From the IMG/VR virus record IMGVR_UViG_3300027816_000055: a DNA stretch of 64,000 nt; one strand, given 5' to 3'. This DNA comes from a virus. Shown here piece after piece: positions 1-64,000 of this stretch. The first letter of the stretch is position 1, and the number at the start of each line of letters is the position of its first letter. Under the pieces are notes generated by a model that saw only the letters and a program-made list of their open reading frames with translations, was not told the DNA's origin and did no database searches. Made by a program: the position numbers and the translations under genes.

Positions 1-111
1 ATCTGAAAAACGAACTGCTAATTTAGAAAAATCACAAGCATTTGCCGCAAAAAGTGGAAAATAAAATATCTAAAAATTTAAAGTATAGCATATGTATTGT
101 TATAAAATGTT

Positions 112-948
112 ATGAGTGACGAAATTATTCCAATTACAAGACCATCTAGCGCAGGACCAACACCACAAGCACCTGTGGCTAAAACTGAAACCAAATATCC
201 TACTGAAATTGTAGAATTGCCGAGCAAAGGTTATTTTTATGCACCTGATGATCCACTTAGTAAGGGATCTGTTGAATTGAAAATGATGACGGCAAAAGAA
301 GAAGATATTCTTACCAATGAATCTTTTATCAAAAAAGGAATTGTATTGGATAGACTATTAGAATCTCTGATTGTAGACAAAAACATCAAAATAGATAATT
401 TACTTACAGGTGATAAAAATGCATTGTTTATTGCCGCTCGTCGTTTGGCATATGGCGATAGTTATGGTCCAGTAGAAGTAACATGTAATTCTTGCAGAGA
501 AAAGTGTGATGTTACAATTGATTTGAATGAAATCAAAACCAAGGAATATGATTTTAGCACCAAACAAAAAGGATTAAATTTCTTTGAGTTTGTTCTTCCT
601 TATGCAAAGCGTGTATTGAAAGTAAAAATTCTCAGCAACAAAGATGATGTTGAAATTGAAAATGAATTAAAAGGTCTTGCTAAAATTGGTAAAAGCAGTA
701 GTGAAGTAACTACTCGTTTAAAGCATGTTATTGTATCAGTTGATGGTAATAATGACAAATCATACATTCGTCAATTTGTTGACAATGAGTTGTTATCAAG
801 AGATAGCATAGAACTTCGTAAATTCATTCGATCTATGTCACCTGATATCGATTTGAATTTCAACTTTACTTGTGAACATTGTCAGGCTGAAGAAAGAGTA
901 GGTGTACCAATGACGGTACAATTTTTTTGGCCTGAATCTGGATTATAA
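112..948 (+). CDS. Baseplate hub/tail assembly chaperone, T4 gp26-like
   Basis: 278 aa; 'TEIVELPSKG..Y...', 'MTAKEEDILT', 'AARRLAYG', two CxxC pairs; first gene of the tail module, upstream of the tape measure gene. Confidence 0.7.
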   Translation: MSDEIIPITRPSSAGPTPQAPVAKTETKYPTEIVELPSKGYFYAPDDPLSKGSVELKMMTAKEEDILTNESFIKKGIVLDRLLESLIVDKNIKIDNLLTGDKNALFIAARRLAYGDSYGPVEVTCNSCREKCDVTIDLNEIKTKEYDFSTKQKGLNFFEFVLPYAKRVLKVKILSNKDDVEIENELKGLAKIGKSSSEVTTRLKHVIVSVDGNNDKSYIRQFVDNELLSRDSIELRKFIRSMSPDIDLNFNFTCEHCQAEERVGVPMTVQFFWPESGL

Positions 949-1150
949 GCTTCATATTCACAAACAATTGTTTGAGTTGGCATATTATGGTCATCTTTGT
1001 GATTTGACCACAGGATATCATTTACCTGTATATCTTCGCAATTATTATTATAAATTGCTTGTTGATGCCAAAACAAAAGAAGCAGAGTCTTACGAAAACA
1101 AGGGAGAGACACCAAAACAGATCTCCAAACCAAATATTAATAGTCGTTAA
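914..1150 (+). CDS. gp51-like / gpT-like tail chaperone extension, probably translated only as a frameshift fusion to the upstream ORF
   Basis: Frame open from 914 with no ATG; reads NFFGLNLDYKLHIHKQLFELAYYGH...; overlaps the T7 run of the upstream ORF. Confidence 0.6.
   Translation, partial: RYNFFGLNLDYKLHIHKQLFELAYYGHLCDLTTGYHLPVYLRNYYYKLLVDAKTKEAESYENKGETPKQISKPNINSR
919..930 (+). other. Candidate programmed +1/-2 ribosomal slippage site CAA TTT TTT TGG
   Basis: T7 run at 922-928 encodes FF in both the upstream frame (QFFWP) and the downstream frame (NFFGL). Confidence 0.6.
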
Positions 1151-1202
1151 TTTTGTAAAAATAAAGTTAATGCCATATTTATATCTATACAATCACTAAT
1201 TT

Positions 1203-3677
1203 ATGGCAGATACAATAGATATCAATCAAATCGATCAATTAAATGATAAAATAAAAAATTTATCAAATGATAGTGCTAAAATACGTAGAATTTTTAGCGA
1301 AATCGGTAAAGAAACAGATTTGTTTGGAAAAGGATTTGAAAAAATTGTCAACACTGCACGTAATACTAATTCTTTAGCCGAAAAATATTTAATATCTCAA
1401 AAATTACAAGAGTCTGTACAATCTAAAATTAATGAAATTAAACAAAAAAGTTCTTATTTAGATGCTGTTGGATTGCAAGCTAAAAGAGATGAAGTTTTAT
1501 TACAAAATAAAATTGCGAAAGCGCAGATTATTGCATTGCAACAATCAAAGTTGACAGGATTGGCAAAGGATAACGCAATAAATTCATTAAAAACTCAATT
1601 AATTTTACAATCTGCTGAATTTGGTTATTATAATAAAAATCAAAAAACACAAGGAAAAACTGTTGATTTATTAAATCAACAGTTAGAAAACTTAGAAAAC
1701 ATAAGCCCATCGTTAGTTAAAAATAATAAATTAGCAGAAGTATTTTCAAATTTATTTGGTGAAAAATTATCGACTGAGTTAATAGGATCAATTGCAAAAA
1801 TGGGTGATTTTGGTAAAAAATTATCCGAATTAAAATTTCCAGACGGGTCTGATATACTAAAAAAAGGTGTAACCAATTTTTTAGAATATGATAAAGCTGC
1901 ATTTGGATTGCGTAAAAGTTTAGGTTTGTTACGTGGAGATTTTGATGTTTTACAAAATAATGTAAAAACAGTTGGTATTGAATTGCAAGATTTGGGTGTA
2001 TCATTTGAACAAGTTGCCGCATCTACAACTGCGATTGCAAATGAATTCAATATGTTCGTGGCATCAAGTAAAGCATTAGTAGCTGATGTAAGTGTAATTT
2101 CCACACAATTAGGAATTGCAGAAGCAGATTCTGTAAAATTTCTAAAAACAATGTCTAGTATTGGTAAGACCACAGTTGCTTCACAAAAAGGAATGATGGG
2201 ATTTGCTCAATCTATGGCAAATGCAGCAGGCGTTCCACTGCCAGCAGTAATGAAAGATGTTGCCGAAGCCAGTGATGACGTTCGTATTTTTACAGGTAGA
2301 AGCGCAGATAATTTAGTAAAAGGAGCAATTCAAGCACGTCAAATGGGAACCACTTTGCAGAACATGGCAAATAGTGCAAAGAAAATGTTGGACTTTCAAA
2401 CAAGTATTGCAGACGAAATGGAAGCAAGTGTATTATTGGGTAAAGATGTAAATTTCCAACAAGCACGTAATCTTGCTTATCGTAAAGACATTGTAGGCGC
2501 AAATGAAGAAATATTGAGAATTTCAAAGCAAGTTGATTTTGACGCAATGGACCCATATCAAGCTGAAGCATTTGCAAAAGCGAGTGGTAAGAGTGTTCAA
2601 GAATTGCAAGAAATGCTACAAGCTGATAAAGAAATTGAATATATTCGCAGAAATGGAACTGTGGAACAAAAAGCACAGTTAGAAAAAATGGAGCAAATGA
2701 AACGTATGCGAGCCGATGAAGCCAAGGATGTTGGCAAAATGGCTGAACAACGTTTGCGTGAACAAGCAAATCAAGAACGTATCAATCAATTGCAAAATCA
2801 ATTCAATAAATTGATGAGTGAATTAGCTGGTCCGGTTATGGATGTTGTTGAACCGTTATTAGAATTAACTACTGCAATATTACCTCCATTATTAAATGGC
2901 ATGAAAATGTTGGTTTTAACATCTGGGTTAATACTGACACCTTGGTTATTAATTATTAAACCAATAAATGCAATCGTGAAGACATTACAATATGGCAAGT
3001 CTTTTATGGGTGCGTTAGCTGCCGGTGGAAAATCATTGGGTAGAAGTTTTAATTTTTTTGGAAGATTTTCTGGTTTTCTTGGAACTTTTGCAAAATTCTT
3101 AGGTCCGATAGGAGTAATTGTAACCGCATTTCAGGCAATTTCTGGTTTTATTAAAGGATTCACGAAAACCGAAGGTGGATTTTTTAAAAAAATGTGGGGT
3201 GGACTACTTGGTGGATTGCAAGCAGTTGTAAAACCAATATTAGATTTATTATTATGGCCATTTCAATCAGCAAAAGAATGGTTATATGGAAAATTAGGTT
3301 GGTTAGGAAATTCACCATCGGGATTGGGACTTAGTATTTTAGATGGAATCAAATCTGTTGGCGGCATGTTATTGGATGCATTAACATTACCATTTAGAAC
3401 AGCATTTAATTTTGTGACCGGTTTATTTGGTGGTCCAAAATTACCTAAGATGTCTGATGTTGTATTTGGCAACAAAGAAAAATCAGGTGCCGACACTGCA
3501 AAAGGAACTGATCTTGGAACAATGATTGCTGAAGGAAACAAACAAGTTGTAGCAAAACTAGATGAGTTAATTACATTAATGTCAAATGGTGGTATTGCTG
3601 TAAACATTGATGGAACCAAGGCAAGTATGTTATTGGCTAAAGCACAAAAAGAACGTGGTGCATTTGGAGCAATCTAA
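1203..3677 (+). CDS. Tail tape measure protein
   Basis: 824 aa, helical, Ala/Gln/Lys-rich, hydrophobic Gly-rich C-terminal third; sits between chaperone and baseplate genes. Confidence 0.75.
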   Translation: MADTIDINQIDQLNDKIKNLSNDSAKIRRIFSEIGKETDLFGKGFEKIVNTARNTNSLAEKYLISQKLQESVQSKINEIKQKSSYLDAVGLQAKRDEVLLQNKIAKAQIIALQQSKLTGLAKDNAINSLKTQLILQSAEFGYYNKNQKTQGKTVDLLNQQLENLENISPSLVKNNKLAEVFSNLFGEKLSTELIGSIAKMGDFGKKLSELKFPDGSDILKKGVTNFLEYDKAAFGLRKSLGLLRGDFDVLQNNVKTVGIELQDLGVSFEQVAASTTAIANEFNMFVASSKALVADVSVISTQLGIAEADSVKFLKTMSSIGKTTVASQKGMMGFAQSMANAAGVPLPAVMKDVAEASDDVRIFTGRSADNLVKGAIQARQMGTTLQNMANSAKKMLDFQTSIADEMEASVLLGKDVNFQQARNLAYRKDIVGANEEILRISKQVDFDAMDPYQAEAFAKASGKSVQELQEMLQADKEIEYIRRNGTVEQKAQLEKMEQMKRMRADEAKDVGKMAEQRLREQANQERINQLQNQFNKLMSELAGPVMDVVEPLLELTTAILPPLLNGMKMLVLTSGLILTPWLLIIKPINAIVKTLQYGKSFMGALAAGGKSLGRSFNFFGRFSGFLGTFAKFLGPIGVIVTAFQAISGFIKGFTKTEGGFFKKMWGGLLGGLQAVVKPILDLLLWPFQSAKEWLYGKLGWLGNSPSGLGLSILDGIKSVGGMLLDALTLPFRTAFNFVTGLFGGPKLPKMSDVVFGNKEKSGADTAKGTDLGTMIAEGNKQVVAKLDELITLMSNGGIAVNIDGTKASMLLAKAQKERGAFGAI

Positions 3678-3689
3678 TATTTATTATAT

Positions 3690-6002
3690 ATGGCAAATAA
3701 TAACAACATAGATGGAGTGATAACCACAACCAATACACAAATAATTGGTAACGGTTATACATTGCCAAGTGATTTTAATAACAGTCGTCAACCGGGTGAA
3801 TTGGCCAATCTTTTTAATGCCAATAGCAATGTTATTTACAACAAGTTCAGTGCGAAGACTGGACAAGTAGGACTATTGCGTTTTGGGCCACGACAGCCAT
3901 TTATTAGTTTTAATCCAAATACAGGAACAAAAGGTATTAATGCATTAAAAGGTGCTGTCCCAAGAATTGGAGCACCATTACAAGATGTAGAACGTATTAC
4001 AAAATGGCAATTGACTGGAACAGGTGTAATTTTCATTGCGAAACAATTTTTGTTGCAAGGTCAGAATGCGTTTAATGAAACAAAAATTTATAATCCAGCA
4101 ATGCCTATTTTGTCAGTTGCAAGTAGAGCATCATTTGGATTGATACCAACACCAACACGTCATCTTGATTTGAGTGGTGGCTTTGCATCTGCTTTAGGAT
4201 TTGGCAGTTCACCTAGACCAATTAGTACAACTGTTGCTGCATCTAACGGTAATGCACTATCGACTCAATCAAAATTGGCACCAAATGCTTACAAAGGTAT
4301 GTTGCGTGGTGTAACAGCAACGTCTGGATTTACATCACTGAGCCAAAAATGGGCGGAAGGTAGCAACAACGCTGGTGGTGGATTATTAAAAGCTGTGGGT
4401 GGATATTTAAAGAGCGCATTCAATAGCATTAAAGGAACATTTATTCCAGTTGGACAACCCGGAAGTTTTCAATATCGTGCGGATGAACAAACATATGGTC
4501 GCATGATGGCAGATCAATCTAAGTTTTACAATTTCAAAAGTGATGGTACTATACCAATTGGTGTTTATCAGCGTTTTTGGAGTGGTAAAGAAATTACAAA
4601 CAAAAAAACTCCACTATCATATGTTCGTTATGCATATTTTATTAAACCAGACGAAGGTATTGATATAAGTTCTGGCAACACTGGTACTATACAAAACAAA
4701 AGTTTTGGTATCACAGATTTCAATCCACAAGATGAAAAGGGTTCATCATATACAACCTATGTTGGACATGATAAATGGGTGTTAAAGGGCAGTCAAAAAG
4801 ATTCATTGGAGCATTCCGATCAAGTTGTTAACTATGCTTATTACACAGATCGTCTTACAAAAAATGTAAAAGACGGAGGCAAATATTTTTCTAATCGTTC
4901 TAAGCTGAATGACCCAAATGATGCTAGAGTAAAAGACATCAAAGAAAATTTAGACCGTGTATTAAAAGGATTGCAAACTAAAGATGTCAATTCAAGCAAC
5001 ATGTCTTATAATTTGAATCCTGATAATGGTTATACACACAGTCCTATTCCTCAATTTAGTGAAGCAATGGGAGGAACCAATGGATATGATTATATTGACA
5101 GAGTAACCAATAAAGATCAAGGATTTGATAAACAATTCAAGTATTTAACAGCAACTAGATTTGCAAATATTAGAACTATAGATCCTATACCAGACGGCAC
5201 TTCGAAAAACGAACATTATGGATTTGCAGGTGCCAGCAGATCTGATAAAATCAATACAATTGGTGTATTAAAAGGATCTCAATTTGCAACCAATGGTGAA
5301 GGATCTAAAACAGGTAAATTATATGATCCATCCACAGATGATTTGATTGCTTTTTATTTTCATGATATTGTCAATGATCGTTATCTTCCATTTCGATCTG
5401 TGTTTAAAGGTATAAGCGAAAGTGCAACGGCAGAATGGAATGATGTAAGTTATTTGGGACGTGCTGATAAATTGTATACGTACAAAGGATTCACACGATC
5501 ATTATCATTTAGTTTTACAGTTAATATTTCGAGCATAAAAGAATTTGCGCCAACTTGGCAAAAAATTAATTATTTCATGGGATTGGTTAAACCAGCAAAT
5601 TATACGGCAAAAAATGAAACTGATCTATTGACATTTTCGAGATTTATCATACCTCCGATGATAAAGTTTACTATTGGTGATTTATATGTAGATCAGCCCG
5701 GTTTAATTACTAGTATTGGTTTTAGTATTCCAGATGATTCTGCGTGGGAAACATTAAATGAAACTTATGCAGCTAAAAATGATTGGACATATTTAAATAA
5801 TGTTATTCAATGGACCGATAAAATAAAAAATAAATATGCTCAATTACCACGAACTGTAGATTTTAGTGTGTCTATGAATTTACTTGAAAAAGAAAAGCCA
5901 ATTGTTGGTGGATCTCATTTTGGATCTGCATATCATACAGATCCATATTATACAAAAATATCAAAGGAAGGTACATTTTCATCAAACTTACTAGTTAAAT
6001 AA
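3690..6002 (+). CDS. Baseplate/tail-tube initiator protein (gp48/gp54-like C-terminal domain)
   Basis: 770 aa; C-terminal 'FRSVFKGISESATAEWNDVSYLGRADKLYTYKGFTRSLSFSFTV' and 'PPMIKFTIGDLY' resemble tube-initiator domains of contractile systems; synteny. Confidence 0.55.
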   Translation: MANNNNIDGVITTTNTQIIGNGYTLPSDFNNSRQPGELANLFNANSNVIYNKFSAKTGQVGLLRFGPRQPFISFNPNTGTKGINALKGAVPRIGAPLQDVERITKWQLTGTGVIFIAKQFLLQGQNAFNETKIYNPAMPILSVASRASFGLIPTPTRHLDLSGGFASALGFGSSPRPISTTVAASNGNALSTQSKLAPNAYKGMLRGVTATSGFTSLSQKWAEGSNNAGGGLLKAVGGYLKSAFNSIKGTFIPVGQPGSFQYRADEQTYGRMMADQSKFYNFKSDGTIPIGVYQRFWSGKEITNKKTPLSYVRYAYFIKPDEGIDISSGNTGTIQNKSFGITDFNPQDEKGSSYTTYVGHDKWVLKGSQKDSLEHSDQVVNYAYYTDRLTKNVKDGGKYFSNRSKLNDPNDARVKDIKENLDRVLKGLQTKDVNSSNMSYNLNPDNGYTHSPIPQFSEAMGGTNGYDYIDRVTNKDQGFDKQFKYLTATRFANIRTIDPIPDGTSKNEHYGFAGASRSDKINTIGVLKGSQFATNGEGSKTGKLYDPSTDDLIAFYFHDIVNDRYLPFRSVFKGISESATAEWNDVSYLGRADKLYTYKGFTRSLSFSFTVNISSIKEFAPTWQKINYFMGLVKPANYTAKNETDLLTFSRFIIPPMIKFTIGDLYVDQPGLITSIGFSIPDDSAWETLNETYAAKNDWTYLNNVIQWTDKIKNKYAQLPRTVDFSVSMNLLEKEKPIVGGSHFGSAYHTDPYYTKISKEGTFSSNLLVK

Positions 6003-6004
6003 TT

Positions 6005-6301
6005 ATGAATCGATATTCTGTGGCAAAAATTGATACTCGTTTTGATGGTAAACGTGTATATAAAAGTGTATTATATCCATCGATTTCAGTTGATAGTTCT
6101 GATTTTTATATTGTAACCAATGAAACTATGTATCTTGACACACTTGCATACAAATACTATAATGACACAAGTTTATGGTGGATTATAGCATTAGCAAATA
6201 ATATTGGTAAAGGTCGTTTGAGTGTACCTGCTGGATTACAATTAAGAATACCGGGCAATGTAATAAAAATCATCAACGATTATAATCTCATTAATTCATA
6301 A
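6005..6301 (+). CDS. LysM-type baseplate wedge protein (P2 gpX / T4 gp53-like)
   Basis: 'LDTLAYKYYNDTSLWWIIALANNI...GLQLRIP' LysM-like signature. Confidence 0.75.
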   Translation: MNRYSVAKIDTRFDGKRVYKSVLYPSISVDSSDFYIVTNETMYLDTLAYKYYNDTSLWWIIALANNIGKGRLSVPAGLQLRIPGNVIKIINDYNLINS

Positions 6302-6304
6302 GTT

Positions 6305-8929
6305 ATGGCACAAAATATTGAAAGTCTAGACAATAGACCGTGGGTTCCACATCATATTCCAAATCCAATTAGACGCGAATTGTATCGTCGAACGTTGGAT
6401 CAGGGACTGAATTATGTTGACACAGGCACTAAAACAAACAATTGGTCCGATTACAAAAATTATCGAGGACCATTAAGTGCATGGGTTCGCGTAACGAGCA
6501 ATGGTACTGGTGTTAGTAAAGCATTATCAAATACGCAAAAATATAATGGATTTGTAATGTACGGTGGACAGGGATTTCAGGATACATTTGGGAATATAAA
6601 TTTTAAAGATACTACAAATCCATATTATCAACCAAATATATTAGGATATGATACAAATGGAAAAGAACATATCTTGGACTTAGATATTAAAAATCCCAAT
6701 ATTGTTACTTTAAAGGGAAGTCCGACTCGTAATGTTCCAATTTTACTACCCCCACCGGGTATTGTTTCTGTTGAAGCAAACATGCAAAAAGAACGTATTA
6801 GAAAGGTAACGATTAATTGGAAATGCTATAGCTTTGCTCAATTGGAATATATGACTCCATATTTTTTGACGCCGGGCATTAGTTTAATTGTAGAATTTGG
6901 ATGGAATCTTTTTAACCAAAACTGTTTACTAAATTTAAAAGACATTGATGTATTAAAAACGTTATGGGTAGATGGAACTCCGCTATATCAAAAAACATTG
7001 GATTCAAATGGTATGTATGACGCAACATTTGGAGCTATTGCAAATTTTGAATTTAATACCCAAGACGGCACAACATATGAATGCAAAACTGAAATTTACT
7101 CAAAACATCGAAATCATACAGGAGCTTTATTAAACGAATCTCCTAAAAATACAAAAATTTTATCAACTAATCAAATAGAAACTATACTTACAAAACCTTC
7201 ATTATATGAATTTTGTAATCAACGTCTTAAAAATGTAGCAAAATGTTTGGAAGGAGATGGCAAAAATTTTTTTGAACCATTAACAAAAGAAGAAAAAGAA
7301 AAATCAACAATATCAGATCCAATACCATATAATAATGAAGAATTAAAGAAAAAATTTTTTAATGGAAACCCAGAAAATCGTATTTTTATTGCACGCAACA
7401 AATTAAAAAACGATCCATTATTAATCGGTAATAAAAATGAAACATACGGTCCTCCAGATAAAGATATTGATTGGGATAGCAGTTCTCCTGATGATACTTG
7501 GGTAACAATGGGATTTGTAGTTGAGCTTTTGAATTTATTTATAAGTCAGAATATAAATCTAAAAGCATCTAATGATCCAAATTTTGAACTTTTTACGTTT
7601 GATATTGAAGACGTTGCTGTTGGCGCGCACCCAAATTTAATTAGCAGTGATGGATACACTGTGTTAATTCCAAATCCAATTGCGCCAAAATTTAATTTGG
7701 GATATAAGTTGTGGGTCTCTGATTATGAAAAAGTGATAGAAAACAAACTACAATCACAAACGTCACATAAAACTGCGATATTTGAAAAGTACAGCACAAA
7801 TATGTTGTCGTACAACAAAAAATTATTTAATATTTTCAGAACCGGATATGTACCAATCCCTCAAGTCAATCCAAAAGCCGGCGCATATAGAAATAATCTT
7901 GATAATATCATTAATCGGTTTCGCTATAATTTTTTTGCCAATAAAATAAAGCCATATGATGCTGCATTTCCTCAGATGGTTGATTACACAGTAAAAGGAA
8001 ATGAAAAAAAAGCGGGATATTGGGGGTATTTAAAAGATTTATTTATTCATGTAAATGTTATTATTAATGCTTCAAAAAACGCAAGAACTGCGGAAGATTT
8101 TCTAAATTCATTGTTGCAAACTGTATCCGCTGCATCAGCAGGATTATGGGAATTGGCTGTAATTGAAGATGAAAATAAATTAAAAATTATTGATAAAAAA
8201 TTTATTTCTAAAAAAATATATCAAAATCTGTATCAATTTGATATCAGTTCTGATAGTTGTATCAAATCATTATCATTCACTGTGACACCAAGTAATGCAC
8301 AAATGACTCAAGTTATTGCTGGATCAACAAATAATCAAGAACAAACAACTGGACAATCAACTGCCACTGCATTGCCCGACTTTAAATTCGGAGATAGACT
8401 TGGAACAAATCAGCTTAAATCAGAGGAACCAAAAAAAACATTTGTAAATGAATCCTCTGATTTGATAAGACAACTTCAAAAATATGGCAGAGTTGAAGGA
8501 GCATTTGCAATGAGCTTAAGATATCCGAACGAACAAGATTATTATGAAGTTGTTAATCTTGCATTACCAAGTAAAAATTTGTTGTTGTCTTTAATCGATT
8601 GTGAAGATTATGAAGATAATCTTAATATGTATGGTGGACAACAACCAAATTTTATATGCGAATTAGTGTTACAAGGAATTGCTGGACTTCGGACGTTTCA
8701 ATGTTTTAGTATTAAAAATTTACCCAAACCATATAGTCCAGATGATGTAATATTTTCAATTATTGATTTGACACATTCTATCCAAAACGGAGAATGGACA
8801 ACAACAATAAAAGCCGGTATACGTCCTCGCGCTAAATTGAAATCTGTTGTAGGGGTTAATTATGAATATACAAACGGCAAAGAGGCGTTTGAATCAACAA
8901 ATGATGTGCCAATAATGAATCTAAAATAA
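6305..8929 (+). CDS. Large baseplate hub protein (gp27/VgrG-like, putative)
   Basis: 874 aa after the LysM gene; C-terminal 'GIAGLRTFQCFSIKNLP...IIDLTHSIQNGEWTTTIKA' resembles hub beta-barrels. Confidence 0.45.
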   Translation: MAQNIESLDNRPWVPHHIPNPIRRELYRRTLDQGLNYVDTGTKTNNWSDYKNYRGPLSAWVRVTSNGTGVSKALSNTQKYNGFVMYGGQGFQDTFGNINFKDTTNPYYQPNILGYDTNGKEHILDLDIKNPNIVTLKGSPTRNVPILLPPPGIVSVEANMQKERIRKVTINWKCYSFAQLEYMTPYFLTPGISLIVEFGWNLFNQNCLLNLKDIDVLKTLWVDGTPLYQKTLDSNGMYDATFGAIANFEFNTQDGTTYECKTEIYSKHRNHTGALLNESPKNTKILSTNQIETILTKPSLYEFCNQRLKNVAKCLEGDGKNFFEPLTKEEKEKSTISDPIPYNNEELKKKFFNGNPENRIFIARNKLKNDPLLIGNKNETYGPPDKDIDWDSSSPDDTWVTMGFVVELLNLFISQNINLKASNDPNFELFTFDIEDVAVGAHPNLISSDGYTVLIPNPIAPKFNLGYKLWVSDYEKVIENKLQSQTSHKTAIFEKYSTNMLSYNKKLFNIFRTGYVPIPQVNPKAGAYRNNLDNIINRFRYNFFANKIKPYDAAFPQMVDYTVKGNEKKAGYWGYLKDLFIHVNVIINASKNARTAEDFLNSLLQTVSAASAGLWELAVIEDENKLKIIDKKFISKKIYQNLYQFDISSDSCIKSLSFTVTPSNAQMTQVIAGSTNNQEQTTGQSTATALPDFKFGDRLGTNQLKSEEPKKTFVNESSDLIRQLQKYGRVEGAFAMSLRYPNEQDYYEVVNLALPSKNLLLSLIDCEDYEDNLNMYGGQQPNFICELVLQGIAGLRTFQCFSIKNLPKPYSPDDVIFSIIDLTHSIQNGEWTTTIKAGIRPRAKLKSVVGVNYEYTNGKEAFESTNDVPIMNLK

Positions 8930-8930
8930 T

Positions 8931-9320
8931 ATGATTAATATTAATACATATAATTTAATTGGTAATTCAATAGGTGTACAAAATTATGTATATCCAAAAT
9001 TTTATACATTTGTTGTAAATAATTTTGATTATGAAAACGGATTTACATATCGTTATTTTGTTAATAAAATAAATGATAATTTGATAATTGAAGTGTCTGA
9101 AAAAAATTACGATGACATTCAAAAAAATTTGTTTAATAAAGTTGTAGTGATATGGCATTTAATTGGACCTGAGAGAAATGTGTATGTCAATGGAAAGCTT
9201 TATGAACAAGGCATTTACGAAAAAAATTTCAAAGAAATAAGTATCGCAGCACAAACCATGCCAAGTCTAAAAAATTTTATTACAAACTACACGCAATATA
9301 GCAAGCCTAGAAAAGATTGA
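8931..9320 (+). CDS. Hypothetical protein (end of baseplate operon)
   Basis: 129 aa ORF starting 1 nt after the hub stop. Confidence 0.6.
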   Translation: MININTYNLIGNSIGVQNYVYPKFYTFVVNNFDYENGFTYRYFVNKINDNLIIEVSEKNYDDIQKNLFNKVVVIWHLIGPERNVYVNGKLYEQGIYEKNFKEISIAAQTMPSLKNFITNYTQYSKPRKD

Positions 9321-9345
9321 CATGTGGCAGTACCTACTGTATTGT
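9317..9345 (+). promoter_or_regulatory. sigma70-type promoter, leaderless, for the family-A polymerase
   Basis: TTGACA(9317)-17 nt-TATTGT(9340-9345); ATG at 9352. Confidence 0.65.
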
Positions 9346-9351
9346 CGATGA

Positions 9352-10707
9352 ATGATCATAGATAGTGAAAAAGAATATCTAAAATTTCTTGATAATTACA
9401 ATCAACATGATTTAATTGTCAATACATTGGGATGTGATGAACGATATCATCCTGTTGTAGACGAATTGTGCGCCGTGTTTATTAAAAGTATTACCGATGG
9501 TAGAGATTTTACATTGAGTGTAAATCATCCAGATGGTGTATGGAATATTGATAAAGTTCGACTGGCAATCGACTTGAATAAATTAAATACAAATATATGG
9601 ACATTCGATAAGAAGAAAACTTTACATTTTTTGCCCGTCTTGAAATTGAAAGATATTCAAGTTTACGATTACATGGAAACAGGCGAAATTGTTGATGTAA
9701 CTCAGTATCAATCAAATGTTTATGCATTTTATAAGCATATGTATGGCAAATATAGTGATTTGAATTGCGTTATTCCACTATCAGTACATATTGCTAGTTT
9801 CGAAAATTTATCTGATAGCGTACTTGCACGTATTCGTGGAGTAAACACCGATCAAATTTTCAATCGTATTAATACTGAAATTGTTGAAAGTTTTCAGTCT
9901 ATTGAATCAAATGGCTTGAAAATTGATGAAGTGTTGTTTCAACAACACTTTGGGCACAAAGAATGTAAAATCAAAAACGGGTTTGCTCACACTGAGTATA
10001 ATTTGTTTACATCTACGGGTCGGCCAAGTAACCGATTTGGTAACATCAATTATGCTGCTCTCAAAAAAGACGATGGTTGTCGATCTGCATTTGTTAGTCG
10101 TTATGGAAATGACGGATATTTGTTTATGATTGACTATAGTGCATATCATCCACGTTTGATTGCACAATTGGTACGTTACAATCTTCCTGAAGATGTTTAC
10201 AATTATTTGGGTCAGTCGTACTTCAACAAAGACATATTATCTGATGAAGAATTGAAGGCGGCAAAAACAACTACCTTTCAATTATTGTATGGCAATATTC
10301 CAGAAAAATATGTTCACATTCCATTCTTTGTAAAAATCAAAGACTATATTGAACACAGATGGAATCATTTTACAACACACGGATATGTCGAAACGCCAAT
10401 ATATAAGCGTCGTATCACTCCAAACAACATCAGTGAACCAAGTCCAAATAAGCTGTTTAACTATATTTTACAGGCAACCGAAACGGAGTACAACACTGCT
10501 GTATTACGTGATTTGGTAGTGCATCTAAAAAATAGACTAACCAAGCCTATTTTGTATACATATGATTCTGTACTTTTTGATGTCAGCAATCAAGATGGTA
10601 TTGAAATTTTGAGAGAAATTAAAAATATTATGTCGCCTAATAATAATTTTCCTGTAAAATGTTATAAAGGAAACAATTATAATGAAATGCATATAATAAG
10701 TGTATAA
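9352..10707 (+). CDS. Truncated family-A DNA polymerase-like protein (thumb deleted, variant motifs)
   Basis: 'IESNGLKID', 'HTEYNLFTSTGRPS', motif A 'IDYSAYHPR', motif B 'KTTTFQLLYG', motif C 'YTYDSVLFD'. Confidence 0.8.
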   Translation: MIIDSEKEYLKFLDNYNQHDLIVNTLGCDERYHPVVDELCAVFIKSITDGRDFTLSVNHPDGVWNIDKVRLAIDLNKLNTNIWTFDKKKTLHFLPVLKLKDIQVYDYMETGEIVDVTQYQSNVYAFYKHMYGKYSDLNCVIPLSVHIASFENLSDSVLARIRGVNTDQIFNRINTEIVESFQSIESNGLKIDEVLFQQHFGHKECKIKNGFAHTEYNLFTSTGRPSNRFGNINYAALKKDDGCRSAFVSRYGNDGYLFMIDYSAYHPRLIAQLVRYNLPEDVYNYLGQSYFNKDILSDEELKAAKTTTFQLLYGNIPEKYVHIPFFVKIKDYIEHRWNHFTTHGYVETPIYKRRITPNNISEPSPNKLFNYILQATETEYNTAVLRDLVVHLKNRLTKPILYTYDSVLFDVSNQDGIEILREIKNIMSPNNNFPVKCYKGNNYNEMHIISV

Positions 10708-10737
10708 TAATGGATTTTTCAAATATATTTATTATGG

Positions 10738-11412
10738 ATGAAAGAAATCTATAATAAAGTTTTGGAAGCGGTCGCAATTGATCCCCGTTTAGACACAGGT
10801 ATTTTTGATGTATTAAACAATGATCATTTGTCTGTTTTTCGTGAATATCTAGTAAAAGAAGGTATTTCTGAAGATACCGCTATTGCTGCCAGCAACAAAC
10901 TGGCAGAAGCGGGTAGATTTCCAGAGCGACAAGCTTATAACAAAGATGGTTTGTTGGTAACATTTCCTTCACCAGAACACAAACAACGCGCAATTGCTAG
11001 AGGAACTCATTTTGAGAGAAATCCAAAATCAGCACAAGTAAATATTTTTGGTGCTGAAACACAACCTCAACAACCGGCACAACCAGCACCAGCACAACAA
11101 ACAGTTGCTCCTACAACTATTGCAAAACCTGCTGCACCCACACAAGCACCCGTTAAACAGTCAGTTGCTACAACGCAATCTGCGGATGTTACTCCTGTAA
11201 ATGCCGATAATCGCACACCAGAAGAAAGAGCGGCAGACGCAAATGCGGTGGAAAAAATGTTAAAGACTGAAGGAAAGTCATATACTTTGTCCGAAGCAAT
11301 TGCATTTGGATTCTACTCAAAGAACAATATATGGTATACATCGGATGGTGAAAAAGTTGGTCGCTTGTGGTATGTGGCAGATCGCAAACAACAAATTATA
11401 TTGCCATGTTAA
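10738..11412 (+). CDS. Hypothetical protein with Pro/Gln/Ala/Thr-rich linker
   Basis: 224 aa ORF; low-complexity central segment; ATATTTAT 5 nt upstream. Confidence 0.65.
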   Translation: MKEIYNKVLEAVAIDPRLDTGIFDVLNNDHLSVFREYLVKEGISEDTAIAASNKLAEAGRFPERQAYNKDGLLVTFPSPEHKQRAIARGTHFERNPKSAQVNIFGAETQPQQPAQPAPAQQTVAPTTIAKPAAPTQAPVKQSVATTQSADVTPVNADNRTPEERAADANAVEKMLKTEGKSYTLSEAIAFGFYSKNNIWYTSDGEKVGRLWYVADRKQQIILPC

Positions 11413-11807
11413 CGAGAGAAAAACAACTTTTATGCACATTTACGAATAATGGAGATTATTCGTTATTACTCTCTAAAATTTCAAATTTTTATACAATTTT
11501 AGAACATAAACTTTTTATTTTTGCAAATGTAACAAATTTGAAAGAATATTATCTTACATACAATGTTGACTGTAGAAATACAACGGTCGGCAAATTTCCA
11601 AACACCATTAGTATACATCGCAAGAAAATGTATAATACATTGTATACTTTAAATGGAATGAATAGACTCATTACAGACGAAAACAACGGAGTATTTGATA
11701 AAACATATCAACTCAATTGGGAATTATACAGAAACTCATTGATTTTGACTACGGATATCGGCGTCAAAGTGGTTGGTCTCAAGTTGGTAGACATTGTTAC
11801 GATGTGA
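11406..11807 (+). CDS. Hypothetical protein
   Basis: ATG at 11406 overlapping the upstream stop; 133 aa. Confidence 0.65.
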   Translation: MLTREKQLLCTFTNNGDYSLLLSKISNFYTILEHKLFIFANVTNLKEYYLTYNVDCRNTTVGKFPNTISIHRKKMYNTLYTLNGMNRLITDENNGVFDKTYQLNWELYRNSLILTTDIGVKVVGLKLVDIVTM

Positions 11808-11847
11808 CTTTTTATAGTTTTCATTAGTTTTTATACAAAAAAATTTC

Positions 11848-11875
11848 TTGTGGTTTTTGAAAATCACTCTATACT
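11848..11875 (+). promoter_or_regulatory. sigma70-type promoter for SSB
   Basis: TTGTGG(11848)-16 nt-TATACT(11870-11875). Confidence 0.45.
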
Positions 11876-11957
11876 TATACGTGTATTAAATGATGCACTG
11901 TCTCTAGTGAGACGATTATTATCTAATACACACTTAACAATTAATAAATTAAAAATT

Positions 11958-12785
11958 ATGGCATTACCATCAAATAAAATTAAGAGTATTCTTAACTCTA
12001 TTCAAAACGTTAACAACAAAACTTCTTCTGTTTGGAAGCCTGAACCCGGAATCCACAACATTCGTATTGTTCCTTACAAGTTCAACCCTGATCAATTCAG
12101 CTTTATTGAGTTGAAGTTCCATTATGGCTTGAAGGTCAAGGATGCAACCGGTAAGATTGTAGAACGTACTTTCTTGTCTCCAGACTCCTTTAATCGTCCC
12201 GATCCTATTGTCGAATTTGCAAATAGATTGCAAAAGACTGGTGATAAGGAAGATTGGAAGCGTGGTCGCAATTTGCTTCCAAAGCAACGTACCTATGCAC
12301 CTATTTTGGTTCGTGGTAAAGAAAATGAAGGAATCAAGTTTTGGGGATTCGGCAAGACTGTGTATGAAACAATCTTGAAGGCATGTGACGAAGAAGTATT
12401 CGGTGATATTAGTGATCCAACAACTGGACATGATATTATTGTTGAATACAAGGAGGCTGGACCTAGTGCTGGTGGAAAGAATTTTCCAACAACAACAATT
12501 ACTGTGAAGGGTAAGGCAACTCCTGCAATCGACGAGCCGCGTAAGCACATCTTGGACTTCCAGAAGAATATTTTGGAATTGTTTCCAGAACCTACTTACG
12601 ACCAGTTGTATAACATCATGACTGAAATGTTGTCTGCTGGTACTACGGAAGAATCTACGGATGATACCGTAGTAGAACCAACTGATGATGCTATTGCAGC
12701 AAATACTTCTCCAACTGCTGCATCGGCACAAAGTAACACTCCAAGTGTAAACGATCAATTCGATAAGTTATTTGGAAAGAAATAA
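11958..12785 (+). CDS. Single-stranded DNA-binding protein, T4 gp32-like
   Basis: 'WKPEPGIHNIRIVPY', 'DPIVEFAN', 'IKFWGFGKTVYETI', 'DISDPTTGHDI', acidic tail ending 'FDKLF'; start reassigned to ATG 11958. Confidence 0.85.
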   Translation: MALPSNKIKSILNSIQNVNNKTSSVWKPEPGIHNIRIVPYKFNPDQFSFIELKFHYGLKVKDATGKIVERTFLSPDSFNRPDPIVEFANRLQKTGDKEDWKRGRNLLPKQRTYAPILVRGKENEGIKFWGFGKTVYETILKACDEEVFGDISDPTTGHDIIVEYKEAGPSAGGKNFPTTTITVKGKATPAIDEPRKHILDFQKNILELFPEPTYDQLYNIMTEMLSAGTTEESTDDTVVEPTDDAIAANTSPTAASAQSNTPSVNDQFDKLFGKK

Positions 12786-12802
12786 ATTAAATTGATAAAC
12801 AT

Positions 12803-12836
12803 AGGATGATGACATATAATGTCATCATCCTTTTTT
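12803..12836 (+). terminator. Rho-independent terminator after SSB
   Basis: Perfect 13-bp stem AGGATGATGACAT/ATGTCATCATCCT followed by a T run. Confidence 0.85.
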
Positions 12837-12879
12837 AGTATGTACGTAATGAAGGAAAAAATAAACATTTATAAACTAT

Positions 12880-14094
12880 ATGGCAAAAACAAGTAAAAAC
12901 ACAAACGAATCTGAAGATTCAAAGAAGAAAAGCACAAAATCTGTTAGTAAGAACGATTCTCTATTAGCAAATTTAGCAGCGGAATTAAATAAAAATAACA
13001 AAGAAGGTGGCAAAATTGCATACTTTCTTGATGAGCAAGATGATCCATCTACAATCAGTGATTGGATTAGCACCGGTTCAAGTTTATTGGATCTTGCAAT
13101 TAGTAATCGACCAAATGGTGGATTGCCAGTTGGACGAATGGTCGAATTTAACGGCTTAGAAGGAACCGGAAAAAGTTTGGTGAGCGCACACATTGTAGCG
13201 AATACACAAAAGAAAGGCGGCAAAGCAATCTTTATTGACACAGAAAATGCTGCCGCACCTGACTTTTGGAAGAGCTTGGGTGTAGATTTGTCAAATCTAT
13301 TGTATATTCAACGTGAAACAGTAGAAGATATTTTTACCACAATGGAGCAAGCAATCGCATATATTCGTAAAGATCAACCCGATGCATTGTTAACAATTAT
13401 TGTTGATAGTGTAGCGGCAGCATCTACAAAAGCTGAGATGGAAAGTGATCATGGTAAAGACGGATATGCCACGGGTAAAGCAATTATTATTAGTAAAGCA
13501 CTTCGTAAAATTACTAGTATGATTGGTCGTCAAAAAGTATTGATTGTATTCACAAATCAATTGCGTCAAAATTTAAATGCAAGTCCTTTTGGTGATCAAT
13601 ATACAGTTAGCGGTGGCAAAGGATTGCCTTACCATTGCAGTGTTCGTGTACGACTAAACAACGCAGGTCAATTAAAGTTACCAGACAAGACTGTTATTGG
13701 CAATGAATGTAAAGCTGTGGTTGTAAAGAATCGTATGGGACCACCACAACGTCATGTATTTTTCAATATTTATTTTGATAGCGGTATTGCTGATTATGCA
13801 AGCTGGTTAGAAGTATTGAAAGAAAAAGCTTATGTTAAACCAGCCGGTAGTGCTGGATTAAAATATGTCGCATTGAACGGCGACGAAGTTGTATTTAAAT
13901 CTGAAAGTTTCATCAAGCTTTTGGATGAACGCCCAGAGTTTAAAACCGAAATGTATAATCGTATTTGTGATGCAGTAATCATGCAATATAAAAATGCAAA
14001 TAGCACTATTATTGATTCATCCGCAAATGCTGATGAAGATGCGGAAATGATTGCTGACGAATCCGATATTGATCATTCAGAAGAAAACAATTAA
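12880..14094 (+). CDS. recA: RecA/UvsX recombinase
   Basis: 'WISTGSSLLDLAI', Walker A 'GLEGTGKS', 'FIDTENA', 'IVDSVAA', 'FTNQLR', 'SGGKGLPYHCSVR'. Confidence 0.93.
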   Translation: MAKTSKNTNESEDSKKKSTKSVSKNDSLLANLAAELNKNNKEGGKIAYFLDEQDDPSTISDWISTGSSLLDLAISNRPNGGLPVGRMVEFNGLEGTGKSLVSAHIVANTQKKGGKAIFIDTENAAAPDFWKSLGVDLSNLLYIQRETVEDIFTTMEQAIAYIRKDQPDALLTIIVDSVAAASTKAEMESDHGKDGYATGKAIIISKALRKITSMIGRQKVLIVFTNQLRQNLNASPFGDQYTVSGGKGLPYHCSVRVRLNNAGQLKLPDKTVIGNECKAVVVKNRMGPPQRHVFFNIYFDSGIADYASWLEVLKEKAYVKPAGSAGLKYVALNGDEVVFKSESFIKLLDERPEFKTEMYNRICDAVIMQYKNANSTIIDSSANADEDAEMIADESDIDHSEENN

Positions 14095-14098
14095 TTAT

Positions 14099-15157
14099 AT
14101 GGACCCAATCACATCAGAAGATCGTAAAAAATTATTTTCTATGTTTCAAAACATGGAATTAAACACCAAGCCTGTTGAACGTATGTTGAACAGTGAAGTT
14201 CTTTTGGTGGATGGGTTGAATTGTTTCTTTCGTTCATTTATGGCTGTGCCAAGTCTAAATGACAATGGATTACACGTTGGAGGCATAGCTGGCTTTTTAC
14301 AAAGTATTGGTTATGCCTCCAAACTTTTAAATCCAACTCGTATTGTCATTGTTTTTGATGGCAGCGGTGGCAGTATGAAGCGCAGAAAAATATTTCCAGA
14401 ATATAAGGAGCGCAGAAAAACTAATTTAAAGTATAATAGAAGTTATGAGGAATTGACGACCGATGAACAAGAAGATAGAAATATTCAATCACAATTATTG
14501 CGACTGATTGGATATCTTGATGCATTGCCTGTGACTGTGATGAGTGTTGATCATGTAGAAGCAGATGACACCATTGCATACGCGGCAAATGAATATTTTA
14601 AAGATAGCAATAAAGTATATATCATGAGCACAGACAAGGATTATTTACAATTGGTCAATGAAAAGATCAATGTATGGAGTCCAACCAAAAAGAAACTTTA
14701 TGGATGTGCAGAAATTTTATTGGAGTATGGAATTAGTTGTGAAAACTTTCTAAATTACAGAATACTTAGTGGTGATGAAAGTGACAATATTGATGGAATA
14801 CAAGGCAGTGGATTAAAAACTGTATTAAAGTGTTTTCCACAATTTGCAGAGCATACACAAATGTCATTGGAGCAAATATATACACATTGCGAACAGAACA
14901 AAAAGAAATATAAACTATATTCTTCTATTTTAGAAAACAAGAGCATTGTTGAAAGAAACTATGCACTGATGCAATTGAAAGATACACAATTGCAATCATT
15001 TACACAATTACGTGTTAATGAGATACTTAATAAACCTATTGGAATATTAAATAGAATGCGTTTTAGCAAATTGATTGCAGAAGATAGAATGTGGAACAAT
15101 ATAAAAAATCATCATACTTGGTTATCGGATACATTCGGTCGATTGATCGTCTCCTAA
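14099..15157 (+). CDS. 5'-3' exonuclease / RNase H (T4 rnh, FEN-like)
   Basis: 'LLVDGLN', 'VFDG', 'YKERR', 'VEADDTIA', 'STDKDYLQL', 'LSGDESDNIDGIQGSG'. Confidence 0.9.
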   Translation: MDPITSEDRKKLFSMFQNMELNTKPVERMLNSEVLLVDGLNCFFRSFMAVPSLNDNGLHVGGIAGFLQSIGYASKLLNPTRIVIVFDGSGGSMKRRKIFPEYKERRKTNLKYNRSYEELTTDEQEDRNIQSQLLRLIGYLDALPVTVMSVDHVEADDTIAYAANEYFKDSNKVYIMSTDKDYLQLVNEKINVWSPTKKKLYGCAEILLEYGISCENFLNYRILSGDESDNIDGIQGSGLKTVLKCFPQFAEHTQMSLEQIYTHCEQNKKKYKLYSSILENKSIVERNYALMQLKDTQLQSFTQLRVNEILNKPIGILNRMRFSKLIAEDRMWNNIKNHHTWLSDTFGRLIVS

Positions 15158-15175
15158 CTTTCAGAATATAATAAG

Positions 15176-15204
15176 TTGCGGAACTGAAAAACATCGTCTA
15201 TAGT
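15176..15204 (+). promoter_or_regulatory. sigma70-type promoter for helicase
   Basis: TTGCGG(15176)-17 nt-TATAGT(15199-15204). Confidence 0.5.
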
Positions 15205-15249
15205 GGACACTCGCTTAGAAAAGTTGGTAGAAACTATAACACATATTAT

Positions 15250-16638
15250 ATGCAAGTAATCGATAACCTAAAAAAGTTCGGACCTGAATTTCAACTTAAG
15301 TGCATCAGCGGCTTAATTAGTGATAAACCATTCATGGAGCGTATCAACGACATTGTTGATCCTCTTAGTTTTGAAAGTGATGCCAATCAGTGGATTGTTA
15401 AGACTGCCCTCAAATATTTTTTGAAGTTCAAGGAACTGCCTACATTGACTGCGTTTCAAGTTGAACTTGATGCGGTTGAACAGGAAGAATTAAAGAATCA
15501 AGTTGTAACACAGTTGCGGTTGGTTTTCAACAAAATCACTGATAGTGATTTGATGTATGTCAAAGAGCAATTTTTAGAGTTCTGTCGAAATCAGACTTTG
15601 AAGAATGCAATCATGGAAAGTGTTGATCATTTGCAGCGCGGTCATTACGAAAAGATTAAAAGCGTTGTTGATCATGCCATGAAAGCTGGTATGGAGCGCA
15701 ATATCGGTCATGATTATATGACAGATGTTGACAAGCGAATGAGTGTGATGTCTCGAAATACTATTTCTACCAAATGGCAAGTTGTGGATCAAATCATGGA
15801 TGGTGGTCTAGCTGCTGGTGAAATGGGTATTGTAACCGCATGCGCTGGATCTGGTAAGAGTTGGGTCTTGGCTAAACTTGGTGCCGAGGCTATGAGACAG
15901 GGTAAAAATGTTTTGCATTTTACTCTTGAATTGAATGAAAATTATGTTGGTTTGCGTTATGACGCGTGTTTCACCGGTATTGATTTTCAAAACATTCGCA
16001 ACAATATCGGTATTGTAAAGGATCGTATTGCCAATGTTCCCGGCAAATTGATCATTAAGTATTTTCCAATTAAAACTGTTAGTGCTCACAATTTGAAAGC
16101 ACATGCAGAGAGATTGGCAATGTTGGGTACAAAGATTGATATGATGGTAGTCGATTATGCAGATATTCTACGTCCATTTCAATCTGATCGTAATGCAAAC
16201 AGCTATAGCGAAGCAGGTGGTATTTATGAAGAACTACGTGCTGTTGCGGGAGAATTGCAAATTCCTATTTGGACTGCTTCACAAAGCAATCGTGCCGGTA
16301 TGGAAGAAGACGTATTAACCGCAATGAATATTAGCGATAGCTATCGTAAAATCATGACGGCAGATTTCGTATTATCTGTAAGTCGCAAGACTCAGGATAA
16401 GCAAGCCAATACTGCTCGTTTTCATATCATTAAAAATCGTTTCGGTCCAGATGGATTGACTTTTCCTGCTCGTATGAACGCTGGTTGTGGAGATATTCAA
16501 TTGTTTGACGAAGGTAGCCGCGAAGGTGCTGCATTGATTAATGAAATGAATCAAAGCGAAAATATTGTGAAGAAAATGATGAAAAGTAAGTGGGACGAAC
16601 ACATGGGTCGCAATCGTGAAGACGACGGAGACAACTAA
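15250..16638 (+). CDS. dnaB: Replicative DNA helicase (DnaB / T4 gp41-like)
   Basis: Walker A 'ACAGSGKS', 'FTLELNE', 'VVDYADIL', 'WTASQSNR', 'KNRFGPDG'. Confidence 0.9.
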   Translation: MQVIDNLKKFGPEFQLKCISGLISDKPFMERINDIVDPLSFESDANQWIVKTALKYFLKFKELPTLTAFQVELDAVEQEELKNQVVTQLRLVFNKITDSDLMYVKEQFLEFCRNQTLKNAIMESVDHLQRGHYEKIKSVVDHAMKAGMERNIGHDYMTDVDKRMSVMSRNTISTKWQVVDQIMDGGLAAGEMGIVTACAGSGKSWVLAKLGAEAMRQGKNVLHFTLELNENYVGLRYDACFTGIDFQNIRNNIGIVKDRIANVPGKLIIKYFPIKTVSAHNLKAHAERLAMLGTKIDMMVVDYADILRPFQSDRNANSYSEAGGIYEELRAVAGELQIPIWTASQSNRAGMEEDVLTAMNISDSYRKIMTADFVLSVSRKTQDKQANTARFHIIKNRFGPDGLTFPARMNAGCGDIQLFDEGSREGAALINEMNQSENIVKKMMKSKWDEHMGRNREDDGDN

Positions 16639-16663
16639 TCCATAGCAAATACAAAATGTAAAA

Positions 16664-16701
16664 TGCAAAAAATAATTTCTGAAATGAAATTATTTTTTGC
16701 A
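16664..16701. repeat. Perfect 16-bp inverted repeat
   Basis: TGCAAAAAATAATTTC-tgaaat-GAAATTATTTTTTGCA between the helicase and RNR genes. Confidence 0.8.
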
Positions 16702-16768
16702 ATAATACAATCATGTTCGATAATTATTTTTCACATTAAAACAAGTTACAAAAACAGTTAATTTATAT

Positions 16769-18757
16769 ATGAGTGATACAAAACTAATCATTACAGATGA
16801 TTTTGCCAATCAAGCAAAATACAAAAAACAACCAAATTGGGGATTTAACGGACTCGGCTATATCGTTTATAAAAGAACGTATGCGCGAGTGAAGGAAAAT
16901 GGAGAAACAGAAGAATGGAATGAAACCGTTCAGCGTTGTATTAACGGTGCTCAGAAAATTGGAGCACAATATACTCAAGCAGAAGCAGAGCGTTTATTTG
17001 ATTATGTTTATAATCTTAAGTGCAATTTTGCTGGCCGAATGCTTTGGCAGCTTGGAACAAGCACAGTAGATAGATTTGGAGCAAACAGCTTATTGAATTG
17101 TTGGTTTGCAAGCATGAATGAACCAAAAGCATTTTTGTTTCTTTTTGAGAATCTTATGCTTGGCGGTGGCGTAGGTTATAGTATTCGCCGTGAAGATGTT
17201 CATGAACTTCCAAAGATCAAGAAAGATGTAGTTATTACACATCAAGCAACCAAGGATGCAGATTTTATTGTTCCTGACAGTCGTGAAGGCTGGGTAAAAT
17301 TATTGGAACATGTATTGAATGCATTTTATGTAACCGGTAAGTCGTTTACATATAGTACTATTTTGATACGTGGTGCTGGTGAAAAAATCAACGGATTTGG
17401 TGGCAAAGCAAGCGGACCACAAATTCTTGTTGATGGTATGGCAAAAATAGTCAGTATTTTCCATAGTCGAGAAGGCAAGAAATTGCGTAGTATTGACGTA
17501 TTGGATGTATGCAATATTATTGGTAGTATTGTTGTAGCTGGCAATGTTCGTCGTAGTGCAGAAATTGCACTTGGTGATCCAGATGATATTCTTTATCTAC
17601 GTGCCAAAAATTGGAGTGCAGGTAATGTGCCAAATTGGCGAGCAATGAGTAACAATACATTGTATGTAGATGATTATAGTCATTTGCTTGCTGAATTCTG
17701 GACCAATGGTTATGAAATTAACAAAGACACTGGATTTGCCAACGGCGAACCATACGGTTTCTTTAATCTTCCTTTGTCACAAAAGTATGGACGTACCAAA
17801 GATGGATTGATGAAGGACAGTAATTTGTATCCTACCGACAGTGACAATGTAGTTGGAACCAATCCATGTGGTGAAATTAGTTTGAGTAATTATGAATGTT
17901 GTAATTTGTGCGAGTTATATTTGAACAATATTACAAGCAAGGAAGAGTTAATTGATTGTGCAAAATTGCTCTATAAAACTCAGAAAGCAATTGCGGCATT
18001 ACCATTCTTGCACGAAGAAACTAATAAGATCGTGCATAAAAATATGCGATTGGGTCTTGGTGTAACTGGCGTATGTCAATCATTAAATAAAATTGATTGG
18101 TTGGATGATTGCTATGTCGCTCTTCGTAAATTTGACAAACAATGGAGCAAAGAGCGTGGATGGTCAGAAAGTGTAAAGTTGACCACTGTCAAGCCAAGTG
18201 GAACACTCAGTTTGCTTGGGGGCGCAACTCCCGGTGTTCATCCTGCATATAGTAAATATTATCTACGCACTGTGCGAATGAGTAGTAGCGATAAGTTGGT
18301 ACAAATTTGTCGTGATCTTGGTTATCATACAGAATTCTTGTTGAATTTTGATGGAACGGAAAATCGGGATACTATTGTCGTTTATTTTCCATGCGAAACT
18401 CCAGAATCTGCAATTCTTGCAGACAATATGGATGTTATTAAACAACTTGAAATGGTTAAAAAGTTGCAATCTGTATGGAGTGATAATGCTGTCAGTGTAA
18501 CAGCATATTATAGCCCGGAAGAATTGGATGCTCTCAAAGACTGGTTGAAAGATAATTATAAGAATCATTTGAAGAGTGTGAGCTTCTTGTTGCGTCAAAA
18601 GCATGGATTCAAACAAGCTCCTTATCAAGAAATTGACAAGGAAACCTATGAAAAGTATAAATCAAAGGTGAAGCCTTTGAGTACCATTACCAACATTATT
18701 AGTGGTGATGTATTGCAAGGTATCGAATGTGAAGGTGGCGCATGTCCAATTCGTTAA
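16769..18757 (+). CDS. nrdJ: Class II (adenosylcobalamin-dependent) monomeric ribonucleotide reductase
   Basis: 'LLNCWF', 'GGGVG', 'GNVRRSA', 'TNPCGEI', 'TTVKPSGT', C-terminal 'CEGGACPIR'. Confidence 0.92.
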   Translation: MSDTKLIITDDFANQAKYKKQPNWGFNGLGYIVYKRTYARVKENGETEEWNETVQRCINGAQKIGAQYTQAEAERLFDYVYNLKCNFAGRMLWQLGTSTVDRFGANSLLNCWFASMNEPKAFLFLFENLMLGGGVGYSIRREDVHELPKIKKDVVITHQATKDADFIVPDSREGWVKLLEHVLNAFYVTGKSFTYSTILIRGAGEKINGFGGKASGPQILVDGMAKIVSIFHSREGKKLRSIDVLDVCNIIGSIVVAGNVRRSAEIALGDPDDILYLRAKNWSAGNVPNWRAMSNNTLYVDDYSHLLAEFWTNGYEINKDTGFANGEPYGFFNLPLSQKYGRTKDGLMKDSNLYPTDSDNVVGTNPCGEISLSNYECCNLCELYLNNITSKEELIDCAKLLYKTQKAIAALPFLHEETNKIVHKNMRLGLGVTGVCQSLNKIDWLDDCYVALRKFDKQWSKERGWSESVKLTTVKPSGTLSLLGGATPGVHPAYSKYYLRTVRMSSSDKLVQICRDLGYHTEFLLNFDGTENRDTIVVYFPCETPESAILADNMDVIKQLEMVKKLQSVWSDNAVSVTAYYSPEELDALKDWLKDNYKNHLKSVSFLLRQKHGFKQAPYQEIDKETYEKYKSKVKPLSTITNIISGDVLQGIECEGGACPIR

Positions 18758-18774
18758 AATACTAAAAACAAGAC

Positions 18775-18804
18775 AAAATCCCGACATAATTGTCGGGATT
18801 TTTT
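18775..18804 (+). terminator. Rho-independent terminator after nrdJ
   Basis: AAAATCCCGACA-taat-TGTCGGGATTTT followed by Ts. Confidence 0.85.
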
Positions 18805-18871
18805 GTTTACATAGGCAAAAATAATACGCTGTATCTTATATTTGCCTATATTTATATTAAGATTATCATAT

Positions 18872-19528
18872 ATGAACAAAGACCAATTAGATAAGCTTAT
18901 TCTTGAATGTGTTAAAGAACATCAATTAAAACATGCTTTAAAGCAATTAGTTGTTGAAGCAATTCAAGAAATTAAAGCTGAAAAGAAACTTAGCTGCCAA
19001 GAAATGATGGACGAATTGGATGGCGAAGTTAAAAAAGAAAATAAAGAATTGACTGTCACCAAAGACGATGCTGGTTATTATAACGTATGTGGATGTCCTC
19101 CTCATATGATTAAATTAAAGCACATGTATGAAGATCGTTTTCAAATGACATATATAAAAGATGGTACGGATCGTAGCAAAAAGGTATCTGTTCAATTTGA
19201 AGATCTTAAGAAGTTTGTCAAAGAAGTACTTGGAAAAAAGACTAATAATTATGTAGAGACAGCATATAATAAAGCTGCTGAAAATGATAAAGACAAAGAA
19301 ACCAAGAGCGGTGACGAAGCTGTTAAGCATGTAGGTGAAAAAGCAAAGGATATGGTAGAAAAGAAAGATGATTTACCAGATCAACCTTTGAAATCTGTTG
19401 AATCAATTAAAAAACAAAGTGATCACAGTGTTAAAGGTACAAAACAAAATTATAAGTATCCAAAGCAAAAAAATAATAAATTGGTAGTAAAGTTACCATC
19501 CAAGAAAAGCAAGTCTAAAAAATCATAA
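18872..19528 (+). CDS. Hypothetical Lys/Glu-rich protein
   Basis: ATG 18872 downstream of an ATATTTAT motif; 218 aa. Confidence 0.65.
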   Translation: MNKDQLDKLILECVKEHQLKHALKQLVVEAIQEIKAEKKLSCQEMMDELDGEVKKENKELTVTKDDAGYYNVCGCPPHMIKLKHMYEDRFQMTYIKDGTDRSKKVSVQFEDLKKFVKEVLGKKTNNYVETAYNKAAENDKDKETKSGDEAVKHVGEKAKDMVEKKDDLPDQPLKSVESIKKQSDHSVKGTKQNYKYPKQKNNKLVVKLPSKKSKSKKS

Positions 19529-19551
19529 AAGTAACAATAACAAGATCTTAT

Positions 19552-19584
19552 AAAAGCGCATTAAAAAAAAGATGCGCTTTTTTA
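19552..19584 (+). terminator. Rho-independent terminator
   Basis: AAAAGCGCAT / ATGCGCTTTT stem followed by Ts. Confidence 0.75.
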
Positions 19585-19613
19585 TTGACACTCCCTCCCA
19601 CTTGTTCTATAGT
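19585..19613 (+). promoter_or_regulatory. Near-consensus sigma70 promoter
   Basis: TTGACA(19585)-17 nt-TATAGT(19608-19613). Confidence 0.8.
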
Positions 19614-19683
19614 TGTACTCGTAATCGCACCATCAGGCATTGGAATACCAAAGTGGTGCAATTCATTAACCAAATAATTAAAT

Positions 19684-20100
19684 ATGAGTAATACAATTAA
19701 AAAGACAAACCGCAAAAACAAAACCAATTTGGTAGTTAATTGGGTAAATAATTTCTTCACCATTGAAGATTTACATGCCGCAAATCCTAATTTCGTAGAA
19801 ATCACGCTACGTTCACGTTTGAATTCTGCAAAGAAGGAAAATCAAATTGCTGAGATTGGATGTATTCATAGTGGTAAGGGTCGTCCAAAGTTGGTTTTTG
19901 CAAATACTCCTGTTTCTAAAGAAGTGTTGGAAGCGGCTCGTCAAGCCGGTGTTATTTTCAACGAGAACTACGACAGCATCGCCGTTGTCAGTGTTGATTC
20001 TGTTAAGATTGCTATTGATGAAGAAGCACAACTTGCTTCTGAAGAAGCTTCTGCGGAAGAAACATCTGTCGATGTGTTGTCAAATAATATTAATGCCTAA
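19684..20100 (+). CDS. Putative winged-helix DNA-binding protein
   Basis: 'FTIEDLHAAN...ITLRSRLN...GKGRPKLVF' wHTH-like pattern; acidic tail. Confidence 0.5.
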   Translation: MSNTIKKTNRKNKTNLVVNWVNNFFTIEDLHAANPNFVEITLRSRLNSAKKENQIAEIGCIHSGKGRPKLVFANTPVSKEVLEAARQAGVIFNENYDSIAVVSVDSVKIAIDEEAQLASEEASAEETSVDVLSNNINA

Positions 20101-20284
20101 TAAAAAATCACCAGTGAAAATACCGTATCATGGTGATAAAGTCACCATATACGGTATTTTTCATTTACCAACATCCAAACTAATAAAAGTTGATCTAAGT
20201 GAGGAAGAAATATTTTTTGAATACGATATGAGTATGTATAATCCAGAAGAATATTGTATTGTTAAATTACAAGTCTTACTTTGA
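20093..20284 (+). CDS. Small hypothetical protein
   Basis: ATG 20093 overlapping the upstream stop; MPNKKSPVKIPY..., 63 aa. Confidence 0.55.
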   Translation: MPNKKSPVKIPYHGDKVTIYGIFHLPTSKLIKVDLSEEEIFFEYDMSMYNPEEYCIVKLQVLL

Positions 20285-20554
20285 TGGTAATATCGAATAA
20301 AATGGTGATTGTGGCGCGTATTTGATACCATCCGGTGTCAGCGTATATACTTTTAAATTAGTATTTTTATATTGTTTTTTATCCGATTCTTTCTTAACAG
20401 ATTTCAAAATAGCTTCCATTTTGATTCTGTCCTTTCCCATATACATCGGCTGCTCCTTTTCCAATTCAGTTTCCGATAACATATAAACATTGTTTGGATA
20501 TATAATTAAAATAAATGTCTGGTCAACATTTTTTGGGCTATACATTGTGGTCAT
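20276..20554 (-). CDS. Small hypothetical protein
   Basis: Start chosen at 20554 (MTTMYSPK) with TATTTATT just upstream on the minus strand. Confidence 0.5.
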   Translation of the reverse strand: MTTMYSPKNVDQTFILIIYPNNVYMLSETELEKEQPMYMGKDRIKMEAILKSVKKESDKKQYKNTNLKVYTLTPDGIKYAPQSPFYSILPSK

Positions 20555-20609
20555 ATATGATAATAAATAGCTCTTTTTTAATATAATTATCATATTTATA
20601 TCTAGCACA

Positions 20610-20987
20610 ATGATCAATTTTATCAAAGACAATAGATTTCCAACATTTTTGGATAGATTAATTAGTGTATCTCGAAATGAGACAGATACATCCTATATCG
20701 ATTTAAGTCCAAATAATTTATTTGATGGAGATATGGGAACGATTTTGGTAAAAAATGGAAGTGACATTCTGTATCAAGAAAATACAGATAGCGAATTTGT
20801 AAATCTTTCTCAATTATTTCCGTATGTTGTTGCTCCTAGAAAATATCTATTGGAACAGGGACTTAATCAAAGAGTTACATGGGTAAAAAATAGCTCTTCC
20901 GTATCCAAAACTTGGAAATTTTTAGGATATACATGCCCGTTTAATACTGTATGCAGTCCATGTCCAGTTGTTTACGTTTACACTTGA
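20610..20987 (+). CDS. Hypothetical protein with C-terminal Cys cluster
   Basis: 125 aa; ATATTTAT at 20592-20599. Confidence 0.55.
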   Translation: MINFIKDNRFPTFLDRLISVSRNETDTSYIDLSPNNLFDGDMGTILVKNGSDILYQENTDSEFVNLSQLFPYVVAPRKYLLEQGLNQRVTWVKNSSSVSKTWKFLGYTCPFNTVCSPCPVVYVYT

Positions 20988-21012
20988 CGTTTCTATAAAA
21001 GCGACCTATGGT
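20984..21012 (+). promoter_or_regulatory. sigma70-type promoter, leaderless, for uvsE
   Basis: TTGACG(20984)-17 nt-TATGGT(21007-21012); ATG at 21020. Confidence 0.65.
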
Positions 21013-21019
21013 ATGGGTC

Positions 21020-21946
21020 ATGAAACGATACGGACTTTGCTGCATCAGCCTTACCCTACAGGATCAAGGATTCAAATCCTCCACCATGACCAAAACTCGC
21101 TTTTTGCAACTAAACCGCAAACAAGCAGAAAAAATCGTGGCAGAACGTACTCTCAACAATGTTATGGTTGCACGTAAAACCATTGAGTTTTGTGCTTCAA
21201 AAAACTGGAATTATCGCATCAGTAGTGGAATGATGCCACTGGAAACCTTGCCAGATGTAAATCTGTTGATTGAAAATACACATAATTTCAACGGCATTCA
21301 AAACGAATTCAAACTTGCAGCATCTGCAATTAAACAACATAATGTTCGTTGCAGTACACATCCAGATCAATTTGTTGTACCTGCATCTGCCAATCCAGCG
21401 GTTGCTGCAAAAAGTGTAATTGAACTCAATATGCACGGCAAAATGATGGATATGTTTGGTCTTAGCCAAGACTATAATAGTCCAATCAATATTCACATGA
21501 ATTGTTTCAAAGGCGGCGATCTTAAAGACACTGCCAAACGATTCATTGACGTATATAATCAATTGCAACACAATGTCAAATCTCGTCTTGTCCTTGAAAA
21601 CGAAGACAAACCCAACAGTTGGAATGTAGAGCAATTGTATGAACATATTTACAGTGCCGTAAAAATTCCTATTACTTATGATAATTTGCATCATCGTTGC
21701 AACCCCGGAAAACTAACTGCTACTGAAGCTTACAAACTTGCATATAGCACTTGGCCTACTGGAACAATTCCATTGTTTCATTTTAGCGACAGTATTCCAA
21801 ATGGAGATAATCCTAGAGCACATGCAGATTATGCAAATACACTACCGGACGAATATAATAACACAGATGTTCTAGATTTGGAACTGGAATTCAAAGCCAA
21901 AGATTTGGCTATCATGGAGTTTCAGAAGAAATATCCTTGGTATTAA
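21020..21946 (+). CDS. uvsE: UV-damage endonuclease (UVDE)
   Basis: 'YGLCCIS', 'YRISSGMMP', 'STHPDQF', 'INIH', 'LVLENED', 'TYDNLHH', 'FHFSDS', 'RAHADY', 'ELEFKAKDLA'. Confidence 0.92.
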   Translation: MKRYGLCCISLTLQDQGFKSSTMTKTRFLQLNRKQAEKIVAERTLNNVMVARKTIEFCASKNWNYRISSGMMPLETLPDVNLLIENTHNFNGIQNEFKLAASAIKQHNVRCSTHPDQFVVPASANPAVAAKSVIELNMHGKMMDMFGLSQDYNSPINIHMNCFKGGDLKDTAKRFIDVYNQLQHNVKSRLVLENEDKPNSWNVEQLYEHIYSAVKIPITYDNLHHRCNPGKLTATEAYKLAYSTWPTGTIPLFHFSDSIPNGDNPRAHADYANTLPDEYNNTDVLDLELEFKAKDLAIMEFQKKYPWY

Positions 21947-22006
21947 AATAACTTGCACGAATTCAATTAATGTGGCACAATAAACGTGTAGTTTAAAATA
22001 AAACAT

Positions 22007-22222
22007 ATGAAAACAAATAATCGTAATTACTTAATCACAAATTCACATCGCGGATTCAAAGTCGAGCTTTCTACTGCTCGGCCTAATGCAAAACGAGCAA
22101 AGATATTAACATTAAAGACTGCTAATAAAACTCTTAAATTGAATGGTTATCAGATCAATACTCTTAAGAAAGTTTTTGCAAAAGAAAACGCATTAAATAG
22201 TTCAAAGTCTACTATTTATTGA
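22007..22222 (+). CDS. Small basic hypothetical protein
   Basis: 71 aa; weak TTGCAC-17-CACAAT upstream (21953-21981). Confidence 0.55.
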   Translation: MKTNNRNYLITNSHRGFKVELSTARPNAKRAKILTLKTANKTLKLNGYQINTLKKVFAKENALNSSKSTIY

Positions 22223-22227
22223 TAGTT

Positions 22228-22380
22228 ATGGGAAAAACATATCGACGTAATTCGGAGAGAAAAATAAAAAATTTTCAAAAAGGTAAATCTAAATCAGAAA
22301 AATTTAAAACTGGTCAAGATGAACCCAAATTTTCAAAGCATTTGAAAGTATATACGGACGACGTAGATAACGAATATTAA
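22228..22380 (+). CDS. Small basic hypothetical protein (not in ORF track)
   Basis: MGKTYRRNSERKIKNFQKGK...DNEY*, 50 aa; TATTTATT 7 nt upstream. Confidence 0.55.
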   Translation: MGKTYRRNSERKIKNFQKGKSKSEKFKTGQDEPKFSKHLKVYTDDVDNEY

Positions 22381-22393
22381 ACTGTTATATGCC

Positions 22394-22729
22394 ATGACAA
22401 TAATAATTGTCATGGCATTTTATTTTATGGAAATAATTGTTACATTAATTGTTGGTATATTTTTGTTTATTTATATCAAACGCGATATAAAAAAGATCAA
22501 CGCTCGTATTGACACTGTTGAAAAATTGATTCCTGATGCAGCGGAATATAAAAAGTATAAAGACGATGTAAAAACTTTATACCAGAACCAAACTCTGCTA
22601 TTGTCTTTGGTGAACGCTGTAAGAGTTAGAATCAATAATTTTTATGCCAAAAAGCTCAACGAACCAAGACTCAAATCCGCTGGATTTGATTCAACCAAAG
22701 AATTTGGTGAAACCCAAGACGGTGTTTGA
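22394..22729 (+). CDS. Hypothetical membrane-anchored protein
   Basis: N-terminal hydrophobic helix followed by a coiled-coil-like region. Confidence 0.55.
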   Translation: MTIIIVMAFYFMEIIVTLIVGIFLFIYIKRDIKKINARIDTVEKLIPDAAEYKKYKDDVKTLYQNQTLLLSLVNAVRVRINNFYAKKLNEPRLKSAGFDSTKEFGETQDGV

Positions 22730-23162
22730 TCATATCAAACACATCCGTGAATCCAAGGCGCCCGACTATTATCAATCGCTAACTGAAGCTGATCAAAAAA
22801 CATTTAACAAATATGTTATTTTGATGGGTTTAAGTATGGATCAAACGGCAATTGAAGGAGTTAGTTATATATCTAAATATTTAGATATATTGCCTCCAAA
22901 TGCATTTTATAAAGTATGCTGCGATGTTACTCCAAAATCGACAAGATTTTGCAAATGGATAAAATCATCAAAGCCAAAATATAGTAAAAAGCTCATTGAG
23001 ATTATCGCATCTTACTATAAAATCAGTAAAAGTGATGCATATGATTATTGCACTTCATTCTTTCGTGATGAAACACAATTGACTAATTTAATCAATTTGT
23101 GTAGTAGTGTTGGATTTAGCGAAACTCAAATTGAAAAAATGTTAGAAGGAAAAGATGAATAA
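22644..23162 (+). CDS. Clamp-loader small subunit, T4 gp62-like (putative)
   Basis: 'FNKYVILMGLSMD', 'LPPNAFY', 'RFCKWIK', 'IASYYKISKSDAYDY' pattern. Confidence 0.55.
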   Translation: MPKSSTNQDSNPLDLIQPKNLVKPKTVFDHIKHIRESKAPDYYQSLTEADQKTFNKYVILMGLSMDQTAIEGVSYISKYLDILPPNAFYKVCCDVTPKSTRFCKWIKSSKPKYSKKLIEIIASYYKISKSDAYDYCTSFFRDETQLTNLINLCSSVGFSETQIEKMLEGKDE

Positions 23163-23856
23163 TAAACAAATCGTTATAGGTGTAGGCGGCGTTGCAAGAG
23201 CAGGTAAAAATCTGTTTTGTGATTTGCTGGTTAAACAACTCAAACAACAATATAATTTACATGCACAGCATTATGCGCTGGCATATGAATTGAAAATGGA
23301 TTGTCGGCAATTCATTTGGGATAAATTCAATATTGATGTCTTTACAGAAAATACTGATGAAAAAAAGATATTTCGTGATATGTTGGTTTGGTATGGAGAT
23401 GCTAAACGAAAGCAAAGCAATGGTCGCTATTGGATTGATAAGTTAAATACCAGAATTGGAAAAGAATTTGCATGGGGCACTCCACCTATTGATGTTGCCA
23501 TTATTAGTGATATTCGATATGACTTTTATGAGAATGACGAAGTGGATTTTATTCGTAAAGAAAAGAACGGACCATTTATTCATATAAGCAAATACACATA
23601 TGGATTTCCAACTGATGGACGCGTAGTAAAAGTAAGCGGACAAACTGTAAACAATACTAAAATATTTACAGATCCAGCAAATAGTCATGAAGCATTAAAT
23701 GATCCTAAGTTACAGAAAAAGGCAGACTATTTATTACAGTGGGAAGATATTGGTGTTGGCAAAAATCTGACTTATGCAGAGTTGTTAGATAATCAATATC
23801 TAAATAACACTGTTATAGAATGTCTCAAGTCAATACAACACAAGATTATCCAATAA
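23155..23856 (+). CDS. Deoxynucleoside monophosphate kinase (T4 gp1-like)
   Basis: N-terminal P-loop 'GVGGVARAGKN', 'IISDIRY...NE'. Confidence 0.65.
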   Translation: MNNKQIVIGVGGVARAGKNLFCDLLVKQLKQQYNLHAQHYALAYELKMDCRQFIWDKFNIDVFTENTDEKKIFRDMLVWYGDAKRKQSNGRYWIDKLNTRIGKEFAWGTPPIDVAIISDIRYDFYENDEVDFIRKEKNGPFIHISKYTYGFPTDGRVVKVSGQTVNNTKIFTDPANSHEALNDPKLQKKADYLLQWEDIGVGKNLTYAELLDNQYLNNTVIECLKSIQHKIIQ

Positions 23857-24554
23857 AGCTGATTGAATGCAAACAATCGTCTGAATTTAAATTATTTAGA
23901 GATACTATTGATCAGCATCATAGTTACGTAAAATATAAAGATAGTCCAACTCGCCGCTTGTCATTTCTCGTTTATGAGAGTGTAAGCGGCAATTTTATTG
24001 GTTGTATAGGATTGACCAGCGGCACATTGGCATTGAAATGTAGAGAAGAATATATTGGATGGAACAATGATCTTAAAATGAAACATTTGCATCAAATTGC
24101 AAATAATAGTCGGTTTTGTTTAATCAAAAACAATATCACAATAGCTAATGCTGCCAGCATGACTCTCAAATCATTACGAACAATAGGTGTTGACGCATGG
24201 AAAACAAAATATAACGATGATTTGGTGCTTTTGGAGACTTTTATACTACCCACCAGAGAAAACCAATATATAGGGCATTCTAATCGAAATGGAGCGTGTT
24301 ATAAAGCTGACAACTGGATCGAATTGGGTATGACTGAAGGTAATTCAATAAAAAAGATACCTTTGATTATGTGGAAGAAAGAAAACACTGAACGTGGTAG
24401 ATTAGCCAGAGAGAATCCAGAAGAATGTATGCGGCAGTATGCGTTTTATGTCAATAACAGCGAAAAGTATGGGTACAACGTACAAAACACACAAAAGAAG
24501 CTGGTTTTTATAAAACCATTGGTAAAAAATTGGAGAGATATATTATTAACGTGA
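23820..24554 (+). CDS. DUF4338 / Druantia DruA-like protein
   Basis: 'HHSY', 'IGCIGL', 'REEYIGW', 'IANNSRFCL', 'NAAS', 'WKTKYNDDLVLLETF', 'GACYKADNWIELGMTEG'. Confidence 0.7.
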   Translation: MSQVNTTQDYPIKLIECKQSSEFKLFRDTIDQHHSYVKYKDSPTRRLSFLVYESVSGNFIGCIGLTSGTLALKCREEYIGWNNDLKMKHLHQIANNSRFCLIKNNITIANAASMTLKSLRTIGVDAWKTKYNDDLVLLETFILPTRENQYIGHSNRNGACYKADNWIELGMTEGNSIKKIPLIMWKKENTERGRLARENPEECMRQYAFYVNNSEKYGYNVQNTQKKLVFIKPLVKNWRDILLT

Positions 24555-24836
24555 CAGTGTAGCTATATAATAATTTTGATTATAATAAAATTCAATTGAA
24601 TCTTGTGTTATTTTAGAAAATATTAAATCTTTTTTAGAAGGCAATATTTGCAATACAATATGCATATATTGCTGATTACAAATTTCATATTTTTGATTTT
24701 TTTGAGTTTTTTTACAACTACAAAATAAACTATATTGTATAACACATGCAACAAAATCAGCAACACTGGCATCAATATTATCCAATTGATTATCAGTCAA
24801 AAATGTTTTAAATTCTCCAATATTATTTATTCTCAT
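24546..24836 (-). CDS. Hypothetical protein
   Basis: 96 aa; coupled to the upstream minus-strand gene. Confidence 0.55.
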   Translation of the reverse strand: MRINNIGEFKTFLTDNQLDNIDASVADFVACVIQYSLFCSCKKTQKNQKYEICNQQYMHIVLQILPSKKDLIFSKITQDSIEFYYNQNYYIATLSR

Positions 24837-25167
24837 ATCCAGTTAATTTATTATATGCCTCGTATAAATACAAACTACATATAAATATCACCGGACAGCA
24901 AATAAATGACAATTGTGCAAAAAATCCTATAATAACTGATAACCAAAACGATGTACATATTGGACATGTAATTAATCTAGTAAAAAAATTATTATAATTT
25001 ACTAGTAAAAATGTATGATATGATATCGTACAATCTTTTTCTTTGGCAATTAGATATTCTTTTACTTTTACGTAAGGCAAATGTATTAGTTTCGCGTATT
25101 CTACAAATGCTTCTGTATTGAACCAAATTAATAATATTGAAGTTATTAAAAATATTGCAAATAACAT
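24823..25167 (-). CDS. Small membrane protein (DUF1360-like CPxC motif)
   Basis: Three hydrophobic segments; 'LITCPICTSFWLS'. Confidence 0.5.
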   Translation of the reverse strand: MLFAIFLITSILLIWFNTEAFVEYAKLIHLPYVKVKEYLIAKEKDCTISYHTFLLVNYNNFFTRLITCPICTSFWLSVIIGFFAQLSFICCPVIFICSLYLYEAYNKLTGYENK

Positions 25168-25171
25168 ATCT

Positions 25172-25972
25172 TTAAAAAGTTATTCCATTTACAAATTTTT
25201 CCATTGGTTTATGCGAATTGGTTTTAGGATGTCTGGTTGCATGAAATCCCCACTTATAATAAAATATTTCTGCTGCATTTCTTTCGCTTTCATTAAATTT
25301 ATCTCGCTCACTTCCATTTTTAGTTGAAACACTTCCGAAGTGATAGAAATTAAGTTTACGACTTCTTAAGAATTTTTTATTTATAAGTTCTAGTTTAAGA
25401 AAGAAATCCCAATCGCATATAAATGGACTGTTGAAGATTGTATCAAATCCCCCAACTGTCATGTAATCTTTCTTAGTCATAAAAAACGGGAATATTTCCC
25501 CGTCTTGTGTTAACTGATTGGATCTATATGATGGTTCTTTTTCGCTAAATTCTTTATATCTAAAATTATCTGGTCCGCCAAAATCTCCAATTCCAAAATT
25601 AAATATGCTAGGATTTCGTTCAATTTGATTAGGCGTTATGATTGTATCATGATGAAAATCTTCAAGTAAAATTTTGTCCCATTCTACCGGAAACACATTG
25701 TCGTCGTTAACAATTAATATTTTCTCGTTTGTTGCATGAAAAACTCCAACGTTTAATGCTTGTTGCATTCCTTGATTTTCTTCAAATTCATAAAATTGTA
25801 CATTTGTATTGTTGTACTTCTTTTTTAAGGAAGTATATTGTTCCGCAAATCCATCTAATACAACAATATATTGATTTTTGTTTGTTTCTCCTAATAATCC
25901 AGAATCCAAACAAATCTCAAGACATTTTGGATTTTTATATGAAGGAATGATGATTGAAATTTGATTGTTCAT
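25172..25972 (-). CDS. Glycosyltransferase family 2
   Basis: 'ISIIIPSY', 'VVLDG', 'ALNVG', 'IVNDDN', 'CDWDFFLK'. Confidence 0.85.
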   Translation of the reverse strand: MNNQISIIIPSYKNPKCLEICLDSGLLGETNKNQYIVVLDGFAEQYTSLKKKYNNTNVQFYEFEENQGMQQALNVGVFHATNEKILIVNDDNVFPVEWDKILLEDFHHDTIITPNQIERNPSIFNFGIGDFGGPDNFRYKEFSEKEPSYRSNQLTQDGEIFPFFMTKKDYMTVGGFDTIFNSPFICDWDFFLKLELINKKFLRSRKLNFYHFGSVSTKNGSERDKFNESERNAAEIFYYKWGFHATRHPKTNSHKPMEKFVNGITF

Positions 25973-26682
25973 AATTTATTTAATATTTCAAATTCTTTTG
26001 ACCAATTAACAACAGGTGACATATATTCGTTTTCACAATGAGTTGAATAACCGGGTATAGAAGACACCAAATTAGATCCATTTTGCCAAAGATTAATAAA
26101 TTTATCATGATCTCTTGTATATCCCTTTACTAAATCACAGTATTGTGTATGCATATCATAATGTTTTTTAAACGTTGAAAATAACATTGCATATGTGTTT
26201 GTAGTTGATGGCGTAGTTCTCCAATGAGATAATTTAGTTGGATAAATAGAAGACTGTAGAGTGGAATACGCTTCATAAATATATTTATCATTGTGATCAT
26301 ACAATGTAAAATAATCTGCGCTTAAATTTTCAAATCCATCTATTAAAATATCTACCCAGCCTTGTCGATGAAAATAGTCATCTTCTACAAAGTATATAAT
26401 ATCATTTGCATTATACGGTTGTGCGATTGTATATTCAAGTAAATTTAAAAAACTTTTTCCGTCGTTTCCGCCTTTTTTTTCTACAATATTACATCGATTT
26501 TCATTGTTTAAAAAGTGCTTACTTACATCACCATCAAACAAAACCGTTACATCAACTCTATTATCAATGGAGTTTAATAGACAATTAAAAATCTTTTCTT
26601 TGTCAAACCAACTCGGTCTATTTTTTTTATTCGCACTATTTGCCGAAAAATTACAATGTCTAATTAATAACTTAATATTCAT
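25969..26682 (-). CDS. GT-A-fold glycosyltransferase (putative)
   Basis: 'IIYFVEDDYFH' DxD-like motif; cluster context. Confidence 0.6.
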   Translation of the reverse strand: MNIKLLIRHCNFSANSANKKNRPSWFDKEKIFNCLLNSIDNRVDVTVLFDGDVSKHFLNNENRCNIVEKKGGNDGKSFLNLLEYTIAQPYNANDIIYFVEDDYFHRQGWVDILIDGFENLSADYFTLYDHNDKYIYEAYSTLQSSIYPTKLSHWRTTPSTTNTYAMLFSTFKKHYDMHTQYCDLVKGYTRDHDKFINLWQNGSNLVSSIPGYSTHCENEYMSPVVNWSKEFEILNKL

Positions 26683-26738
26683 AATTATTTATTTTTTTAA
26701 TAAGAATGCACGTCTTTATCTAGTTTATTTATTAAAAT

Positions 26739-27446
26739 TTATTTTTTTATAATATAACATCCAGTAGGAAATCCAGAATCATCAAACGTATACTTACTAT
26801 TTAAATATAATTTGTCATGTGTTATAGGATGTAAGATATAATAATCAATATTATATTTTGTAAAAAATGTTTTGATTGCGTCTAAGCTTTCAGTTAAATT
26901 CGAATCATCAAAAATAATACATCCACCGGGCTGAACTTTATTATACATTTCATCTAATACTTCTAAAGTCGCAGAAAATGAATCCACATCAATTCTAAGT
27001 AACGCTAATTTTTCAATATTAGCACTGGGTAATGTGTCTTTTACAAATCCTTTTAAAAACGTAATTCTGGAATTATTTTGCAATCCATATTTTTCAAAAT
27101 TAAATTTTACTTCTTCTAAACTAATTCCCATTGGGCCATTTGCACAATGAGTATAAGCAGGAGTATGTCGTTCATTTAAATATTTATATCTTGCCATTTC
27201 AAGCGGTTGAAATCCTTGAAATGAATCGCTTACCCAAATATTTCTATCATTAAACAAATAACTTAAAAATATTGAAACTCCACCTCTCCAAACTCCACAT
27301 TCTAATATATCACCTTCAATTAATGAAATTTGCGGATATAAAGTTAAAATAGTTTTCATTATATTTGGATGTACCATAGTTATATTATTTAGGTAGAGAT
27401 CATTAATTAATTCTTCGTAACTGTTTATTTTTTTTGTAATAGTCAT
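26739..27446 (-). CDS. TylF/MycF-family O-methyltransferase
   Basis: 'GDILECGVWRGG', 'SDSFQG', 'LKGFVKDTLP', 'LRIDVD', 'GCIIFDD'. Confidence 0.85.
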   Translation of the reverse strand: MTITKKINSYEELINDLYLNNITMVHPNIMKTILTLYPQISLIEGDILECGVWRGGVSIFLSYLFNDRNIWVSDSFQGFQPLEMARYKYLNERHTPAYTHCANGPMGISLEEVKFNFEKYGLQNNSRITFLKGFVKDTLPSANIEKLALLRIDVDSFSATLEVLDEMYNKVQPGGCIIFDDSNLTESLDAIKTFFTKYNIDYYILHPITHDKLYLNSKYTFDDSGFPTGCYIIKK

Positions 27447-27448
27447 AA

Positions 27449-28444
27449 TTATTTAATTTTCCAATAAGAATAAATTCCTTTATCTAACTCAAATCGATCC
27501 CATTCAAATCGTTTTCTAGGTGGTTGTTGTTTTGCCCAATTCCACATAGTAGTTATTCCTTGTTCCAATGTATGATTTTCTTCATAACCAAGAATGTCCA
27601 CTGATTTTTGCCATGTCACATATGCATTCTTTACTTCATGACGTGCTTCTTTAAAAGCAATATCTCCTCCACCAACAACTTTTTGCAAAATTTCGCATGC
27701 ATCTTTGATACGGGTATGATGTTTACCCCCAACGTTCACAATTTGCTTTGATGCACCGGGGAGAACGGCGGCATTCCAAAATGCAGGTAAACTATCATCT
27801 ATGAAGCTAAAAGCTCTAGTTTGTAAGCCGTCGCCAAATATAGTCATAGGTTCATTATTCATATATTGATACATCCAAATACCAAGAACATTACGATATT
27901 TATCCCAAATGTTTTGCTTTGCCCCATATACATTGTGTGGACGTAAAATACACCAGTCAAGTCCATGTTGTTCTCCTGCTATTTTGATATCTAATTCACA
28001 TGCATACTTACTAACTCCATATGGATCGACCGGGCAAGGTATTAATGTTTCGTCAAATGGAGGATTTTGATCACCATAAACTGCTAATGTAGAAGTAAAT
28101 ATTAGTCGTTTTACAGAAAATTTGATGCAATTATTTACTATATCTGAAGTTGCGACCAAGTTGTTTTGATAATTATATTTTCTGATGAATGGACTTAAAC
28201 ATTCAGCCGCATATGCTGCAAAATGAAATACATATTCTGGTTGATATTGTTGAAAAATATCTTCGATATACGAAGTACCTAATTGTCTAGTAAATAACAA
28301 TACTTTTTTATTGACATTCTCAATATATCCACCGCTGAAATCATCTATTCCAATTACTTTATAATCTGGATGATTTTCAACAATATAATCTGCTAAACGA
28401 CTTCCTAATAAACCTCCTACACCTGTAATAATAATGCTTTTCAT
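27449..28444 (-). CDS. NAD-dependent nucleotide-sugar epimerase/dehydratase (extended SDR)
   Basis: 'ITGVGGLLGS', 'HFAA', 'TSTLAVYG', 'YGVSK', 'RPHNVYG'. Confidence 0.88.
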   Translation of the reverse strand: MKSIIITGVGGLLGSRLADYIVENHPDYKVIGIDDFSGGYIENVNKKVLLFTRQLGTSYIEDIFQQYQPEYVFHFAAYAAECLSPFIRKYNYQNNLVATSDIVNNCIKFSVKRLIFTSTLAVYGDQNPPFDETLIPCPVDPYGVSKYACELDIKIAGEQHGLDWCILRPHNVYGAKQNIWDKYRNVLGIWMYQYMNNEPMTIFGDGLQTRAFSFIDDSLPAFWNAAVLPGASKQIVNVGGKHHTRIKDACEILQKVVGGGDIAFKEARHEVKNAYVTWQKSVDILGYEENHTLEQGITTMWNWAKQQPPRKRFEWDRFELDKGIYSYWKIK

Positions 28445-28514
28445 AAATTTTTTAAAATATCAGAATAATTAATATCTTGAATACATAGACATTTTAACTA
28501 ACGAAACTTTTTTT

Positions 28515-29654
28515 TTATTTTTTTCTCTGAATAATTGTTAATCCGTTGTTATTATCAAATTTTTCTAATAATTCCCATGTGTCGCTATTATTTTGTAAAA
28601 ATTCTTGTATTGCTGGCCAAATTCCACGCCCTGATATGTTTGAAAGAGTTTCTGAGTGTTCTGATGTCAATGGTTCGTCTCTAAATGCATATGTTGTCGT
28701 GTCATGAAAAACAATATATTTATTTACTTTATTTGCATGTAATGCAAGTTCATTTTTAACTTGTTCATACGTATGCCATGTATCAAGAAACAACAAATCA
28801 GTTTGTTCAATGTCTATTTTTAGTACATCAGCTTCTACAAATGTAAAATCAAGATTATAATAAGCGGCAACGTCAAAAACATTTTGAATGTTTCCTCCCC
28901 ATCTTGAAGGATTGTGTAAATCGTAACTGATTAATTTTTTTGGAGCAGACCCTAAAAATGCCCATGTCGATTGTACTGCACGGACACCCATTTCTGTAAT
29001 ATGACTACACTCGGATGCGTATTTTATGAGAGTTGGAATATGTTCGTTGATGTCAGATGGAGTCGAATAAATCGTATTAATTATATTTTCTAAATTATAC
29101 ATAGTTTTGTTTTTTATGTTATCTATAGTTTTAAATAGCAAGCTAAAATTATTAGAGCACAATAATGGTGATATTTCATCCACATATTTTTCTTCCAATT
29201 CCCACCATTTGTATTTTAATAATTTATCAATTATATCTTTTTCAAATCTGTACTTTATTAGTTTGGCAGGATTTCCACCAACAACTGTATATGGTGGAAC
29301 ATCTTTAGTTACTACCGAATTACATGCGATACATGCGCCATCTCCAATTGTAACTCCACTCATAATTGTTACATGAGTTCCTATCCAAACATCGTTGCCT
29401 ATCTTTACATTTCCTTTGGTACTCGGATGTCCTTGTCCGTTATACTTTTTAAATGTATCAGTAGCTACATGTCCAAATGGATATGTAGTAGCCCAATCGA
29501 TTCGATGATTTCCTCCTAAATATACTAAAATATGCCCTGAGATTGAACAATAATCGCCTATATCAAGCCATGTATTTTCTCCCCAATAATAAATTTCAAT
29601 ATTTTGATGTCCGTATGTGTGTTTTCCCACACTTCTAATACGATGTGTATTCAT
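28515..29654 (-). CDS. Fusion: hexapeptide (CatB/Vat-like) acetyltransferase + class I SAM methyltransferase
   Basis: N-term 'IGDYCSIS', 'IGNDVWIG', '[14 protein letters not shown]'; C-term 'ITEMGVR', 'DLLFLDTWH', 'IVFHDT', 'NNGLTII'. Confidence 0.8.
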
Positions 29655-30595
29655 AAAATTTTATTTTGTTTTGCATAAGATACCCAACGTGTTAAATACT
29701 CGCCGATATTCTTTTCAATTTCAGCACGTTGTTTATTAGCATCTATTTTTGTTTTAATAAATTTTTTATAAGACGTTTTTAATTTGCCATATCCACCGTA
29801 TTCAATGTCATTTTTTAATACTCCGGTGTCGTAAAACCATATCAATTGATTTTCTAATAAATATTCGCATACATTTACACCGTTGTCTTTTGCATATTGA
29901 CATACATGTAATGAGTATAAATCCCATGGTCCGTATCCATGCCATTCATCCAAAATAGGCACAAACTTTTCAATAAAATTTTTGTTATATAAATCAAACC
30001 ATCCTGCAAATTTAAAATTATTTAATTTTCTGATTGCAGGTTCTGCCGTTAAATTTACAAACTGATGTTCTATTTCGTGTATGTCAATATCTATACATTT
30101 GGATGTTGGTATTGTATTTAAAAACGCCGGATGTACTAATTCATCCCAGCTATTATCCCAGCATTTAAATATCTGTGGAGTAATCAAATAATAATCATCA
30201 GTAATTGTTTTTGCAGCAGCTATCAAATAAAAAATCAAATGTTCATGAAAACTAATATCTGGACAAATATAAACGTATGCGTCTATATGAGATTCAATGG
30301 CTTCTTTTTGTAAATCAAGATGGCCATATACAGCATTCCCATCATAAATTTTAGATCTAATTGTTGTTTTAGTTTTTAACATTTCAATGATTACATTGTA
30401 TTTTTCTATAAAAAAATCTTTTTTTAATATTGAACTGTCCCAGTCTATAATACTAGAAGACAAATTTAATACCATATCTATGTAAATATGGTCTGTATTT
30501 TCTATGTAATAGAGGCTTTTTTTTAATTTATCAGCAAGTAATAGAGCATGATCAATTTCCCAAGGCATGAAATGTGTAATAATTTTAATATTCAT
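29651..30595 (-). CDS. Putative glycosyltransferase-like protein
   Basis: 314 aa; '[10 protein letters not shown]'; coupled within the sugar operon. Confidence 0.4.
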
Positions 30596-31412
30596 ATAAT
30601 TTTGTATAACAATTATTTATTCCATTAAATAACCCAGTCAATTGCAAATTTAAAGATTTTAGTTTTGTTCCGTCGCCTGTATAAGATAAATCCATGCCTG
30701 TATTCAACACATTAATTTTAATTTTTTTACCTGACAAGTTATTAATATAAGTTGCTAATTCAGATAATTTGTATTTATTTTCATATACCATATTAATGTC
30801 ATTTGTATAAATTGACTGATTTAATATAAATTCGACGATTTTTGATAAATCGTCTGTGTAAATAAAATCCATATATCTATCTTTATGGATAATCATTTCC
30901 GTATTATTAATATATGCATTGATGTTATTTTTTATGAATCTTGATTGAAGTTCATTATAATTAAAACAGCCAAATAATCTTAAATTTGTTCCATTATTTT
31001 GAAGTACGCTTTTTGCTATAATGTTTTTTGAAAGTCCATAAAAGTCAGTCGGCACATTACTAAACAGTTGCTCTTCATTATATTGATTAATATCATTGCG
31101 GCGATCAAATTCAGCACCCGATGCAATATTAATAAAATGTTTTACCCTATATCTAAAATGAATAAGATTTTCATACATCAATAAATTGTTATAAAACACT
31201 GAGGCGGGATCGACTGCTGTTCGATTGCCTCCTTCTATTGCACAATGAATTATACTGTCAATTTTATTTTCATTTAGATATTTTTCAATACTAGAAATTG
31301 AATACAAATCAATTGTTTGTCTAGTTCCTCTAAAAAAACAAAATTTGTTGGATAGCATATTTATTATATTCGATCCAACAAATCCGTTAGCTCCTGTTAT
31401 TAAAACATTCAT
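30585..31412 (-). CDS. NAD-dependent sugar epimerase/reductase (extended SDR)
   Basis: 'VLITGANGFVGS', 'INIASGAE', 'YGLSK', 'LRLFG'. Confidence 0.85.
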   Translation of the reverse strand: MNVLITGANGFVGSNIINMLSNKFCFFRGTRQTIDLYSISSIEKYLNENKIDSIIHCAIEGGNRTAVDPASVFYNNLLMYENLIHFRYRVKHFINIASGAEFDRRNDINQYNEEQLFSNVPTDFYGLSKNIIAKSVLQNNGTNLRLFGCFNYNELQSRFIKNNINAYINNTEMIIHKDRYMDFIYTDDLSKIVEFILNQSIYTNDINMVYENKYKLSELATYINNLSGKKIKINVLNTGMDLSYTGDGTKLKSLNLQLTGLFNGINNCYTKLYEY

Positions 31413-32338
31413 TCAGTCCAATAAAGTGATTTTTTTATCGATGCTAATTCTTCTAGTTTAATAGGATAAATATATTCTTCGGATGGATATACTTTTCCCT
31501 TTACCTCGTTATAGTAATTTTTCAAGGCAATTTGCATTAGTCGCAATACACCATCATTGCGTGTATCGATTCCATATTTCTTGACATTTTGTTGAGTTGC
31601 TAATTCTGTTTGTAAAGTATTTAATGCTTCTGGTATATAGCATTTTGCAAACCATGGTCTAAAATTTGGATAGAATCCGGCCAAATCATGCATAATAATT
31701 AATTGACCATCTACATTTTTACCAGCACCAATTCCCATAACTGGAATTTTTAACTTTTTAGCAATTTGTTGTGCAACTGCATCTGGAACAGCTTCTAATA
31801 ATAACATAGAACATCCAGCTTTTTCAATTTCTATACTATCTTCCATCATTTCTTCAAAGCTTTCCACTGTTTTTCCTTGAACTCGGTATCCTCCAAACGA
31901 CACTGTACTTTGAGGAGTTAATCCTAAATGTCCGATAACAAGAATTCCTGCATCAACAATTGCTTTAATTTTATCAGCAACACGTTTTCCGCCTTCCAAT
32001 TTGATTGCATCACATGTGGCTTCTTTTGCAAATCGGATCGCATTTTTTACAGCTTCTTCTTTTGAAATTTCATATGCTCCCTGTGGCATGTCTCCGACAA
32101 TAAATGTATTTGGAGCACCGCGACGAACTGCTTTAGCAAAACTAATCATTTCATCCATAGTTACTGGATTAGTTGTTTGATAACCCAATTCTACCATTCC
32201 ACCAGAGTCTCCAACCAATATCATTTCGATACCAGCATTTTCAACTGCATTTGCAAATGGATAGCTATAGGCAGTAACCCATGTAATAGGTTCACCTGCT
32301 TGTTTCATTTTGTTAAAATTAATAATTGATTTTTTCAT
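31409..32338 (-). CDS. panB: Ketopantoate (3-methyl-2-oxobutanoate) hydroxymethyltransferase
   Basis: 'VTAYSY', 'LVGDS', 'VGDMP', 'IKLEGG', 'GHLGLTPQS', 'LLEAVP', 'GIGAG..DGQ..HD'. Confidence 0.92.
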   Translation of the reverse strand: MKKSIINFNKMKQAGEPITWVTAYSYPFANAVENAGIEMILVGDSGGMVELGYQTTNPVTMDEMISFAKAVRRGAPNTFIVGDMPQGAYEISKEEAVKNAIRFAKEATCDAIKLEGGKRVADKIKAIVDAGILVIGHLGLTPQSTVSFGGYRVQGKTVESFEEMMEDSIEIEKAGCSMLLLEAVPDAVAQQIAKKLKIPVMGIGAGKNVDGQLIIMHDLAGFYPNFRPWFAKCYIPEALNTLQTELATQQNVKKYGIDTRNDGVLRLMQIALKNYYNEVKGKVYPSEEYIYPIKLEELASIKKSLYWTE

Positions 32339-33090
32339 AAATATTTTTCAGCTTTTAGTTCTTCATCTGACAAAAACGGATACATATCGTCCAATCCACA
32401 TTGTATTGATTGTCCTGTATTTTTATCTTTCTTAAGCATTAATGTAGGCACAATTTCTTGCTCTTCTTTACATATTACCTCGCATATAATGCCTGTTTTT
32501 TTATTTAAGATATTTTTTAAATTTTTTTTCAATTCTTGATTTGAAGTAATTTTACTATACTCCATTTCATATGTTTCTGCAACATTTTTTAATTCAGGAA
32601 ACCATAATCCGTGATTGCTATCAGTACCATATACACGCCCTTCATAAAACTTTTTCTGTGTGTTTTTGATGCTTAAATAACCGCTATTATTCCAGACAAA
32701 TATTTTGATCGGCAAATTTAAATATTTAATTGTGGCTAATTCTTGTATATTGGTATTGAAACTTCCATCTCCAGTAATCACTACAACGTTTTTTGTAGGA
32801 TCTGCTAACTTTACTCCGATAGATGCTGGTAATGCAAATCCCATATCTGCCTGTGCGCCAGATAATACAAATATCTGATTATCAATCATTTTTAAATTTT
32901 GACTAGGCACATAAATTGCACTTCCCGCATCGGACACAATTGTATCAGACGCCGACATGACATCATTTAATGTTTCAATAAAGGTATACAAATTTATACC
33001 ATTTGTATCGTCTTTATAAGATTCTTCGTAAATAGGCCATTTATTTTTCCAATATTTACATTTTTCTATCCATTTTTCTTTATTTGTCAT
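32335..33090 (-). CDS. TPP-dependent enzyme (AHAS/YerE-like), C-terminal PP domain
   Basis: 'VSDAGS', 'MGFALPASIG', TPP motif 'GDGSFNTNIQEL...VWNN', 'YLSI'. Confidence 0.88.
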   Translation of the reverse strand: MTNKEKWIEKCKYWKNKWPIYEESYKDDTNGINLYTFIETLNDVMSASDTIVSDAGSAIYVPSQNLKMIDNQIFVLSGAQADMGFALPASIGVKLADPTKNVVVITGDGSFNTNIQELATIKYLNLPIKIFVWNNSGYLSIKNTQKKFYEGRVYGTDSNHGLWFPELKNVAETYEMEYSKITSNQELKKNLKNILNKKTGIICEVICKEEQEIVPTLMLKKDKNTGQSIQCGLDDMYPFLSDEELKAEKYL

Positions 33091-34096
33091 AGTTTAAAAA
33101 ATAATTTAAATCGGCATTAATATACTTATCAATTTTTATTGTGTTCTTTCTGTGTTCGTTATCATCAATATCGACCATGATTTTATATGAATGTGGGGAA
33201 AATAATTTTTCATCATATCCAGTGTGAGAGCAATTAAGAGAGCATCCTAAAATAAGCAATAAATTACAATTTTGTATTGCAAAATTACCTGCTCGGCTGC
33301 CTTTAATACCGATTGTTCCTAAATGTAATGGATGTCTATGACCTAAAATATCAATTCCCAAATATGAAGTAACTGTAGGAATTTGATGCTTTTCTACGAA
33401 ACGTTTAAATAATTGTTTAGAATTGCTTAATGTTATACCATATCCTGCTAAAATAAGTGGACGATCATACGATTCAATTATTGGAAGTAAATTTTTTATG
33501 GTAATTGACGAGTTGTTCAATGTTGACTCTGGTATAAATGATTTGCATTGTGTTATGTCAATTTCCGCGTGTTGAATATCGCTCGGTATATCTAACCACA
33601 CTGGTCCCATACGTCCCGATAAAGCGATATGAATAGCTTTATCTAATTCGTATGGAACATCAGTTGCATTTTCAACCATTATTGCATATTTTGTCAATGA
33701 CTTGACTGTATCAATGATATTATGTTCTTGAATTCCATATTTTCTAATAGATACGTTTTTTTCTCTGTTAATAAATAAACTAGTTTGTGTTTTTTTAACA
33801 TTTCCAGATAAAAATAAAACGGGTAAGCTATCTTGCCATGCATCCAACAATGATGTAATACAATTGGTTCCACCACATCCGGTTGTAGGATTAACTACTG
33901 ATAATTTGTTTGTTACTTTACTCTCACCAACGGCAGCATGTCCTGCTCCTTGTTCATTATGAAAACAAATATAACTTATTTGTTTTTCTTTAATAAATCC
34001 GTCATTAAGCCCTGCTGCTCCACCACCCATTAATCCATATACGTATTTAATTCCAATTTTTGCCAAACGTTGTGCTATATAGTCTGATACTCTCAT
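33080..34096 (-). CDS. TPP-dependent enzyme (AHAS/YerE-like), N-terminal PYR + middle domain
   Basis: 'VYGLMGG', 'HNEQGAGHAA', 'TTGCGGTN', 'GPVWLDIPSD', 'RPLILAG'. Confidence 0.88.
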   Translation of the reverse strand: MRVSDYIAQRLAKIGIKYVYGLMGGGAAGLNDGFIKEKQISYICFHNEQGAGHAAVGESKVTNKLSVVNPTTGCGGTNCITSLLDAWQDSLPVLFLSGNVKKTQTSLFINREKNVSIRKYGIQEHNIIDTVKSLTKYAIMVENATDVPYELDKAIHIALSGRMGPVWLDIPSDIQHAEIDITQCKSFIPESTLNNSSITIKNLLPIIESYDRPLILAGYGITLSNSKQLFKRFVEKHQIPTVTSYLGIDILGHRHPLHLGTIGIKGSRAGNFAIQNCNLLLILGCSLNCSHTGYDEKLFSPHSYKIMVDIDDNEHRKNTIKIDKYINADLNYFLNYDK

Positions 34097-34105
34097 AAAT
34101 TATAA

Positions 34106-35065
34106 TTACCAAATAAAATTATTTCTATAATAAGATACAATATCTTTTATTTCTACATCAAAATTACATTTTGGTGTCCATCCTAAATTACGTAATTTAA
34201 AATCATTTAACGCGTATCTTACATCCTGACCTGCGCGATGAAAACAAAAATCGATGTATTCCTCTTTATAATTAGGTTGAAATTCTTGAAAATACGCAGT
34301 TATAATTTTTTCAACCGTTATTATATTAGATTGTTCAAATCCACCAGCAATATTATAAATTTCATTTTTTACACCAGCGTCTATGATTGTAATAATACCG
34401 TCTGCTGTATCTTTTGCATGTAACCAATTACGAATTGGTGTTCCATTATTATGCAAAGGAATTTTTCTATTAAGCTTTAAAAACTTACATGTCTTCGGAA
34501 TCAATTTTTCAACATATTGACCGATACCATAATTATTCGTAGGTCTTACAATAACATATGGAATTCCATATGTTCGTGCCCATGCTATTATTAATTGGTC
34601 AGCCGCTGCTTTTGTAGCACTATATGGATTGCTCGGTTTTAAAATATCTGTTTCAATATGTTCTCCATCAACAATATCTCCATATACTTCATCTGTGCTG
34701 AATTGAATTAATGTAGGAGTAATATGACCAGTACTTTTATAGTGCTTTAACAATTCGAGAATATTATATACTCCATCAATATTTGAATGAATGAAATCGT
34801 CGCTTTTACGTATTGAATTATCAACGTGCGTTTCTGCGGCAACATTAATAAAATAATCACAGTCAATTAGACGATCTATATTACAGATATCTTGTTTTTC
34901 AAAATGAAAACGGTCTGTTGATTCGAATTCTTTAATTAAATTTGGATCAGCTGCATATGTAATTTTATCAATTCCTTTTACATACCATCCTTTATTTAAA
35001 CATGCACGGGTTACATATGAACCGATAAATCCTAAACATCCTGTTATATAAACTATTTTAGACAT
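34106..35065 (-). CDS. rfbB: NDP-glucose 4,6-dehydratase (RmlB/RfbB type)
   Basis: 'ITGCLGFIGS', 'DKITYA', 'AAETHVDNSI', 'STDEVYG', 'YSATKAA', 'RNWLH'; start at ATG 35065. Confidence 0.9.
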   Translation of the reverse strand: MSKIVYITGCLGFIGSYVTRACLNKGWYVKGIDKITYAADPNLIKEFESTDRFHFEKQDICNIDRLIDCDYFINVAAETHVDNSIRKSDDFIHSNIDGVYNILELLKHYKSTGHITPTLIQFSTDEVYGDIVDGEHIETDILKPSNPYSATKAAADQLIIAWARTYGIPYVIVRPTNNYGIGQYVEKLIPKTCKFLKLNRKIPLHNNGTPIRNWLHAKDTADGIITIIDAGVKNEIYNIAGGFEQSNIITVEKIITAYFQEFQPNYKEEYIDFCFHRAGQDVRYALNDFKLRNLGWTPKCNFDVEIKDIVSYYRNNFIW

Positions 35066-35066
35066 A

Positions 35067-36383
35067 TTATATTGTTTTAAAAAATTTTTCAATAATCGTT
35101 TGAATATACATAATTTGTTCAGACGATATTACTGGACTTGTTCCTAAAAAGAAACTATCCGTCGTGACTTTTCTAGCATTAGGATATTTGTTAATAACAT
35201 CCTGTTTATCCATAATTCCAGAATAAGCTGGTTGTAGCATAATATTACCCGCAAAATATGGGCGGGTTTGAATTTTGTTATCTTCCAAATAATTAATAAT
35301 ATCTTTTCTTTTAAAATTATTATTGTTTTTAATTGTCAATGGAAATGCAAACCAACTAGGATCTGCATGTTCTGTTGCTTTTGGTAGAATGAAAAACTCT
35401 TCGTATGGTTTGAATATATCAAACAATTGTTTAAAGTTTGATTTACGTCTAGCATGTATTTCCGGCAGCTTTTTAATTTGTTCTAAACCAATTGATGCTT
35501 GTAATTCAATTGGCTTTAAATTATATCCAATTTCGTCATACACATATTTGTGATCAAATATTTCATCTGGTAATTCTGGTAGCCAATTACTAAATCGATT
35601 TCCACAGCTTCCGTTTTTTAGTTTATTTGCTTTTAAGCCCACACAATAACATCCGCGACCCCATTCACGAAAACTACGTGTAACTATTTCTTGTATTTTT
35701 GTATTACATGCTACAAATCCACCTTCACCCATCGTCATGTGATGCGCTGGATAAAAACTACAACTAGCTAACTCACCGAAACTGCCAAGTGGCTTGTTAT
35801 TATATGTTGATCCAAGTGCATCGCAACAATCCTCTAACAAAATTAAATTATATTGTTTTATGATTTCCATCAATCGATTCATGTTCGGCGGATTACCTAA
35901 AACGTGTGCAAATGTTATAACTTTTGCGCCTTTTTTTGCTTGTTCTTCTACTTGATCAAGATTTAAATTTAATGTGTCCAAGTCAATATCAACAAATAAA
36001 GGTTCGAATCCAACTTGAAAAATTGGATTTAATGTTGTAGGAAACCCAGCAATTGGGGTAATTACTTTTGTTCCTTTTGGTAAATTGTATAATCTTTTTG
36101 ATGTCATTGCTAACATCATCAATAAATTAGAACTACTTCCACTATTTGTTAATATTCCATATTCTTTACCTACTAATAATGGAAATTTATTTTCAAATGT
36201 GATTGCATCTTGCCCTAATACTAACCATTCATTCAACAATGAATTAATTGCAGCAATATATTCTTTCTCGTCGAAAAATGGTCCTGCATATTGCACCCAA
36301 TCTTTACCAGCTTCCCATTTTTTAGATGCGTGTTTTTCATTAATATATTCTTTAATTTTATTTAAAATTTCTATCATTTCCAT
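35067..36383 (-). CDS. rfbH: NDP-4-keto-6-deoxyglucose 3-dehydrase (E1; DdhC/RfbH/AscC family)
   Basis: 'NSGSSSNL', 'EDCCDALG', 'SFYPAHHMTMGEGG' (His in place of the aminotransferase Lys), 'WGRGCYC', 'YFAGN'; start at 36383 or 36377. Confidence 0.9.
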   Translation of the reverse strand: MEMIEILNKIKEYINEKHASKKWEAGKDWVQYAGPFFDEKEYIAAINSLLNEWLVLGQDAITFENKFPLLVGKEYGILTNSGSSSNLLMMLAMTSKRLYNLPKGTKVITPIAGFPTTLNPIFQVGFEPLFVDIDLDTLNLNLDQVEEQAKKGAKVITFAHVLGNPPNMNRLMEIIKQYNLILLEDCCDALGSTYNNKPLGSFGELASCSFYPAHHMTMGEGGFVACNTKIQEIVTRSFREWGRGCYCVGLKANKLKNGSCGNRFSNWLPELPDEIFDHKYVYDEIGYNLKPIELQASIGLEQIKKLPEIHARRKSNFKQLFDIFKPYEEFFILPKATEHADPSWFAFPLTIKNNNNFKRKDIINYLEDNKIQTRPYFAGNIMLQPAYSGIMDKQDVINKYPNARKVTTDSFFLGTSPVISSEQIMYIQTIIEKFFKTI

Positions 36384-36412
36384 AATATAATACGTTAGAT
36401 TCAATATGTCAA
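36384..36412 (-). promoter_or_regulatory. Internal sigma70-type promoter heading the rfbH sub-operon
   Basis: Minus strand TTGACA(36412-36407)-17 nt-TATATT(36389-36384); second ATG at 36377 is 6 nt downstream. Confidence 0.6.
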
Positions 36413-36421
36413 TCTATAAAT

Positions 36422-37465
36422 TTATATCGTATTTTTTATATTTTCAATCATATATTCAATTTCATTTATTTTCCAAGGATAATTATTATCGTCTGTTTGT
36501 TTTTCACTTGATATAATCTCTCCGAAATCTTCAATTGTTACGAGATTTGATTTGCTTAATGAAGCAAATTCTTTACATTTTGGAGTAAGCCACCAATTCA
36601 TTTTTGGATGTTCTATCAAATAATGTGTTGTATGCTTACTTGAAAATAGAATACCGATCACGGATGCACTTGATTGTTGTACTATTGTTTTATATGATTT
36701 AAAAATTTGAATTTTTTGTGCCATATTAAAATCCATTAACTCAATAATATCATAATTGTTACGTTTAAAGCCATCGATAAGATCAAGTTCATTTATTAAT
36801 ATTCTATTATGATACCATCCACGTTTAATAGTATCCTGTCTTGAAATATACACAGATTTATTTAAATAATTTTCATTAATTGGAATATTATCTATAACCT
36901 TTCTCATCATTTTATAAATAATATTATATCCAAATGGTTGTGGAAAATTATAAAATGAATTTGGTACTATTAAATTTTTAAATTTATATCGTTTATCATG
37001 GTCGATAACATAAATATTAATATTTGGATAATACAATTGCATCCACTCTTTTATAAAAGTTGCGCGGCCTGTATTATGATATAACTCAGCGGGAATGTAT
37101 AATTTAATATTCGTCTGTTTTATCAATTCATCGTAATAATGACATTTACCAAAAAAACAAAAGAAAAAATGAATATAATTTAGTCCAGCAGGATCTTGTA
37201 ATAAAAACGACGGTTCATCAACTAACACGTCATAGGATTCATTACTATTAACAATATTGTTGTCATATAGTAATCTATGATCACCAATCATTTGTGTATG
37301 TTTGTCGATGCCACCTATTACTTTCTTGTGATTATGAAATACTTCTAAATTACAGTCCTCACCTCTCGGGTGCAAAATATAAATATTCTTATATTCAATG
37401 CAAAACTCACGGTTTTTGTTTATAGTTGATTCGGGAATATCGAAAAAAAGAATACGTGAACTCAT
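36422..37465 (-). CDS. Glycosyltransferase family 61 (DUF563-like)
   Basis: 'VYISRQD...RILINE...QKIQIFKS..TIV..S.A' pattern. Confidence 0.65.
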   Translation of the reverse strand: MSSRILFFDIPESTINKNREFCIEYKNIYILHPRGEDCNLEVFHNHKKVIGGIDKHTQMIGDHRLLYDNNIVNSNESYDVLVDEPSFLLQDPAGLNYIHFFFCFFGKCHYYDELIKQTNIKLYIPAELYHNTGRATFIKEWMQLYYPNINIYVIDHDKRYKFKNLIVPNSFYNFPQPFGYNIIYKMMRKVIDNIPINENYLNKSVYISRQDTIKRGWYHNRILINELDLIDGFKRNNYDIIELMDFNMAQKIQIFKSYKTIVQQSSASVIGILFSSKHTTHYLIEHPKMNWWLTPKCKEFASLSKSNLVTIEDFGEIISSEKQTDDNNYPWKINEIEYMIENIKNTI

Positions 37466-39324
37466 ATTAAATAATGTATTAAATTGTAATAATCTTCACA
37501 CTTTGCATCATTATGCAGTGGTATTAATGTGAATAATAAACTCGCCGTCAATGCTTTCAAATGCTTTAATTGTTCTGTTCCATGCAACTCTACAAAACAC
37601 TTTTCAAAATAAGAAATTAATGGAGAACAATATGAAAAAGATATTGGTTTTGAATTTAAAATAAAATCATATCCAATTAGAGATTGATATATTTTTGCAT
37701 AATCATAAAAAGAATCGCCGTAAATTGTATATGTATTTCCTAACTTTCCGCGCATATCTATAAATTGTAAACTATTATTTTTTACAAATATATTTGAAAA
37801 TACACAATCTCCATGAATTAATGATAAATTACCTCCATTCATTTTTTCATAATTAAAAAGTTTTTCTTTAAGAGAATTGAAAACAATGTTTGAATTTTTA
37901 AATTTAGTGTAATTATAATTATCAAATCTGGATATCAGTTTATTGTAATAATTATCATAAATATTGTTGTTAAACTGATCTGGAACAATTGAGTGTAGTT
38001 GCTTTAGTGATTTGAATAACAAATCGATATGAGTGGTTGTAAGCTCTTTGTGAGCATACATTGTAGAAAACAATGTTCCATCAATCTTTTCAATTTCTAA
38101 TTCGTTTTCACCATTTGTTGAGATTAACTTTGGAAATAGATGTGAAACTATATTTGGTATATTTTTGTAATAATAAATTTCACCACTCAACGATTTTGTT
38201 GATGTTTTAACAATGCTATTTTCTTTAACTTGAATTTGATTATAAGAACGAGGAGTAACTGAATTAATGTAAAATCCGGTAGATTTTTCAAGATTTGCAC
38301 GGGCATTGATTGCTAAATCATCAATATAAAAATCTGCATGCGGCTTTCCAAAACATAATTCATCGTACTGTATGTTATATTTTTCTAGTGTATTAAAAGT
38401 AATAATTCCCACGTCCTTTAAAATTTTAGACACATTTCCACTATAAGTTCTCATTCGCCGTGCCGTGTAAATTATAATATAATGACCTTGGTTTTTCAAA
38501 TGATTAAGAAAGTCAATATTTTTTTGTATTGGCTCAACCGTTGTATAATCATCTGTTTTTTGAGGATATGTAACTAATGTATTATCCAAATCAAAACAAA
38601 AGCGTAATTGTTTTTGTGTAGAATTTTGGCTGCAAAAATCCATTACTTGTAATGGAGTGCCCAAACATACATAATTATTTTTTTCAATATATTTTCCGAC
38701 AACATATTGTTTATCTTCAATCATCTTTTGATATACATGTGAAATGTAAATTTCGTTCAATGTCTGATCACATTTCATTGCGTATGATTGAAATAATTTC
38801 GCATTTTTAAATACATAACAACCAATATTTGCGTTGTCTGAAATCTTTACTTTTTCTTTGATATCAATAATTTGATTTTCGTTTAGTTTAATATAACTGA
38901 ATAGTGGAGTTGGTGTCTTATCGATTGTATAATAAATTTCATTATTTGAAGAATCTCTATCAAATTTGTTGTTTTTGATAAATGAATCTCCATCATGAAT
39001 AATTATTTTTTCATCCAAAATATGGTCGGGTAGTTTAGACAATCCGTACAAAATTGTTTCCACAGGTCCAGAAGTTTGATACGGCAACTTGATGAAATTA
39101 AACTTTATATTTTTATATTCTTTTTGAAGAATGTCTTGAAAGTTATAATGATCTAAAATATAATTATATATAATAGTAACACAATCATCAGTTGAAATAT
39201 TTAACGAATCAATGACCCATGTAATGATTGGCTTTCCCAAGACATTTGTTAATATTTTTGGAAAATGGTAGTCTTCAGATTTGAATCTTTCTCCTTTTCC
39301 ACCTAACGGTATAACAATATTCAT
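37462..39324 (-). CDS. Three-domain fusion: nucleotidyltransferase + HAD phosphatase (capsule-biosynthesis type) + APH/choline-kinase-like domain
   Basis: 'IVIPLGGKGERF'; 'FCFDLDNTL', 'KPHADFYIDDLA'; 'LIHGDCVFSNI', 'FIDMRG'. Confidence 0.8.
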   Translation of the reverse strand: MNIVIPLGGKGERFKSEDYHFPKILTNVLGKPIITWVIDSLNISTDDCVTIIYNYILDHYNFQDILQKEYKNIKFNFIKLPYQTSGPVETILYGLSKLPDHILDEKIIIHDGDSFIKNNKFDRDSSNNEIYYTIDKTPTPLFSYIKLNENQIIDIKEKVKISDNANIGCYVFKNAKLFQSYAMKCDQTLNEIYISHVYQKMIEDKQYVVGKYIEKNNYVCLGTPLQVMDFCSQNSTQKQLRFCFDLDNTLVTYPQKTDDYTTVEPIQKNIDFLNHLKNQGHYIIIYTARRMRTYSGNVSKILKDVGIITFNTLEKYNIQYDELCFGKPHADFYIDDLAINARANLEKSTGFYINSVTPRSYNQIQVKENSIVKTSTKSLSGEIYYYKNIPNIVSHLFPKLISTNGENELEIEKIDGTLFSTMYAHKELTTTHIDLLFKSLKQLHSIVPDQFNNNIYDNYYNKLISRFDNYNYTKFKNSNIVFNSLKEKLFNYEKMNGGNLSLIHGDCVFSNIFVKNNSLQFIDMRGKLGNTYTIYGDSFYDYAKIYQSLIGYDFILNSKPISFSYCSPLISYFEKCFVELHGTEQLKHLKALTASLLFTLIPLHNDAKCEDYYNLIHYLI

Positions 39325-39325
39325 A

Positions 39326-40000
39326 TTATAATTTAAATCCAAAATTTTCTTCTTGTGAAAAAATTGCATTATATTTCAAATTGGTCGCAATTTGTTTTTC
39401 AATAGTTTTATTGTGATGTAATGCAAATTCGTATTCATATGGCAAGTGGCTATATGTTTTTGCACCTTCAATTTTTTCATGCAATCTACGCTCCCATTTC
39501 ATATATGAAACATTTTTAAAAAGACGCCCTTGCGGATCTGGCCAATTAACAATCAATCTGTTTTCAAATGGAGTTAATCTCCAACCCCATTGTTTTGCAT
39601 TATCTGGATTTACACCTATAAAATCATTAATACGAGGAATCCAATATAAATCTATATCAGGATTTGTGTCTAATATAAGTTTGATGTTTTCCAATAAAAA
39701 TATAGATGGTAATTCATCAGCATCAATTTGGAATATGTATTTTCCTTTACACAATGATTTACCATAATTTTTATGTTCGCTATAGTTTTTATTTAGCGCA
39801 TGTTTATGTAACTGAAAAAAGCCGCCACCTGTATTTACTGCGTCTTGCAATATTTGAACAGTGGCGGCATCATCACTATAATCATCAAGTATTATACATT
39901 CGCCGTCGTCTTTGTATTTAAAAAGACGTTCCAATAAAGGTTTTATTTGCATACCTTCATTCTTGCATGTTACTAAATATGATACAAATGGTAATGACAT
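39326..40000 (-). CDS. Glycosyltransferase family 2
   Basis: 'SYLVTCKNE', 'ILDDYSDD', 'FQIDADE', 'WPDPQGRLF', 'LHE'. Confidence 0.8.
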   Translation of the reverse strand: MSLPFVSYLVTCKNEGMQIKPLLERLFKYKDDGECIILDDYSDDAATVQILQDAVNTGGGFFQLHKHALNKNYSEHKNYGKSLCKGKYIFQIDADELPSIFLLENIKLILDTNPDIDLYWIPRINDFIGVNPDNAKQWGWRLTPFENRLIVNWPDPQGRLFKNVSYMKWERRLHEKIEGAKTYSHLPYEYEFALHHNKTIEKQIATNLKYNAIFSQEENFGFKL

Positions 40001-40001
40001 A

Positions 40002-40556
40002 TTATGTATTAGTATATACCCAACAATATTCTTGACTATGTAGTTTGCTTCGGTTTTCGTAAAAAAACTCATTTACCGCCTGTTCTACCCCATAATGGCC
40101 ATCATAATAATCGTGTCCGGCAATAATTCCATTTTTCTTTAGTTTTGGGAACCAAGCATGTAAATCTTCTTTAACACACTCGTAATCATGACATGCATCG
40201 ATAAAAATGAAATCAAGACTTTCATTTTGAAACAGTTTAGATGCATTCACAGAATAATCTTTAATAATGTTAAGATTGTCTTTTAATTTCTCTTTAATTG
40301 GTTCGATATTTTTACAAAACAGATCGTATGACGGATACCCATTTGGATTATTAAGATCCACATCCGTCCATGTATCAATAAGATTTAGTTTAATATTTTT
40401 GTTTCGATTAATAATTTCCACACCAATAAAGCATGCGCTTTGCCCACAATCACATCCAATTTCTACAAATTCCGCATTATCAAATCGTGTTACCATTTCA
40501 AAATATAATGCAGGAAACGTAAATGCACCTCTTACATTTTTATAATAATGTTCCAT
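40002..40556 (-). CDS. Class I SAM methyltransferase (Methyltransf_24-like)
   Basis: 'FVEIGCDCGQS', 'LDFIFIDACHDY', 'GIIAGHDY'. Confidence 0.85.
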   Translation of the reverse strand: MEHYYKNVRGAFTFPALYFEMVTRFDNAEFVEIGCDCGQSACFIGVEIINRNKNIKLNLIDTWTDVDLNNPNGYPSYDLFCKNIEPIKEKLKDNLNIIKDYSVNASKLFQNESLDFIFIDACHDYECVKEDLHAWFPKLKKNGIIAGHDYYDGHYGVEQAVNEFFYENRSKLHSQEYCWVYTNT

Positions 40557-40561
40557 AGTAT

Positions 40562-41863
40562 TTATTTATTCAATTTAGGTAATTTAAGTTTTGGTAATAC
40601 AATTTTCTTTTCAATTGCAAATTCTGGAACATATTTGTCTAAATATGCATGTAAAATTTTATCAGTTGCTTCCATACTAAATCTTTCCATATTTTCAATG
40701 CGTAGCTTTTCCGCATTCTCTTTGATAGATGGCGCCGGACTGTAAAATATTGTCTTGAATCGTTCTTCAGCAAGACCGTAAGCAACAGAGAACCAACTAC
40801 TTTCTTTAATAAGCCATTGATTAGAAGATGCTGGATCAACCTGCTTTATGGTTCCTTGCAATAACTGTGCATACTTCGGGTTCAAGAAATCAAGATGACC
40901 ACTCCAATTACTTGCCAATATTGGTTTGCCGCTCAAACTTGCAAGTAATAATGGATGTCCATATCCTTCACCGTGTGTAAAACTAACATGTGCTTTAACT
41001 TTTTCATGATTAAACAATGCATTCATTTCTACATCATTAAGTTCACCATGCAAAAGATATACATTTGGTAAATCACCACCAACTTCTTTTTTAATAGCGG
41101 CAATACGTGCCAAACATGCATCTCTATCAGCGATAGAAAAATTAACACCGCTTGTTTTTAAGATCAAACAAGGACGTTCACCTTTTCTGTCTTTGAAAGT
41201 ATTACAGAAGGACTTGATTAAATTACCAATGTCTTTACGATCATTATATAATCCATTTGAGCTTGTCCATTGACCAACAAACAAAAATGCAAAAGTTTCA
41301 GGAATATTGCTTAATGCGGCTTCTACGGTTGCAACTTTTTCATCTGTTTTCTTAAATACTTTGATGTCTGCACCCCAAGGGGTAACTTCCATAGGCTTAT
41401 TTACTACTAATGGTTCATTACGACCATCTGGCAAAGTCTTGACAAAGTTTGCTTTTTGAAATACTTCTTTTGAAAATGTACTAGTTACAAAGTTAACATT
41501 CATTTTATTTAATCCTTCAATCCACTCACCCGGTGGGATCGTTGTTTCAATACCGGCAGTCATACCAATATTGTATTTAGCAGGAGTTTGAAATTCATTT
41601 GGAATTGTCATTTGAATGAATACTTCTGGTTGTTTTTGTAAAGGGGATCGTAAAATACGATTTCCTAATTCTATTGCTTCATGATCATTCGGATCAATAT
41701 CCGCAACGTTTAGTTTACGCGGAGTTCCACCCCATGGAGTCGGCACAACAAGTAGATCAAATTTGTTATATCTTAACAAACTTTTACCAACTGCCATTGC
41801 CCATTCACCGTAACCACTGCGAGTAAAAATAGGACTTTGAAATACACAAACTGGTTTGCTCAT
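40562..41863 (-). CDS. GT-B glycosyltransferase (GT4-like)
   Basis: 'SGYG', 'FLFVGQW', 'VSFTHGEGYGHPLLLA', 'NWSGHLDF'. Confidence 0.8.
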   Translation of the reverse strand: MSKPVCVFQSPIFTRSGYGEWAMAVGKSLLRYNKFDLLVVPTPWGGTPRKLNVADIDPNDHEAIELGNRILRSPLQKQPEVFIQMTIPNEFQTPAKYNIGMTAGIETTIPPGEWIEGLNKMNVNFVTSTFSKEVFQKANFVKTLPDGRNEPLVVNKPMEVTPWGADIKVFKKTDEKVATVEAALSNIPETFAFLFVGQWTSSNGLYNDRKDIGNLIKSFCNTFKDRKGERPCLILKTSGVNFSIADRDACLARIAAIKKEVGGDLPNVYLLHGELNDVEMNALFNHEKVKAHVSFTHGEGYGHPLLLASLSGKPILASNWSGHLDFLNPKYAQLLQGTIKQVDPASSNQWLIKESSWFSVAYGLAEERFKTIFYSPAPSIKENAEKLRIENMERFSMEATDKILHAYLDKYVPEFAIEKKIVLPKLKLPKLNK

Positions 41864-42573
41864 AGATTATTTTCTCTTTCTTTCATTAAATCACTATACT
41901 TCTTTTCTGGAGTATACACAGGATTTTTTTTGTAATTTTTAATCATATCAACCAATGTTTCATCGGGAACAATTGGAGTAGATGTTACATCAGTGCTGCC
42001 AAAACCACCTTCGCCACGTTGTGTTTTATCTAGTGCATCCACCAAATAAAACTCAGCATGTTCAACTTTGGTAATTTTCAATTGACAAATTTTGTCACCT
42101 TTCTTGTAGATCTTATCAAGATTAGGTTTTCCTGCAACATATTGATACAAAGGCGCACCATCATTTGCAAGTTTAGTGTTAATCAGATAATCTTCTGGTT
42201 GCCAAATATATTTGAAACGTACAAGAATTTCGCCACGATAATCCGCATCAATTAATCCAATACCATTTGCAAGTACAAGATTGTATTTGCTAACACTACT
42301 ACGAGGCATAGCCAATACATCGTAATCAATATTTAATGGACTTGATGTACCTCCAGTCCATACGTTATCTTTTTGAACAGCAATTCGAAGATTAGTTTTG
42401 TACTGAATGTAATCTATACTTTCATATACATTTTTTGATTCTCCGTGTAGTTTACCTACTATTTCAGGATCACTAGTTGCAACAATATCATAACCAGTAG
42501 ATCGTTCGGTTGCCGCGTCTGGCAACGCGGCAACATTATTATATGTTTCGTTTTTTAATACTTCAATTTTCAT
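41860..42573 (-). CDS. dut: Trimeric dUTPase
   Basis: Five motifs: 'STGYDI', 'PRSS', 'GLIDADYRGEI', 'KICQL', 'RGEGGFGST'. Confidence 0.9.
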   Translation of the reverse strand: MKIEVLKNETYNNVAALPDAATERSTGYDIVATSDPEIVGKLHGESKNVYESIDYIQYKTNLRIAVQKDNVWTGGTSSPLNIDYDVLAMPRSSVSKYNLVLANGIGLIDADYRGEILVRFKYIWQPEDYLINTKLANDGAPLYQYVAGKPNLDKIYKKGDKICQLKITKVEHAEFYLVDALDKTQRGEGGFGSTDVTSTPIVPDETLVDMIKNYKKNPVYTPEKKYSDLMKERENNL

Positions 42574-42581
42574 GGATTGAT

Positions 42582-42610
42582 ATCCTATTGTATAAAAAAT
42601 ATCGTGTCAA
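42582..42610 (-). promoter_or_regulatory. sigma70-type promoter, leaderless, for dut and the downstream glycan operon
   Basis: Minus strand TTGACA(42610-42605)-17 nt-TAGGAT(42587-42582); ATG at 42573. Confidence 0.65.
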
Positions 42611-42614
42611 TTTT

Positions 42615-43619
42615 TTATTGTGCGGTCTTAAATAGAGCCGTGATGTCAGCCTCAATTTTTGATTTGTCAAACGTAGGAATCGGGACACCAATTTTATTAA
42701 ATGGTTGTTCCTGACCAATGAATCGTTCTGGCTTAAATACATTAAATGCTGGTGGTGGAGTAAAATGATTAATAGTGTAATCCATTGCTTTGATAAATTG
42801 ATTGCACATATTTTTGCTATTTAATCCACCTTCATTCATAGCCCAACGACGGCCTTCTAATCCAGCTAATTTTCTTTTTTCTGAACCGGCAAGATACCAA
42901 TACATAATTGCTTCGCCAGCATCTTCCCAAGTACAAATATCATCGAAAATATAAGGCGTTGGCGGACTGCCTTGAATTGAACGAGAAGCAGGATACACTG
43001 GTTTTGCCCAAATGCCGTGTTTCTTGTATTTACCTGTATTATTGGTTCCGAATTCAGCAGTAAATTCTACAGGATTTCCATTATCATCCAATTGACCGAT
43101 TTGATCTTGCAATCCACCTGTTACATTTACAATAACTGGTGTGCCGCACATAATGCTTTCAGAAATACTCAAACCAAAGCCTTCATTACTGCTGATAAGA
43201 ATAGTTACGTCTGCAATATTATACATTGCACACATATCCTCTGGACTCATACGACTTTCGTCAATAATTACTTTGTAGTTTGGACACAATGCCTGAATGA
43301 CGGCTGGTAGATCTGTTCCCGCATCTTGAATTGCTTCAGTGTGCAATACTAATACACATTTAGATGCTTGTTCCGGTGTTAAATTATCACAAAATGCTCT
43401 AAAAGCTAAAATAGTGTTACTTGTTTTTTTACGTTGAACATTTCTACTATTGTGAAATAAAACAAAATTATATTGGTTTTCACCAAACAACATTTTCTTT
43501 TTATCACGAATACGTTTTTCATTTTCATCTAATGGTTTGAATGTATCACTATCAATACCATGAGGTACATAATGAAGCAAATGTTTGTCTACAACTTGAT
43601 TATTTATTTTAAATGGCAT
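42615..43619 (-). CDS. GT4 glycosyltransferase, C-terminal part
   Basis: 'YVPHGID', 'NSRNVQRKK', 'YNIADV', 'SSNEGFGLS..E'; preceded by AGGAG SD. Confidence 0.8.
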   Translation of the reverse strand: MPFKINNQVVDKHLLHYVPHGIDSDTFKPLDENEKRIRDKKKMLFGENQYNFVLFHNSRNVQRKKTSNTILAFRAFCDNLTPEQASKCVLVLHTEAIQDAGTDLPAVIQALCPNYKVIIDESRMSPEDMCAMYNIADVTILISSNEGFGLSISESIMCGTPVIVNVTGGLQDQIGQLDDNGNPVEFTAEFGTNNTGKYKKHGIWAKPVYPASRSIQGSPPTPYIFDDICTWEDAGEAIMYWYLAGSEKRKLAGLEGRRWAMNEGGLNSKNMCNQFIKAMDYTINHFTPPPAFNVFKPERFIGQEQPFNKIGVPIPTFDKSKIEADITALFKTAQ

Positions 43620-43627
43620 AATACTCC

Positions 43628-44173
43628 TTAATATTTTATTAAATTACCGTTATTGTCATAATATCCGTCTACTGCAATACAATTTTCTGGACGCAATACC
43701 CATTTATTGATGTTGTCGGTTTGCTTACTAATAGCAAACAACGCATCGCAACTTTCATACGCCTGTTTATTCCACATTGGATATGGAAGATCGTCCCAAA
43801 TATCCAAATAAGTCAATGGAATTTTTCTACGAATTTGGTTTTCAATTGCATACAGCCAACCCCAATAACGAGGATCAGTAAAGTGCATAACGGCATCTGG
43901 TTTTTCTGCCTCCATAACAGCAAAAAGCATATTTTCATTACCATATCCATCGGTGGGATATAGTCGAACATATGCATCTTTAATTTTTAATTGATCATTG
44001 GTTGCTTGTGACAAATCTATAACTTTACCATTTTCAGGATGTTTGACCGCTCCTGCAATCTGCACCCAATTATAATGGTGTGCAGTACCCAAAATCAATT
44101 CACGACTCATAGTTGCAATACCACTATGCATGCGCAAATCATCACTCAACAATAGAATTTTCTTTTTTTGCAT
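43628..44173 (-). CDS. GT4 glycosyltransferase, N-terminal part
   Basis: 'KILLLSDD...SGIA', 'EKPDAVMHFTD', 'IWDD', 'AISKQT'. Confidence 0.7.
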   Translation of the reverse strand: MQKKKILLLSDDLRMHSGIATMSRELILGTAHHYNWVQIAGAVKHPENGKVIDLSQATNDQLKIKDAYVRLYPTDGYGNENMLFAVMEAEKPDAVMHFTDPRYWGWLYAIENQIRRKIPLTYLDIWDDLPYPMWNKQAYESCDALFAISKQTDNINKWVLRPENCIAVDGYYDNNGNLIKY

Positions 44174-44174
44174 A

Positions 44175-44414
44175 TTAAAGAACCTCCTTGTTAGTGGAGC
44201 CGGTAATATTTAGTACCGCAATTTGCGCCGGCTCGCTAAGTTGTGGAATGTTAAAATTGTAAATTTGAGTGCGAAATTTATCATCATTCAAATACAAATA
44301 CATGCATCTATTAACTAAATCCTGTAAATAAAACTTGTTTTTTACATTCGTGATTTTAAAAGATTCATATAACTGTTTGTCTACCTTGACGGTAGTAATA
44401 CTATTGCTTTTCAT
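44175..44414 (-). CDS. Small putative ribbon-helix-helix DNA-binding protein
   Basis: 'TTVKVDKQLYESFK...LQDLVNRCMYLY' beta-helix-helix pattern. Confidence 0.45.
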   Translation of the reverse strand: MKSNSITTVKVDKQLYESFKITNVKNKFYLQDLVNRCMYLYLNDDKFRTQIYNFNIPQLSEPAQIAVLNITGSTNKEVL

Positions 44415-44476
44415 AAACGTAATACTGTATATCTACATATACGTATATACGTATTTACGAATCTATTTATTTTATT

Positions 44477-45406
44477 TTAGAGAATTTCTTGCTCAATTTT
44501 ATCTGCTTTACCATCACACGTTGATTTGTAATGGGCACAATATTTGCAATTCTTTTTTGCTTTGCCGGGTATTTTTGGATAAGTGATGTCCATATTGTAT
44601 GCGCCTTCGGGTGTAAAGCATTCCTGTACAAACTTGATAAATCCACCTAAAGCATCAGAAATAGCTGCTTGTGTATGCGTTGGAGTAAATGTTTGAATGC
44701 GGCTTTGTGGAAAAGATACATTTTCATAAAGCTTACGCTTTAAAATAAAGAACTCTACTTCAATATCACTCAGACTTACATTAAACTTTTTGCTGTAAAA
44801 AGCTTTATACAGAAGAATCTGACTGTATTTTGCTTCATCTTCTTTCATGTAATTATTCCAACCAACAGCGGCAGTCTTAAAATCGTAAATCTTATACTTG
44901 CCCGTTTCTTTATCTTTTAGCACAAGATCGATAAATGCGATAAAATTTACATTATGTAGTATTTCCATGTCCAGTGGAACTTCAACTCCTATAAATTCAT
45001 ATTTTTTACTTGGAAAGTATTTCATACGATTGGCCGTGTTTAGAATTGTTCTAATAATATTGGCACCATCGTCAATAAATTCCGCTAGTTCTTCTTCAGT
45101 GGGAACATACTTGTCTTTTTCCTTTTCCAATTCTTGGTGCAATTTATCTTTGAATAATTGAAAAACGTTCAATTCACCTGCTTCAGCTACTCCTTTGGTA
45201 TACAAAGTTTCAATATAGGTTTGAATTGCATGATGCATTGCAGTTCCAAAGAAAATGCTAAGATTGAAATCTGTTTTTCGCATTCCTTTAGCATAGTTCA
45301 AATACCAACTGTGGGGACATTTGAACCACATACTATATTGTGAAAAACTTACCTTTTTCTTTTTTACTTCAGTGATTTCTTGTGTTTGTTTTGTTTCATC
45401 AGACAT
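44477..45406 (-). CDS. PD-(D/E)XK exonuclease, Cas4/AddB-like with Fe-S cysteines
   Basis: 'SFSQY...CP', 'GTAMH', 'FIDLV', 'IYDFKT', 'Q..LY', C-terminal 'CKYC....C'; start at ATG 45406. Confidence 0.85.
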   Translation of the reverse strand: MSDETKQTQEITEVKKKKVSFSQYSMWFKCPHSWYLNYAKGMRKTDFNLSIFFGTAMHHAIQTYIETLYTKGVAEAGELNVFQLFKDKLHQELEKEKDKYVPTEEELAEFIDDGANIIRTILNTANRMKYFPSKKYEFIGVEVPLDMEILHNVNFIAFIDLVLKDKETGKYKIYDFKTAAVGWNNYMKEDEAKYSQILLYKAFYSKKFNVSLSDIEVEFFILKRKLYENVSFPQSRIQTFTPTHTQAAISDALGGFIKFVQECFTPEGAYNMDITYPKIPGKAKKNCKYCAHYKSTCDGKADKIEQEIL

Positions 45407-45413
45407 ATGTATA

Positions 45414-45442
45414 ACCATACAGCAGAAAACTCGCTGTGTCTA
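45414..45442 (-). promoter_or_regulatory. sigma70-type promoter, leaderless, for the nuclease
   Basis: Minus strand TAGACA(45442-45437)-17 nt-TATGGT(45419-45414); ATG at 45406. Confidence 0.55.
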
Positions 45443-45448
45443 GTTATT

Positions 45449-46207
45449 ATGAAACACGCCTTTATTTTATTTTTATTGACATTTTGTTTGTCTGTTGCAG
45501 CATTGGCAGACGGAAAATTTTATGTTGTATCAAGCACAACAAGTACTTTGGACAACATTACAAATAATAAATTAACAACATCAGCATTGGTTGTAAAACA
45601 AACGTATGATTGTAAAGATGCGATTTATACAATTTCAAATACAAACAATGAGAGTATAGTAGCTTTTAGTACAGATGTAATCGTTAAATTGAATGACAAT
45701 AGTAAACTTAGTATAGATTCATTTGATCAATCATTTAACAATATAAATGAATTGCCGGATATTGCAACGTATACTACATCAAATTTAAATTTAAGCTTAT
45801 TTGGATCTGCTCAAGTGAATGTAAAATCGGAATTTACTGAAGAAAATCCAATGATTGTTTCTACTTCGATGGCAAGTATTGTAATTAAAAGTGGCAAATT
45901 TATAATTCGAAGCGAAGAAAAAAGTTTATTATTTATTGTCTTGGAAGGAGAAGCAACTGTAATGGATAGTATTAGCAAGTATACTCAGGTTGTAAAAGAA
46001 AAAAATATGTTGGTTGTGATTCCTGCACCAAAATTACAAGGCCGCACAGCGGAACATATGAAAAAACAAAATATGTTTAGCCTTAAATCATTGGATGATA
46101 CAGATAATAAAGAATTGAGTGCAGAATTGACAACATTAAATGAAATACAATCAAATATTAAATTTATCGTTGTTAACAAAGATGTAGTTGGTGTTAAAAT
46201 ACGTTGA
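45449..46207 (+). CDS. Secreted beta-rich protein, FecR-like domain (putative)
   Basis: Signal peptide MKHAFILFLLTFCLSVAALA|D; 'VKLNDNSKLSI', 'GKFII...VLEGEATV'. Confidence 0.5.
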   Translation: MKHAFILFLLTFCLSVAALADGKFYVVSSTTSTLDNITNNKLTTSALVVKQTYDCKDAIYTISNTNNESIVAFSTDVIVKLNDNSKLSIDSFDQSFNNINELPDIATYTTSNLNLSLFGSAQVNVKSEFTEENPMIVSTSMASIVIKSGKFIIRSEEKSLLFIVLEGEATVMDSISKYTQVVKEKNMLVVIPAPKLQGRTAEHMKKQNMFSLKSLDDTDNKELSAELTTLNEIQSNIKFIVVNKDVVGVKIR

Positions 46208-46232
46208 CTACTTTCCTTTTCTGTGGTAGTTT
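46204..46232 (+). promoter_or_regulatory. sigma70-type promoter, leaderless, heading the PolB operon
   Basis: TTGACT(46204)-17 nt-TAGTTT(46227-46232) with extended TG; ATG at 46239. Confidence 0.6.
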
Positions 46233-46238
46233 GATAGC

Positions 46239-46550
46239 ATGAGATTGGAAGAATTCAAGTCACTGACAGAAGACGAAATCGAAATGTTGTGGTATGCCGT
46301 CAACAAAACTACTCCACCTGTATTGGCTGGTGTGGAATTGGAGCCATCTGTATTTTGCGCCATCAAACCACATGCTATTCGATCTAGAGTGGATCAAATT
46401 GAATTGGCTGTTAAAGACGAATATAAGTCGATTTATGAGTCGTTGCGACAAAAATTAAATATGGCACCAATTGTTCCCCCGGTTCCACCCGTTTCGTCGT
46501 CTGTCGAGACCCCGAACGACACTCCCAATCCTGATTCAACGTCGGTGTAA
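46239..46550 (+). CDS. Hypothetical protein
   Basis: 103 aa, Pro-rich tail. Confidence 0.6.
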   Translation: MRLEEFKSLTEDEIEMLWYAVNKTTPPVLAGVELEPSVFCAIKPHAIRSRVDQIELAVKDEYKSIYESLRQKLNMAPIVPPVPPVSSSVETPNDTPNPDSTSV

Positions 46551-46559
46551 TATACAATT

Positions 46560-49091
46560 ATGTATCAAAATATATTCGTAGATAAAAAAACAAACACTGT
46601 TCATCTATGGGATGATGAAGGTGGTTATCAAAATATACCTTTTCAAAACTATGCATTTCGTAAGCGTCCCGGTGGACGTTATCGTAGTATTTATGGTGAC
46701 GAACTAGAACGAGTCACATTTTTTAATCCTAGAGATCCATCACTTTTTGGCTCGGATATTCCAATTGAAACCAAAATTTTAATTGACTTGTACGAGTCCA
46801 GTGATGATGTATCCAAAGGACATCGTATTGGTTGCATCGATATTGAAACGGACAGCGAAGGTGGGTTTCCAACCGTTGAAAAGGGCGATAAAGAAATCAC
46901 TGCAATTGCATTATATGATTATGTAGGCGGCAAATATATTGCATTTCTACTTGATAAAGACAATCGGGTAAAAACCAATTCTATTGATGGTATAGAAATT
47001 ATTTCTAGTGACAACGAATATAATCTATTGAGCAAGTTCCTAAACAAATGGAATGAACTCGGATTTACCATTGTTACAGGTTGGAATATTGATGGATTTG
47101 ATATGCCTTATCTGTATAATCGTATTACGAATGTAATGGGAAAAGAGCATTCAAAGCGATTGAGTCCCATTGATATTTGTTATATCAACGATTGGAGCAA
47201 ACGGTTGGTGATAGCGGGTATTAGTTGTTTGGATTATCTTGAATTGTTCAAGAAATATTCAGACAAGCGTGAACCTTCGTATGCACTTGATCCAATTGGC
47301 CGCAAATTTGTCGGTATTGGTAAGGTGGAATTTGAAGGAAGTCTTGATCATTTGTATAAGACTGATTTGGAAAAGTATATTCGTTACAATATCAACGACG
47401 TAAAAATTGTTGTTGAGATTGATAAACTCAAACAATATATTGAATTGGCCCGTAAAATTTGTCACACAGGTCATGTTCCATATGAAAACTTTGCATGGAG
47501 CAGTCGATACCTAGAAGGTGCAATATTGACATATTTGCGCCGTAATGGTGGTCTTATTGCTCCAAATAAACCAATGGAGGGCAAGGAAGAATATGAGCAG
47601 CGTTTGGAAGCTAACGAAGAAGGATTTGAAGGTGCATATGTGAAAGATCCAATTCCGGGTCGGTACGAATATGTATTTGACTTGGACTTGACCAGTATGT
47701 ATCCAAAAATCATGATTAGTCTCAATATTAGTCCAGAAACGAAAGTTGGTAAGATTGATAGTTGGGATGTAGAAGCGTATCTTTCCGGCAAACTTGAAAA
47801 AGTATTTATTGCGGGCAATCCATATACTATGGATGAATTTCATAAATTGTTGACTCAGCAAAACTTGAGTGTTTCGAGCAACGGTTGCTTGTACAAATTG
47901 GATAAGAAAGGTGTTATTCCATCGATTCTATCCAAGTGGTTTGATGAACGTGTTGAGATGCGTAAATTGGAAAAGAAGTATGCTAAAGAAAACAACAAAG
48001 AAATGTATCAATTTTATAATCAACGTCAGTTGGTACAAAAGATTATGTTGAACAGTGCTTATGGTGTGCTTGGATTGCCAATTTTTAGATTTTACGATAA
48101 AGACAATGCAGAAGCTGTTACGAAGAGTGGTGTAACCATTATTCAAACGGCAGGTAAAGCAATCAATCAATATTATCAGGATATTCTAAAAGATGACGGT
48201 GATTATGTCATCTACACTGATACAGACAGTTGCTTTGCAAGCGCATTGCCTATTATTGAACGAACCATGCCAGAAATTGATGTTAACAACGAAGAGTTAA
48301 TGATCAAAACAACATTGAAAATTTGTTCAGAGGTACAGACGTTTGTTAATAAAATCTTTGATGTAATGGCACAACGAGCCTTTCATTTGAAACATCATGA
48401 ATTTGAAGCAAAACAAGAAGTTATTGCCAAGAGTTCATTTTGGCTGGCTAAGAAACGTTATACACAGTTCATTATTAATAAAAATGGTGTTGAATGTGAT
48501 GAACTAGAAATCAAAGGTATCGACGTAGTTCGTACAAGTTTTCCAATTCGATTCAGAAAATTTATGAATGACTTTTTGATTGACATTCTTAAAAAGACTG
48601 ACATGAAGATCATCAATCAGAAAATTTATGAGTTTGAATTGACATTGAACGACGTGCCGATCATTGAACTTGCAAAAAACACAAGTATCAAGTTTGTAAG
48701 TATGGATAAAGGTAAAAATTATGATCCTAATAATCGTGTACCTTTTAATTTTATATTGGGTACTCCTGCTCAAGTAAAAGCTGGTCTTGCTTACAATGAT
48801 TTGCTTGAGTTTTGGAAACTTGACACTAAATATCCAAAACTGATGCATGGACAAAAAATCAAGTGGGTGTATTTAATTGAGAATGACTATGGTATTGATG
48901 CATTGGCTATGAAAGCTGACGGCACCGATCCTAAAGAAATTCTTGATTTTATTGAGAAATACATTGATCGTAAATTGATGTATCAAAAAGAACTCAAAAG
49001 CAAATTAGAAGACTTTTACAACGTATTGAAGTGGAATTATCCAGATCAATACAGCATGAACACAATGAATATTATATTTGATTGTGAGTAA
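46560..49091 (+). CDS. Family-B DNA polymerase (T4 gp43-like)
   Basis: ExoI 'IDIET', ExoII 'GWNIDGFDMPYL', ExoIII 'YNINDV', 'DLTSMYP', 'KIMLNSAYG', 'YTDTDS'. Confidence 0.95.
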   Translation: MYQNIFVDKKTNTVHLWDDEGGYQNIPFQNYAFRKRPGGRYRSIYGDELERVTFFNPRDPSLFGSDIPIETKILIDLYESSDDVSKGHRIGCIDIETDSEGGFPTVEKGDKEITAIALYDYVGGKYIAFLLDKDNRVKTNSIDGIEIISSDNEYNLLSKFLNKWNELGFTIVTGWNIDGFDMPYLYNRITNVMGKEHSKRLSPIDICYINDWSKRLVIAGISCLDYLELFKKYSDKREPSYALDPIGRKFVGIGKVEFEGSLDHLYKTDLEKYIRYNINDVKIVVEIDKLKQYIELARKICHTGHVPYENFAWSSRYLEGAILTYLRRNGGLIAPNKPMEGKEEYEQRLEANEEGFEGAYVKDPIPGRYEYVFDLDLTSMYPKIMISLNISPETKVGKIDSWDVEAYLSGKLEKVFIAGNPYTMDEFHKLLTQQNLSVSSNGCLYKLDKKGVIPSILSKWFDERVEMRKLEKKYAKENNKEMYQFYNQRQLVQKIMLNSAYGVLGLPIFRFYDKDNAEAVTKSGVTIIQTAGKAINQYYQDILKDDGDYVIYTDTDSCFASALPIIERTMPEIDVNNEELMIKTTLKICSEVQTFVNKIFDVMAQRAFHLKHHEFEAKQEVIAKSSFWLAKKRYTQFIINKNGVECDELEIKGIDVVRTSFPIRFRKFMNDFLIDILKKTDMKIINQKIYEFELTLNDVPIIELAKNTSIKFVSMDKGKNYDPNNRVPFNFILGTPAQVKAGLAYNDLLEFWKLDTKYPKLMHGQKIKWVYLIENDYGIDALAMKADGTDPKEILDFIEKYIDRKLMYQKELKSKLEDFYNVLKWNYPDQYSMNTMNIIFDCE

Positions 49092-49097
49092 ATAAAC

Positions 49098-49126
49098 TGG
49101 ACAACCTACAACTGCTCGGCTATAGT
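49098..49126 (+). promoter_or_regulatory. sigma70-type promoter for the clamp operon
   Basis: TGGACA(49098)-17 nt-TATAGT(49121-49126). Confidence 0.6.
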
Positions 49127-49160
49127 GTGGCGTAACTTATAACCGAGCAGTTTTTCTTTT
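49110..49160 (+). terminator. Terminator-like hairpin after PolB, overlapping the clamp promoter
   Basis: AACTGCTCGGCTATA / TATAACCGAGCAGTT (15 bp, 1 mismatch) followed by TTTCTTTT. Confidence 0.6.
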
Positions 49161-49931
49161 ATGATTAAATCTACATTAGAATCGATGATTAAGAAGTATT
49201 ATCTTGCAAATTTTATGGAAACTTCAATTTGGAAGGTACTGAATGATAAAAAGCAGCTACGAATGGCAGCGTGTACTCCAAATTATGTACTGAGCGTAGT
49301 AGTTGAACTAAATAATTTTGAAGAAATTCCAACAACCGAGTTTGCAGTAAATGATACCACCAAGCTATTGAAGATGTTGAATGCACTGGATGCGGATATC
49401 AAATTGTCCGTCAAACAAGACAACAATGGCAAAATTTACAATATTGTAGTAAATTCTGGTAATATTGAGATGGAATATGTAACCGCTGATATTAATGTAT
49501 TGCGAGCAAATGAAGTGGTAAAGACCATCAAGAAGGTCAATGAACCTCCGTTTGAAGTAGAAATCGTGCTTGATAGAGACTTTATTGACACTTATATTGC
49601 TAGTACAACTGCATTGTCCGATAGCGAGAATGTAGTATTTCAAATGAACAAGGATAATAAACTTGAAATGGTATTCGGCCATATTCAAGGTGCAAACAAG
49701 TCATTAAACACTTCAAAAATTAAATATTTGCCTAAAACTGCAAATGGGAAAGATACACTTCCATCGTCACTTGGTTTTAGTTCTGAGTATTTGAAGCAAA
49801 TTTTGGTAGCAAATAAAGATGCTACCGATACAATTCTCAAATTGGGTGTTACTAAGCCTATGGCAACTGCTCAATTTACAAGCGGCGACATCATTGCAAC
49901 CTATCACGTAACCGGTCTTACTGTTAAATAA
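49161..49931 (+). CDS. DNA polymerase sliding clamp (gp45-like)
   Basis: 256 aa between PolB and clamp loader; 'FAVNDTTKLLKML', 'FSSEYLKQILVAN'. Confidence 0.7.
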   Translation: MIKSTLESMIKKYYLANFMETSIWKVLNDKKQLRMAACTPNYVLSVVVELNNFEEIPTTEFAVNDTTKLLKMLNALDADIKLSVKQDNNGKIYNIVVNSGNIEMEYVTADINVLRANEVVKTIKKVNEPPFEVEIVLDRDFIDTYIASTTALSDSENVVFQMNKDNKLEMVFGHIQGANKSLNTSKIKYLPKTANGKDTLPSSLGFSSEYLKQILVANKDATDTILKLGVTKPMATAQFTSGDIIATYHVTGLTVK

Positions 49932-49934
49932 TAT

Positions 49935-50861
49935 ATGACTACACAAGAACATCATACTATCTGGCCTGAAAAATATCGTCCTTCATCTTTGGATGAATAT
50001 GTAAGTAATCCAAATTTGATTGCTACAATTCGTAAATTTATTGATTCAAAGAACATCCCACATCTGTTATTTCATGGCACTGCGGGAACCGGCAAGACAA
50101 CCTTGGCAAAGCTGATTATCAAGAATGTTGAGTGCGATGCAATGTATATTAACGCATCGGACGAAAACAATGTTGATAACGTTCGTACAAAAATTAAAGA
50201 TTTTGCCTCAAATGTTGGATTTTCTGAATTGAAGATCATTATTTTGGACGAAGCAGATTATCTCACACACAATTCACAGGCGGCATTACGTAACATTATG
50301 GAGACGTATGCATTGACTACACGATTCATTCTAACCTGTAACTATATTGAAAAGATTAGTGAGCCATTGTATTCACGTTGTCAGTGTTTTGAAATTAGTC
50401 CTCTGCAAAAGAAAGATGTGGCAATCCATCTAAAAAATGTGTTGCATGCCGAAAACATACAGCACACAATGGAAGATTTGGGTTATATTGTTAACACATA
50501 TTATCCTGATATTCGTAAAGTGTTAAATTTTGCACAACAGAGCGTGTTGAATGGTGAGATTAAAATCGCAGAATTAAATTCGTCTTCATACAATACTAAA
50601 AATCAGCTTGTTGAGATTTTGAAGTCGGAATCCAACGCTGCCACCGGATTCAATAAAATTAGACAGTTGATTGCAGATAGTGGTATTCGTCACTATGAAG
50701 AATTGTATCAAACTTTATTTGATCGTGTTGATGATTATGCACCAAAACAGCAATCGGCAGCGATTTTGGTTGTGGCAGAGTATTTGTATCAAAGCAGCAT
50801 GATTGTGAATAAAGAAATTGCCTTCATGGCGTGTATTGCAAAACTTCTAGAAATACTATGA
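49935..50861 (+). CDS. Clamp-loader large subunit (gp44/RFC-like AAA+)
   Basis: 'WPEKYRP', 'GTAGTGKTT', 'INASDE', 'LDEADYL', 'SRC', 'PDIRK'. Confidence 0.92.
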   Translation: MTTQEHHTIWPEKYRPSSLDEYVSNPNLIATIRKFIDSKNIPHLLFHGTAGTGKTTLAKLIIKNVECDAMYINASDENNVDNVRTKIKDFASNVGFSELKIIILDEADYLTHNSQAALRNIMETYALTTRFILTCNYIEKISEPLYSRCQCFEISPLQKKDVAIHLKNVLHAENIQHTMEDLGYIVNTYYPDIRKVLNFAQQSVLNGEIKIAELNSSSYNTKNQLVEILKSESNAATGFNKIRQLIADSGIRHYEELYQTLFDRVDDYAPKQQSAAILVVAEYLYQSSMIVNKEIAFMACIAKLLEIL

Positions 50862-51058
50862 AAATGGATAAAAAACTAACTGAGATAGTATCGTATTTTT
50901 CAAAATACGCATGGTATGATAATGCATACGCTACCACATATAAAAATGAATATGTAATCATCGTAAAAAAATATCCTTATAGCGACGATCACTTATTCAG
51001 TGAATACGAAAAAAATAAAAAAGTTAGAATTAGAACACACGTATTGGGAGGAAAATGA
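50858..51058 (+). CDS. Small hypothetical protein
   Basis: ATGA overlap with the clamp-loader stop. Confidence 0.5.
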   Translation: MKMDKKLTEIVSYFSKYAWYDNAYATTYKNEYVIIVKKYPYSDDHLFSEYEKNKKVRIRTHVLGGK

Positions 51059-51594
51059 ATATTTTAAATAAAACCAAGGTTTATCTTGCAGGCAATCTTG
51101 AAAATGCAAATTCAAGCACTAATACATGGAGAGATTATGTTAAAAATGAATTAAATTCGTTAAATATAACATTTCTTTCTCCGTTAGAGCGAATGTTTAC
51201 AGATGATATGCCTGAAGATGAAAGTAATCAGCGCACAGTAAAAATGCTACGTGCAAATGGGGAATTTGATGTCTTGCATGAGCATATGAAGAAAATAATT
51301 CGTAAAGATTTGCGATTGGTTGATGTATCGGATTTTTTCATCTTTAATTTTGATATAAAAAATCCTACATATGGTACAATGCATGAACTTGTATTGGCAA
51401 GTCAGCAACGCAAACCTGTTTTTATTAGTGTAGGTGATAAACGCCAGTGTCCACTATGGATTATGGGATTATTTAACCACAAGTACATTTACAACAATGT
51501 AGAAGAAATAGTTGATGTATTGAAAAGAATTGATAGTGGTGAAATTGAAATTAATAACAGTCGTTGGAGATTATTGAAGCCTGAATTTCGATAA
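51055..51594 (+). CDS. Nucleoside 2-deoxyribosyltransferase-like / nucleotide N-glycosidase
   Basis: 'KVYLAG', 'DLRLVDVSD', 'GTMHEL..A....KPV'. Confidence 0.7.
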   Translation: MNILNKTKVYLAGNLENANSSTNTWRDYVKNELNSLNITFLSPLERMFTDDMPEDESNQRTVKMLRANGEFDVLHEHMKKIIRKDLRLVDVSDFFIFNFDIKNPTYGTMHELVLASQQRKPVFISVGDKRQCPLWIMGLFNHKYIYNNVEEIVDVLKRIDSGEIEINNSRWRLLKPEFR

Positions 51595-51645
51595 ATATAT
51601 TAAACGGATTATCAATGATCCGTATATTTATAAGAAATTGTTATA

Positions 51646-53700
51646 ATGGATACGTCAAAATTTAATCTATTACCAGAGAGAATATTATCAATTCCAGATA
51701 AAAGAATTGCATATATAAGCGCAATTGGCACAAGTGGATATGCTACTGCGGCAAAGGGGTATATTTACAATCATGTAAAAAACAAAGACTATGTGCAATG
51801 GTTACAATATGACATTGCTAGTACAACGCCATTAAATGAAAATACTAATTTTGATTTATATATATCCAAATCAAAAAAAGTAATACTGTCAACTCCATCC
51901 ACAATTATAGTTCATTCCATACCTTTAGTATGGAATGAACTTATTTCTAACAGTAAATTTAACATTACTGATAAAACACAGATTATTGGAAGAACCGTTT
52001 GGGAGTTTGAAAAAGTACATCCTGATTGGATTGATAGTATTAATAACAGTGTTGTAACTCATGTTAGCGTTCCCACTGAATGGAATAAAAATATATTTTT
52101 AAAGGCAGGTATATTTAAGCCTATTATTGTTGAACCGCATATATTTGTTGACTTTCAAAATCAATTATATACGATTGAACACTTACTAAAGAAAAGTGTA
52201 GTTTTAATAAAATCTGACATTAAATTGTTAAATATAAAAGATTATTATAAATTCTATTGTATAGAACAATTGACAGATAGAAAGAATTTAATTGCAACAT
52301 TGCATTCTTATTGTAAAGCATTTAAATCAACTGACAAAGTTGCACTATTTTTAAAAACATTTAGATCAAATTATTCAATACAAGAACAAGTCGAGTGTGC
52401 TAAATATTTAAATGAATTATCTGCTCAATATCCCGATCACGCACCTATTGTATATATTAAAGAACAATTAAATCATGATGAAGTACACAGTATGCATTAT
52501 CATTTTGATTGTTATGTAAGTTTAACTCACACTGAAGGATTTGGTCTTAGCATTTATGACGCATATAAACACAATAAAAATCTTATTGTAACTGGATATG
52601 GAGGTCACGTTGAATATTTAGGAGAAAATTATTCGGGATTGGTCAGATATAACACATCCCCAGTAAATTCATACATAACTCAAAAACATTATTTAAATGA
52701 AGATTATGTATGGGCTAATGCTGATGAAAATCATGCAATTGAACTGATGCAGAACGCGTATCAGAATGGAATGGAATCAGAAAAATATTGTGTATCAAAT
52801 TTTACATTAAATAATAATTCCATACCAATTCAAATTCAAAATTCAAATGTTAAGTTGTTAAACTTACCATATGATGCAAATAATTTTTATTTTAATCCAG
52901 CAATATTTAAATTTAATAATAATAAATATTTGATGACTAGATATTGCCATATTGATGAAGATAAAATTCCACATAACACGTTAAAATTATTTAACTTAAA
53001 TGAAGGAATAAAAGAAATTCCGTTAAAAATTAAAGATGAAGTTCAAGACGAACAATATGAAGATCCAAGAGTATTAATTCATCAAAATAAAATTTATGTG
53101 GGATGTGCAAATTATCAATTACATGTTTCTGAAAAGATACATCAAAAAATATTAGTATTTGATAGTGCGTTTAATCATATTGAAAATATTCATCCTGTAT
53201 ATGACGGTAATTCATCTAATTGTTTAAGTAATACTCGTTCCCAAAAAAATTGGACATATTTTGTACATGATGATAAAATTCTATGTGTGTATCAAATGCA
53301 TCCACACACAGTTATAGAATTTGATAACACCGGTCGTATATTGACTGAATACAAAACTTTTGTTGATATTACTAAAACATGGCGCTTTGGAGAACCGCGC
53401 ATGGGCAGTAATCCAATTCTGAAAGATGGTATATACTATAATTTCTTTCATAGTAGCGTTCCTTGGAAAAATCCTAAACGACAATATTTTATGGGATATT
53501 ATACATTTGAAGCTAAACCTCCATTTAAAATTATTGAAATCTCAAAGGAGCCTATTATTTGGGGAAATGAATCGGATTTTAGATTTTTACCAAATTTTAA
53601 TCCAATTGTTGTATTTCCATGTGGAGCTATTTATGAAGATAATAGTTTTTATGTTAGTTTTGGATTTAATGACGAAAAGACAGGAATTATAAAATTATGA
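51646..53700 (+). CDS. Fusion: GT4-like glycosyltransferase + five-bladed beta-propeller (GH130/GT108-like)
   Basis: N-term 'SGYATAA', 'TVWE', 'DRKNL', 'THTEGFGL'; C-term 'FNPAI', 'YEDPRV', 'KNWT', 'FFH', 'KPPFKI', 'VVFPCG', 'VSFGFND'. Confidence 0.7.
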   Translation: MDTSKFNLLPERILSIPDKRIAYISAIGTSGYATAAKGYIYNHVKNKDYVQWLQYDIASTTPLNENTNFDLYISKSKKVILSTPSTIIVHSIPLVWNELISNSKFNITDKTQIIGRTVWEFEKVHPDWIDSINNSVVTHVSVPTEWNKNIFLKAGIFKPIIVEPHIFVDFQNQLYTIEHLLKKSVVLIKSDIKLLNIKDYYKFYCIEQLTDRKNLIATLHSYCKAFKSTDKVALFLKTFRSNYSIQEQVECAKYLNELSAQYPDHAPIVYIKEQLNHDEVHSMHYHFDCYVSLTHTEGFGLSIYDAYKHNKNLIVTGYGGHVEYLGENYSGLVRYNTSPVNSYITQKHYLNEDYVWANADENHAIELMQNAYQNGMESEKYCVSNFTLNNNSIPIQIQNSNVKLLNLPYDANNFYFNPAIFKFNNNKYLMTRYCHIDEDKIPHNTLKLFNLNEGIKEIPLKIKDEVQDEQYEDPRVLIHQNKIYVGCANYQLHVSEKIHQKILVFDSAFNHIENIHPVYDGNSSNCLSNTRSQKNWTYFVHDDKILCVYQMHPHTVIEFDNTGRILTEYKTFVDITKTWRFGEPRMGSNPILKDGIYYNFFHSSVPWKNPKRQYFMGYYTFEAKPPFKIIEISKEPIIWGNESDFRFLPNFNPIVVFPCGAIYEDNSFYVSFGFNDEKTGIIKL

Positions 53701-54902
53701 TCGCCGATTTTATTCTTGGAATAATTACATACAATCGATATGACTATTTAGATGACCTATTAAACACTTTGCAAGATCAATCAATCTTGCCTAAAGAAAT
53801 AATCATATCTGATAACGGAATTGGATATACATTGAAAAAAAATATAAACATACCCGTTACTATTATTAAAAATGCGTATAACTATGGAACGTGTAGAGCA
53901 CTAAATCAAATAATAAAAATTGCATCGGGTCAAACGATAATGTTTATATGCGATGATATCTATTTTACATCAAATGATTCATTAAAAAGTATATATGATA
54001 AATTTAATAAAAATCTAAAAGAAGATAATATACATTTAATATGGTGTAATCATTGGGCAGCTTTCATCGCTTCACCAGCTTGGATTGAAAAAACCGGATA
54101 TTTTGATGAGAATATATGGCCATGTTATTTTGAAGATTCTGATATGGTTGAAAGAATTAGAAAAAAACAAAATAATAATATATCTCATAATTGTATCGGA
54201 TTTAAATCGGTTAGAATGATAAACAATTTTGAAGAAACAGAAGTACTCGGTAATAAACGGGGCACTGCGGAGCCACTGATAACAACTAAATTTTCAGATT
54301 TCAAAGATCGTAACTTATTTTATTTTTTGTATAAGTGGAAAAATACATTTAATCTAAATGAAGATATGCATTTGAATACAAAACATTTTTATGTGGAACA
54401 ATCCGATGTAGATTTGTTTGATTTTGAAAGACAATATCTTAATAATCAAATCTCTTCAGTAAATATACACAATCCACAAAACAATGCCGTTGGTTTTTTT
54501 GATGAAATAATCGATCTTAAAAAATATAATATTCAAAATATTATCGAGTATAAAACTGATAGAGCATATATTTCTAGAATTTTACTACATCTTAAACCAC
54601 TTCAGTTCACAACAATACGAGATGAACCACAATTACAACATGATATTTTACATCACTTAAATTATTTATTTAATTATAAAATTAACATTATATTCAAAGA
54701 TAGTAAAATATTAGACGATATTAATTATGAAAATTATGATTTATTAGTATTAAACAATCAACAAGTTCCATCAAATATCAAAGATATAAAATATATTTTA
54801 TATTTTTCAAATAATGACAATTTAATTATAAGCAATTACAAAAAAACAATAATTAAAAAAAATGTAAATAACACATACATGATATTTTTTGAAAAAATAT
54901 GA
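53697..54902 (+). CDS. Glycosyltransferase family 2 with C-terminal extension
   Basis: 'IITYNRYDYL', 'ISDNG', 'FICDD', 'GYFDE..WPCYFEDSD'. Confidence 0.75.
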   Translation: MIADFILGIITYNRYDYLDDLLNTLQDQSILPKEIIISDNGIGYTLKKNINIPVTIIKNAYNYGTCRALNQIIKIASGQTIMFICDDIYFTSNDSLKSIYDKFNKNLKEDNIHLIWCNHWAAFIASPAWIEKTGYFDENIWPCYFEDSDMVERIRKKQNNNISHNCIGFKSVRMINNFEETEVLGNKRGTAEPLITTKFSDFKDRNLFYFLYKWKNTFNLNEDMHLNTKHFYVEQSDVDLFDFERQYLNNQISSVNIHNPQNNAVGFFDEIIDLKKYNIQNIIEYKTDRAYISRILLHLKPLQFTTIRDEPQLQHDILHHLNYLFNYKINIIFKDSKILDDINYENYDLLVLNNQQVPSNIKDIKYILYFSNNDNLIISNYKKTIIKKNVNNTYMIFFEKI

Positions 54903-55813
54903 ATATCGGATATTTCTTCATGAATGCAAACAGCATCGGCGACACTGTTGCTGGTGCTCGACTATTTTTTGCATTATATCACTACGCACAGTTAAAACAA
55001 TTAAGAAAGATTGCAATATTGCATATTGCAAATCAAATAGAGTTGAAACTTACGTGCGAAGGCCAGATTGATTCAACATGGGCAATTTATACAGAACTAC
55101 TGACATTGTATAAAAAAGCGAATATTTTGGATGATTTTACATATATTTGCGGTATATCCGATGAAATAAAAGATAATCCGTCAAGTAGACAAAAGATAGA
55201 AGACACGATTAAACATTATTTCTCTAAAAGAAATGCGTCAATTGAATGTATGTTAGATAATAAACTAGAACTTTGGAATCATTTCCATTCTATTATTAGT
55301 AGTGATGCTATAATTAAATTTTATCAAGAGCGATTTGCTTTCTTGAAAGAGGATATCACAGAAAATTATAATATAGTGCAGTATTGTAGTCATCATTATT
55401 CACCGCATCACGTTGATAAATTTGCAAAATGTCATAAACGAATATCATTCTCAAATTTAACAAATTGGATTGAATCAAATAATATAATTGTTAATAAATT
55501 TGTTGGCAGCACTATAGATTATGATTTGACACAACGCTGTATTGAAAAGCTTCAGCCATTATATCCAAACAAAATATTCATAAATATGTGCGGCGATCTT
55601 TATTTAGAAGACACATTTAAACAAATATACAACGCTTCCAATGTTTTATCAACCGAAAGCTTTGCCGGACTATTGGGTGGTGTATTTAATAAACCTAGTA
55701 TTATTTATTTTAGACATGAACTAGTACAAACACTACTTAACTTTAAAAGTGGTCTAGATTTATTTCCTAATTTAACTATGAAATTAGATAATGTTTTAAC
55801 AGAGAATGATTGA
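54899..55813 (+). CDS. Putative GT-B protein (GT9-like C-terminus)
   Basis: 'NMCGDLYL...IYNA..V.STES..GLLG..FNKPSI' weakly like GT9; cluster context. Confidence 0.35.
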   Translation: MNIGYFFMNANSIGDTVAGARLFFALYHYAQLKQLRKIAILHIANQIELKLTCEGQIDSTWAIYTELLTLYKKANILDDFTYICGISDEIKDNPSSRQKIEDTIKHYFSKRNASIECMLDNKLELWNHFHSIISSDAIIKFYQERFAFLKEDITENYNIVQYCSHHYSPHHVDKFAKCHKRISFSNLTNWIESNNIIVNKFVGSTIDYDLTQRCIEKLQPLYPNKIFINMCGDLYLEDTFKQIYNASNVLSTESFAGLLGGVFNKPSIIYFRHELVQTLLNFKSGLDLFPNLTMKLDNVLTEND

Positions 55814-56423
55814 TAATTATATACAATTAAACAATAAACTTATAAAACAAAATATTGTAAATAAAATTACAAAAGAATATTTTGATTATTATAATAAAAT
55901 TAGAACATCTAGTTTACAGATAAGCTATTTGCGTCTTGGATTTTTACTTGGAAATTTAAACTTTATTCCAAAATCATTATTGGATGTTGGATATGGTAAT
56001 GGTGATTTTTTAACAGTTAGTGCCGATATAATAGAAAACTGTTATGGATATGATGTATCAAACTATCCGGCACCAAATAAAATTAAAAAGATAAATTCAT
56101 TGTATGAAAATACATTTGATGTCGTAACGTTGTTTGACGTATTAGAGCATTTTGATGATGTATACGATATAAAAAATATTAAAACGAAATATTATCTAAT
56201 ATCAGTACCAGAATGTCATTATTTTTCTGACGATTGGTTTTTTAATTGGAAGCACCGAAAACCAAATGAACATATATGGCATTTTAACAAAACTTCGTTA
56301 GAAAACTTTATGAATGAAATAAATTTTGATCTAGTAAAATATTCAAATATAGAAGATGTCATTCGTAAACCAGTGGATGGTAATACAAATATTTTAACCG
56401 GATTATTTAAAAATAAGTTATGA
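55806..56423 (+). CDS. Class I SAM methyltransferase (Methyltransf_23-like)
   Basis: 'LLDVGYGNGDFL', 'FDVVTLFDVLEHF', 'EHIWHF'. Confidence 0.85.
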   Translation: MIDNYIQLNNKLIKQNIVNKITKEYFDYYNKIRTSSLQISYLRLGFLLGNLNFIPKSLLDVGYGNGDFLTVSADIIENCYGYDVSNYPAPNKIKKINSLYENTFDVVTLFDVLEHFDDVYDIKNIKTKYYLISVPECHYFSDDWFFNWKHRKPNEHIWHFNKTSLENFMNEINFDLVKYSNIEDVIRKPVDGNTNILTGLFKNKL

Positions 56424-57028
56424 TAAATTATAATTTAGTAAAAGGTATAGAAGGGTGGTGTAGCACTGAAAAAATGACAAAAATGACAAGTCTTATATTA
56501 GCTACCAAACCACAACGTGTAGTAGAAATAGGTGTTTTTTATGGAAAATCTTTAATATGTCAAGCATTGGCAATGAAGAAAAACAAAATCGGAAAAATAT
56601 ATGGAATTGATTCATGGAATCCAATAGATTGCTTAATGCATATGACAAATGAAAATGACATTAAATGGTGGAGTTCATTAAACTATGACATGATTTATGA
56701 TCAATGTATAACGAATATAAGAGAATCTGAAACAGAACATTTCGTACATATTTTAAAAGATAATTCGATGAATGTCGCTAATAATATAAATTTTCCTATA
56801 GACATCCTTCATATTGATGGAAATCACGAAGCATTATCAGCGTGTCAAAACGTTTCATTATATGTACCAAAAATAAAATCTGGTGGATTTTTATGGTTTA
56901 ATGACGCCGATTGGGAACAAAGTAAAAAAGCAATCGAATTAATAGAACAAAACTTTAAATTACAATTAATTGATAAAGCCAAATCGGATGATATTAATAA
57001 TCATTGTAACCTATATATTAAATTATAA
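56420..57028 (+). CDS. Class I SAM methyltransferase (Methyltransf_24-like)
   Basis: 'VVEIGVFYGKS', 'GIDSW', 'IDILHIDGNH', 'GGFLWFND'. Confidence 0.85.
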   Translation: MINYNLVKGIEGWCSTEKMTKMTSLILATKPQRVVEIGVFYGKSLICQALAMKKNKIGKIYGIDSWNPIDCLMHMTNENDIKWWSSLNYDMIYDQCITNIRESETEHFVHILKDNSMNVANNINFPIDILHIDGNHEALSACQNVSLYVPKIKSGGFLWFNDADWEQSKKAIELIEQNFKLQLIDKAKSDDINNHCNLYIKL

Positions 57029-57900
57029 TGAATAATTACATTACAAAAATAACAGCGGGATATCCATATAACGATTTTAATTTTTATATTGGTGATGAAA
57101 CTGGAAAAGCATGGTATGATGATGTTGTTATTTACAAAACAACAGATCCATATCCAGTTCATGTGAGTTTGAAAAAAAATGAAAATTACAAATCATATAT
57201 TTCTTTTGAATTAATTTTATGTACTTTGTTTTTTTATAATAAAATAAATTTCAAAGATCATTTGTATGCAAATAAAAACACAAATAATTATTTAATTGAC
57301 CTTTATCAAAAACTCAATAATATTGATAATACGTACAATAAACTGGATACAATTATTGATGTTGGAGCACATCATGGATTCTATTCATTAAATTATTCAT
57401 CAATTTCTAAAAAGGTAATTGCAATCGAACCGTATATAAAAAATTTTGCAATACTACAAAAAAATCTTGAAATTAATAATATAAATAATATTTTTGCATA
57501 CAATTATTATATTACAAATCAAAGAAATAATTTATCATTTACTAATTTGGATAAATTTAAATTTTGCAATGAAAATTTTGAAAGTTGTGATTGTATAACT
57601 AAAACACTAGATGATTTATTGCCATATTGTTCTAATAATATGTTAATTAAATTAGACACTGAAGGAGAAGAAGTAAAAATTTTAGAGCAATCACAACAAG
57701 TAATAAAACAATACAAACCTAATTTTTTAATTGAGTTACACTCAACGTGTCTTGAAGATTTGAATGATATTAAAAAGTATATTCCTGTTAAAAATTATGA
57801 GATTGTAAAAATTAACAAATATACATTTTATCCCGAATTATCAACTGAAAATGACAATTATAATAATTGTGGATATCTATTTTGCCGAGCATTAATATGA
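57028..57900 (+). CDS. FkbM-family methyltransferase
   Basis: 'IIDVGAHHGFYS', 'AIEP', 'IKLDTEGEE', 'LIELH'. Confidence 0.85.
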   Translation: MNNYITKITAGYPYNDFNFYIGDETGKAWYDDVVIYKTTDPYPVHVSLKKNENYKSYISFELILCTLFFYNKINFKDHLYANKNTNNYLIDLYQKLNNIDNTYNKLDTIIDVGAHHGFYSLNYSSISKKVIAIEPYIKNFAILQKNLEINNINNIFAYNYYITNQRNNLSFTNLDKFKFCNENFESCDCITKTLDDLLPYCSNNMLIKLDTEGEEVKILEQSQQVIKQYKPNFLIELHSTCLEDLNDIKKYIPVKNYEIVKINKYTFYPELSTENDNYNNCGYLFCRALI

Positions 57901-58580
57901 ACAAATTACCAAAAATATTCTGTTTAACTTTAAAAAGCACCCCAAAGCGAAAAGAATACGCTGAATCCCATTTTAAAAAACATAATGTTGATGTTGAATT
58001 TTTTGAAGGATTCGATGGTCCATTATCCGGATTAAGAACAACAATACCATTTACGGAACACGACAAAGAGATATTTATAAGACAAGGTCGTATCGGATGT
58101 ATTTTATCTCATTATATGTTATGGAAAACAATATGGCACAGCTCATATGATGAAGTTTTAATTCTAGAAGATGACGCACAACTGGTAGATAATTTCACCG
58201 AAAAATTCCTAGAAATAAAATCCAGATTGCCGAATGATTGGCAATATGTGTTTGTTGGACATTGTTGTTTACCACAAATGGAACACAATACTATTATATC
58301 AGATGGAATAATATATCCAATACATCCCCCGATGTGTACACATGCTTATATGATTAAAAAATCAAGTATACCAACACTGATAGATACCAATAGTCAAATC
58401 CAAGCGGCAGTTGATGTTCAAATACAATTAAAATCATTAAAACAATTAAAACATTACGTTTTAAATCCTCCATTAGTAAATCAAATGTCGTTACTTCAGC
58501 AACAAAATCCTGAATTATTTGATAACAATGATAAAACATTTGCATCTTTAACATTGGATGCAAATTTTGAATCATACTAA
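57897..58580 (+). CDS. Glycosyltransferase family 25
   Basis: 'IFCLTL...R', 'GCILSH..LW', 'LILEDDA', 'THAYMI'. Confidence 0.85.
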   Translation: MNKLPKIFCLTLKSTPKRKEYAESHFKKHNVDVEFFEGFDGPLSGLRTTIPFTEHDKEIFIRQGRIGCILSHYMLWKTIWHSSYDEVLILEDDAQLVDNFTEKFLEIKSRLPNDWQYVFVGHCCLPQMEHNTIISDGIIYPIHPPMCTHAYMIKKSSIPTLIDTNSQIQAAVDVQIQLKSLKQLKHYVLNPPLVNQMSLLQQQNPELFDNNDKTFASLTLDANFESY

Positions 58581-58657
58581 AACTATTCACTTTAGATTCA
58601 ACATTCTATGACAAGTCATTTGAATCTTTTTCTAATTTAAATAAAAAGTATTTTTTA

Positions 58658-59365
58658 CTATCCTATAATATTAATATTTTTAATACCAGTAGCATGTGCA
58701 TTCAAATGCAATAATTTTACTGGATTTTTATTCTCCTTTTCATAAATAAATGGAGGATGTGTATATCCTGAATGTAATAATTTGCAAGGATTATTTAAAA
58801 TGTATTTATTAAAATGAGACTCGTCATGCCATATAGCGATATAATTATTTTTTAAATCTTTATTAATATTTTCATTCAATTCCATAGTCATTTTAATAAA
58901 AGATTGTGCATTCGATCCAAAAAAACAAGCCTGACAATATTTTCCATATAGCATATCCGTAACTTCTACATATGCGGTTGAATTTATATTTGTTTCATAT
59001 GTTCCGGTAGAATTTTCTAAATAAAAGTGTTTTGCCGCAACAATTTCATTATTAACGGGTAATATTTCTTCTGTGATAGTGGTATGTACCAACATATCGC
59101 AATCAATATAATAAATATAATCAAATGTTTGTAATAGACTTGATATACTATTAAAATAAAAAAATCTCATTAAAGTGGTAATTGGCCATGGTAAACAATT
59201 GATTTTAATAGTGTTTGTATTTATATAATTTATATCTTTATCTGTAAATACAAATAAAGTTTTATCGTGATCTGGTAGAAACTTTAAAAATATACTTCTG
59301 TGCAATGGTTCTAAAAATGAAATATATTTATCAGTTGCAATCGTTAATATTGCTATTTTTGCCAT
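58658..59365 (-). CDS. Glycosyltransferase family 6 (ABO/alpha-Gal-transferase-like)
   Basis: 'IATDKY', 'FVFTD', 'WPITTLMRF', 'YIDCDM', 'ACFFG', 'AIWHDESHFNKY'. Confidence 0.85.
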   Translation of the reverse strand: MAKIAILTIATDKYISFLEPLHRSIFLKFLPDHDKTLFVFTDKDINYINTNTIKINCLPWPITTLMRFFYFNSISSLLQTFDYIYYIDCDMLVHTTITEEILPVNNEIVAAKHFYLENSTGTYETNINSTAYVEVTDMLYGKYCQACFFGSNAQSFIKMTMELNENINKDLKNNYIAIWHDESHFNKYILNNPCKLLHSGYTHPPFIYEKENKNPVKLLHLNAHATGIKNINIIG

Positions 59366-60078
59366 AATTTAAAATTGTTTAATTGTGATTTGTAAGTATC
59401 ATAATACCATCCAGTGAAATGATAAATATATCCTTCCATAGTTTTTGAATTTAATGGCGGATCAATATAATTCCATTCTTTAGAAATATGTATCAGTTTA
59501 TCATTCAAATAATACATAGTAGTATAGTTTAACAATGCCTGTTCAACTTGATGAATTCGTGGATACGGATCTTGTATCAACGACAATGCTTTGATCATAT
59601 GATCGAATAAATACAAATGTTTTTGTGGAGTAAATAAGAACATTCCAGCATTAAAAAAATTATCGTTGTATATTTGATACTCTAAATTGACATTTAATAC
59701 GCGTTTACATTCGTTATACCAAGGTCTACAAAGTTGATTGTTTTTGAAATCCTGTTTGATTTCATCTGAAAGAAATGTCTGCTGCATGTCTTTGACAACA
59801 TAAAAATAATCCGTGTCGTTGAAAATATCAAAGGGATTTGGTGAATCGTGTTTTATCAACACATCAGTATCAAGATACATACATCTATCAAAATTTAATG
59901 TTTGATATGGTAAGTATAATTTTGTAAACATATCATGAAATCTACTTGGTTGAAGTGGAGTTTCTATGCGTAGATATTTACAATTCCAATTTGCACATGC
60001 ACATTTAATACTTTCTTCAACATTTGAAGAAACGATATGTGGATTATTTTTTGTATTAAATGATACAATACAATTCAT
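59353..60078 (-). CDS. Glycosyltransferase family 8-like
   Basis: 'CMYLDTDVL', 'FNAGMFLF', 'EQALLN', 'WNY', 'HFTG'. Confidence 0.8.
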   Translation of the reverse strand: MNCIVSFNTKNNPHIVSSNVEESIKCACANWNCKYLRIETPLQPSRFHDMFTKLYLPYQTLNFDRCMYLDTDVLIKHDSPNPFDIFNDTDYFYVVKDMQQTFLSDEIKQDFKNNQLCRPWYNECKRVLNVNLEYQIYNDNFFNAGMFLFTPQKHLYLFDHMIKALSLIQDPYPRIHQVEQALLNYTTMYYLNDKLIHISKEWNYIDPPLNSKTMEGYIYHFTGWYYDTYKSQLNNFKLWQK

Positions 60079-60094
60079 AAACATATATATGCAT

Positions 60095-60785
60095 ATGACT
60101 ATTGAAGATTGGAAATTTTTAGTAGATACTGAAATATCTCATTGGAATAATGTATTTTATAAATATACCACAGATACAAATTCATATTTACATCAATATG
60201 TAAAAACTAGATTATACATAGAATTACCGGTTCATAGAAATGTTCAATTGTTGATAGATTCAATAAAAAAAAAATAAAATAACAATTTTGGATGTAGGAT
60301 CTGGTCCTTTTCCTTTTTTGGGAAGAACGTCCACAAAAAATATACAACTAACTGCGGTAGATTATTTAGCAGAAAGTTATTATAAATTGTATAATCAGTA
60401 TAATGTTTATCCTCCAACGATTCCAATCGCATTGGATGCATCGGAATTATCTTTGAATTTTCAACACAATTCATTTGATATTGTTTATGCTAGAAATAGT
60501 ATTGATCATACATATAATCCAATAAAATGTATTCAGGAAATGGTGAATGTTTCCAATAAATATGTTATTCTTGAACACAAAATAAATGAAGGTATTGTTG
60601 AAAATTATCACGGATTGCACAATTGGAATTTTTTCATTAAAAACTCTAAATTTTATATTAGTAATAAATGCGGCGATGAAATTTGTGTTAATGATTTATT
60701 ACCAACATCGACAATTAATTGTCAGTTAACTATTGAAGAAGAAGAAAAAATTACCGATTGGTTAGTGGTTATTATTGAAAAATAA
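60095..60785 (+). pseudogene. Class I SAM methyltransferase interrupted by a frameshift in an A10 tract (phase-variable, slippage-read or assembly error)
   Basis: 5' ORF 60095-60277 ends ...DSIKKK*; the +1 frame continues KKNKITILDVGSGPFPFLG...FDIVYARNSIDH without an ATG. Confidence 0.7.
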
Positions 60786-60798
60786 TATTTAAATCTAT

Positions 60799-61731
60799 AT
60801 GAAACTTTTATTTGTTGTACATCGCACGTATCCTTACAATGGAGGATCGGAATATAATATTAAATTAATTAGTGAAGCGATGGCTAAAGAAAAATATCAA
60901 GTAACCGTTTTGACTGATTGCAGTCAGGGAAATTATGGAAATGTCACAGTTATTAATGATAGAAACGAATTATTTTCATGCCAATATGATTGGATAATCA
61001 TTCACGGAAATGATATGCCAATTCAAGATTATGCATTATTAAATATTAAAAAAATCAAAGCAAAAACTTTATACTGGATAATTAAACCATCTGATAGCGA
61101 AAGTGCAATAAATGGTTTTAAACACGCGACGGCAATAGGATGGGGCACATCATATGATTTTAATCATGCTTTAAAATATAATTGTGCAGCAAAAGCTAAA
61201 CATATCAGATATTCTGTCGATTTGAATGATTGTTTTGGAACAAAATCAACACATAATGATTTCGTTTTTTTAAGTTCCGGGGGATTTGGTGCTCATAAAG
61301 GATTTTGTGATTTAATTGATATATTTACAGAGTTAAACGTACCAAATACTAAATTGATTTTAACAGGATATATAGGTGATCCTCCTATTTCAACGAATAA
61401 AAATATAGAAGTTTTTAAAATAAATAATCGATTGGATTATTTAAATATACTTGCAAATGCGGATGTATACATAATGAATAGTTATAGTGAGGGATTTGGA
61501 TTGGTTTTATTAGATGCAATGATCAACAAAATTCCATGGATTAGTAGAGATATCGCAGGAGCGACTGATATGAAACAATACGGAAACATCTATTCATCCA
61601 ATCAAGAATTAAAAAAATTAATTTTAAATTATAAACACGATCAAAATAAAATTGAGGCAGCATATGACTATATTTTAAATGAAAAAACAATTAATTGTAT
61701 GGTAAAAGATTTTTATTCTATACTAAACTGA
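60799..61731 (+). CDS. GT4 glycosyltransferase
   Basis: 'GGSEY', 'SSGGF..HKG', 'ADVYIMNSYSEGFGLVLLDAM'. Confidence 0.85.
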   Translation: MKLLFVVHRTYPYNGGSEYNIKLISEAMAKEKYQVTVLTDCSQGNYGNVTVINDRNELFSCQYDWIIIHGNDMPIQDYALLNIKKIKAKTLYWIIKPSDSESAINGFKHATAIGWGTSYDFNHALKYNCAAKAKHIRYSVDLNDCFGTKSTHNDFVFLSSGGFGAHKGFCDLIDIFTELNVPNTKLILTGYIGDPPISTNKNIEVFKINNRLDYLNILANADVYIMNSYSEGFGLVLLDAMINKIPWISRDIAGATDMKQYGNIYSSNQELKKLILNYKHDQNKIEAAYDYILNEKTINCMVKDFYSILN

Positions 61732-61747
61732 TTTAATATTTATATAT

Positions 61748-62224
61748 ATGCCAAAATTAAAAGAAAACGAAATGGGCGATAGAATGATGACGGGATTACC
61801 CTATTCACAAGGTGGTGGATTGGGTACTACTGGTGTAGATACTATTAATAGTCCAGATATCAGTCAGAAACCAGAAAAATTTAAATATCCACAAACCGCT
61901 ACAAGTGCAAGTGATATTACTACACCCACCCCTGACCAATATGATAATACATCACCCGAAGGTAGCGAAAATTTTAAAAATGATGTAGATGCTATTAAAA
62001 ACGTCGTAACACCAGATGAAGTATTGACAGGTATGCAATATGAACTGAAACAAATGGTATTCAAACGTAAAGATATTGCAAAACAACTGGTCGTATCCAA
62101 TTTAAAGAAAGATCCAAAGTTCTATAGTAAATTGCATATGATGCAAGTCGATGAAAACGGAGTTCGTCAAGAAGCCATTAGTGATATTATTCGTGAAATG
62201 AAAAAAAGAAAGCGTTATCTATGA
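61748..62224 (+). CDS. Hypothetical protein with a degenerate DUF5661-like repeat
   Basis: 'VTPDEVLTGMQYEL...NLKKDPKFYSKL'; ATATTTAT 4 nt upstream. Confidence 0.6.
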   Translation: MPKLKENEMGDRMMTGLPYSQGGGLGTTGVDTINSPDISQKPEKFKYPQTATSASDITTPTPDQYDNTSPEGSENFKNDVDAIKNVVTPDEVLTGMQYELKQMVFKRKDIAKQLVVSNLKKDPKFYSKLHMMQVDENGVRQEAISDIIREMKKRKRYL

Positions 62225-63321
62225 AAATTACAGGCAAACATCCTACTAAGCTTAATGATCCTATAATTAAACATCCTGCTATGCATGGAAATAGATGGCA
62301 AATAGATCCAACCGCTGAACCTCATACTAGTTTTGATAAATTATCCAAACATCAAGTGGATGAATTTGCTGTAAACAATATGGACACATGGACTGATACT
62401 AATCATAATGACGTAGATATTGGCTACAATGAATTTTATGAAGAGTTAACAGGGGGAGTTGGTGATGCAACTGCTCCACATGATGTTGATCCAATTGAAT
62501 TGGCATTGGGGCAAACTGTAGAAATGGAACATACAACAGATCCAAACGTTGCCACCGAAATTGCATTGGATCATTTGAGTGAAGATCCAAAATATTATAC
62601 CAAACTCAAAAAAGCAGGATTGGCAAAAGAGTTAGATCAAATTGGAACATCAACAGGATTTGGTGATCCAGATCATTCAATTAATCATGAAAAGCTAGTA
62701 GGGTCCAATAAAACAGCAATCGCTGGAAACAATATTGCAGGGAAAATCGGTAATACACCCGATGATCATGTCAATAAAGTTAATGACAAAATTTCTAGTG
62801 ATAATAAAAACTTAAATCAAATGAATAATGATGATTTTACAGTAGATGTAAATATCGAAGAACCTTCTTTGGAGGAAGATAGATGTACTGATATTGCAAA
62901 AAGAAAATACAAAAAATGGCCAAGTGCATATGCCAGTGGTGCTGTTGTTCGTTGTCGAAAAGGTAAAATATGGAAAAAGACTCAGGAAGAAATTGAACAG
63001 ATCAAAAAAGAATTAGAAGAAGATTTCTCAAAAGAAAAAAAACAAGGATTGCATGGCTGGTTTGCCCGTCGTGGCGGTAAAGGAGGCAAAGGTTGGGTAG
63101 ATTGTAATACATGCCGCAAAGATCCTGAAACCGGAACTAAAAAATGCAAAACTTGCGGAAGACAATCCGGAGAAAAACGAAGTAAATATCCTGCGTGCCG
63201 ACCTACACCTAGTCAATGCACAAAAAAAGGAACCAGTCATAAAAAGGGTCCAAGTACGGTTTCATGGAAGAATGAAGTATCATTGACAGAAATTGCTAAA
63301 CGATTGTTAAGTGATGAATAA
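62221..63321 (+). CDS. Hypothetical multi-module protein (DUF5661-like domain + Cys/Lys-rich modules)
   Basis: 'ELALGQTVEMEHTTDPNVATEIALDHLSEDPKYYTKL'; 'KWPSAYASGAVVRCR'; 'WVDCNTC...CGR...YPACRP'. Confidence 0.65.
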   Translation: MKITGKHPTKLNDPIIKHPAMHGNRWQIDPTAEPHTSFDKLSKHQVDEFAVNNMDTWTDTNHNDVDIGYNEFYEELTGGVGDATAPHDVDPIELALGQTVEMEHTTDPNVATEIALDHLSEDPKYYTKLKKAGLAKELDQIGTSTGFGDPDHSINHEKLVGSNKTAIAGNNIAGKIGNTPDDHVNKVNDKISSDNKNLNQMNNDDFTVDVNIEEPSLEEDRCTDIAKRKYKKWPSAYASGAVVRCRKGKIWKKTQEEIEQIKKELEEDFSKEKKQGLHGWFARRGGKGGKGWVDCNTCRKDPETGTKKCKTCGRQSGEKRSKYPACRPTPSQCTKKGTSHKKGPSTVSWKNEVSLTEIAKRLLSDE

Positions 63322-63766
63322 AATTTATTTATCTAAATATGCAAAATTATTATTACGGGAATCATTAGAAGATATTCCTGAATTGCCCGATTTCTTTATA
63401 GATAAAGCCACAGGAAAAGAAGTAAAAATTCCTAAAAACCGTTTGGTTTCTACTGCACGTTATTCTGGTATCAATCCGCAACTCGCAGATCGAATACATC
63501 GGTTATGCATTCACAATTTACGAAATCCGTCTGAAATAACAAAAAAAGGAATCGAATCAGCATATATGTATATCGTTTCTAAAAATCCTGAAATTAACGC
63601 GATTCGTATAAATATATCAGATTATGATCCGCTTCGTAGTCCAATGCATGATATTGTGCATGGAGTAGCATCTGGTATTGAACCTTATAATATTTCGTAT
63701 TTTGTGCAAAATTTAAAAGGTTATGGAAAAAAAGGAGATAGTTCTAAAGGATATATAACAACATGA
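63311..63766 (+). CDS. Hypothetical protein
   Basis: 151 aa, overlapping neighbours. Confidence 0.55.
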   Translation: MMNKIYLSKYAKLLLRESLEDIPELPDFFIDKATGKEVKIPKNRLVSTARYSGINPQLADRIHRLCIHNLRNPSEITKKGIESAYMYIVSKNPEINAIRINISDYDPLRSPMHDIVHGVASGIEPYNISYFVQNLKGYGKKGDSSKGYITT

Positions 63767-64000
63767 ACGATACCGAATCATATCCAACTGCTGATTTTAA
63801 TCAATTGTTATTGAGAAAAATGCAACAACCAGTTGCTAGTGTACCGCATGAATTTGATCCATATCAAGCATTGTTAAAAAGAAAAAAACAACAGGACAGT
63901 GGAGAATTGCCACCTATCAAAAATATCAATCCCGATGACTTGTATGAGCTACAACAATTCTGTCAAACACACGGTATTGTCGGATTCAATTGTGGTAAAA
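63763..64000 (+). CDS. Hypothetical protein, 3'-truncated by window edge
   Basis: ATGA overlap at 63763; open to the end (MNDTESYP...GIVGFNCGK). Confidence 0.55.
   Translation, partial: MNDTESYPTADFNQLLLRKMQQPVASVPHEFDPYQALLKRKKQQDSGELPPIKNINPDDLYELQQFCQTHGIVGFNCGK

Follow-up and report, generated by a model that had tools for sequence, protein, structure and literature searches.

A divPolA1-type family-A DNA polymerase without a thumb, encoded upstream of replication and recombination genes in a 64,000-nucleotide viral sequence

The window analysed here is a stretch of 64,000 nucleotides of viral DNA (IMG/VR record IMGVR_UViG_3300027816_000055). At positions 9352–10707 its reading frame is open over the whole length and encodes a protein of 451 amino acids, which is flanked by a promoter and a series of replication genes and accompanied, further away, by a second set of replication and repair genes:

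9317–9345, + strand: sigma-70-like promoter, TTGACA-17 nt-TATTGT (consensus scan, 10/12 matches)
9352–10707, + strand: divPolA1-type family-A DNA polymerase, 451 aa (PF00476, phrog_17, immuto homology, AlphaFold2, VIA-align, dN/dS)
9352–9846, + strand: N-terminal domain, approximately aa 1–165, with the Pol I 3'-5' exonuclease fold and without the conserved DxE/D/YxxxD catalytic set (VIA-align, motif patterns)
9928–9987, + strand: thumb stump, aa 193–212, one 8-residue helix and a loop in place of ∼92 residues, Klenow helices H–I (alignments, AlphaFold2)
10015–10029, + strand: TGRPS motif, in which R224 corresponds to Klenow R668, a primer-terminus minor-groove contact (R224 unchanged in all 118 close and all 135 distant members)
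10132–10155, + strand: motif A, DYSAYHPR, with catalytic D261 and with His266 at the steric-gate position, Klenow E710 (family alignment)
10252–10293, + strand: motif B (O helix), with L301 for R754, then K305, F309, Y313 and G314 (phmmer, hhalign)
10555–10569, + strand: motif C, YTYDS, with catalytic D405, Y404 for H881 and S406 for E883 (family alignment)
10738–11412, + strand: orf224, with a Pro/Ala/Gln-rich linker between two small domains (kept across the close clade)
11406–11807, + strand: orf133, a small conserved protein with motifs QLLCTF, HRKK and YTLNxMN (downstream of divPolA1 in every lineage examined)
11850–12785, + strand: gp32-like single-strand DNA-binding protein, SSB (PF08804, E = 5e-11; phrog_1192)
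12880–14094, + strand: UvsX/RecA-type recombinase (PF00154, E = 5e-51; phrog_97, E = 2.8e-71)
14051–15157, + strand: stand-alone 5'-3' exonuclease of the FEN / Pol I N-terminal type (PF02739, E = 2e-31; PF01367, E = 1.4e-9)
15250–16638, + strand: DnaB/gp41-type replicative helicase (phrog_19, E = 1.9e-74; PF03796)
21008–21946: UvdE (PF03851, E = 1e-39)
22644–23162: gp62-like clamp-loader small subunit
46560–49091, + strand: family-B (gp43-like) DNA polymerase, PolB, exonuclease and polymerase motifs intact (phrog_262, E = 4e-173; PF00136, PF03104)
49161–49931, + strand: probable sliding clamp (judged from its location and from an Atlas match by features, 0.93, with gp45/PCNA clusters)
49935–50861, + strand: clamp-loader large subunit (phrog_168, E = 2.7e-74)

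The 451-aa product matches PF00476 with an E-value of 2.6e-12 (46.8 bits against a curated cut-off of 34.3, profile positions 101–366 of 381) and the phrog_17 profile with an E-value of 1.5e-16; by tblastn, it is 30.8% identical over 93% coverage (E = 1e-55) to the 'DNA polymerase family A' of immuto 3-5A, 13-6C and 2-6A. The canonical PF00476 motif set is only partly present, with D261, K305, F309, Y313, G314 and D405 kept and the residues equivalent to E710, R754, H881 and E883 changed to His, Leu, Tyr and Ser, and because of these four changes the protein is a divergent, not a canonical Pol I-type, member of family A. For the polymerase gene, dN/dS is 0.08 when it is paired with that of a 96%-identical relative.

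A protein of this kind is already known. The divPolA1 family was described by computer analysis (Yutin et al. 2024, Virol J 21:200, PMC11348598), and that paper names as its defining traits a shortened thumb, inactivation of the exonuclease, conservation of the palm, a regular DNA polymerase (which may be of family A, B or C) in the same genome and conserved downstream replication genes; it lists the family in 14 phages of 155–190 kb, and the conserved gene context is taken by the authors as involvement in replication proper. The prototype is that of immuto, a phage of Flavobacterium sp. LMO8; Mel-JY01, which also carries the gene, infects Microcystis. The 451-aa product is a real, strongly conserved member of this family: homology, truncated thumb, dead exonuclease fold, palm catalytic residues, regular DNA polymerase and downstream gene order were all looked for and all found. 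For this window, then, the outcome is mostly the correct annotation of a previously published family. Our literature search on divPolA1 returned solely the 2024 computational paper and its preprint, and biochemical data for any member were not found. The searched text of PMC11348598 makes no mention of a near-invariant steric-gate His, of a promoter or of orf133; these features (the promoter being one for a leaderless mRNA, and orf133 a constant neighbour of ∼130 aa) are apparently unreported so far, as are the absence of the thumb throughout the family and the size that the family attains. That size is considerable, with 706 clusters at 50% identity and at least 592 IMG/VR contigs; the family profile recruits 1815 of 1.84 billion proteins at E ≤ 0.001, and only these, because sequence similarity to Pol I is so low. 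A complete relative of the window (G001) has a genome of 295,831 bp (∼296 kb), which would widen the size range given for divPolA1 phages in PMC11348598.

How much of the thumb is left? The segment 'IESNGLKID' occupies aa 184–192 and 'HTEYNLFTSTGRPS' begins at aa 213, leaving a gap of 20 residues. When the protein is aligned by phmmer with the Klenow-fragment chain, aa 168–202 correspond to chain residues 200–234 and aa 208 to chain residue 327, such that ∼92 Klenow thumb residues have no counterpart in the 451-aa protein; when the family profile is compared with E. coli Klenow by hhalign, the register is identical (probability 96.6%). In the AlphaFold2 model (pLDDT 93.2, pTM 0.89), the site of the thumb holds a single 8-residue helix (193–200). 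The thumb is missing beyond the window as well: the thumb-equivalent segment is 5–29 residues long in 138 family members, and a thumb is present in none of the 138. The idea that a thumb is supplied by an adjacent split gene was considered and rejected, as no longer form turned up with the family profile (its 150 best representatives measure 272–479 aa) and the neighbouring ORFs have no PolA match.

The remainder of the protein superposes on Pol I. Klenow is the top Foldseek match of the model (E = 5.6e-19), and VIA-align against Pol I large fragments gives a Z-score of 26.9 with 405–417 of the 451 residues aligned and residues 1–448 superposed. Among the matches listed by VIA-align, 50 of 50 are DNA polymerases, and the matches listed by Foldseek are likewise solely DNA polymerases. 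Residue 1 of the model pairs with residue 302 of Bst and residue 323 of M. smegmatis, in the vestigial exonuclease domain of large fragments. Sequence patterns revealed no conserved DxE in the exonuclease-like domain of divPolA1; the Exo I positions are N24/L26, which vary across the family, with the mapping being pattern-based and not a residue-level superposition.

Conservation of the active site was counted in 118 close members and 135 distant cluster representatives. The register with Klenow is D261 = D705, H266 = E710, L301 = R754, K305 = K758, F309 = F762, Y313 = Y766, Q374 = Q849 and Y404-D405-S406 = H881-D882-E883. D261 is kept in 135/135 distant and 118/118 close members, and the steric-gate His in 133 of the 135 and in all 118; the motif A counterparts are DFDGYH in immuto and DYDAFH in Mel-JY01. 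At position 301, close-clade members have I, L or V and most distant ones have Tyr (Arg in 4/135), and K305 is kept in 134/135 distant representatives. In motif C, Y404 and D405 are present in every one of the 135 distant representatives (D405 also in 118/118 close members), and position 406 is S, A or G. Overall, D261, D405, K305, R224, Q374, Y313 and F309 show little or no variation across the family at 28–87% identity, the conserved residues also include H33, H266 and the invariant E377, and Klenow H734 is replaced by Tyr283 in this clade. The initial annotation had proposed a thumb that is essentially deleted, retained catalytic aspartates D261 and D405, a His at the steric gate, a motif C changed from HDE to YDS and the loss of the motif-B Arg upstream of K305; each of these readings is borne out by the alignments and residue counts given above, and the structure prediction and superposition that it had called for yielded the thumb-free fit to Pol I large fragments.

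The gene had also been credited with its own promoter, and we agree. The geometry TTGAC[AT]-17-TAnnnT-6 to 8 nt-ATG is kept in ∼20 relatives with 45–96% protein identity, and the spacer sequence drifts. With only 6 nt between the end of the -10 box and the ATG, a leaderless mRNA is predicted; from these sequence features, divPolA1 is probably transcribed from its own conserved promoter as such an mRNA.

Downstream, the order divPolA1, small conserved ORF, gp32-like SSB, UvsX, 5'-3' exonuclease, DnaB is common to the window and immuto. The SSB, UvsX, 5'-3' exonuclease and DnaB genes lie downstream of divPolA1 in Mel-JY01, immuto, 80 IMG/VR loci and two of three distant metagenomic loci; in the third, L162, orf133 alone is kept downstream and the other neighbours differ. 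The true start of the SSB is probably an internal ATG near 11955. Between divPolA1 and orf133, orf224 is found by tblastn in ∼60 IMG/VR loci; it matches no Pfam family, was not found in immuto by BLASTP and has no similarity to immuto genes 2 and 3. The more constant neighbour is orf133, which is 40% identical to immuto gene 2 (E = 7e-28), whose profile matches immuto, Mel-JY01 and three distant metagenomic loci with E-values of 1e-25 to 1e-36, and which is more strongly conserved than divPolA1 itself; in 54 of 54 informative orf133 loci, divPolA1 is upstream. Searches of Pfam, PHROG and PDB sequences returned no match for orf133, and Foldseek against the PDB gave nothing at E ≤ 0.001; in the wide VIA-align search the best Z-score, 6.2, was to ACT/ferredoxin-like domains over residues 1–70 only, a common arrangement that is uninformative. 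T4 UvsY and gp59 are all-helical, and either identity is a poor fit for orf133, with its predicted alpha/beta fold. Prediction of a divPolA1–orf133 complex scored 0.00, which is uninformative on binding either way. In one reading, orf133 would be a candidate for a partner that replaces the thumb.

A regular polymerase is encoded as well. The PolB of the window has the motifs IDIET (Exo I), DLTSMYP, KIMLNSAYG and YTDTDS (motifs A, B and C) and KKRY. The claim of a full family-B replisome in the window is upheld: PolB, clamp loader, SSB, DnaB/gp41-like helicase and UvsX are in place, and the clamp is only probable. In the relatives G001–G003 and in Mel-JY01, divPolA1 is accompanied by a PolB, and in immuto by a PolA of 778 aa; none of G001, immuto and Mel-JY01 has a PolC (PF07733). 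The presence of divPolA1 is independent of the type of main polymerase.

What might such an enzyme do? We think it probable, although well short of certain, that divPolA1, a minimal family-A enzyme, serves the replication/recombination module as an accessory DNA polymerase that is distributive and exo-minus. It has a three-part build, consisting of a 3'-5' exonuclease-like domain that is catalytically dead, a palm in which both metal-binding aspartates are kept and trimmed fingers, with the thumb reduced to a stump, and, judging from the retained residues, it is likely to be catalytically active, most likely still adding nucleotides in a DNA-templated manner and without proofreading. Because there is no thumb to grip the duplex, its hold on DNA would be weak, which would make it distributive and suited to short patches. 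Its gene is the first of a replication/recombination operon continuing with orf224, orf133, the gp32-like SSB, UvsX, the 5'-3' exonuclease and DnaB; bulk replication would be left to the separate PolB, clamp and clamp loader, and divPolA1 would most likely contribute accessory DNA synthesis, either at the fork or on recombination intermediates. It and the separate 5'-3' exonuclease may divide a Pol I-like role between them, with gap filling in Okazaki-fragment maturation and extension of UvsX-made D-loops as candidate tasks; gap filling is proposed from the gene neighbourhood and the analogy to Pol I. Efficient use of dNTPs is an assumption, because the nucleotide pocket is rewired at E710, R754, E883 and H881, and at H734 in this clade. 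The initial proposal of a non-replicative, probably distributive polymerase was a reasonable one that agrees with what the 2024 paper proposes for divPolA1; the specific functional ideas that came with it are unsupported.

Several other explanations deserve consideration. The rewired pocket raises the question of whether divPolA1 could be a ribonucleotide-using, primase-like or RNA-polymerase-like PolA derivative, in which loss of the gate Glu admits rNTPs and loss of the thumb favours de novo initiation as in the thumbless PrimPol. Motif C is H-D-S in T7 RNA polymerase and H-D-E in DNA polymerases, and the Y-D-S of divPolA1 is nearer to the former; an almost invariant His takes the place of E710, and R754, which contacts the triphosphate, is lost. 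A His, however, is about as bulky as a Glu and may go on gating the 2' position; F309 (= F762), Y313 (= Y766) and the residues that read the minor groove, R224 and Q374, follow the DNA-polymerase pattern of conservation, and the structural matches listed are all DNA polymerases. Additionally, a DnaG/gp61-type primase is encoded in the complete 296-kb relative (phrog_47, E = 6e-40), and weaker Toprim matches in ORFs of 314–333 aa provide primase candidates in immuto and Mel-JY01 (Toprim_4, PF13662, matched nothing in three relatives; Toprim_2 and DNAG_N did match), so the primer synthesis suggested in the initial annotation is not needed. An RNA-polymerase idea is raised in PMC11348598, though for divPolA2, and we regard the ribonucleotide explanation as distinctly unlikely for divPolA1. 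Alternatively, divPolA1 may be the real fork polymerase, or one of two, that works with the DnaB and gp32-like SSB of the operon and takes its processivity from a partner. Of the polymerases, divPolA1 alone keeps company with the SSB/RecA/FEN/DnaB module, the regular one being swapped between families A and B (as also reported in PMC11348598), and the primase-helicase-SSB set is constant among the genomes examined. Yet the motif-intact PolB adjoins a probable clamp and a clamp loader, a standard T4-type holoenzyme; the lack of proofreading would be unusual for the replicase of a ∼300-kb genome, a size inferred from the 296-kb relative; divPolA1 lacks a thumb and has trimmed fingers; and it evolves faster than its neighbours, with 45–50% identity in matched loci compared with 73–76% for DnaB and 53–77% for UvsX. 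A role as fork polymerase is unlikely on this evidence.

Gene content prompts two further proposals. A lesion-bypass or repair polymerase for UV damage, acting with UvdE and the 5'-3' exonuclease, would suit the presence of UvdE in the window and in three close relatives, the resemblance of a compact exo-minus PolA to Pol theta and Pol nu, both of which are among the Foldseek structural matches, and the aquatic origin of the relatives, which come from aquatic metagenomes and whose known hosts, Flavobacterium and Microcystis, are likewise aquatic. A partnership with UvdE, which had been suggested at the outset, is nevertheless not family-wide, as the complete immuto and Mel-JY01 genomes keep divPolA1 and have no UvdE; in the window, UvdE is ∼10 kb away and outside the conserved block, and nothing in the sequence addresses bypass ability. 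We find the UV-repair proposal improbable. Adaptation to non-canonical nucleotides, with modified bases or sugars supplied by phage nucleotide or glycan genes, would agree with the rewired pocket and with the nucleoside 2-deoxyribosyltransferase, dNMP kinase and many glycosyltransferases encoded in the window, but these accessory genes are outside the conserved divPolA1 block, the pocket changes are family-wide across phages of differing gene content, and DNA modification is itself putative here, making this proposal very improbable indeed. Finally, the protein may be catalytically inert and have a structural or DNA-binding role within the replisome, given that the loss of R754 and E883, plus H734 in this clade, could cripple catalysis. 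Both metal-ligand aspartates and the equivalents of K758, Y766, F762, R668 and Q849 are invariant at 28–87% identity, which is hard to explain other than by catalysis, and we consider inertness the remotest of prospects. A bolder combination takes the His gate, the T7-RNAP-like D-S, the loss of the gamma-phosphate Arg and the absence of the thumb as joint marks of a PolA lineage that has changed its substrate or its way of working, for example rNTP-tolerant or primer-initiating synthesis, or a fork polymerase that grips DNA in trans via orf133. This, too, is a long shot; if it were true, either option would be an undescribed way of building a family-A replisome.

The large aquatic phages that carry divPolA1 make up a very numerous group. 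Thumbless polymerases are rare in family A, divPolA2 of PMC11348598 being the other case found, and divPolA1 is therefore a natural experiment on the need for the thumb, the steric-gate Glu and the O-helix Arg. For biochemistry, the near-universal His, the thumb-free family, the leaderless-mRNA promoter and the strongly conserved orf133 all provide handles.

How does divPolA1 compare with known systems? The divPolA2 proteins of barbaviruses are likewise second, divergent PolA proteins without a canonical thumb that are found beside a regular PolB, but, as described in PMC11348598, they have an unrelated N-terminal globular domain, a variable neighbourhood and RNA-polymerase structural hits, none of which was seen for the 451-aa protein. 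The divPolA1 of the immuto type is far closer, with homology over 93% of the length, ∼440–450 aa, a truncated thumb, a dead exonuclease-like domain, a conserved palm, a co-encoded regular polymerase and SSB, RecA/UvsX, 5'-3' exonuclease and DnaB downstream in identical order. The window protein is, however, only 31% identical to it and therefore belongs to a different, much larger divPolA1 clade; motifs A and C are DFDGYHL and YDA in immuto and DYSAYHP and YDS in the window, and in the close clade of the window orf224 is inserted between the polymerase and orf133. With the Pol I large fragment (Klenow, Bst, Taq and M. smegmatis Pol1), divPolA1 shares the fold of the exonuclease-like domain, palm and fingers (Z ∼27, 405–417 residues aligned), the catalytic Asp pair and equivalents of K758, F762, Y766, R668, N845 and Q849, and the stand-alone 5'-3' exonuclease of the operon recalls the N-terminal domain of Pol I; in contrast to the large fragment, divPolA1 lacks ∼92 thumb residues, ∼33 residues between motifs A and C (palm/fingers) and the exonuclease carboxylates, and it carries the substitutions E710 to His, R754 to Leu, H881 to Tyr and E883 to Ser. 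The functional analogy behind our best explanation comes from two non-relatives: an engineered thumb-tip deletion mutant of Klenow, which has lost the duplex-gripping element and reportedly shows weak DNA binding, low processivity and short-patch synthesis, and ASFV Pol X, a minimal viral repair polymerase of family X with the same weak DNA binding, low processivity and short-patch synthesis.

The open reading frame analyzed here encodes a family-A polymerase with a nearly absent thumb.

9352-10707, plus strand: divPolA1, open frame of 451 residues

Its product scores above the curated threshold of the Pfam profile DNA_pol_A (PF00476; 46.8 bits, E 2.6e-12), with residues 206-434 covering positions 101-366 of the 381 in the profile, and it also matches PHROG 17 ('DNA polymerase'). 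When phmmer is run against PDB sequences, residues 168-202, with the IESNGLKID stretch, align with Klenow chain residues 200-234 (IERNGVKID), and residue 208 onward aligns with Klenow chain residue 327 onward; thus the thumb helices, about 92 residues in Klenow, have no counterpart, and about 20 residues stand in their place. In a profile-profile comparison, 84 family members and E. coli Klenow (from NC_000913.3) align in this register too, with 96.6% probability. On both alignments, the initial annotation was correct in all that it had read from sequence: the frame, the near-absent thumb and the residue equivalences.

Residue equivalences (window protein = Klenow) and retention among 135 distant representatives with 28-46% identity to the window protein
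R224 = R668: kept in 135
D261 = D705 (motif A): kept in 135
H266 = E710 (motif A): kept in 133
L301 = R754 (motif B): Tyr or aliphatic; Arg in just 4
K305 = K758 (motif B): kept in 134
F309 = F762 and Y313 = Y766 (motif B)
N370 = N845
Q374 = Q849: kept in 134
E377: kept in 135
Y404-D405-S406 = H881-D882-E883 (motif C): Y404 and D405 each kept in 135; position 406 is S, A or G

The predicted structure agrees on the thumb deletion. An AlphaFold2 model built from an 84-sequence alignment (mean pLDDT 93.2, pTM 0.89, every segment at least 50) has, between the helix at 168-187 and the strands from about residue 208, nothing more than a strand of three residues and a single 8-residue helix (193-200). 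Its top Foldseek match in the PDB is Klenow (1kfd; E 5.6e-19, query-normalised TM 0.77), with further Pol I enzymes, Pol theta, Pol nu and apicoplast polymerases ranking below it. VIA-align, applied to Foldseek candidates, gives Z of 26.9 to 25.2 against the Pol I large fragments of M. smegmatis, Bacillus and Taq, with 405-417 of 451 residues aligned (residues 1-448 of the model, paired in Bst, for example, with 302-876), and all of the structural matches listed by the two methods are DNA polymerases. Because the model aligns with these large fragments from residue 1, the N-terminal 165 residues are predicted to fold like the exonuclease-like domain of Pol I, and the remainder is modeled as palm plus trimmed fingers, in which the Asp residues of motifs A and C are 144 residues apart, versus 177 in Klenow. 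Sequence patterns revealed no conserved DxE set at the expected Exo I position in the protein or its family.

Relatives are numerous. A word-indexed search returned more than 100 close ones (443-470 aa, 37-87% identity), and when a profile was run exhaustively against 1.84 billion cluster representatives, it returned 706 clusters at E <= 1e-30, rising to 1042 at E <= 1e-10 and to just 1815 at E <= 0.001, with no longer, thumb-bearing form among the best 150 profile matches (272-479 aa); in IMG/VR, at least 592 contigs encode a relative. D261, H266, P267, K305, T308, Y313, G314, Q374 and D405 are invariant in 118 close members, as is R-P-S (224-226) of the TGRPS motif, and the thumb segment is 5-29 residues long in every member of the distant set. 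The initial annotation had taken D261 and D405 for the remaining catalytic Asp residues, and an absence of purifying selection on them is excluded, given their full retention and a dN/dS of 0.08 against a 96%-identical relative, a value close to those of adjoining genes. In the helix after Q374 lies Glu377 (within residues 375-379, window 10474-10488), with Ala at the matching place in Klenow; this invariant Glu might compensate for the lost motif-C Glu.

From upstream to downstream, the window encodes an 874-aa virion protein, orf129, divPolA1, orf224, orf133, a gp32-like SSB, UvsX, a 5'-3' exonuclease, DnaB and ribonucleotide reductase; divPolA1 would head a replication/recombination operon. 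This order is retained at 80 IMG/VR loci, in Flavobacterium phage vB_FspM_immuto (immuto), in Microcystis phage Mel-JY01 and even in a distant contig from a metagenome, with just 28% identity in the polymerase. Many relatives, including most of those in IMG/VR, carry a 1.2-1.9 kb insert downstream of divPolA1 that is missing from the window and from the relatives nearest to it (L004-L008); it is an extra ORF of 535-603 aa, with no family assigned, before orf224/orf133 (e.g. L022:11398-13209 and L159:10335-11942, two examples with no mutual similarity). At another distant locus (L162:673-3287), the gene upstream of divPolA1 is a CYTH (triphosphate tunnel) gene, not the usual neighbor, and an overlapping calcineurin-like phosphoesterase gene lies directly 3', with orf133 still further downstream. 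The ribonucleotide reductase gene of the distant relative L159 (16917-19338), with weak Intein_splicing matches on two of its pieces, appears to be interrupted by an intein.

9317-9322: TTGACA, upstream of the divPolA1 ATG
9340-9345: TATTGT, -10 box, 17-nt spacer from TTGACA and 6 nt before the ATG

A single consensus match means little in such AT-rich DNA (23 sites in 2.3 kb versus 13.6 expected). The geometry TTGAC[AT]-17 nt-TAnnnT-6 to 8 nt-ATG, however, recurs before the orthologous gene in about 20 relatives of 45-96% protein identity (L004, L006-L008, L010, L011, L018, L022, L033, L035, L038, L042, L049, L050, L052, L054, L055, L060, L071), among which the spacer sequence is not conserved, and this supports the proposal that divPolA1 has its own promoter. 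Transcription usually starts about 7 nt after the -10 box, which leaves no space for a Shine-Dalgarno sequence, and so the mRNA should be leaderless, with its predicted start on or beside the A of the ATG. Another candidate promoter built in this way stands ahead of the minus-strand ORF 41860-42573 (TTGACA at 42610; -10 end 8 nt upstream of the ATG).

46560-49091: PolB, the regular polymerase (phrog_262 E 4e-173, all motifs present)
22644-23162: gp62-like clamp-loader small subunit, adjoining a dNMP kinase gene, 27 kb from the clamp loader

Since PolB is directly followed by a probable clamp and then the clamp loader, and a gp62-like subunit is present, PolB is the obvious replicase. The ORF after the clamp loader (51055-51594) was rejected as gp62; it is a nucleoside 2-deoxyribosyltransferase. 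PolB is likewise the regular polymerase in a complete 295,831-bp relative (G001) and in Mel-JY01, and a 778-aa PolA is that of immuto; PolC was not found in these three genomes.

11406-11807, plus strand: orf133

Could a neighbor supply the thumb in trans? All lineages examined have orf133 downstream of divPolA1, even L162 with its different intervening genes, and divPolA1 is upstream in 54 of 54 informative orf133 loci. Its family (about 130 aa; motifs QLLCTF, HRKK and YTLNxMN) includes immuto gene 2 (40% identity, E 7e-28), L001:1346-1801, L002:13212-13601, L159:11990-12382, L161:3911-4306 and L162:5447-5740, with profile E values of 1e-25 to 1e-36 in immuto, Mel-JY01, L159, L161 and L162. 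Its conservation in distant lineages (35-47% identity) exceeds that of the polymerase, which is 28-31% identical to the window protein there. No recognisable family or fold emerged from Pfam, PHROG, PDB sequences and structure comparison, and because the whole module is syntenic, adjacency alone is no proof of a specific partnership.

What, then, might a thumbless polymerase do beside a replicase? Primer synthesis, one role proposed in the initial annotation, loses ground, as a PolA-derived primase is unneeded: G001 encodes a 317-aa DnaG/gp61-type primase (phrog_47 E 6e-40, DNAG_N), and Toprim-containing ORFs occur in immuto and Mel-JY01 (314 and 333 aa). Gap filling with a UV-damage endonuclease is not a family-wide partnership, for a UvdE-type enzyme is encoded in the window (21008-21946) and in close-clade genomes G001-G003 but is missing from two complete genomes, those of immuto and Mel-JY01. 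The steric-gate His is almost universal, and blocking and welcoming of a 2'-OH are not distinguishable from sequence; the retained equivalents of F762, Y766, R668 and Q849, together with the all-DNA-polymerase structural matches, favor a DNA polymerase. The earlier interpretation is partly borne out, in that a probably distributive non-replicase alongside PolB still stands. The evidence best supports an accessory DNA polymerase, free of proofreading and probably distributive, beside the PolB holoenzyme; our leading guess at its role is gap filling in the manner of Pol I, or recombination-primed synthesis.

The window protein is a member of an already published family. A 2023 PolA reclassification into 19 clusters mentions 'broken' thumbs and calls the steric gate 'position A2', and its available text names no thumbless clade. 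The name divPolA1, which a full-text literature search found in just one 2024 paper and its preprint, was given by Yutin et al. (Virol J 2024, 21:200, PMC11348598), whose available text describes a divergent PolA in vB_FspM_immuto and 13 related phages of 155-190 kb, with truncated thumb, inactivated exonuclease domain and conserved palm, in genomes that additionally encode a regular DNAP (family A, B or C) and have replication genes in a conserved arrangement downstream of divPolA1. The window protein is 30.8% identical to that of immuto over 93% of its length (E 1e-55), with further matches in Mel-JY01 and a 484-kb uncultured phage, and the family signature is kept: motif A is DFDGYH in immuto and DYDAFH in Mel-JY01, and in both phages motif B is K..F..YG and motif C is YDA.

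Follow-up and report, generated by a model that had tools for sequence, protein, structure and literature searches.

A PanB paralogue in a phage gene cassette predicted to make a carbon-branched deoxysugar

In the gene clusters for erwiniose, caryophyllose and gastriose, the 2-oxo acid donor is the product of a neighbouring aldolase (PMC9306805). Steitz et al. (2022, PMC9306805) brought the clusters ErwI/ErwJ-ErwE-ErwF, MMAR_2331/2332 and MygI/MyGE/MygF together in one unifying scheme of acyl-branched sugar synthesis, and ErwE was found to reject pyruvate and to accept 4-hydroxy-2-oxobutanoate (PMC9306805). Yersinia pseudotuberculosis makes yersiniose A with DdhB, E1/DdhC and E3, YerE and YerF; there YerE uses pyruvate and no donor-forming enzyme is required. 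JanthE of Janthinobacterium sp. HH01 (8rph; PMC12188165) and PpYerE (5ahk) are ketone-accepting YerE-like enzymes, and JanthE takes long, branched and hydroxylated 2-oxo acids.

Here a six-gene cassette is described from a 64,000-nt viral DNA stretch (IMG/VR record IMGVR_UViG_3300027816_000055; the window). Its gene content points to a rare carbon-branched deoxysugar as the most likely product, and the carrier is a large T4-like phage; contigs with an identical PanB reach up to 319 kb. The name PanB-L is used for the long-form PanB clade to which the phage protein belongs. The cassette and its neighbours, all on the minus strand, are as follows.

26739-27446, minus strand: TylF-type O-methyltransferase, a downstream tailoring gene
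27449-28444, minus strand: GalE-like SDR, a downstream tailoring gene
28515-29654, minus strand: hexapeptide acyltransferase, a downstream tailoring gene
29651-30595, minus strand: 314-aa protein of no known family, predicted GT-A-like fold, candidate branched-sugar transferase
30585-31412, minus strand: short extended-SDR reductase (RmlD/Fcl-like), proposed to reduce the side-chain ketone as YerF/ErwF do
31409-32338, minus strand: PanB-L, long-form paralogue of ketopantoate hydroxymethyltransferase (KPHMT), proposed source of the 2-oxo acid donor
32335-33090, minus strand: YerE-like ThDP carboligase, C-terminal half (PP domain, GDG...NN motif; TPP_enzyme_C)
33080-34096, minus strand: YerE-like ThDP carboligase, N-terminal half (Pyr and middle domains; TPP_enzyme_N and TPP_enzyme_M)
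34106-35092, minus strand: RmlB-like NDP-hexose 4,6-dehydratase (GDP_Man_Dehyd and Epimerase domains), likely start ATG 35065
35067-36404, minus strand: E1/RfbH-type PMP- and [2Fe-2S]-dependent NDP-4-keto-6-deoxyhexose 3-dehydratase (NF011936, 3bcx)
36384-36412, minus strand: sigma-70-like consensus match TTGACA-17-TATATT (11/12 positions), in the 38-nt gap after the GT61 gene
36422-37465, minus strand: GT61-like glycosyltransferase, upstream of the cassette
37462-39369, minus strand: 635-aa nucleotidyltransferase/HAD-phosphatase fusion, upstream of the cassette

The original prediction of six tightly coupled genes was borne out: all six ORFs (30585-36404), encoding the Fe-S E1/RfbH enzyme, the RmlB-like 4,6-dehydratase, the ThDP enzyme in two ORFs, PanB and the small SDR, are present, translationally coupled and identified by profile and structure matches. 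The junctions are as short as claimed, with 1 nt between the E1 stop and the likely dehydratase start ATG 35065, a 9-nt gap before the N-terminal ThDP half, an 11-nt overlap of the two halves, and 4-nt ATGA overlaps, read directly in the sequence, on both sides of panB. A co-directional block of ~20 kb (24823-45418) encloses the cassette. The internal promoter proposed to head the genes, in contrast, is unsupported. The motif is present, but such matches are as frequent in this AT-rich region as in shuffled sequence (137 found, 133 +/- 12 expected), so the match carries no statistical weight, and its -10 box abuts ATG 36383, the likely true start codon of E1, the ORF of which opens at TTG 36404.

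The sugar-scaffold enzymes resemble those of the known systems. E1 scores 467.7 bits against the NCBIfam RfbH equivalog NF011936 (cut-off 423), has Yersinia E1 as its best solved structure (3bcx, E 2e-103), and keeps the FYPAHH His-His motif, with His in place of Lys, and four Fe-S cysteines. The best family of the 4,6-dehydratase is dTDP-glucose 4,6-dehydratase (TIGR01181; 295 bits, under the cut-off of 365), compared with only 68 bits for the CDP-type TIGR02622. Like the yersiniose A pathway, the phage cassette combines an E1-type Fe-S 3-dehydratase with a ThDP enzyme of the YerE kind and a reductase for the side chain, and in both the acceptor is likely C4 of a 3,6-dideoxy-4-keto sugar. It differs in having a PanB paralogue between the ThDP enzyme and the reductase, and in the E3 reductase serving E1, of which no gene was found in the window or in complete phage relatives.

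The likeness to the erwiniose, caryophyllose and gastriose clusters extends to the enzymes for an NDP-4-keto-3,6-dideoxyhexose, an adjacent builder of a functionalised 2-oxo acid and, beyond these, a ThDP carboligase of the YerE type together with an NAD(P)H reductase and a glycosyltransferase. In those clusters, however, the donor slot is filled by a BphI/HpaI-type pyruvate aldolase and the 4,6-dehydratase is CDP-type, whereas the phage has a PanB paralogue of the PEP-mutase/isocitrate-lyase superfamily, an RmlB-like dehydratase and a ThDP enzyme split into two ORFs, and its carrier is a T4-like phage. The pathway logic is thus best read as the published scheme for acyl-branched sugars such as erwiniose and caryophyllose, with PanB-L in the aldolase slot, and the label of a candidate new sugar pathway overstated its novelty: the logic is already contained in the unifying scheme (PMC9306805) and only the enzyme in the aldolase slot differs.

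Both ThDP halves match the YerE-like enzymes JanthE and PpYerE, their closest solved relatives, better than acetohydroxyacid synthases. Best matches are JanthE (8rph, 1e-51) and PpYerE (5ahk, 9e-48) for the N-terminal half and JanthE (2e-36) for the C-terminal half. JanthE has one chain of 619 aa and a CDG motif, whereas the phage enzyme consists of two chains and has the canonical GDG motif. Independent ENA gene calls show the identical split, and split genes with overlapping stop and start codons also occur in four loci of the PanB-L set (L001, L014, L020 and L021).

The sequence of reactions, their substrates and product, and the glycan that receives the sugar are inferred from homology and synteny as follows. 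The cassette probably makes an NDP-activated 3,6-dideoxyhexose with a carbon branch at C4, PanB-L supplying the donor. The 4,6-dehydratase and the Fe-S E1, with a host-supplied reducing partner, would convert an NDP-hexose into an NDP-4-keto-3,6-dideoxyhexose. PanB-L, its Mg/2-oxo-acid enolisation site intact, would hydroxymethylate a common free 2-oxo acid, for which pyruvate, 2-oxobutyrate and ketoisovalerate are candidates. The two-piece ThDP enzyme would decarboxylate this product and add the acyl unit to the C4 ketone, after which the small SDR (GxxGxxG motif GANGFVG, and YGLSK) would reduce the side-chain carbonyl. The adjacent GT-A-like protein, or another glycosyltransferase, would then move the sugar onto a phage or host glycan. 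This 314-aa protein has no Pfam or NCBIfam match and 836 homologues, none of them named; its model is confident (pLDDT 94.9), and its top Foldseek matches are all GT-A glycosyltransferases (E about 1e-6, TM 0.40-0.47). It is kept downstream of the cassette in loci L004 and L087, in which the upstream fusion and GT61-like genes also have the identical order.

The phage PanB was predicted to serve glycan rather than CoA synthesis, and its phylogeny and gene context agree with this. PanB-L scores 284 bits against TIGR00222 (trusted cut-off 207.55) and, as predicted, keeps all catalytic motifs (D45, S46, D84, K112, E114, H136, E181). Its confidently modelled structure shares the TIM barrel of canonical PanB from E. 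coli (1m3u, the best match) and M. tuberculosis (1oy0), with a TM of 0.93 normalised to the target, and keeps the full set of metal, carboxylate and base residues as well as the four pocket motifs. It differs by an insertion of ~28 residues forming two helices ahead of the last helix (extra helices at 235-259) and by a tail of ~19 residues. In the tree, the phage protein falls not among housekeeping PanBs but in the long-form PanB-L clade, separate from canonical PanB (SH-aLRT 99). Five pocket changes are invariant in this clade (L47G, F87Q, M88G, I212L and V214I), as are V179L and C182A.

Virome surveys have interpreted viral panB as an auxiliary metabolic gene for pantothenate/CoA (PMC8940887), and the score above the equivalog cut-off together with the complete catalytic residues would suit a gene that boosts host CoA supply and lies in the glycan block by chance. 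This is nevertheless very improbable. Three bacterial genomes (G001, G002 and G004) carry a canonical panB directly beside panC and PanB-L elsewhere, two others (G003 and G005) have PanB-L and no panC, and PanB-L was not found beside panC in any of the loci examined. The predicted lack of panC, panD and panE in the window held for the ~60 ORFs scanned for such domains, and panC and ApbA/panE are absent from three CheckV-complete phage genomes carrying the pair of PanB-L and ThDP enzyme. The separate clade, the invariantly altered pocket, the ThDP neighbour in all 21 viral loci and the 4-nt overlaps with both neighbours likewise argue against it.

The predicted synteny of panB with yerE-like and rfbH genes is widespread, with 3-dehydratases accompanying it. 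A ThDP enzyme is found no more than 3 kb from PanB-L in 21/21 IMG/VR viral loci and in 21/56 GTDB prokaryotic loci, the linked loci covering >10 bacterial phyla and Archaea. In most of them PanB-L directly adjoins or overlaps the ThDP gene and is directly followed by an SDR homologue. Nearby DegT-family enzymes, about half E1-type with four Cys and half ColD-type, carry His in place of Lys in every linked locus that has one, with two exceptions; the acceptor would therefore be a 3-deoxy-4-keto sugar, as for YerE. The other 35 of the 56 prokaryotic loci have no adjoining ThDP enzyme (19 among the 32 flanked on each side by 3 kb or more), and G002 carries PanB-L and no YerE-like gene. There is therefore at least one other use of PanB-L, and sugar branching need not be the only fate of its product. 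ThDP-independent contexts were seen in Acidobacteriota and Spirochaetota.

The order of the steps could be reversed, the ThDP enzyme first adding a pyruvate-derived acetyl group to C4 and PanB-L then hydroxymethylating this sugar-bound acetyl, or C3/C5 of the keto-sugar, with the alpha-hydroxy-ketone as metal chelator. Canonical YerE prefers pyruvate (PMC12247030), PanB chemistry targets the carbon adjoining a ketone, L47G, F87Q and M88G make the surroundings of the metal ligands roomier, which could accommodate a bulky NDP-sugar, and Steitz et al. themselves considered such an order as the alternative for erwiniose (PMC9306805). We consider it unlikely, as the precedent ErwE rejects pyruvate and a free 2-oxo acid is indicated as the substrate by the invariance of the metal-binding, carboxylate-binding (S46, K112) and base residues and by the occurrence of PanB-L in G002. 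Moreover, PanB-L varies far less than its ThDP partner (62% versus 37% mean pairwise identity over 41 loci) and pairs with both E1-type and ColD-type scaffolds; ~60-70% identity alongside such variable partners is hard to square with differing NDP-sugars as substrates.

Which 2-oxo acid is used is not readable from canonical PanB because of the pocket changes. Of the original prediction, the non-CoA PanB and the recurrent linkage are supported, but its example of ketopantoate from ketoisovalerate found no specific support: invariant differences from canonical PanB lie next to the metal ligands and at the two positions where substitution alters the nucleophile scope of E. coli KPHMT (PMC7611260; PMC13488298). 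That enzyme has aldolase activity towards many 2-oxo acids and also takes free formaldehyde and further aldehydes (PMC7611260). PanB-L might accordingly be a true aldolase, joining a 2-oxo acid with formaldehyde, acetaldehyde or glycolaldehyde, independently of methylene-tetrahydrofolate, into a longer hydroxylated ThDP donor. The conserved two-helix insertion, the changes at the substrate-scope hot-spots 212 and 214 of engineered KPHMT and the aldehyde-using aldolases in the donor slot of known clusters (PMC9306805) would fit. PanB-L is probably folate-dependent. We hold the aldolase reading to be quite unlikely, since the loci show no conserved aldehyde producer like ErwJ beside PanB-L; the folate site of PanB is undefined, so that its loss is not readable from sequence.

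The PanB-L product might also not be the ThDP donor at all, but be reduced or activated as an acyl substituent of a glycan or another metabolite, the ThDP enzyme independently making a yersiniose-type acetyl branch. The hexapeptide acyltransferase three genes downstream and the ThDP-independent contexts would agree with this. It is rather improbable, as only the ThDP enzyme, the SDR and the DegT-type dehydratase recur with PanB-L, with no conserved ligase, CoA-/ACP-activating enzyme or acyltransferase, and as PanB-L directly adjoins or overlaps the ThDP gene in most linked loci. The preferred role of PanB-L thus remains that of a side-chain builder for a branched sugar, and if so, the "pantothenate" gene that ocean virome surveys count may often belong to glycan synthesis.

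The window belongs to a large T4-like phage. Its genes include those for a T4 baseplate protein, gp32, UvsX, a clamp loader, a DnaB helicase, an RNR and a family-B polymerase, and the longest contigs that bear an identical PanB measure 319 kb. Megablast of the region against 50,697 phage records gave no match. A co-directional minus-strand block of ~20 genes, the majority for glycan synthesis, extends from 24823 to 45418. Inside this block lies a cassette of six genes.

Genes of the PanB cassette, with the evidence for each assignment
35067-36404, minus strand: E1/RfbH 3-dehydratase (NF011936, 467.7 bits, cut-off 423; Yersinia E1 3bcx, E 2e-103)
34106-35092, minus strand: RmlB-like 4,6-dehydratase (family profile score; probable start ATG 35065)
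33080-34096, minus strand: ThDP enzyme, Pyr and middle domains (domain search)
32335-33090, minus strand: ThDP enzyme, PP domain (domain search)
31409-32338, minus strand: PanB (TIGR00222, 284 bits, cut-off 207.55; PF02548, 319 bits)
30585-31412, minus strand: extended SDR of 275 aa (GxxGxxG and YxxxK motifs intact)

The tight gene junctions described in the original prediction were found again. There are ATGA overlaps on either side of panB, the two ThDP halves overlap by 11 nt, and the likely dehydratase ATG at 35065 follows the E1 stop after 1 nt. The internal promoter proposed to head these genes did not hold up. A match to 11 of 12 consensus positions exists, its -10 box abutting ATG 36383, where E1 probably starts. 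Yet the region contains 137 such sites where shuffles predict 133, so the match is without statistical weight.

The PanB (ketopantoate hydroxymethyltransferase, KPHMT) of the cassette passes the TIGR00222 cut-off with a match that spans only profile positions 1-238 of 264. Alignment to the structure 1m3u revealed that D45, S46, D84, K112, E114, H136 and E181 (E. coli numbering; list of catalytic and ligand residues from PMC13488298) are kept, as are four pocket motifs. Compared with 1m3u, the protein is extended by a short tail and, ahead of the last helix, by a segment of ~28 residues. In the confident AlphaFold model (pLDDT 92.5) this segment forms two helices, and the top structural match is 1m3u. 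The same seven catalytic and ligand-binding residues are invariant across the long-form sequences, here called PanB-L. Seven other positions (L47G, F87Q, M88G, V179L, C182A, I212L and V214I) set 76 long-form sequences apart from canonical PanB. At the canonical pocket positions L47, F87, M88, I212 and V214, at least 97% of the 76 have G, Q, G, L and I, respectively. All 7 canonical rows of the alignment keep F87 and V214, positions 47, 87 and 88 flank the two Mg-binding aspartates, and mutation of I212 was found to alter nucleophile scope in engineered KPHMT (PMC7611260). In view of these pocket changes, ketoisovalerate is not simply to be assumed as the substrate.

Phylogeny, by which the original prediction proposed to separate a glycan-locus PanB from housekeeping enzymes, placed the long form in a clade of its own in a maximum-likelihood tree (SH-aLRT 99), not nested among canonical PanBs. 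Canonical PanB copies from the same genomes also fall outside this clade. Three bacterial genomes harbour a canonical panB directly adjoining panC plus a PanB-L gene elsewhere, and two (G003 and G005) have PanB-L while both panC and canonical panB are absent. The panC neighbour was canonical panB, never PanB-L, in the genomes compared. Neither panC nor an ApbA-type panE was found in three CheckV-complete phage genomes carrying the PanB-L/ThDP pair. The panB of Microcystis phage MaAM05 is canonical and lies near panC and sufBCD. The PanB of the window is a distinct paralogue, PanB-L.

The Pyr, middle and PP domains of the ThDP enzyme are all present, distributed over two ORFs. The HNEQG motif with the activating Glu is present, and the GDG of the ThDP motif GDG...NN is kept in 41 of 41 PanB-linked ThDP enzymes. 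JanthE (8rph) is the best solved relative of both halves and PpYerE (5ahk) is second for the N-terminal half, before every acetohydroxyacid synthase (AHAS); no NCBIfam AHAS model attains its cut-off. Both of these relatives, JanthE and PpYerE, belong to the YerE-like lyases that accept ketones (PMC12188165, PMC12247030). In the four closest viral relatives, whose nucleotide sequences differ, the gene is broken at the same place, after the middle domain and before the PP domain, and there too the stop and start codons overlap; the break is also seen in independent ENA gene calls on contigs with a 91% identical PanB. In more distant relatives the ThDP enzyme is a single chain of ~590 aa. The split is genuine and the enzyme, judged by its kinship, is YerE-like. 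It clusters with NDP-hexose 4,6-dehydratase and 3-dehydratase genes. The position of JanthE K567 was considered as a marker of donor size but dropped, since PanB-linked enzymes vary there (T in 14, K in 9, R in 5, and others). A PanB-linked ThDP gene on a Bryobacteraceae chromosome (locus L059, G001:C1:6025276-6027069) is read through one in-frame TAG; unlike the phage split, this could be a second split type or a pseudogene.

Recurrent synteny of panB with a YerE-like gene, on which the original prediction depended, is borne out: a ThDP enzyme lies within 3 kb of PanB-L in all 21 IMG/VR loci. Among GTDB loci this holds for 21 of 56, and for 13 of the 32 that extend 3 kb or more to either side. 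The linked loci come from Bacteroidota, Acidobacteriota, Actinomycetota, Verrucomicrobiota, Elusimicrobiota, CPR groups, Thermoplasmatota and others. Besides the ThDP enzyme, only SDRs and a DegT-family enzyme recur as neighbours of PanB-L. The linked DegT enzyme has His at the position of the PLP lysine in all but two of the loci having one; about half of these enzymes are E1-type with four cysteines and about half ColD-type without them. Bacterial examples, an Algoriphagus contig among them, have the complete order nucleotidyltransferase, 4,6-dehydratase, DegT, ThDP enzyme, PanB-L, SDR, and other loci harbour extra B12-radical-SAM, SPASM radical-SAM, Zn-ADH or methyltransferase genes. Co-diversification of PanB-L with its ThDP partner was considered and proved weak (Spearman 0.39), PanB-L pairing with several ThDP lineages. 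Searching the GenBank-derived phage collection by tblastn with PanB and the ThDP half was uninformative because the majority of matches are bacterial DNA under phage names; matches H1-H12 (e.g. OR848172.1, AFYI01000001.1, MW495066.1) include UNVERIFIED_ORG 'phage' contigs of Listeria and Staphylococcus, and Salmonella WGS.

In prokaryotes the majority of PanB-L genes, chiefly those of Acidobacteriota and Spirochaetota, have no linked ThDP enzyme, which implies at least one further role for the family. These contexts may represent a second pathway that uses PanB-L. Unlinked PanB-L genes are often flanked by unknown proteins of ~410-430 aa (L074:8702-12210, L025, L028, L029 and L039, which are GTDB loci of Spirochaetota, Elusimicrobiota and Oligoflexia), for which Pfam, NCBIfam and Atlas gave no lead. 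One family of such proteins adjoins unlinked PanB-L in 8 loci, and ETF alpha and beta genes are close by in 5 loci.

The E1 of the cassette has the motif FYPAHH, with His for the PLP lysine, and keeps the CCCC pattern of four [2Fe-2S] cysteines; the final Cys spacing exceeds that of Yersinia E1 by 5 residues. No dedicated E3 reductase (AscD/DdhD) was found in the window and no FAD_binding_6 protein in the complete phage relatives, from which we infer that the host supplies the reducing partner. The protein encoded directly after the SDR gene (29651-30595) has no family match and 836 unnamed homologues. Its confident GT-A-like model makes it a candidate transferase, and a homologue is kept downstream in related cassettes. 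Putative GT61 and GT2 glycosyltransferase genes lie upstream.

Further genes of the glycan block and its surroundings deserve mention. The 379-aa hexapeptide acyltransferase encoded at 28515-29654 (minus strand) is probably a sugar O-acetyltransferase; its N-terminal half shows similarity to Vat/CatB xenobiotic acetyltransferases, with a score of 151 bits that stays under the cut-off, and its C-terminal ~200 residues are without any match. A 433-aa protein (40562-41863, minus strand) has no family match, and homologues of 24-32% identity occur near the PanB-L cassette in four loci (L010, L012, L013 and L015). Adjoining the block, a 244-aa phage protein (23820-24554, plus strand) has a match to the DruA domain of Druantia (PF14236, E 2e-25). 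A second glycan block (51646-59365), on the opposite side of the polymerase region, encodes glycosyltransferases of 684 and 401 aa, GT25 and GT6 enzymes, and FkbM-, CmcI- and Methyltransf_23-type methyltransferases. A 237-aa protein of the first block (41860-42573, minus strand), for which nothing beyond a C-terminal dUTPase fragment was matched, and a nucleoside 2-deoxyribosyltransferase-like protein close to polymerase accessory genes (51055-51594, plus strand) may be tied to DNA modification. Three consecutive large ORFs (824, 770 and 874 aa; 1203-8929, plus strand) come after a T4 baseplate-like gene; none of them matches a PHROG at E 1e-5, and they may encode new structural or tail-fibre proteins.

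In the published unifying scheme for acyl-branched sugars a functionalised 2-oxo acid is built by an adjoining aldolase and then decarboxylated by a YerE-like enzyme, which joins the product to C4 of an NDP-4-keto-3,6-dideoxyhexose, and a reductase completes the side chain; ErwE, from the erwiniose pathway, rejects pyruvate and accepts 4-hydroxy-2-oxobutanoate (PMC9306805). PanB may fit the aldolase slot since it is mechanistically a metal-dependent 2-oxo-acid aldolase (PMC7611260). PanB-L adjoins a ThDP gene and has suitable chemistry, but its family differs from those of ErwI and MygI. A reductase and glycosyltransferases appear to be present here too, as the SDR and the GT candidates. PanB-L would then act first, on a free 2-oxo acid; the YerE-like enzyme would decarboxylate its product and add it to C4 of the NDP-4-keto-3,6-dideoxyhexose; the SDR would reduce the side chain, with E1 drawing electrons from a host reductase. 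Alternatively, PanB-L might act after branching. The order with PanB-L first appears favoured because the carboxylate- and metal-binding residues are invariant, because PanB-L occurs in a Terriglobia genome without a YerE-like enzyme (best ThDP match 32% identical and AHAS-like), and because PanB-L is far more conserved than its ThDP partner (mean pairwise identity 62% vs 37%) while the sugar scaffold enzymes vary.

The most far-reaching reading, possible but on balance doubtful, is that PanB-L would have a new activity, as a hydroxymethyltransferase/aldolase for a 2-oxo acid other than ketoisovalerate (e.g. converting pyruvate to 4-hydroxy-2-oxobutanoate), spread horizontally via phages through more than 10 bacterial phyla and archaea. 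Acting together with YerE-like enzymes, it would yield monosaccharides of a new class, namely 3,6-dideoxyhexoses that bear a C4 (1,3-dihydroxyalkyl) branch and sit on the surface of the phage or the host, and it would feed a second pathway in Acidobacteriota and Spirochaetota. Most "pantoate transferase" auxiliary metabolic genes of marine viromes would then be glycan genes.

No paper tying PanB/KPHMT to YerE-type branching, O-antigen or RfbH was found among the papers searched, and an earlier description may still exist. An in-silico survey by Krug et al. in 2024 reportedly covered more than 200 YerE-like clusters. The PanB-L/YerE-like pair may be of biocatalytic interest since it would form tertiary alcohols from functionalised 2-oxo acids. 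In one oxygen-minimum-zone virome "pantoate transferase" was reported to be the most abundant vitamin-related auxiliary gene and was read as boosting CoA (PMC8940887); if the proposed role is true, this label of viral ecology would be corrected. ThDP-dependent sugar branching would gain a new donor-making route, and hence probably an undescribed branched monosaccharide, and a core vitamin-pathway enzyme family would have a widespread paralogue in another role.
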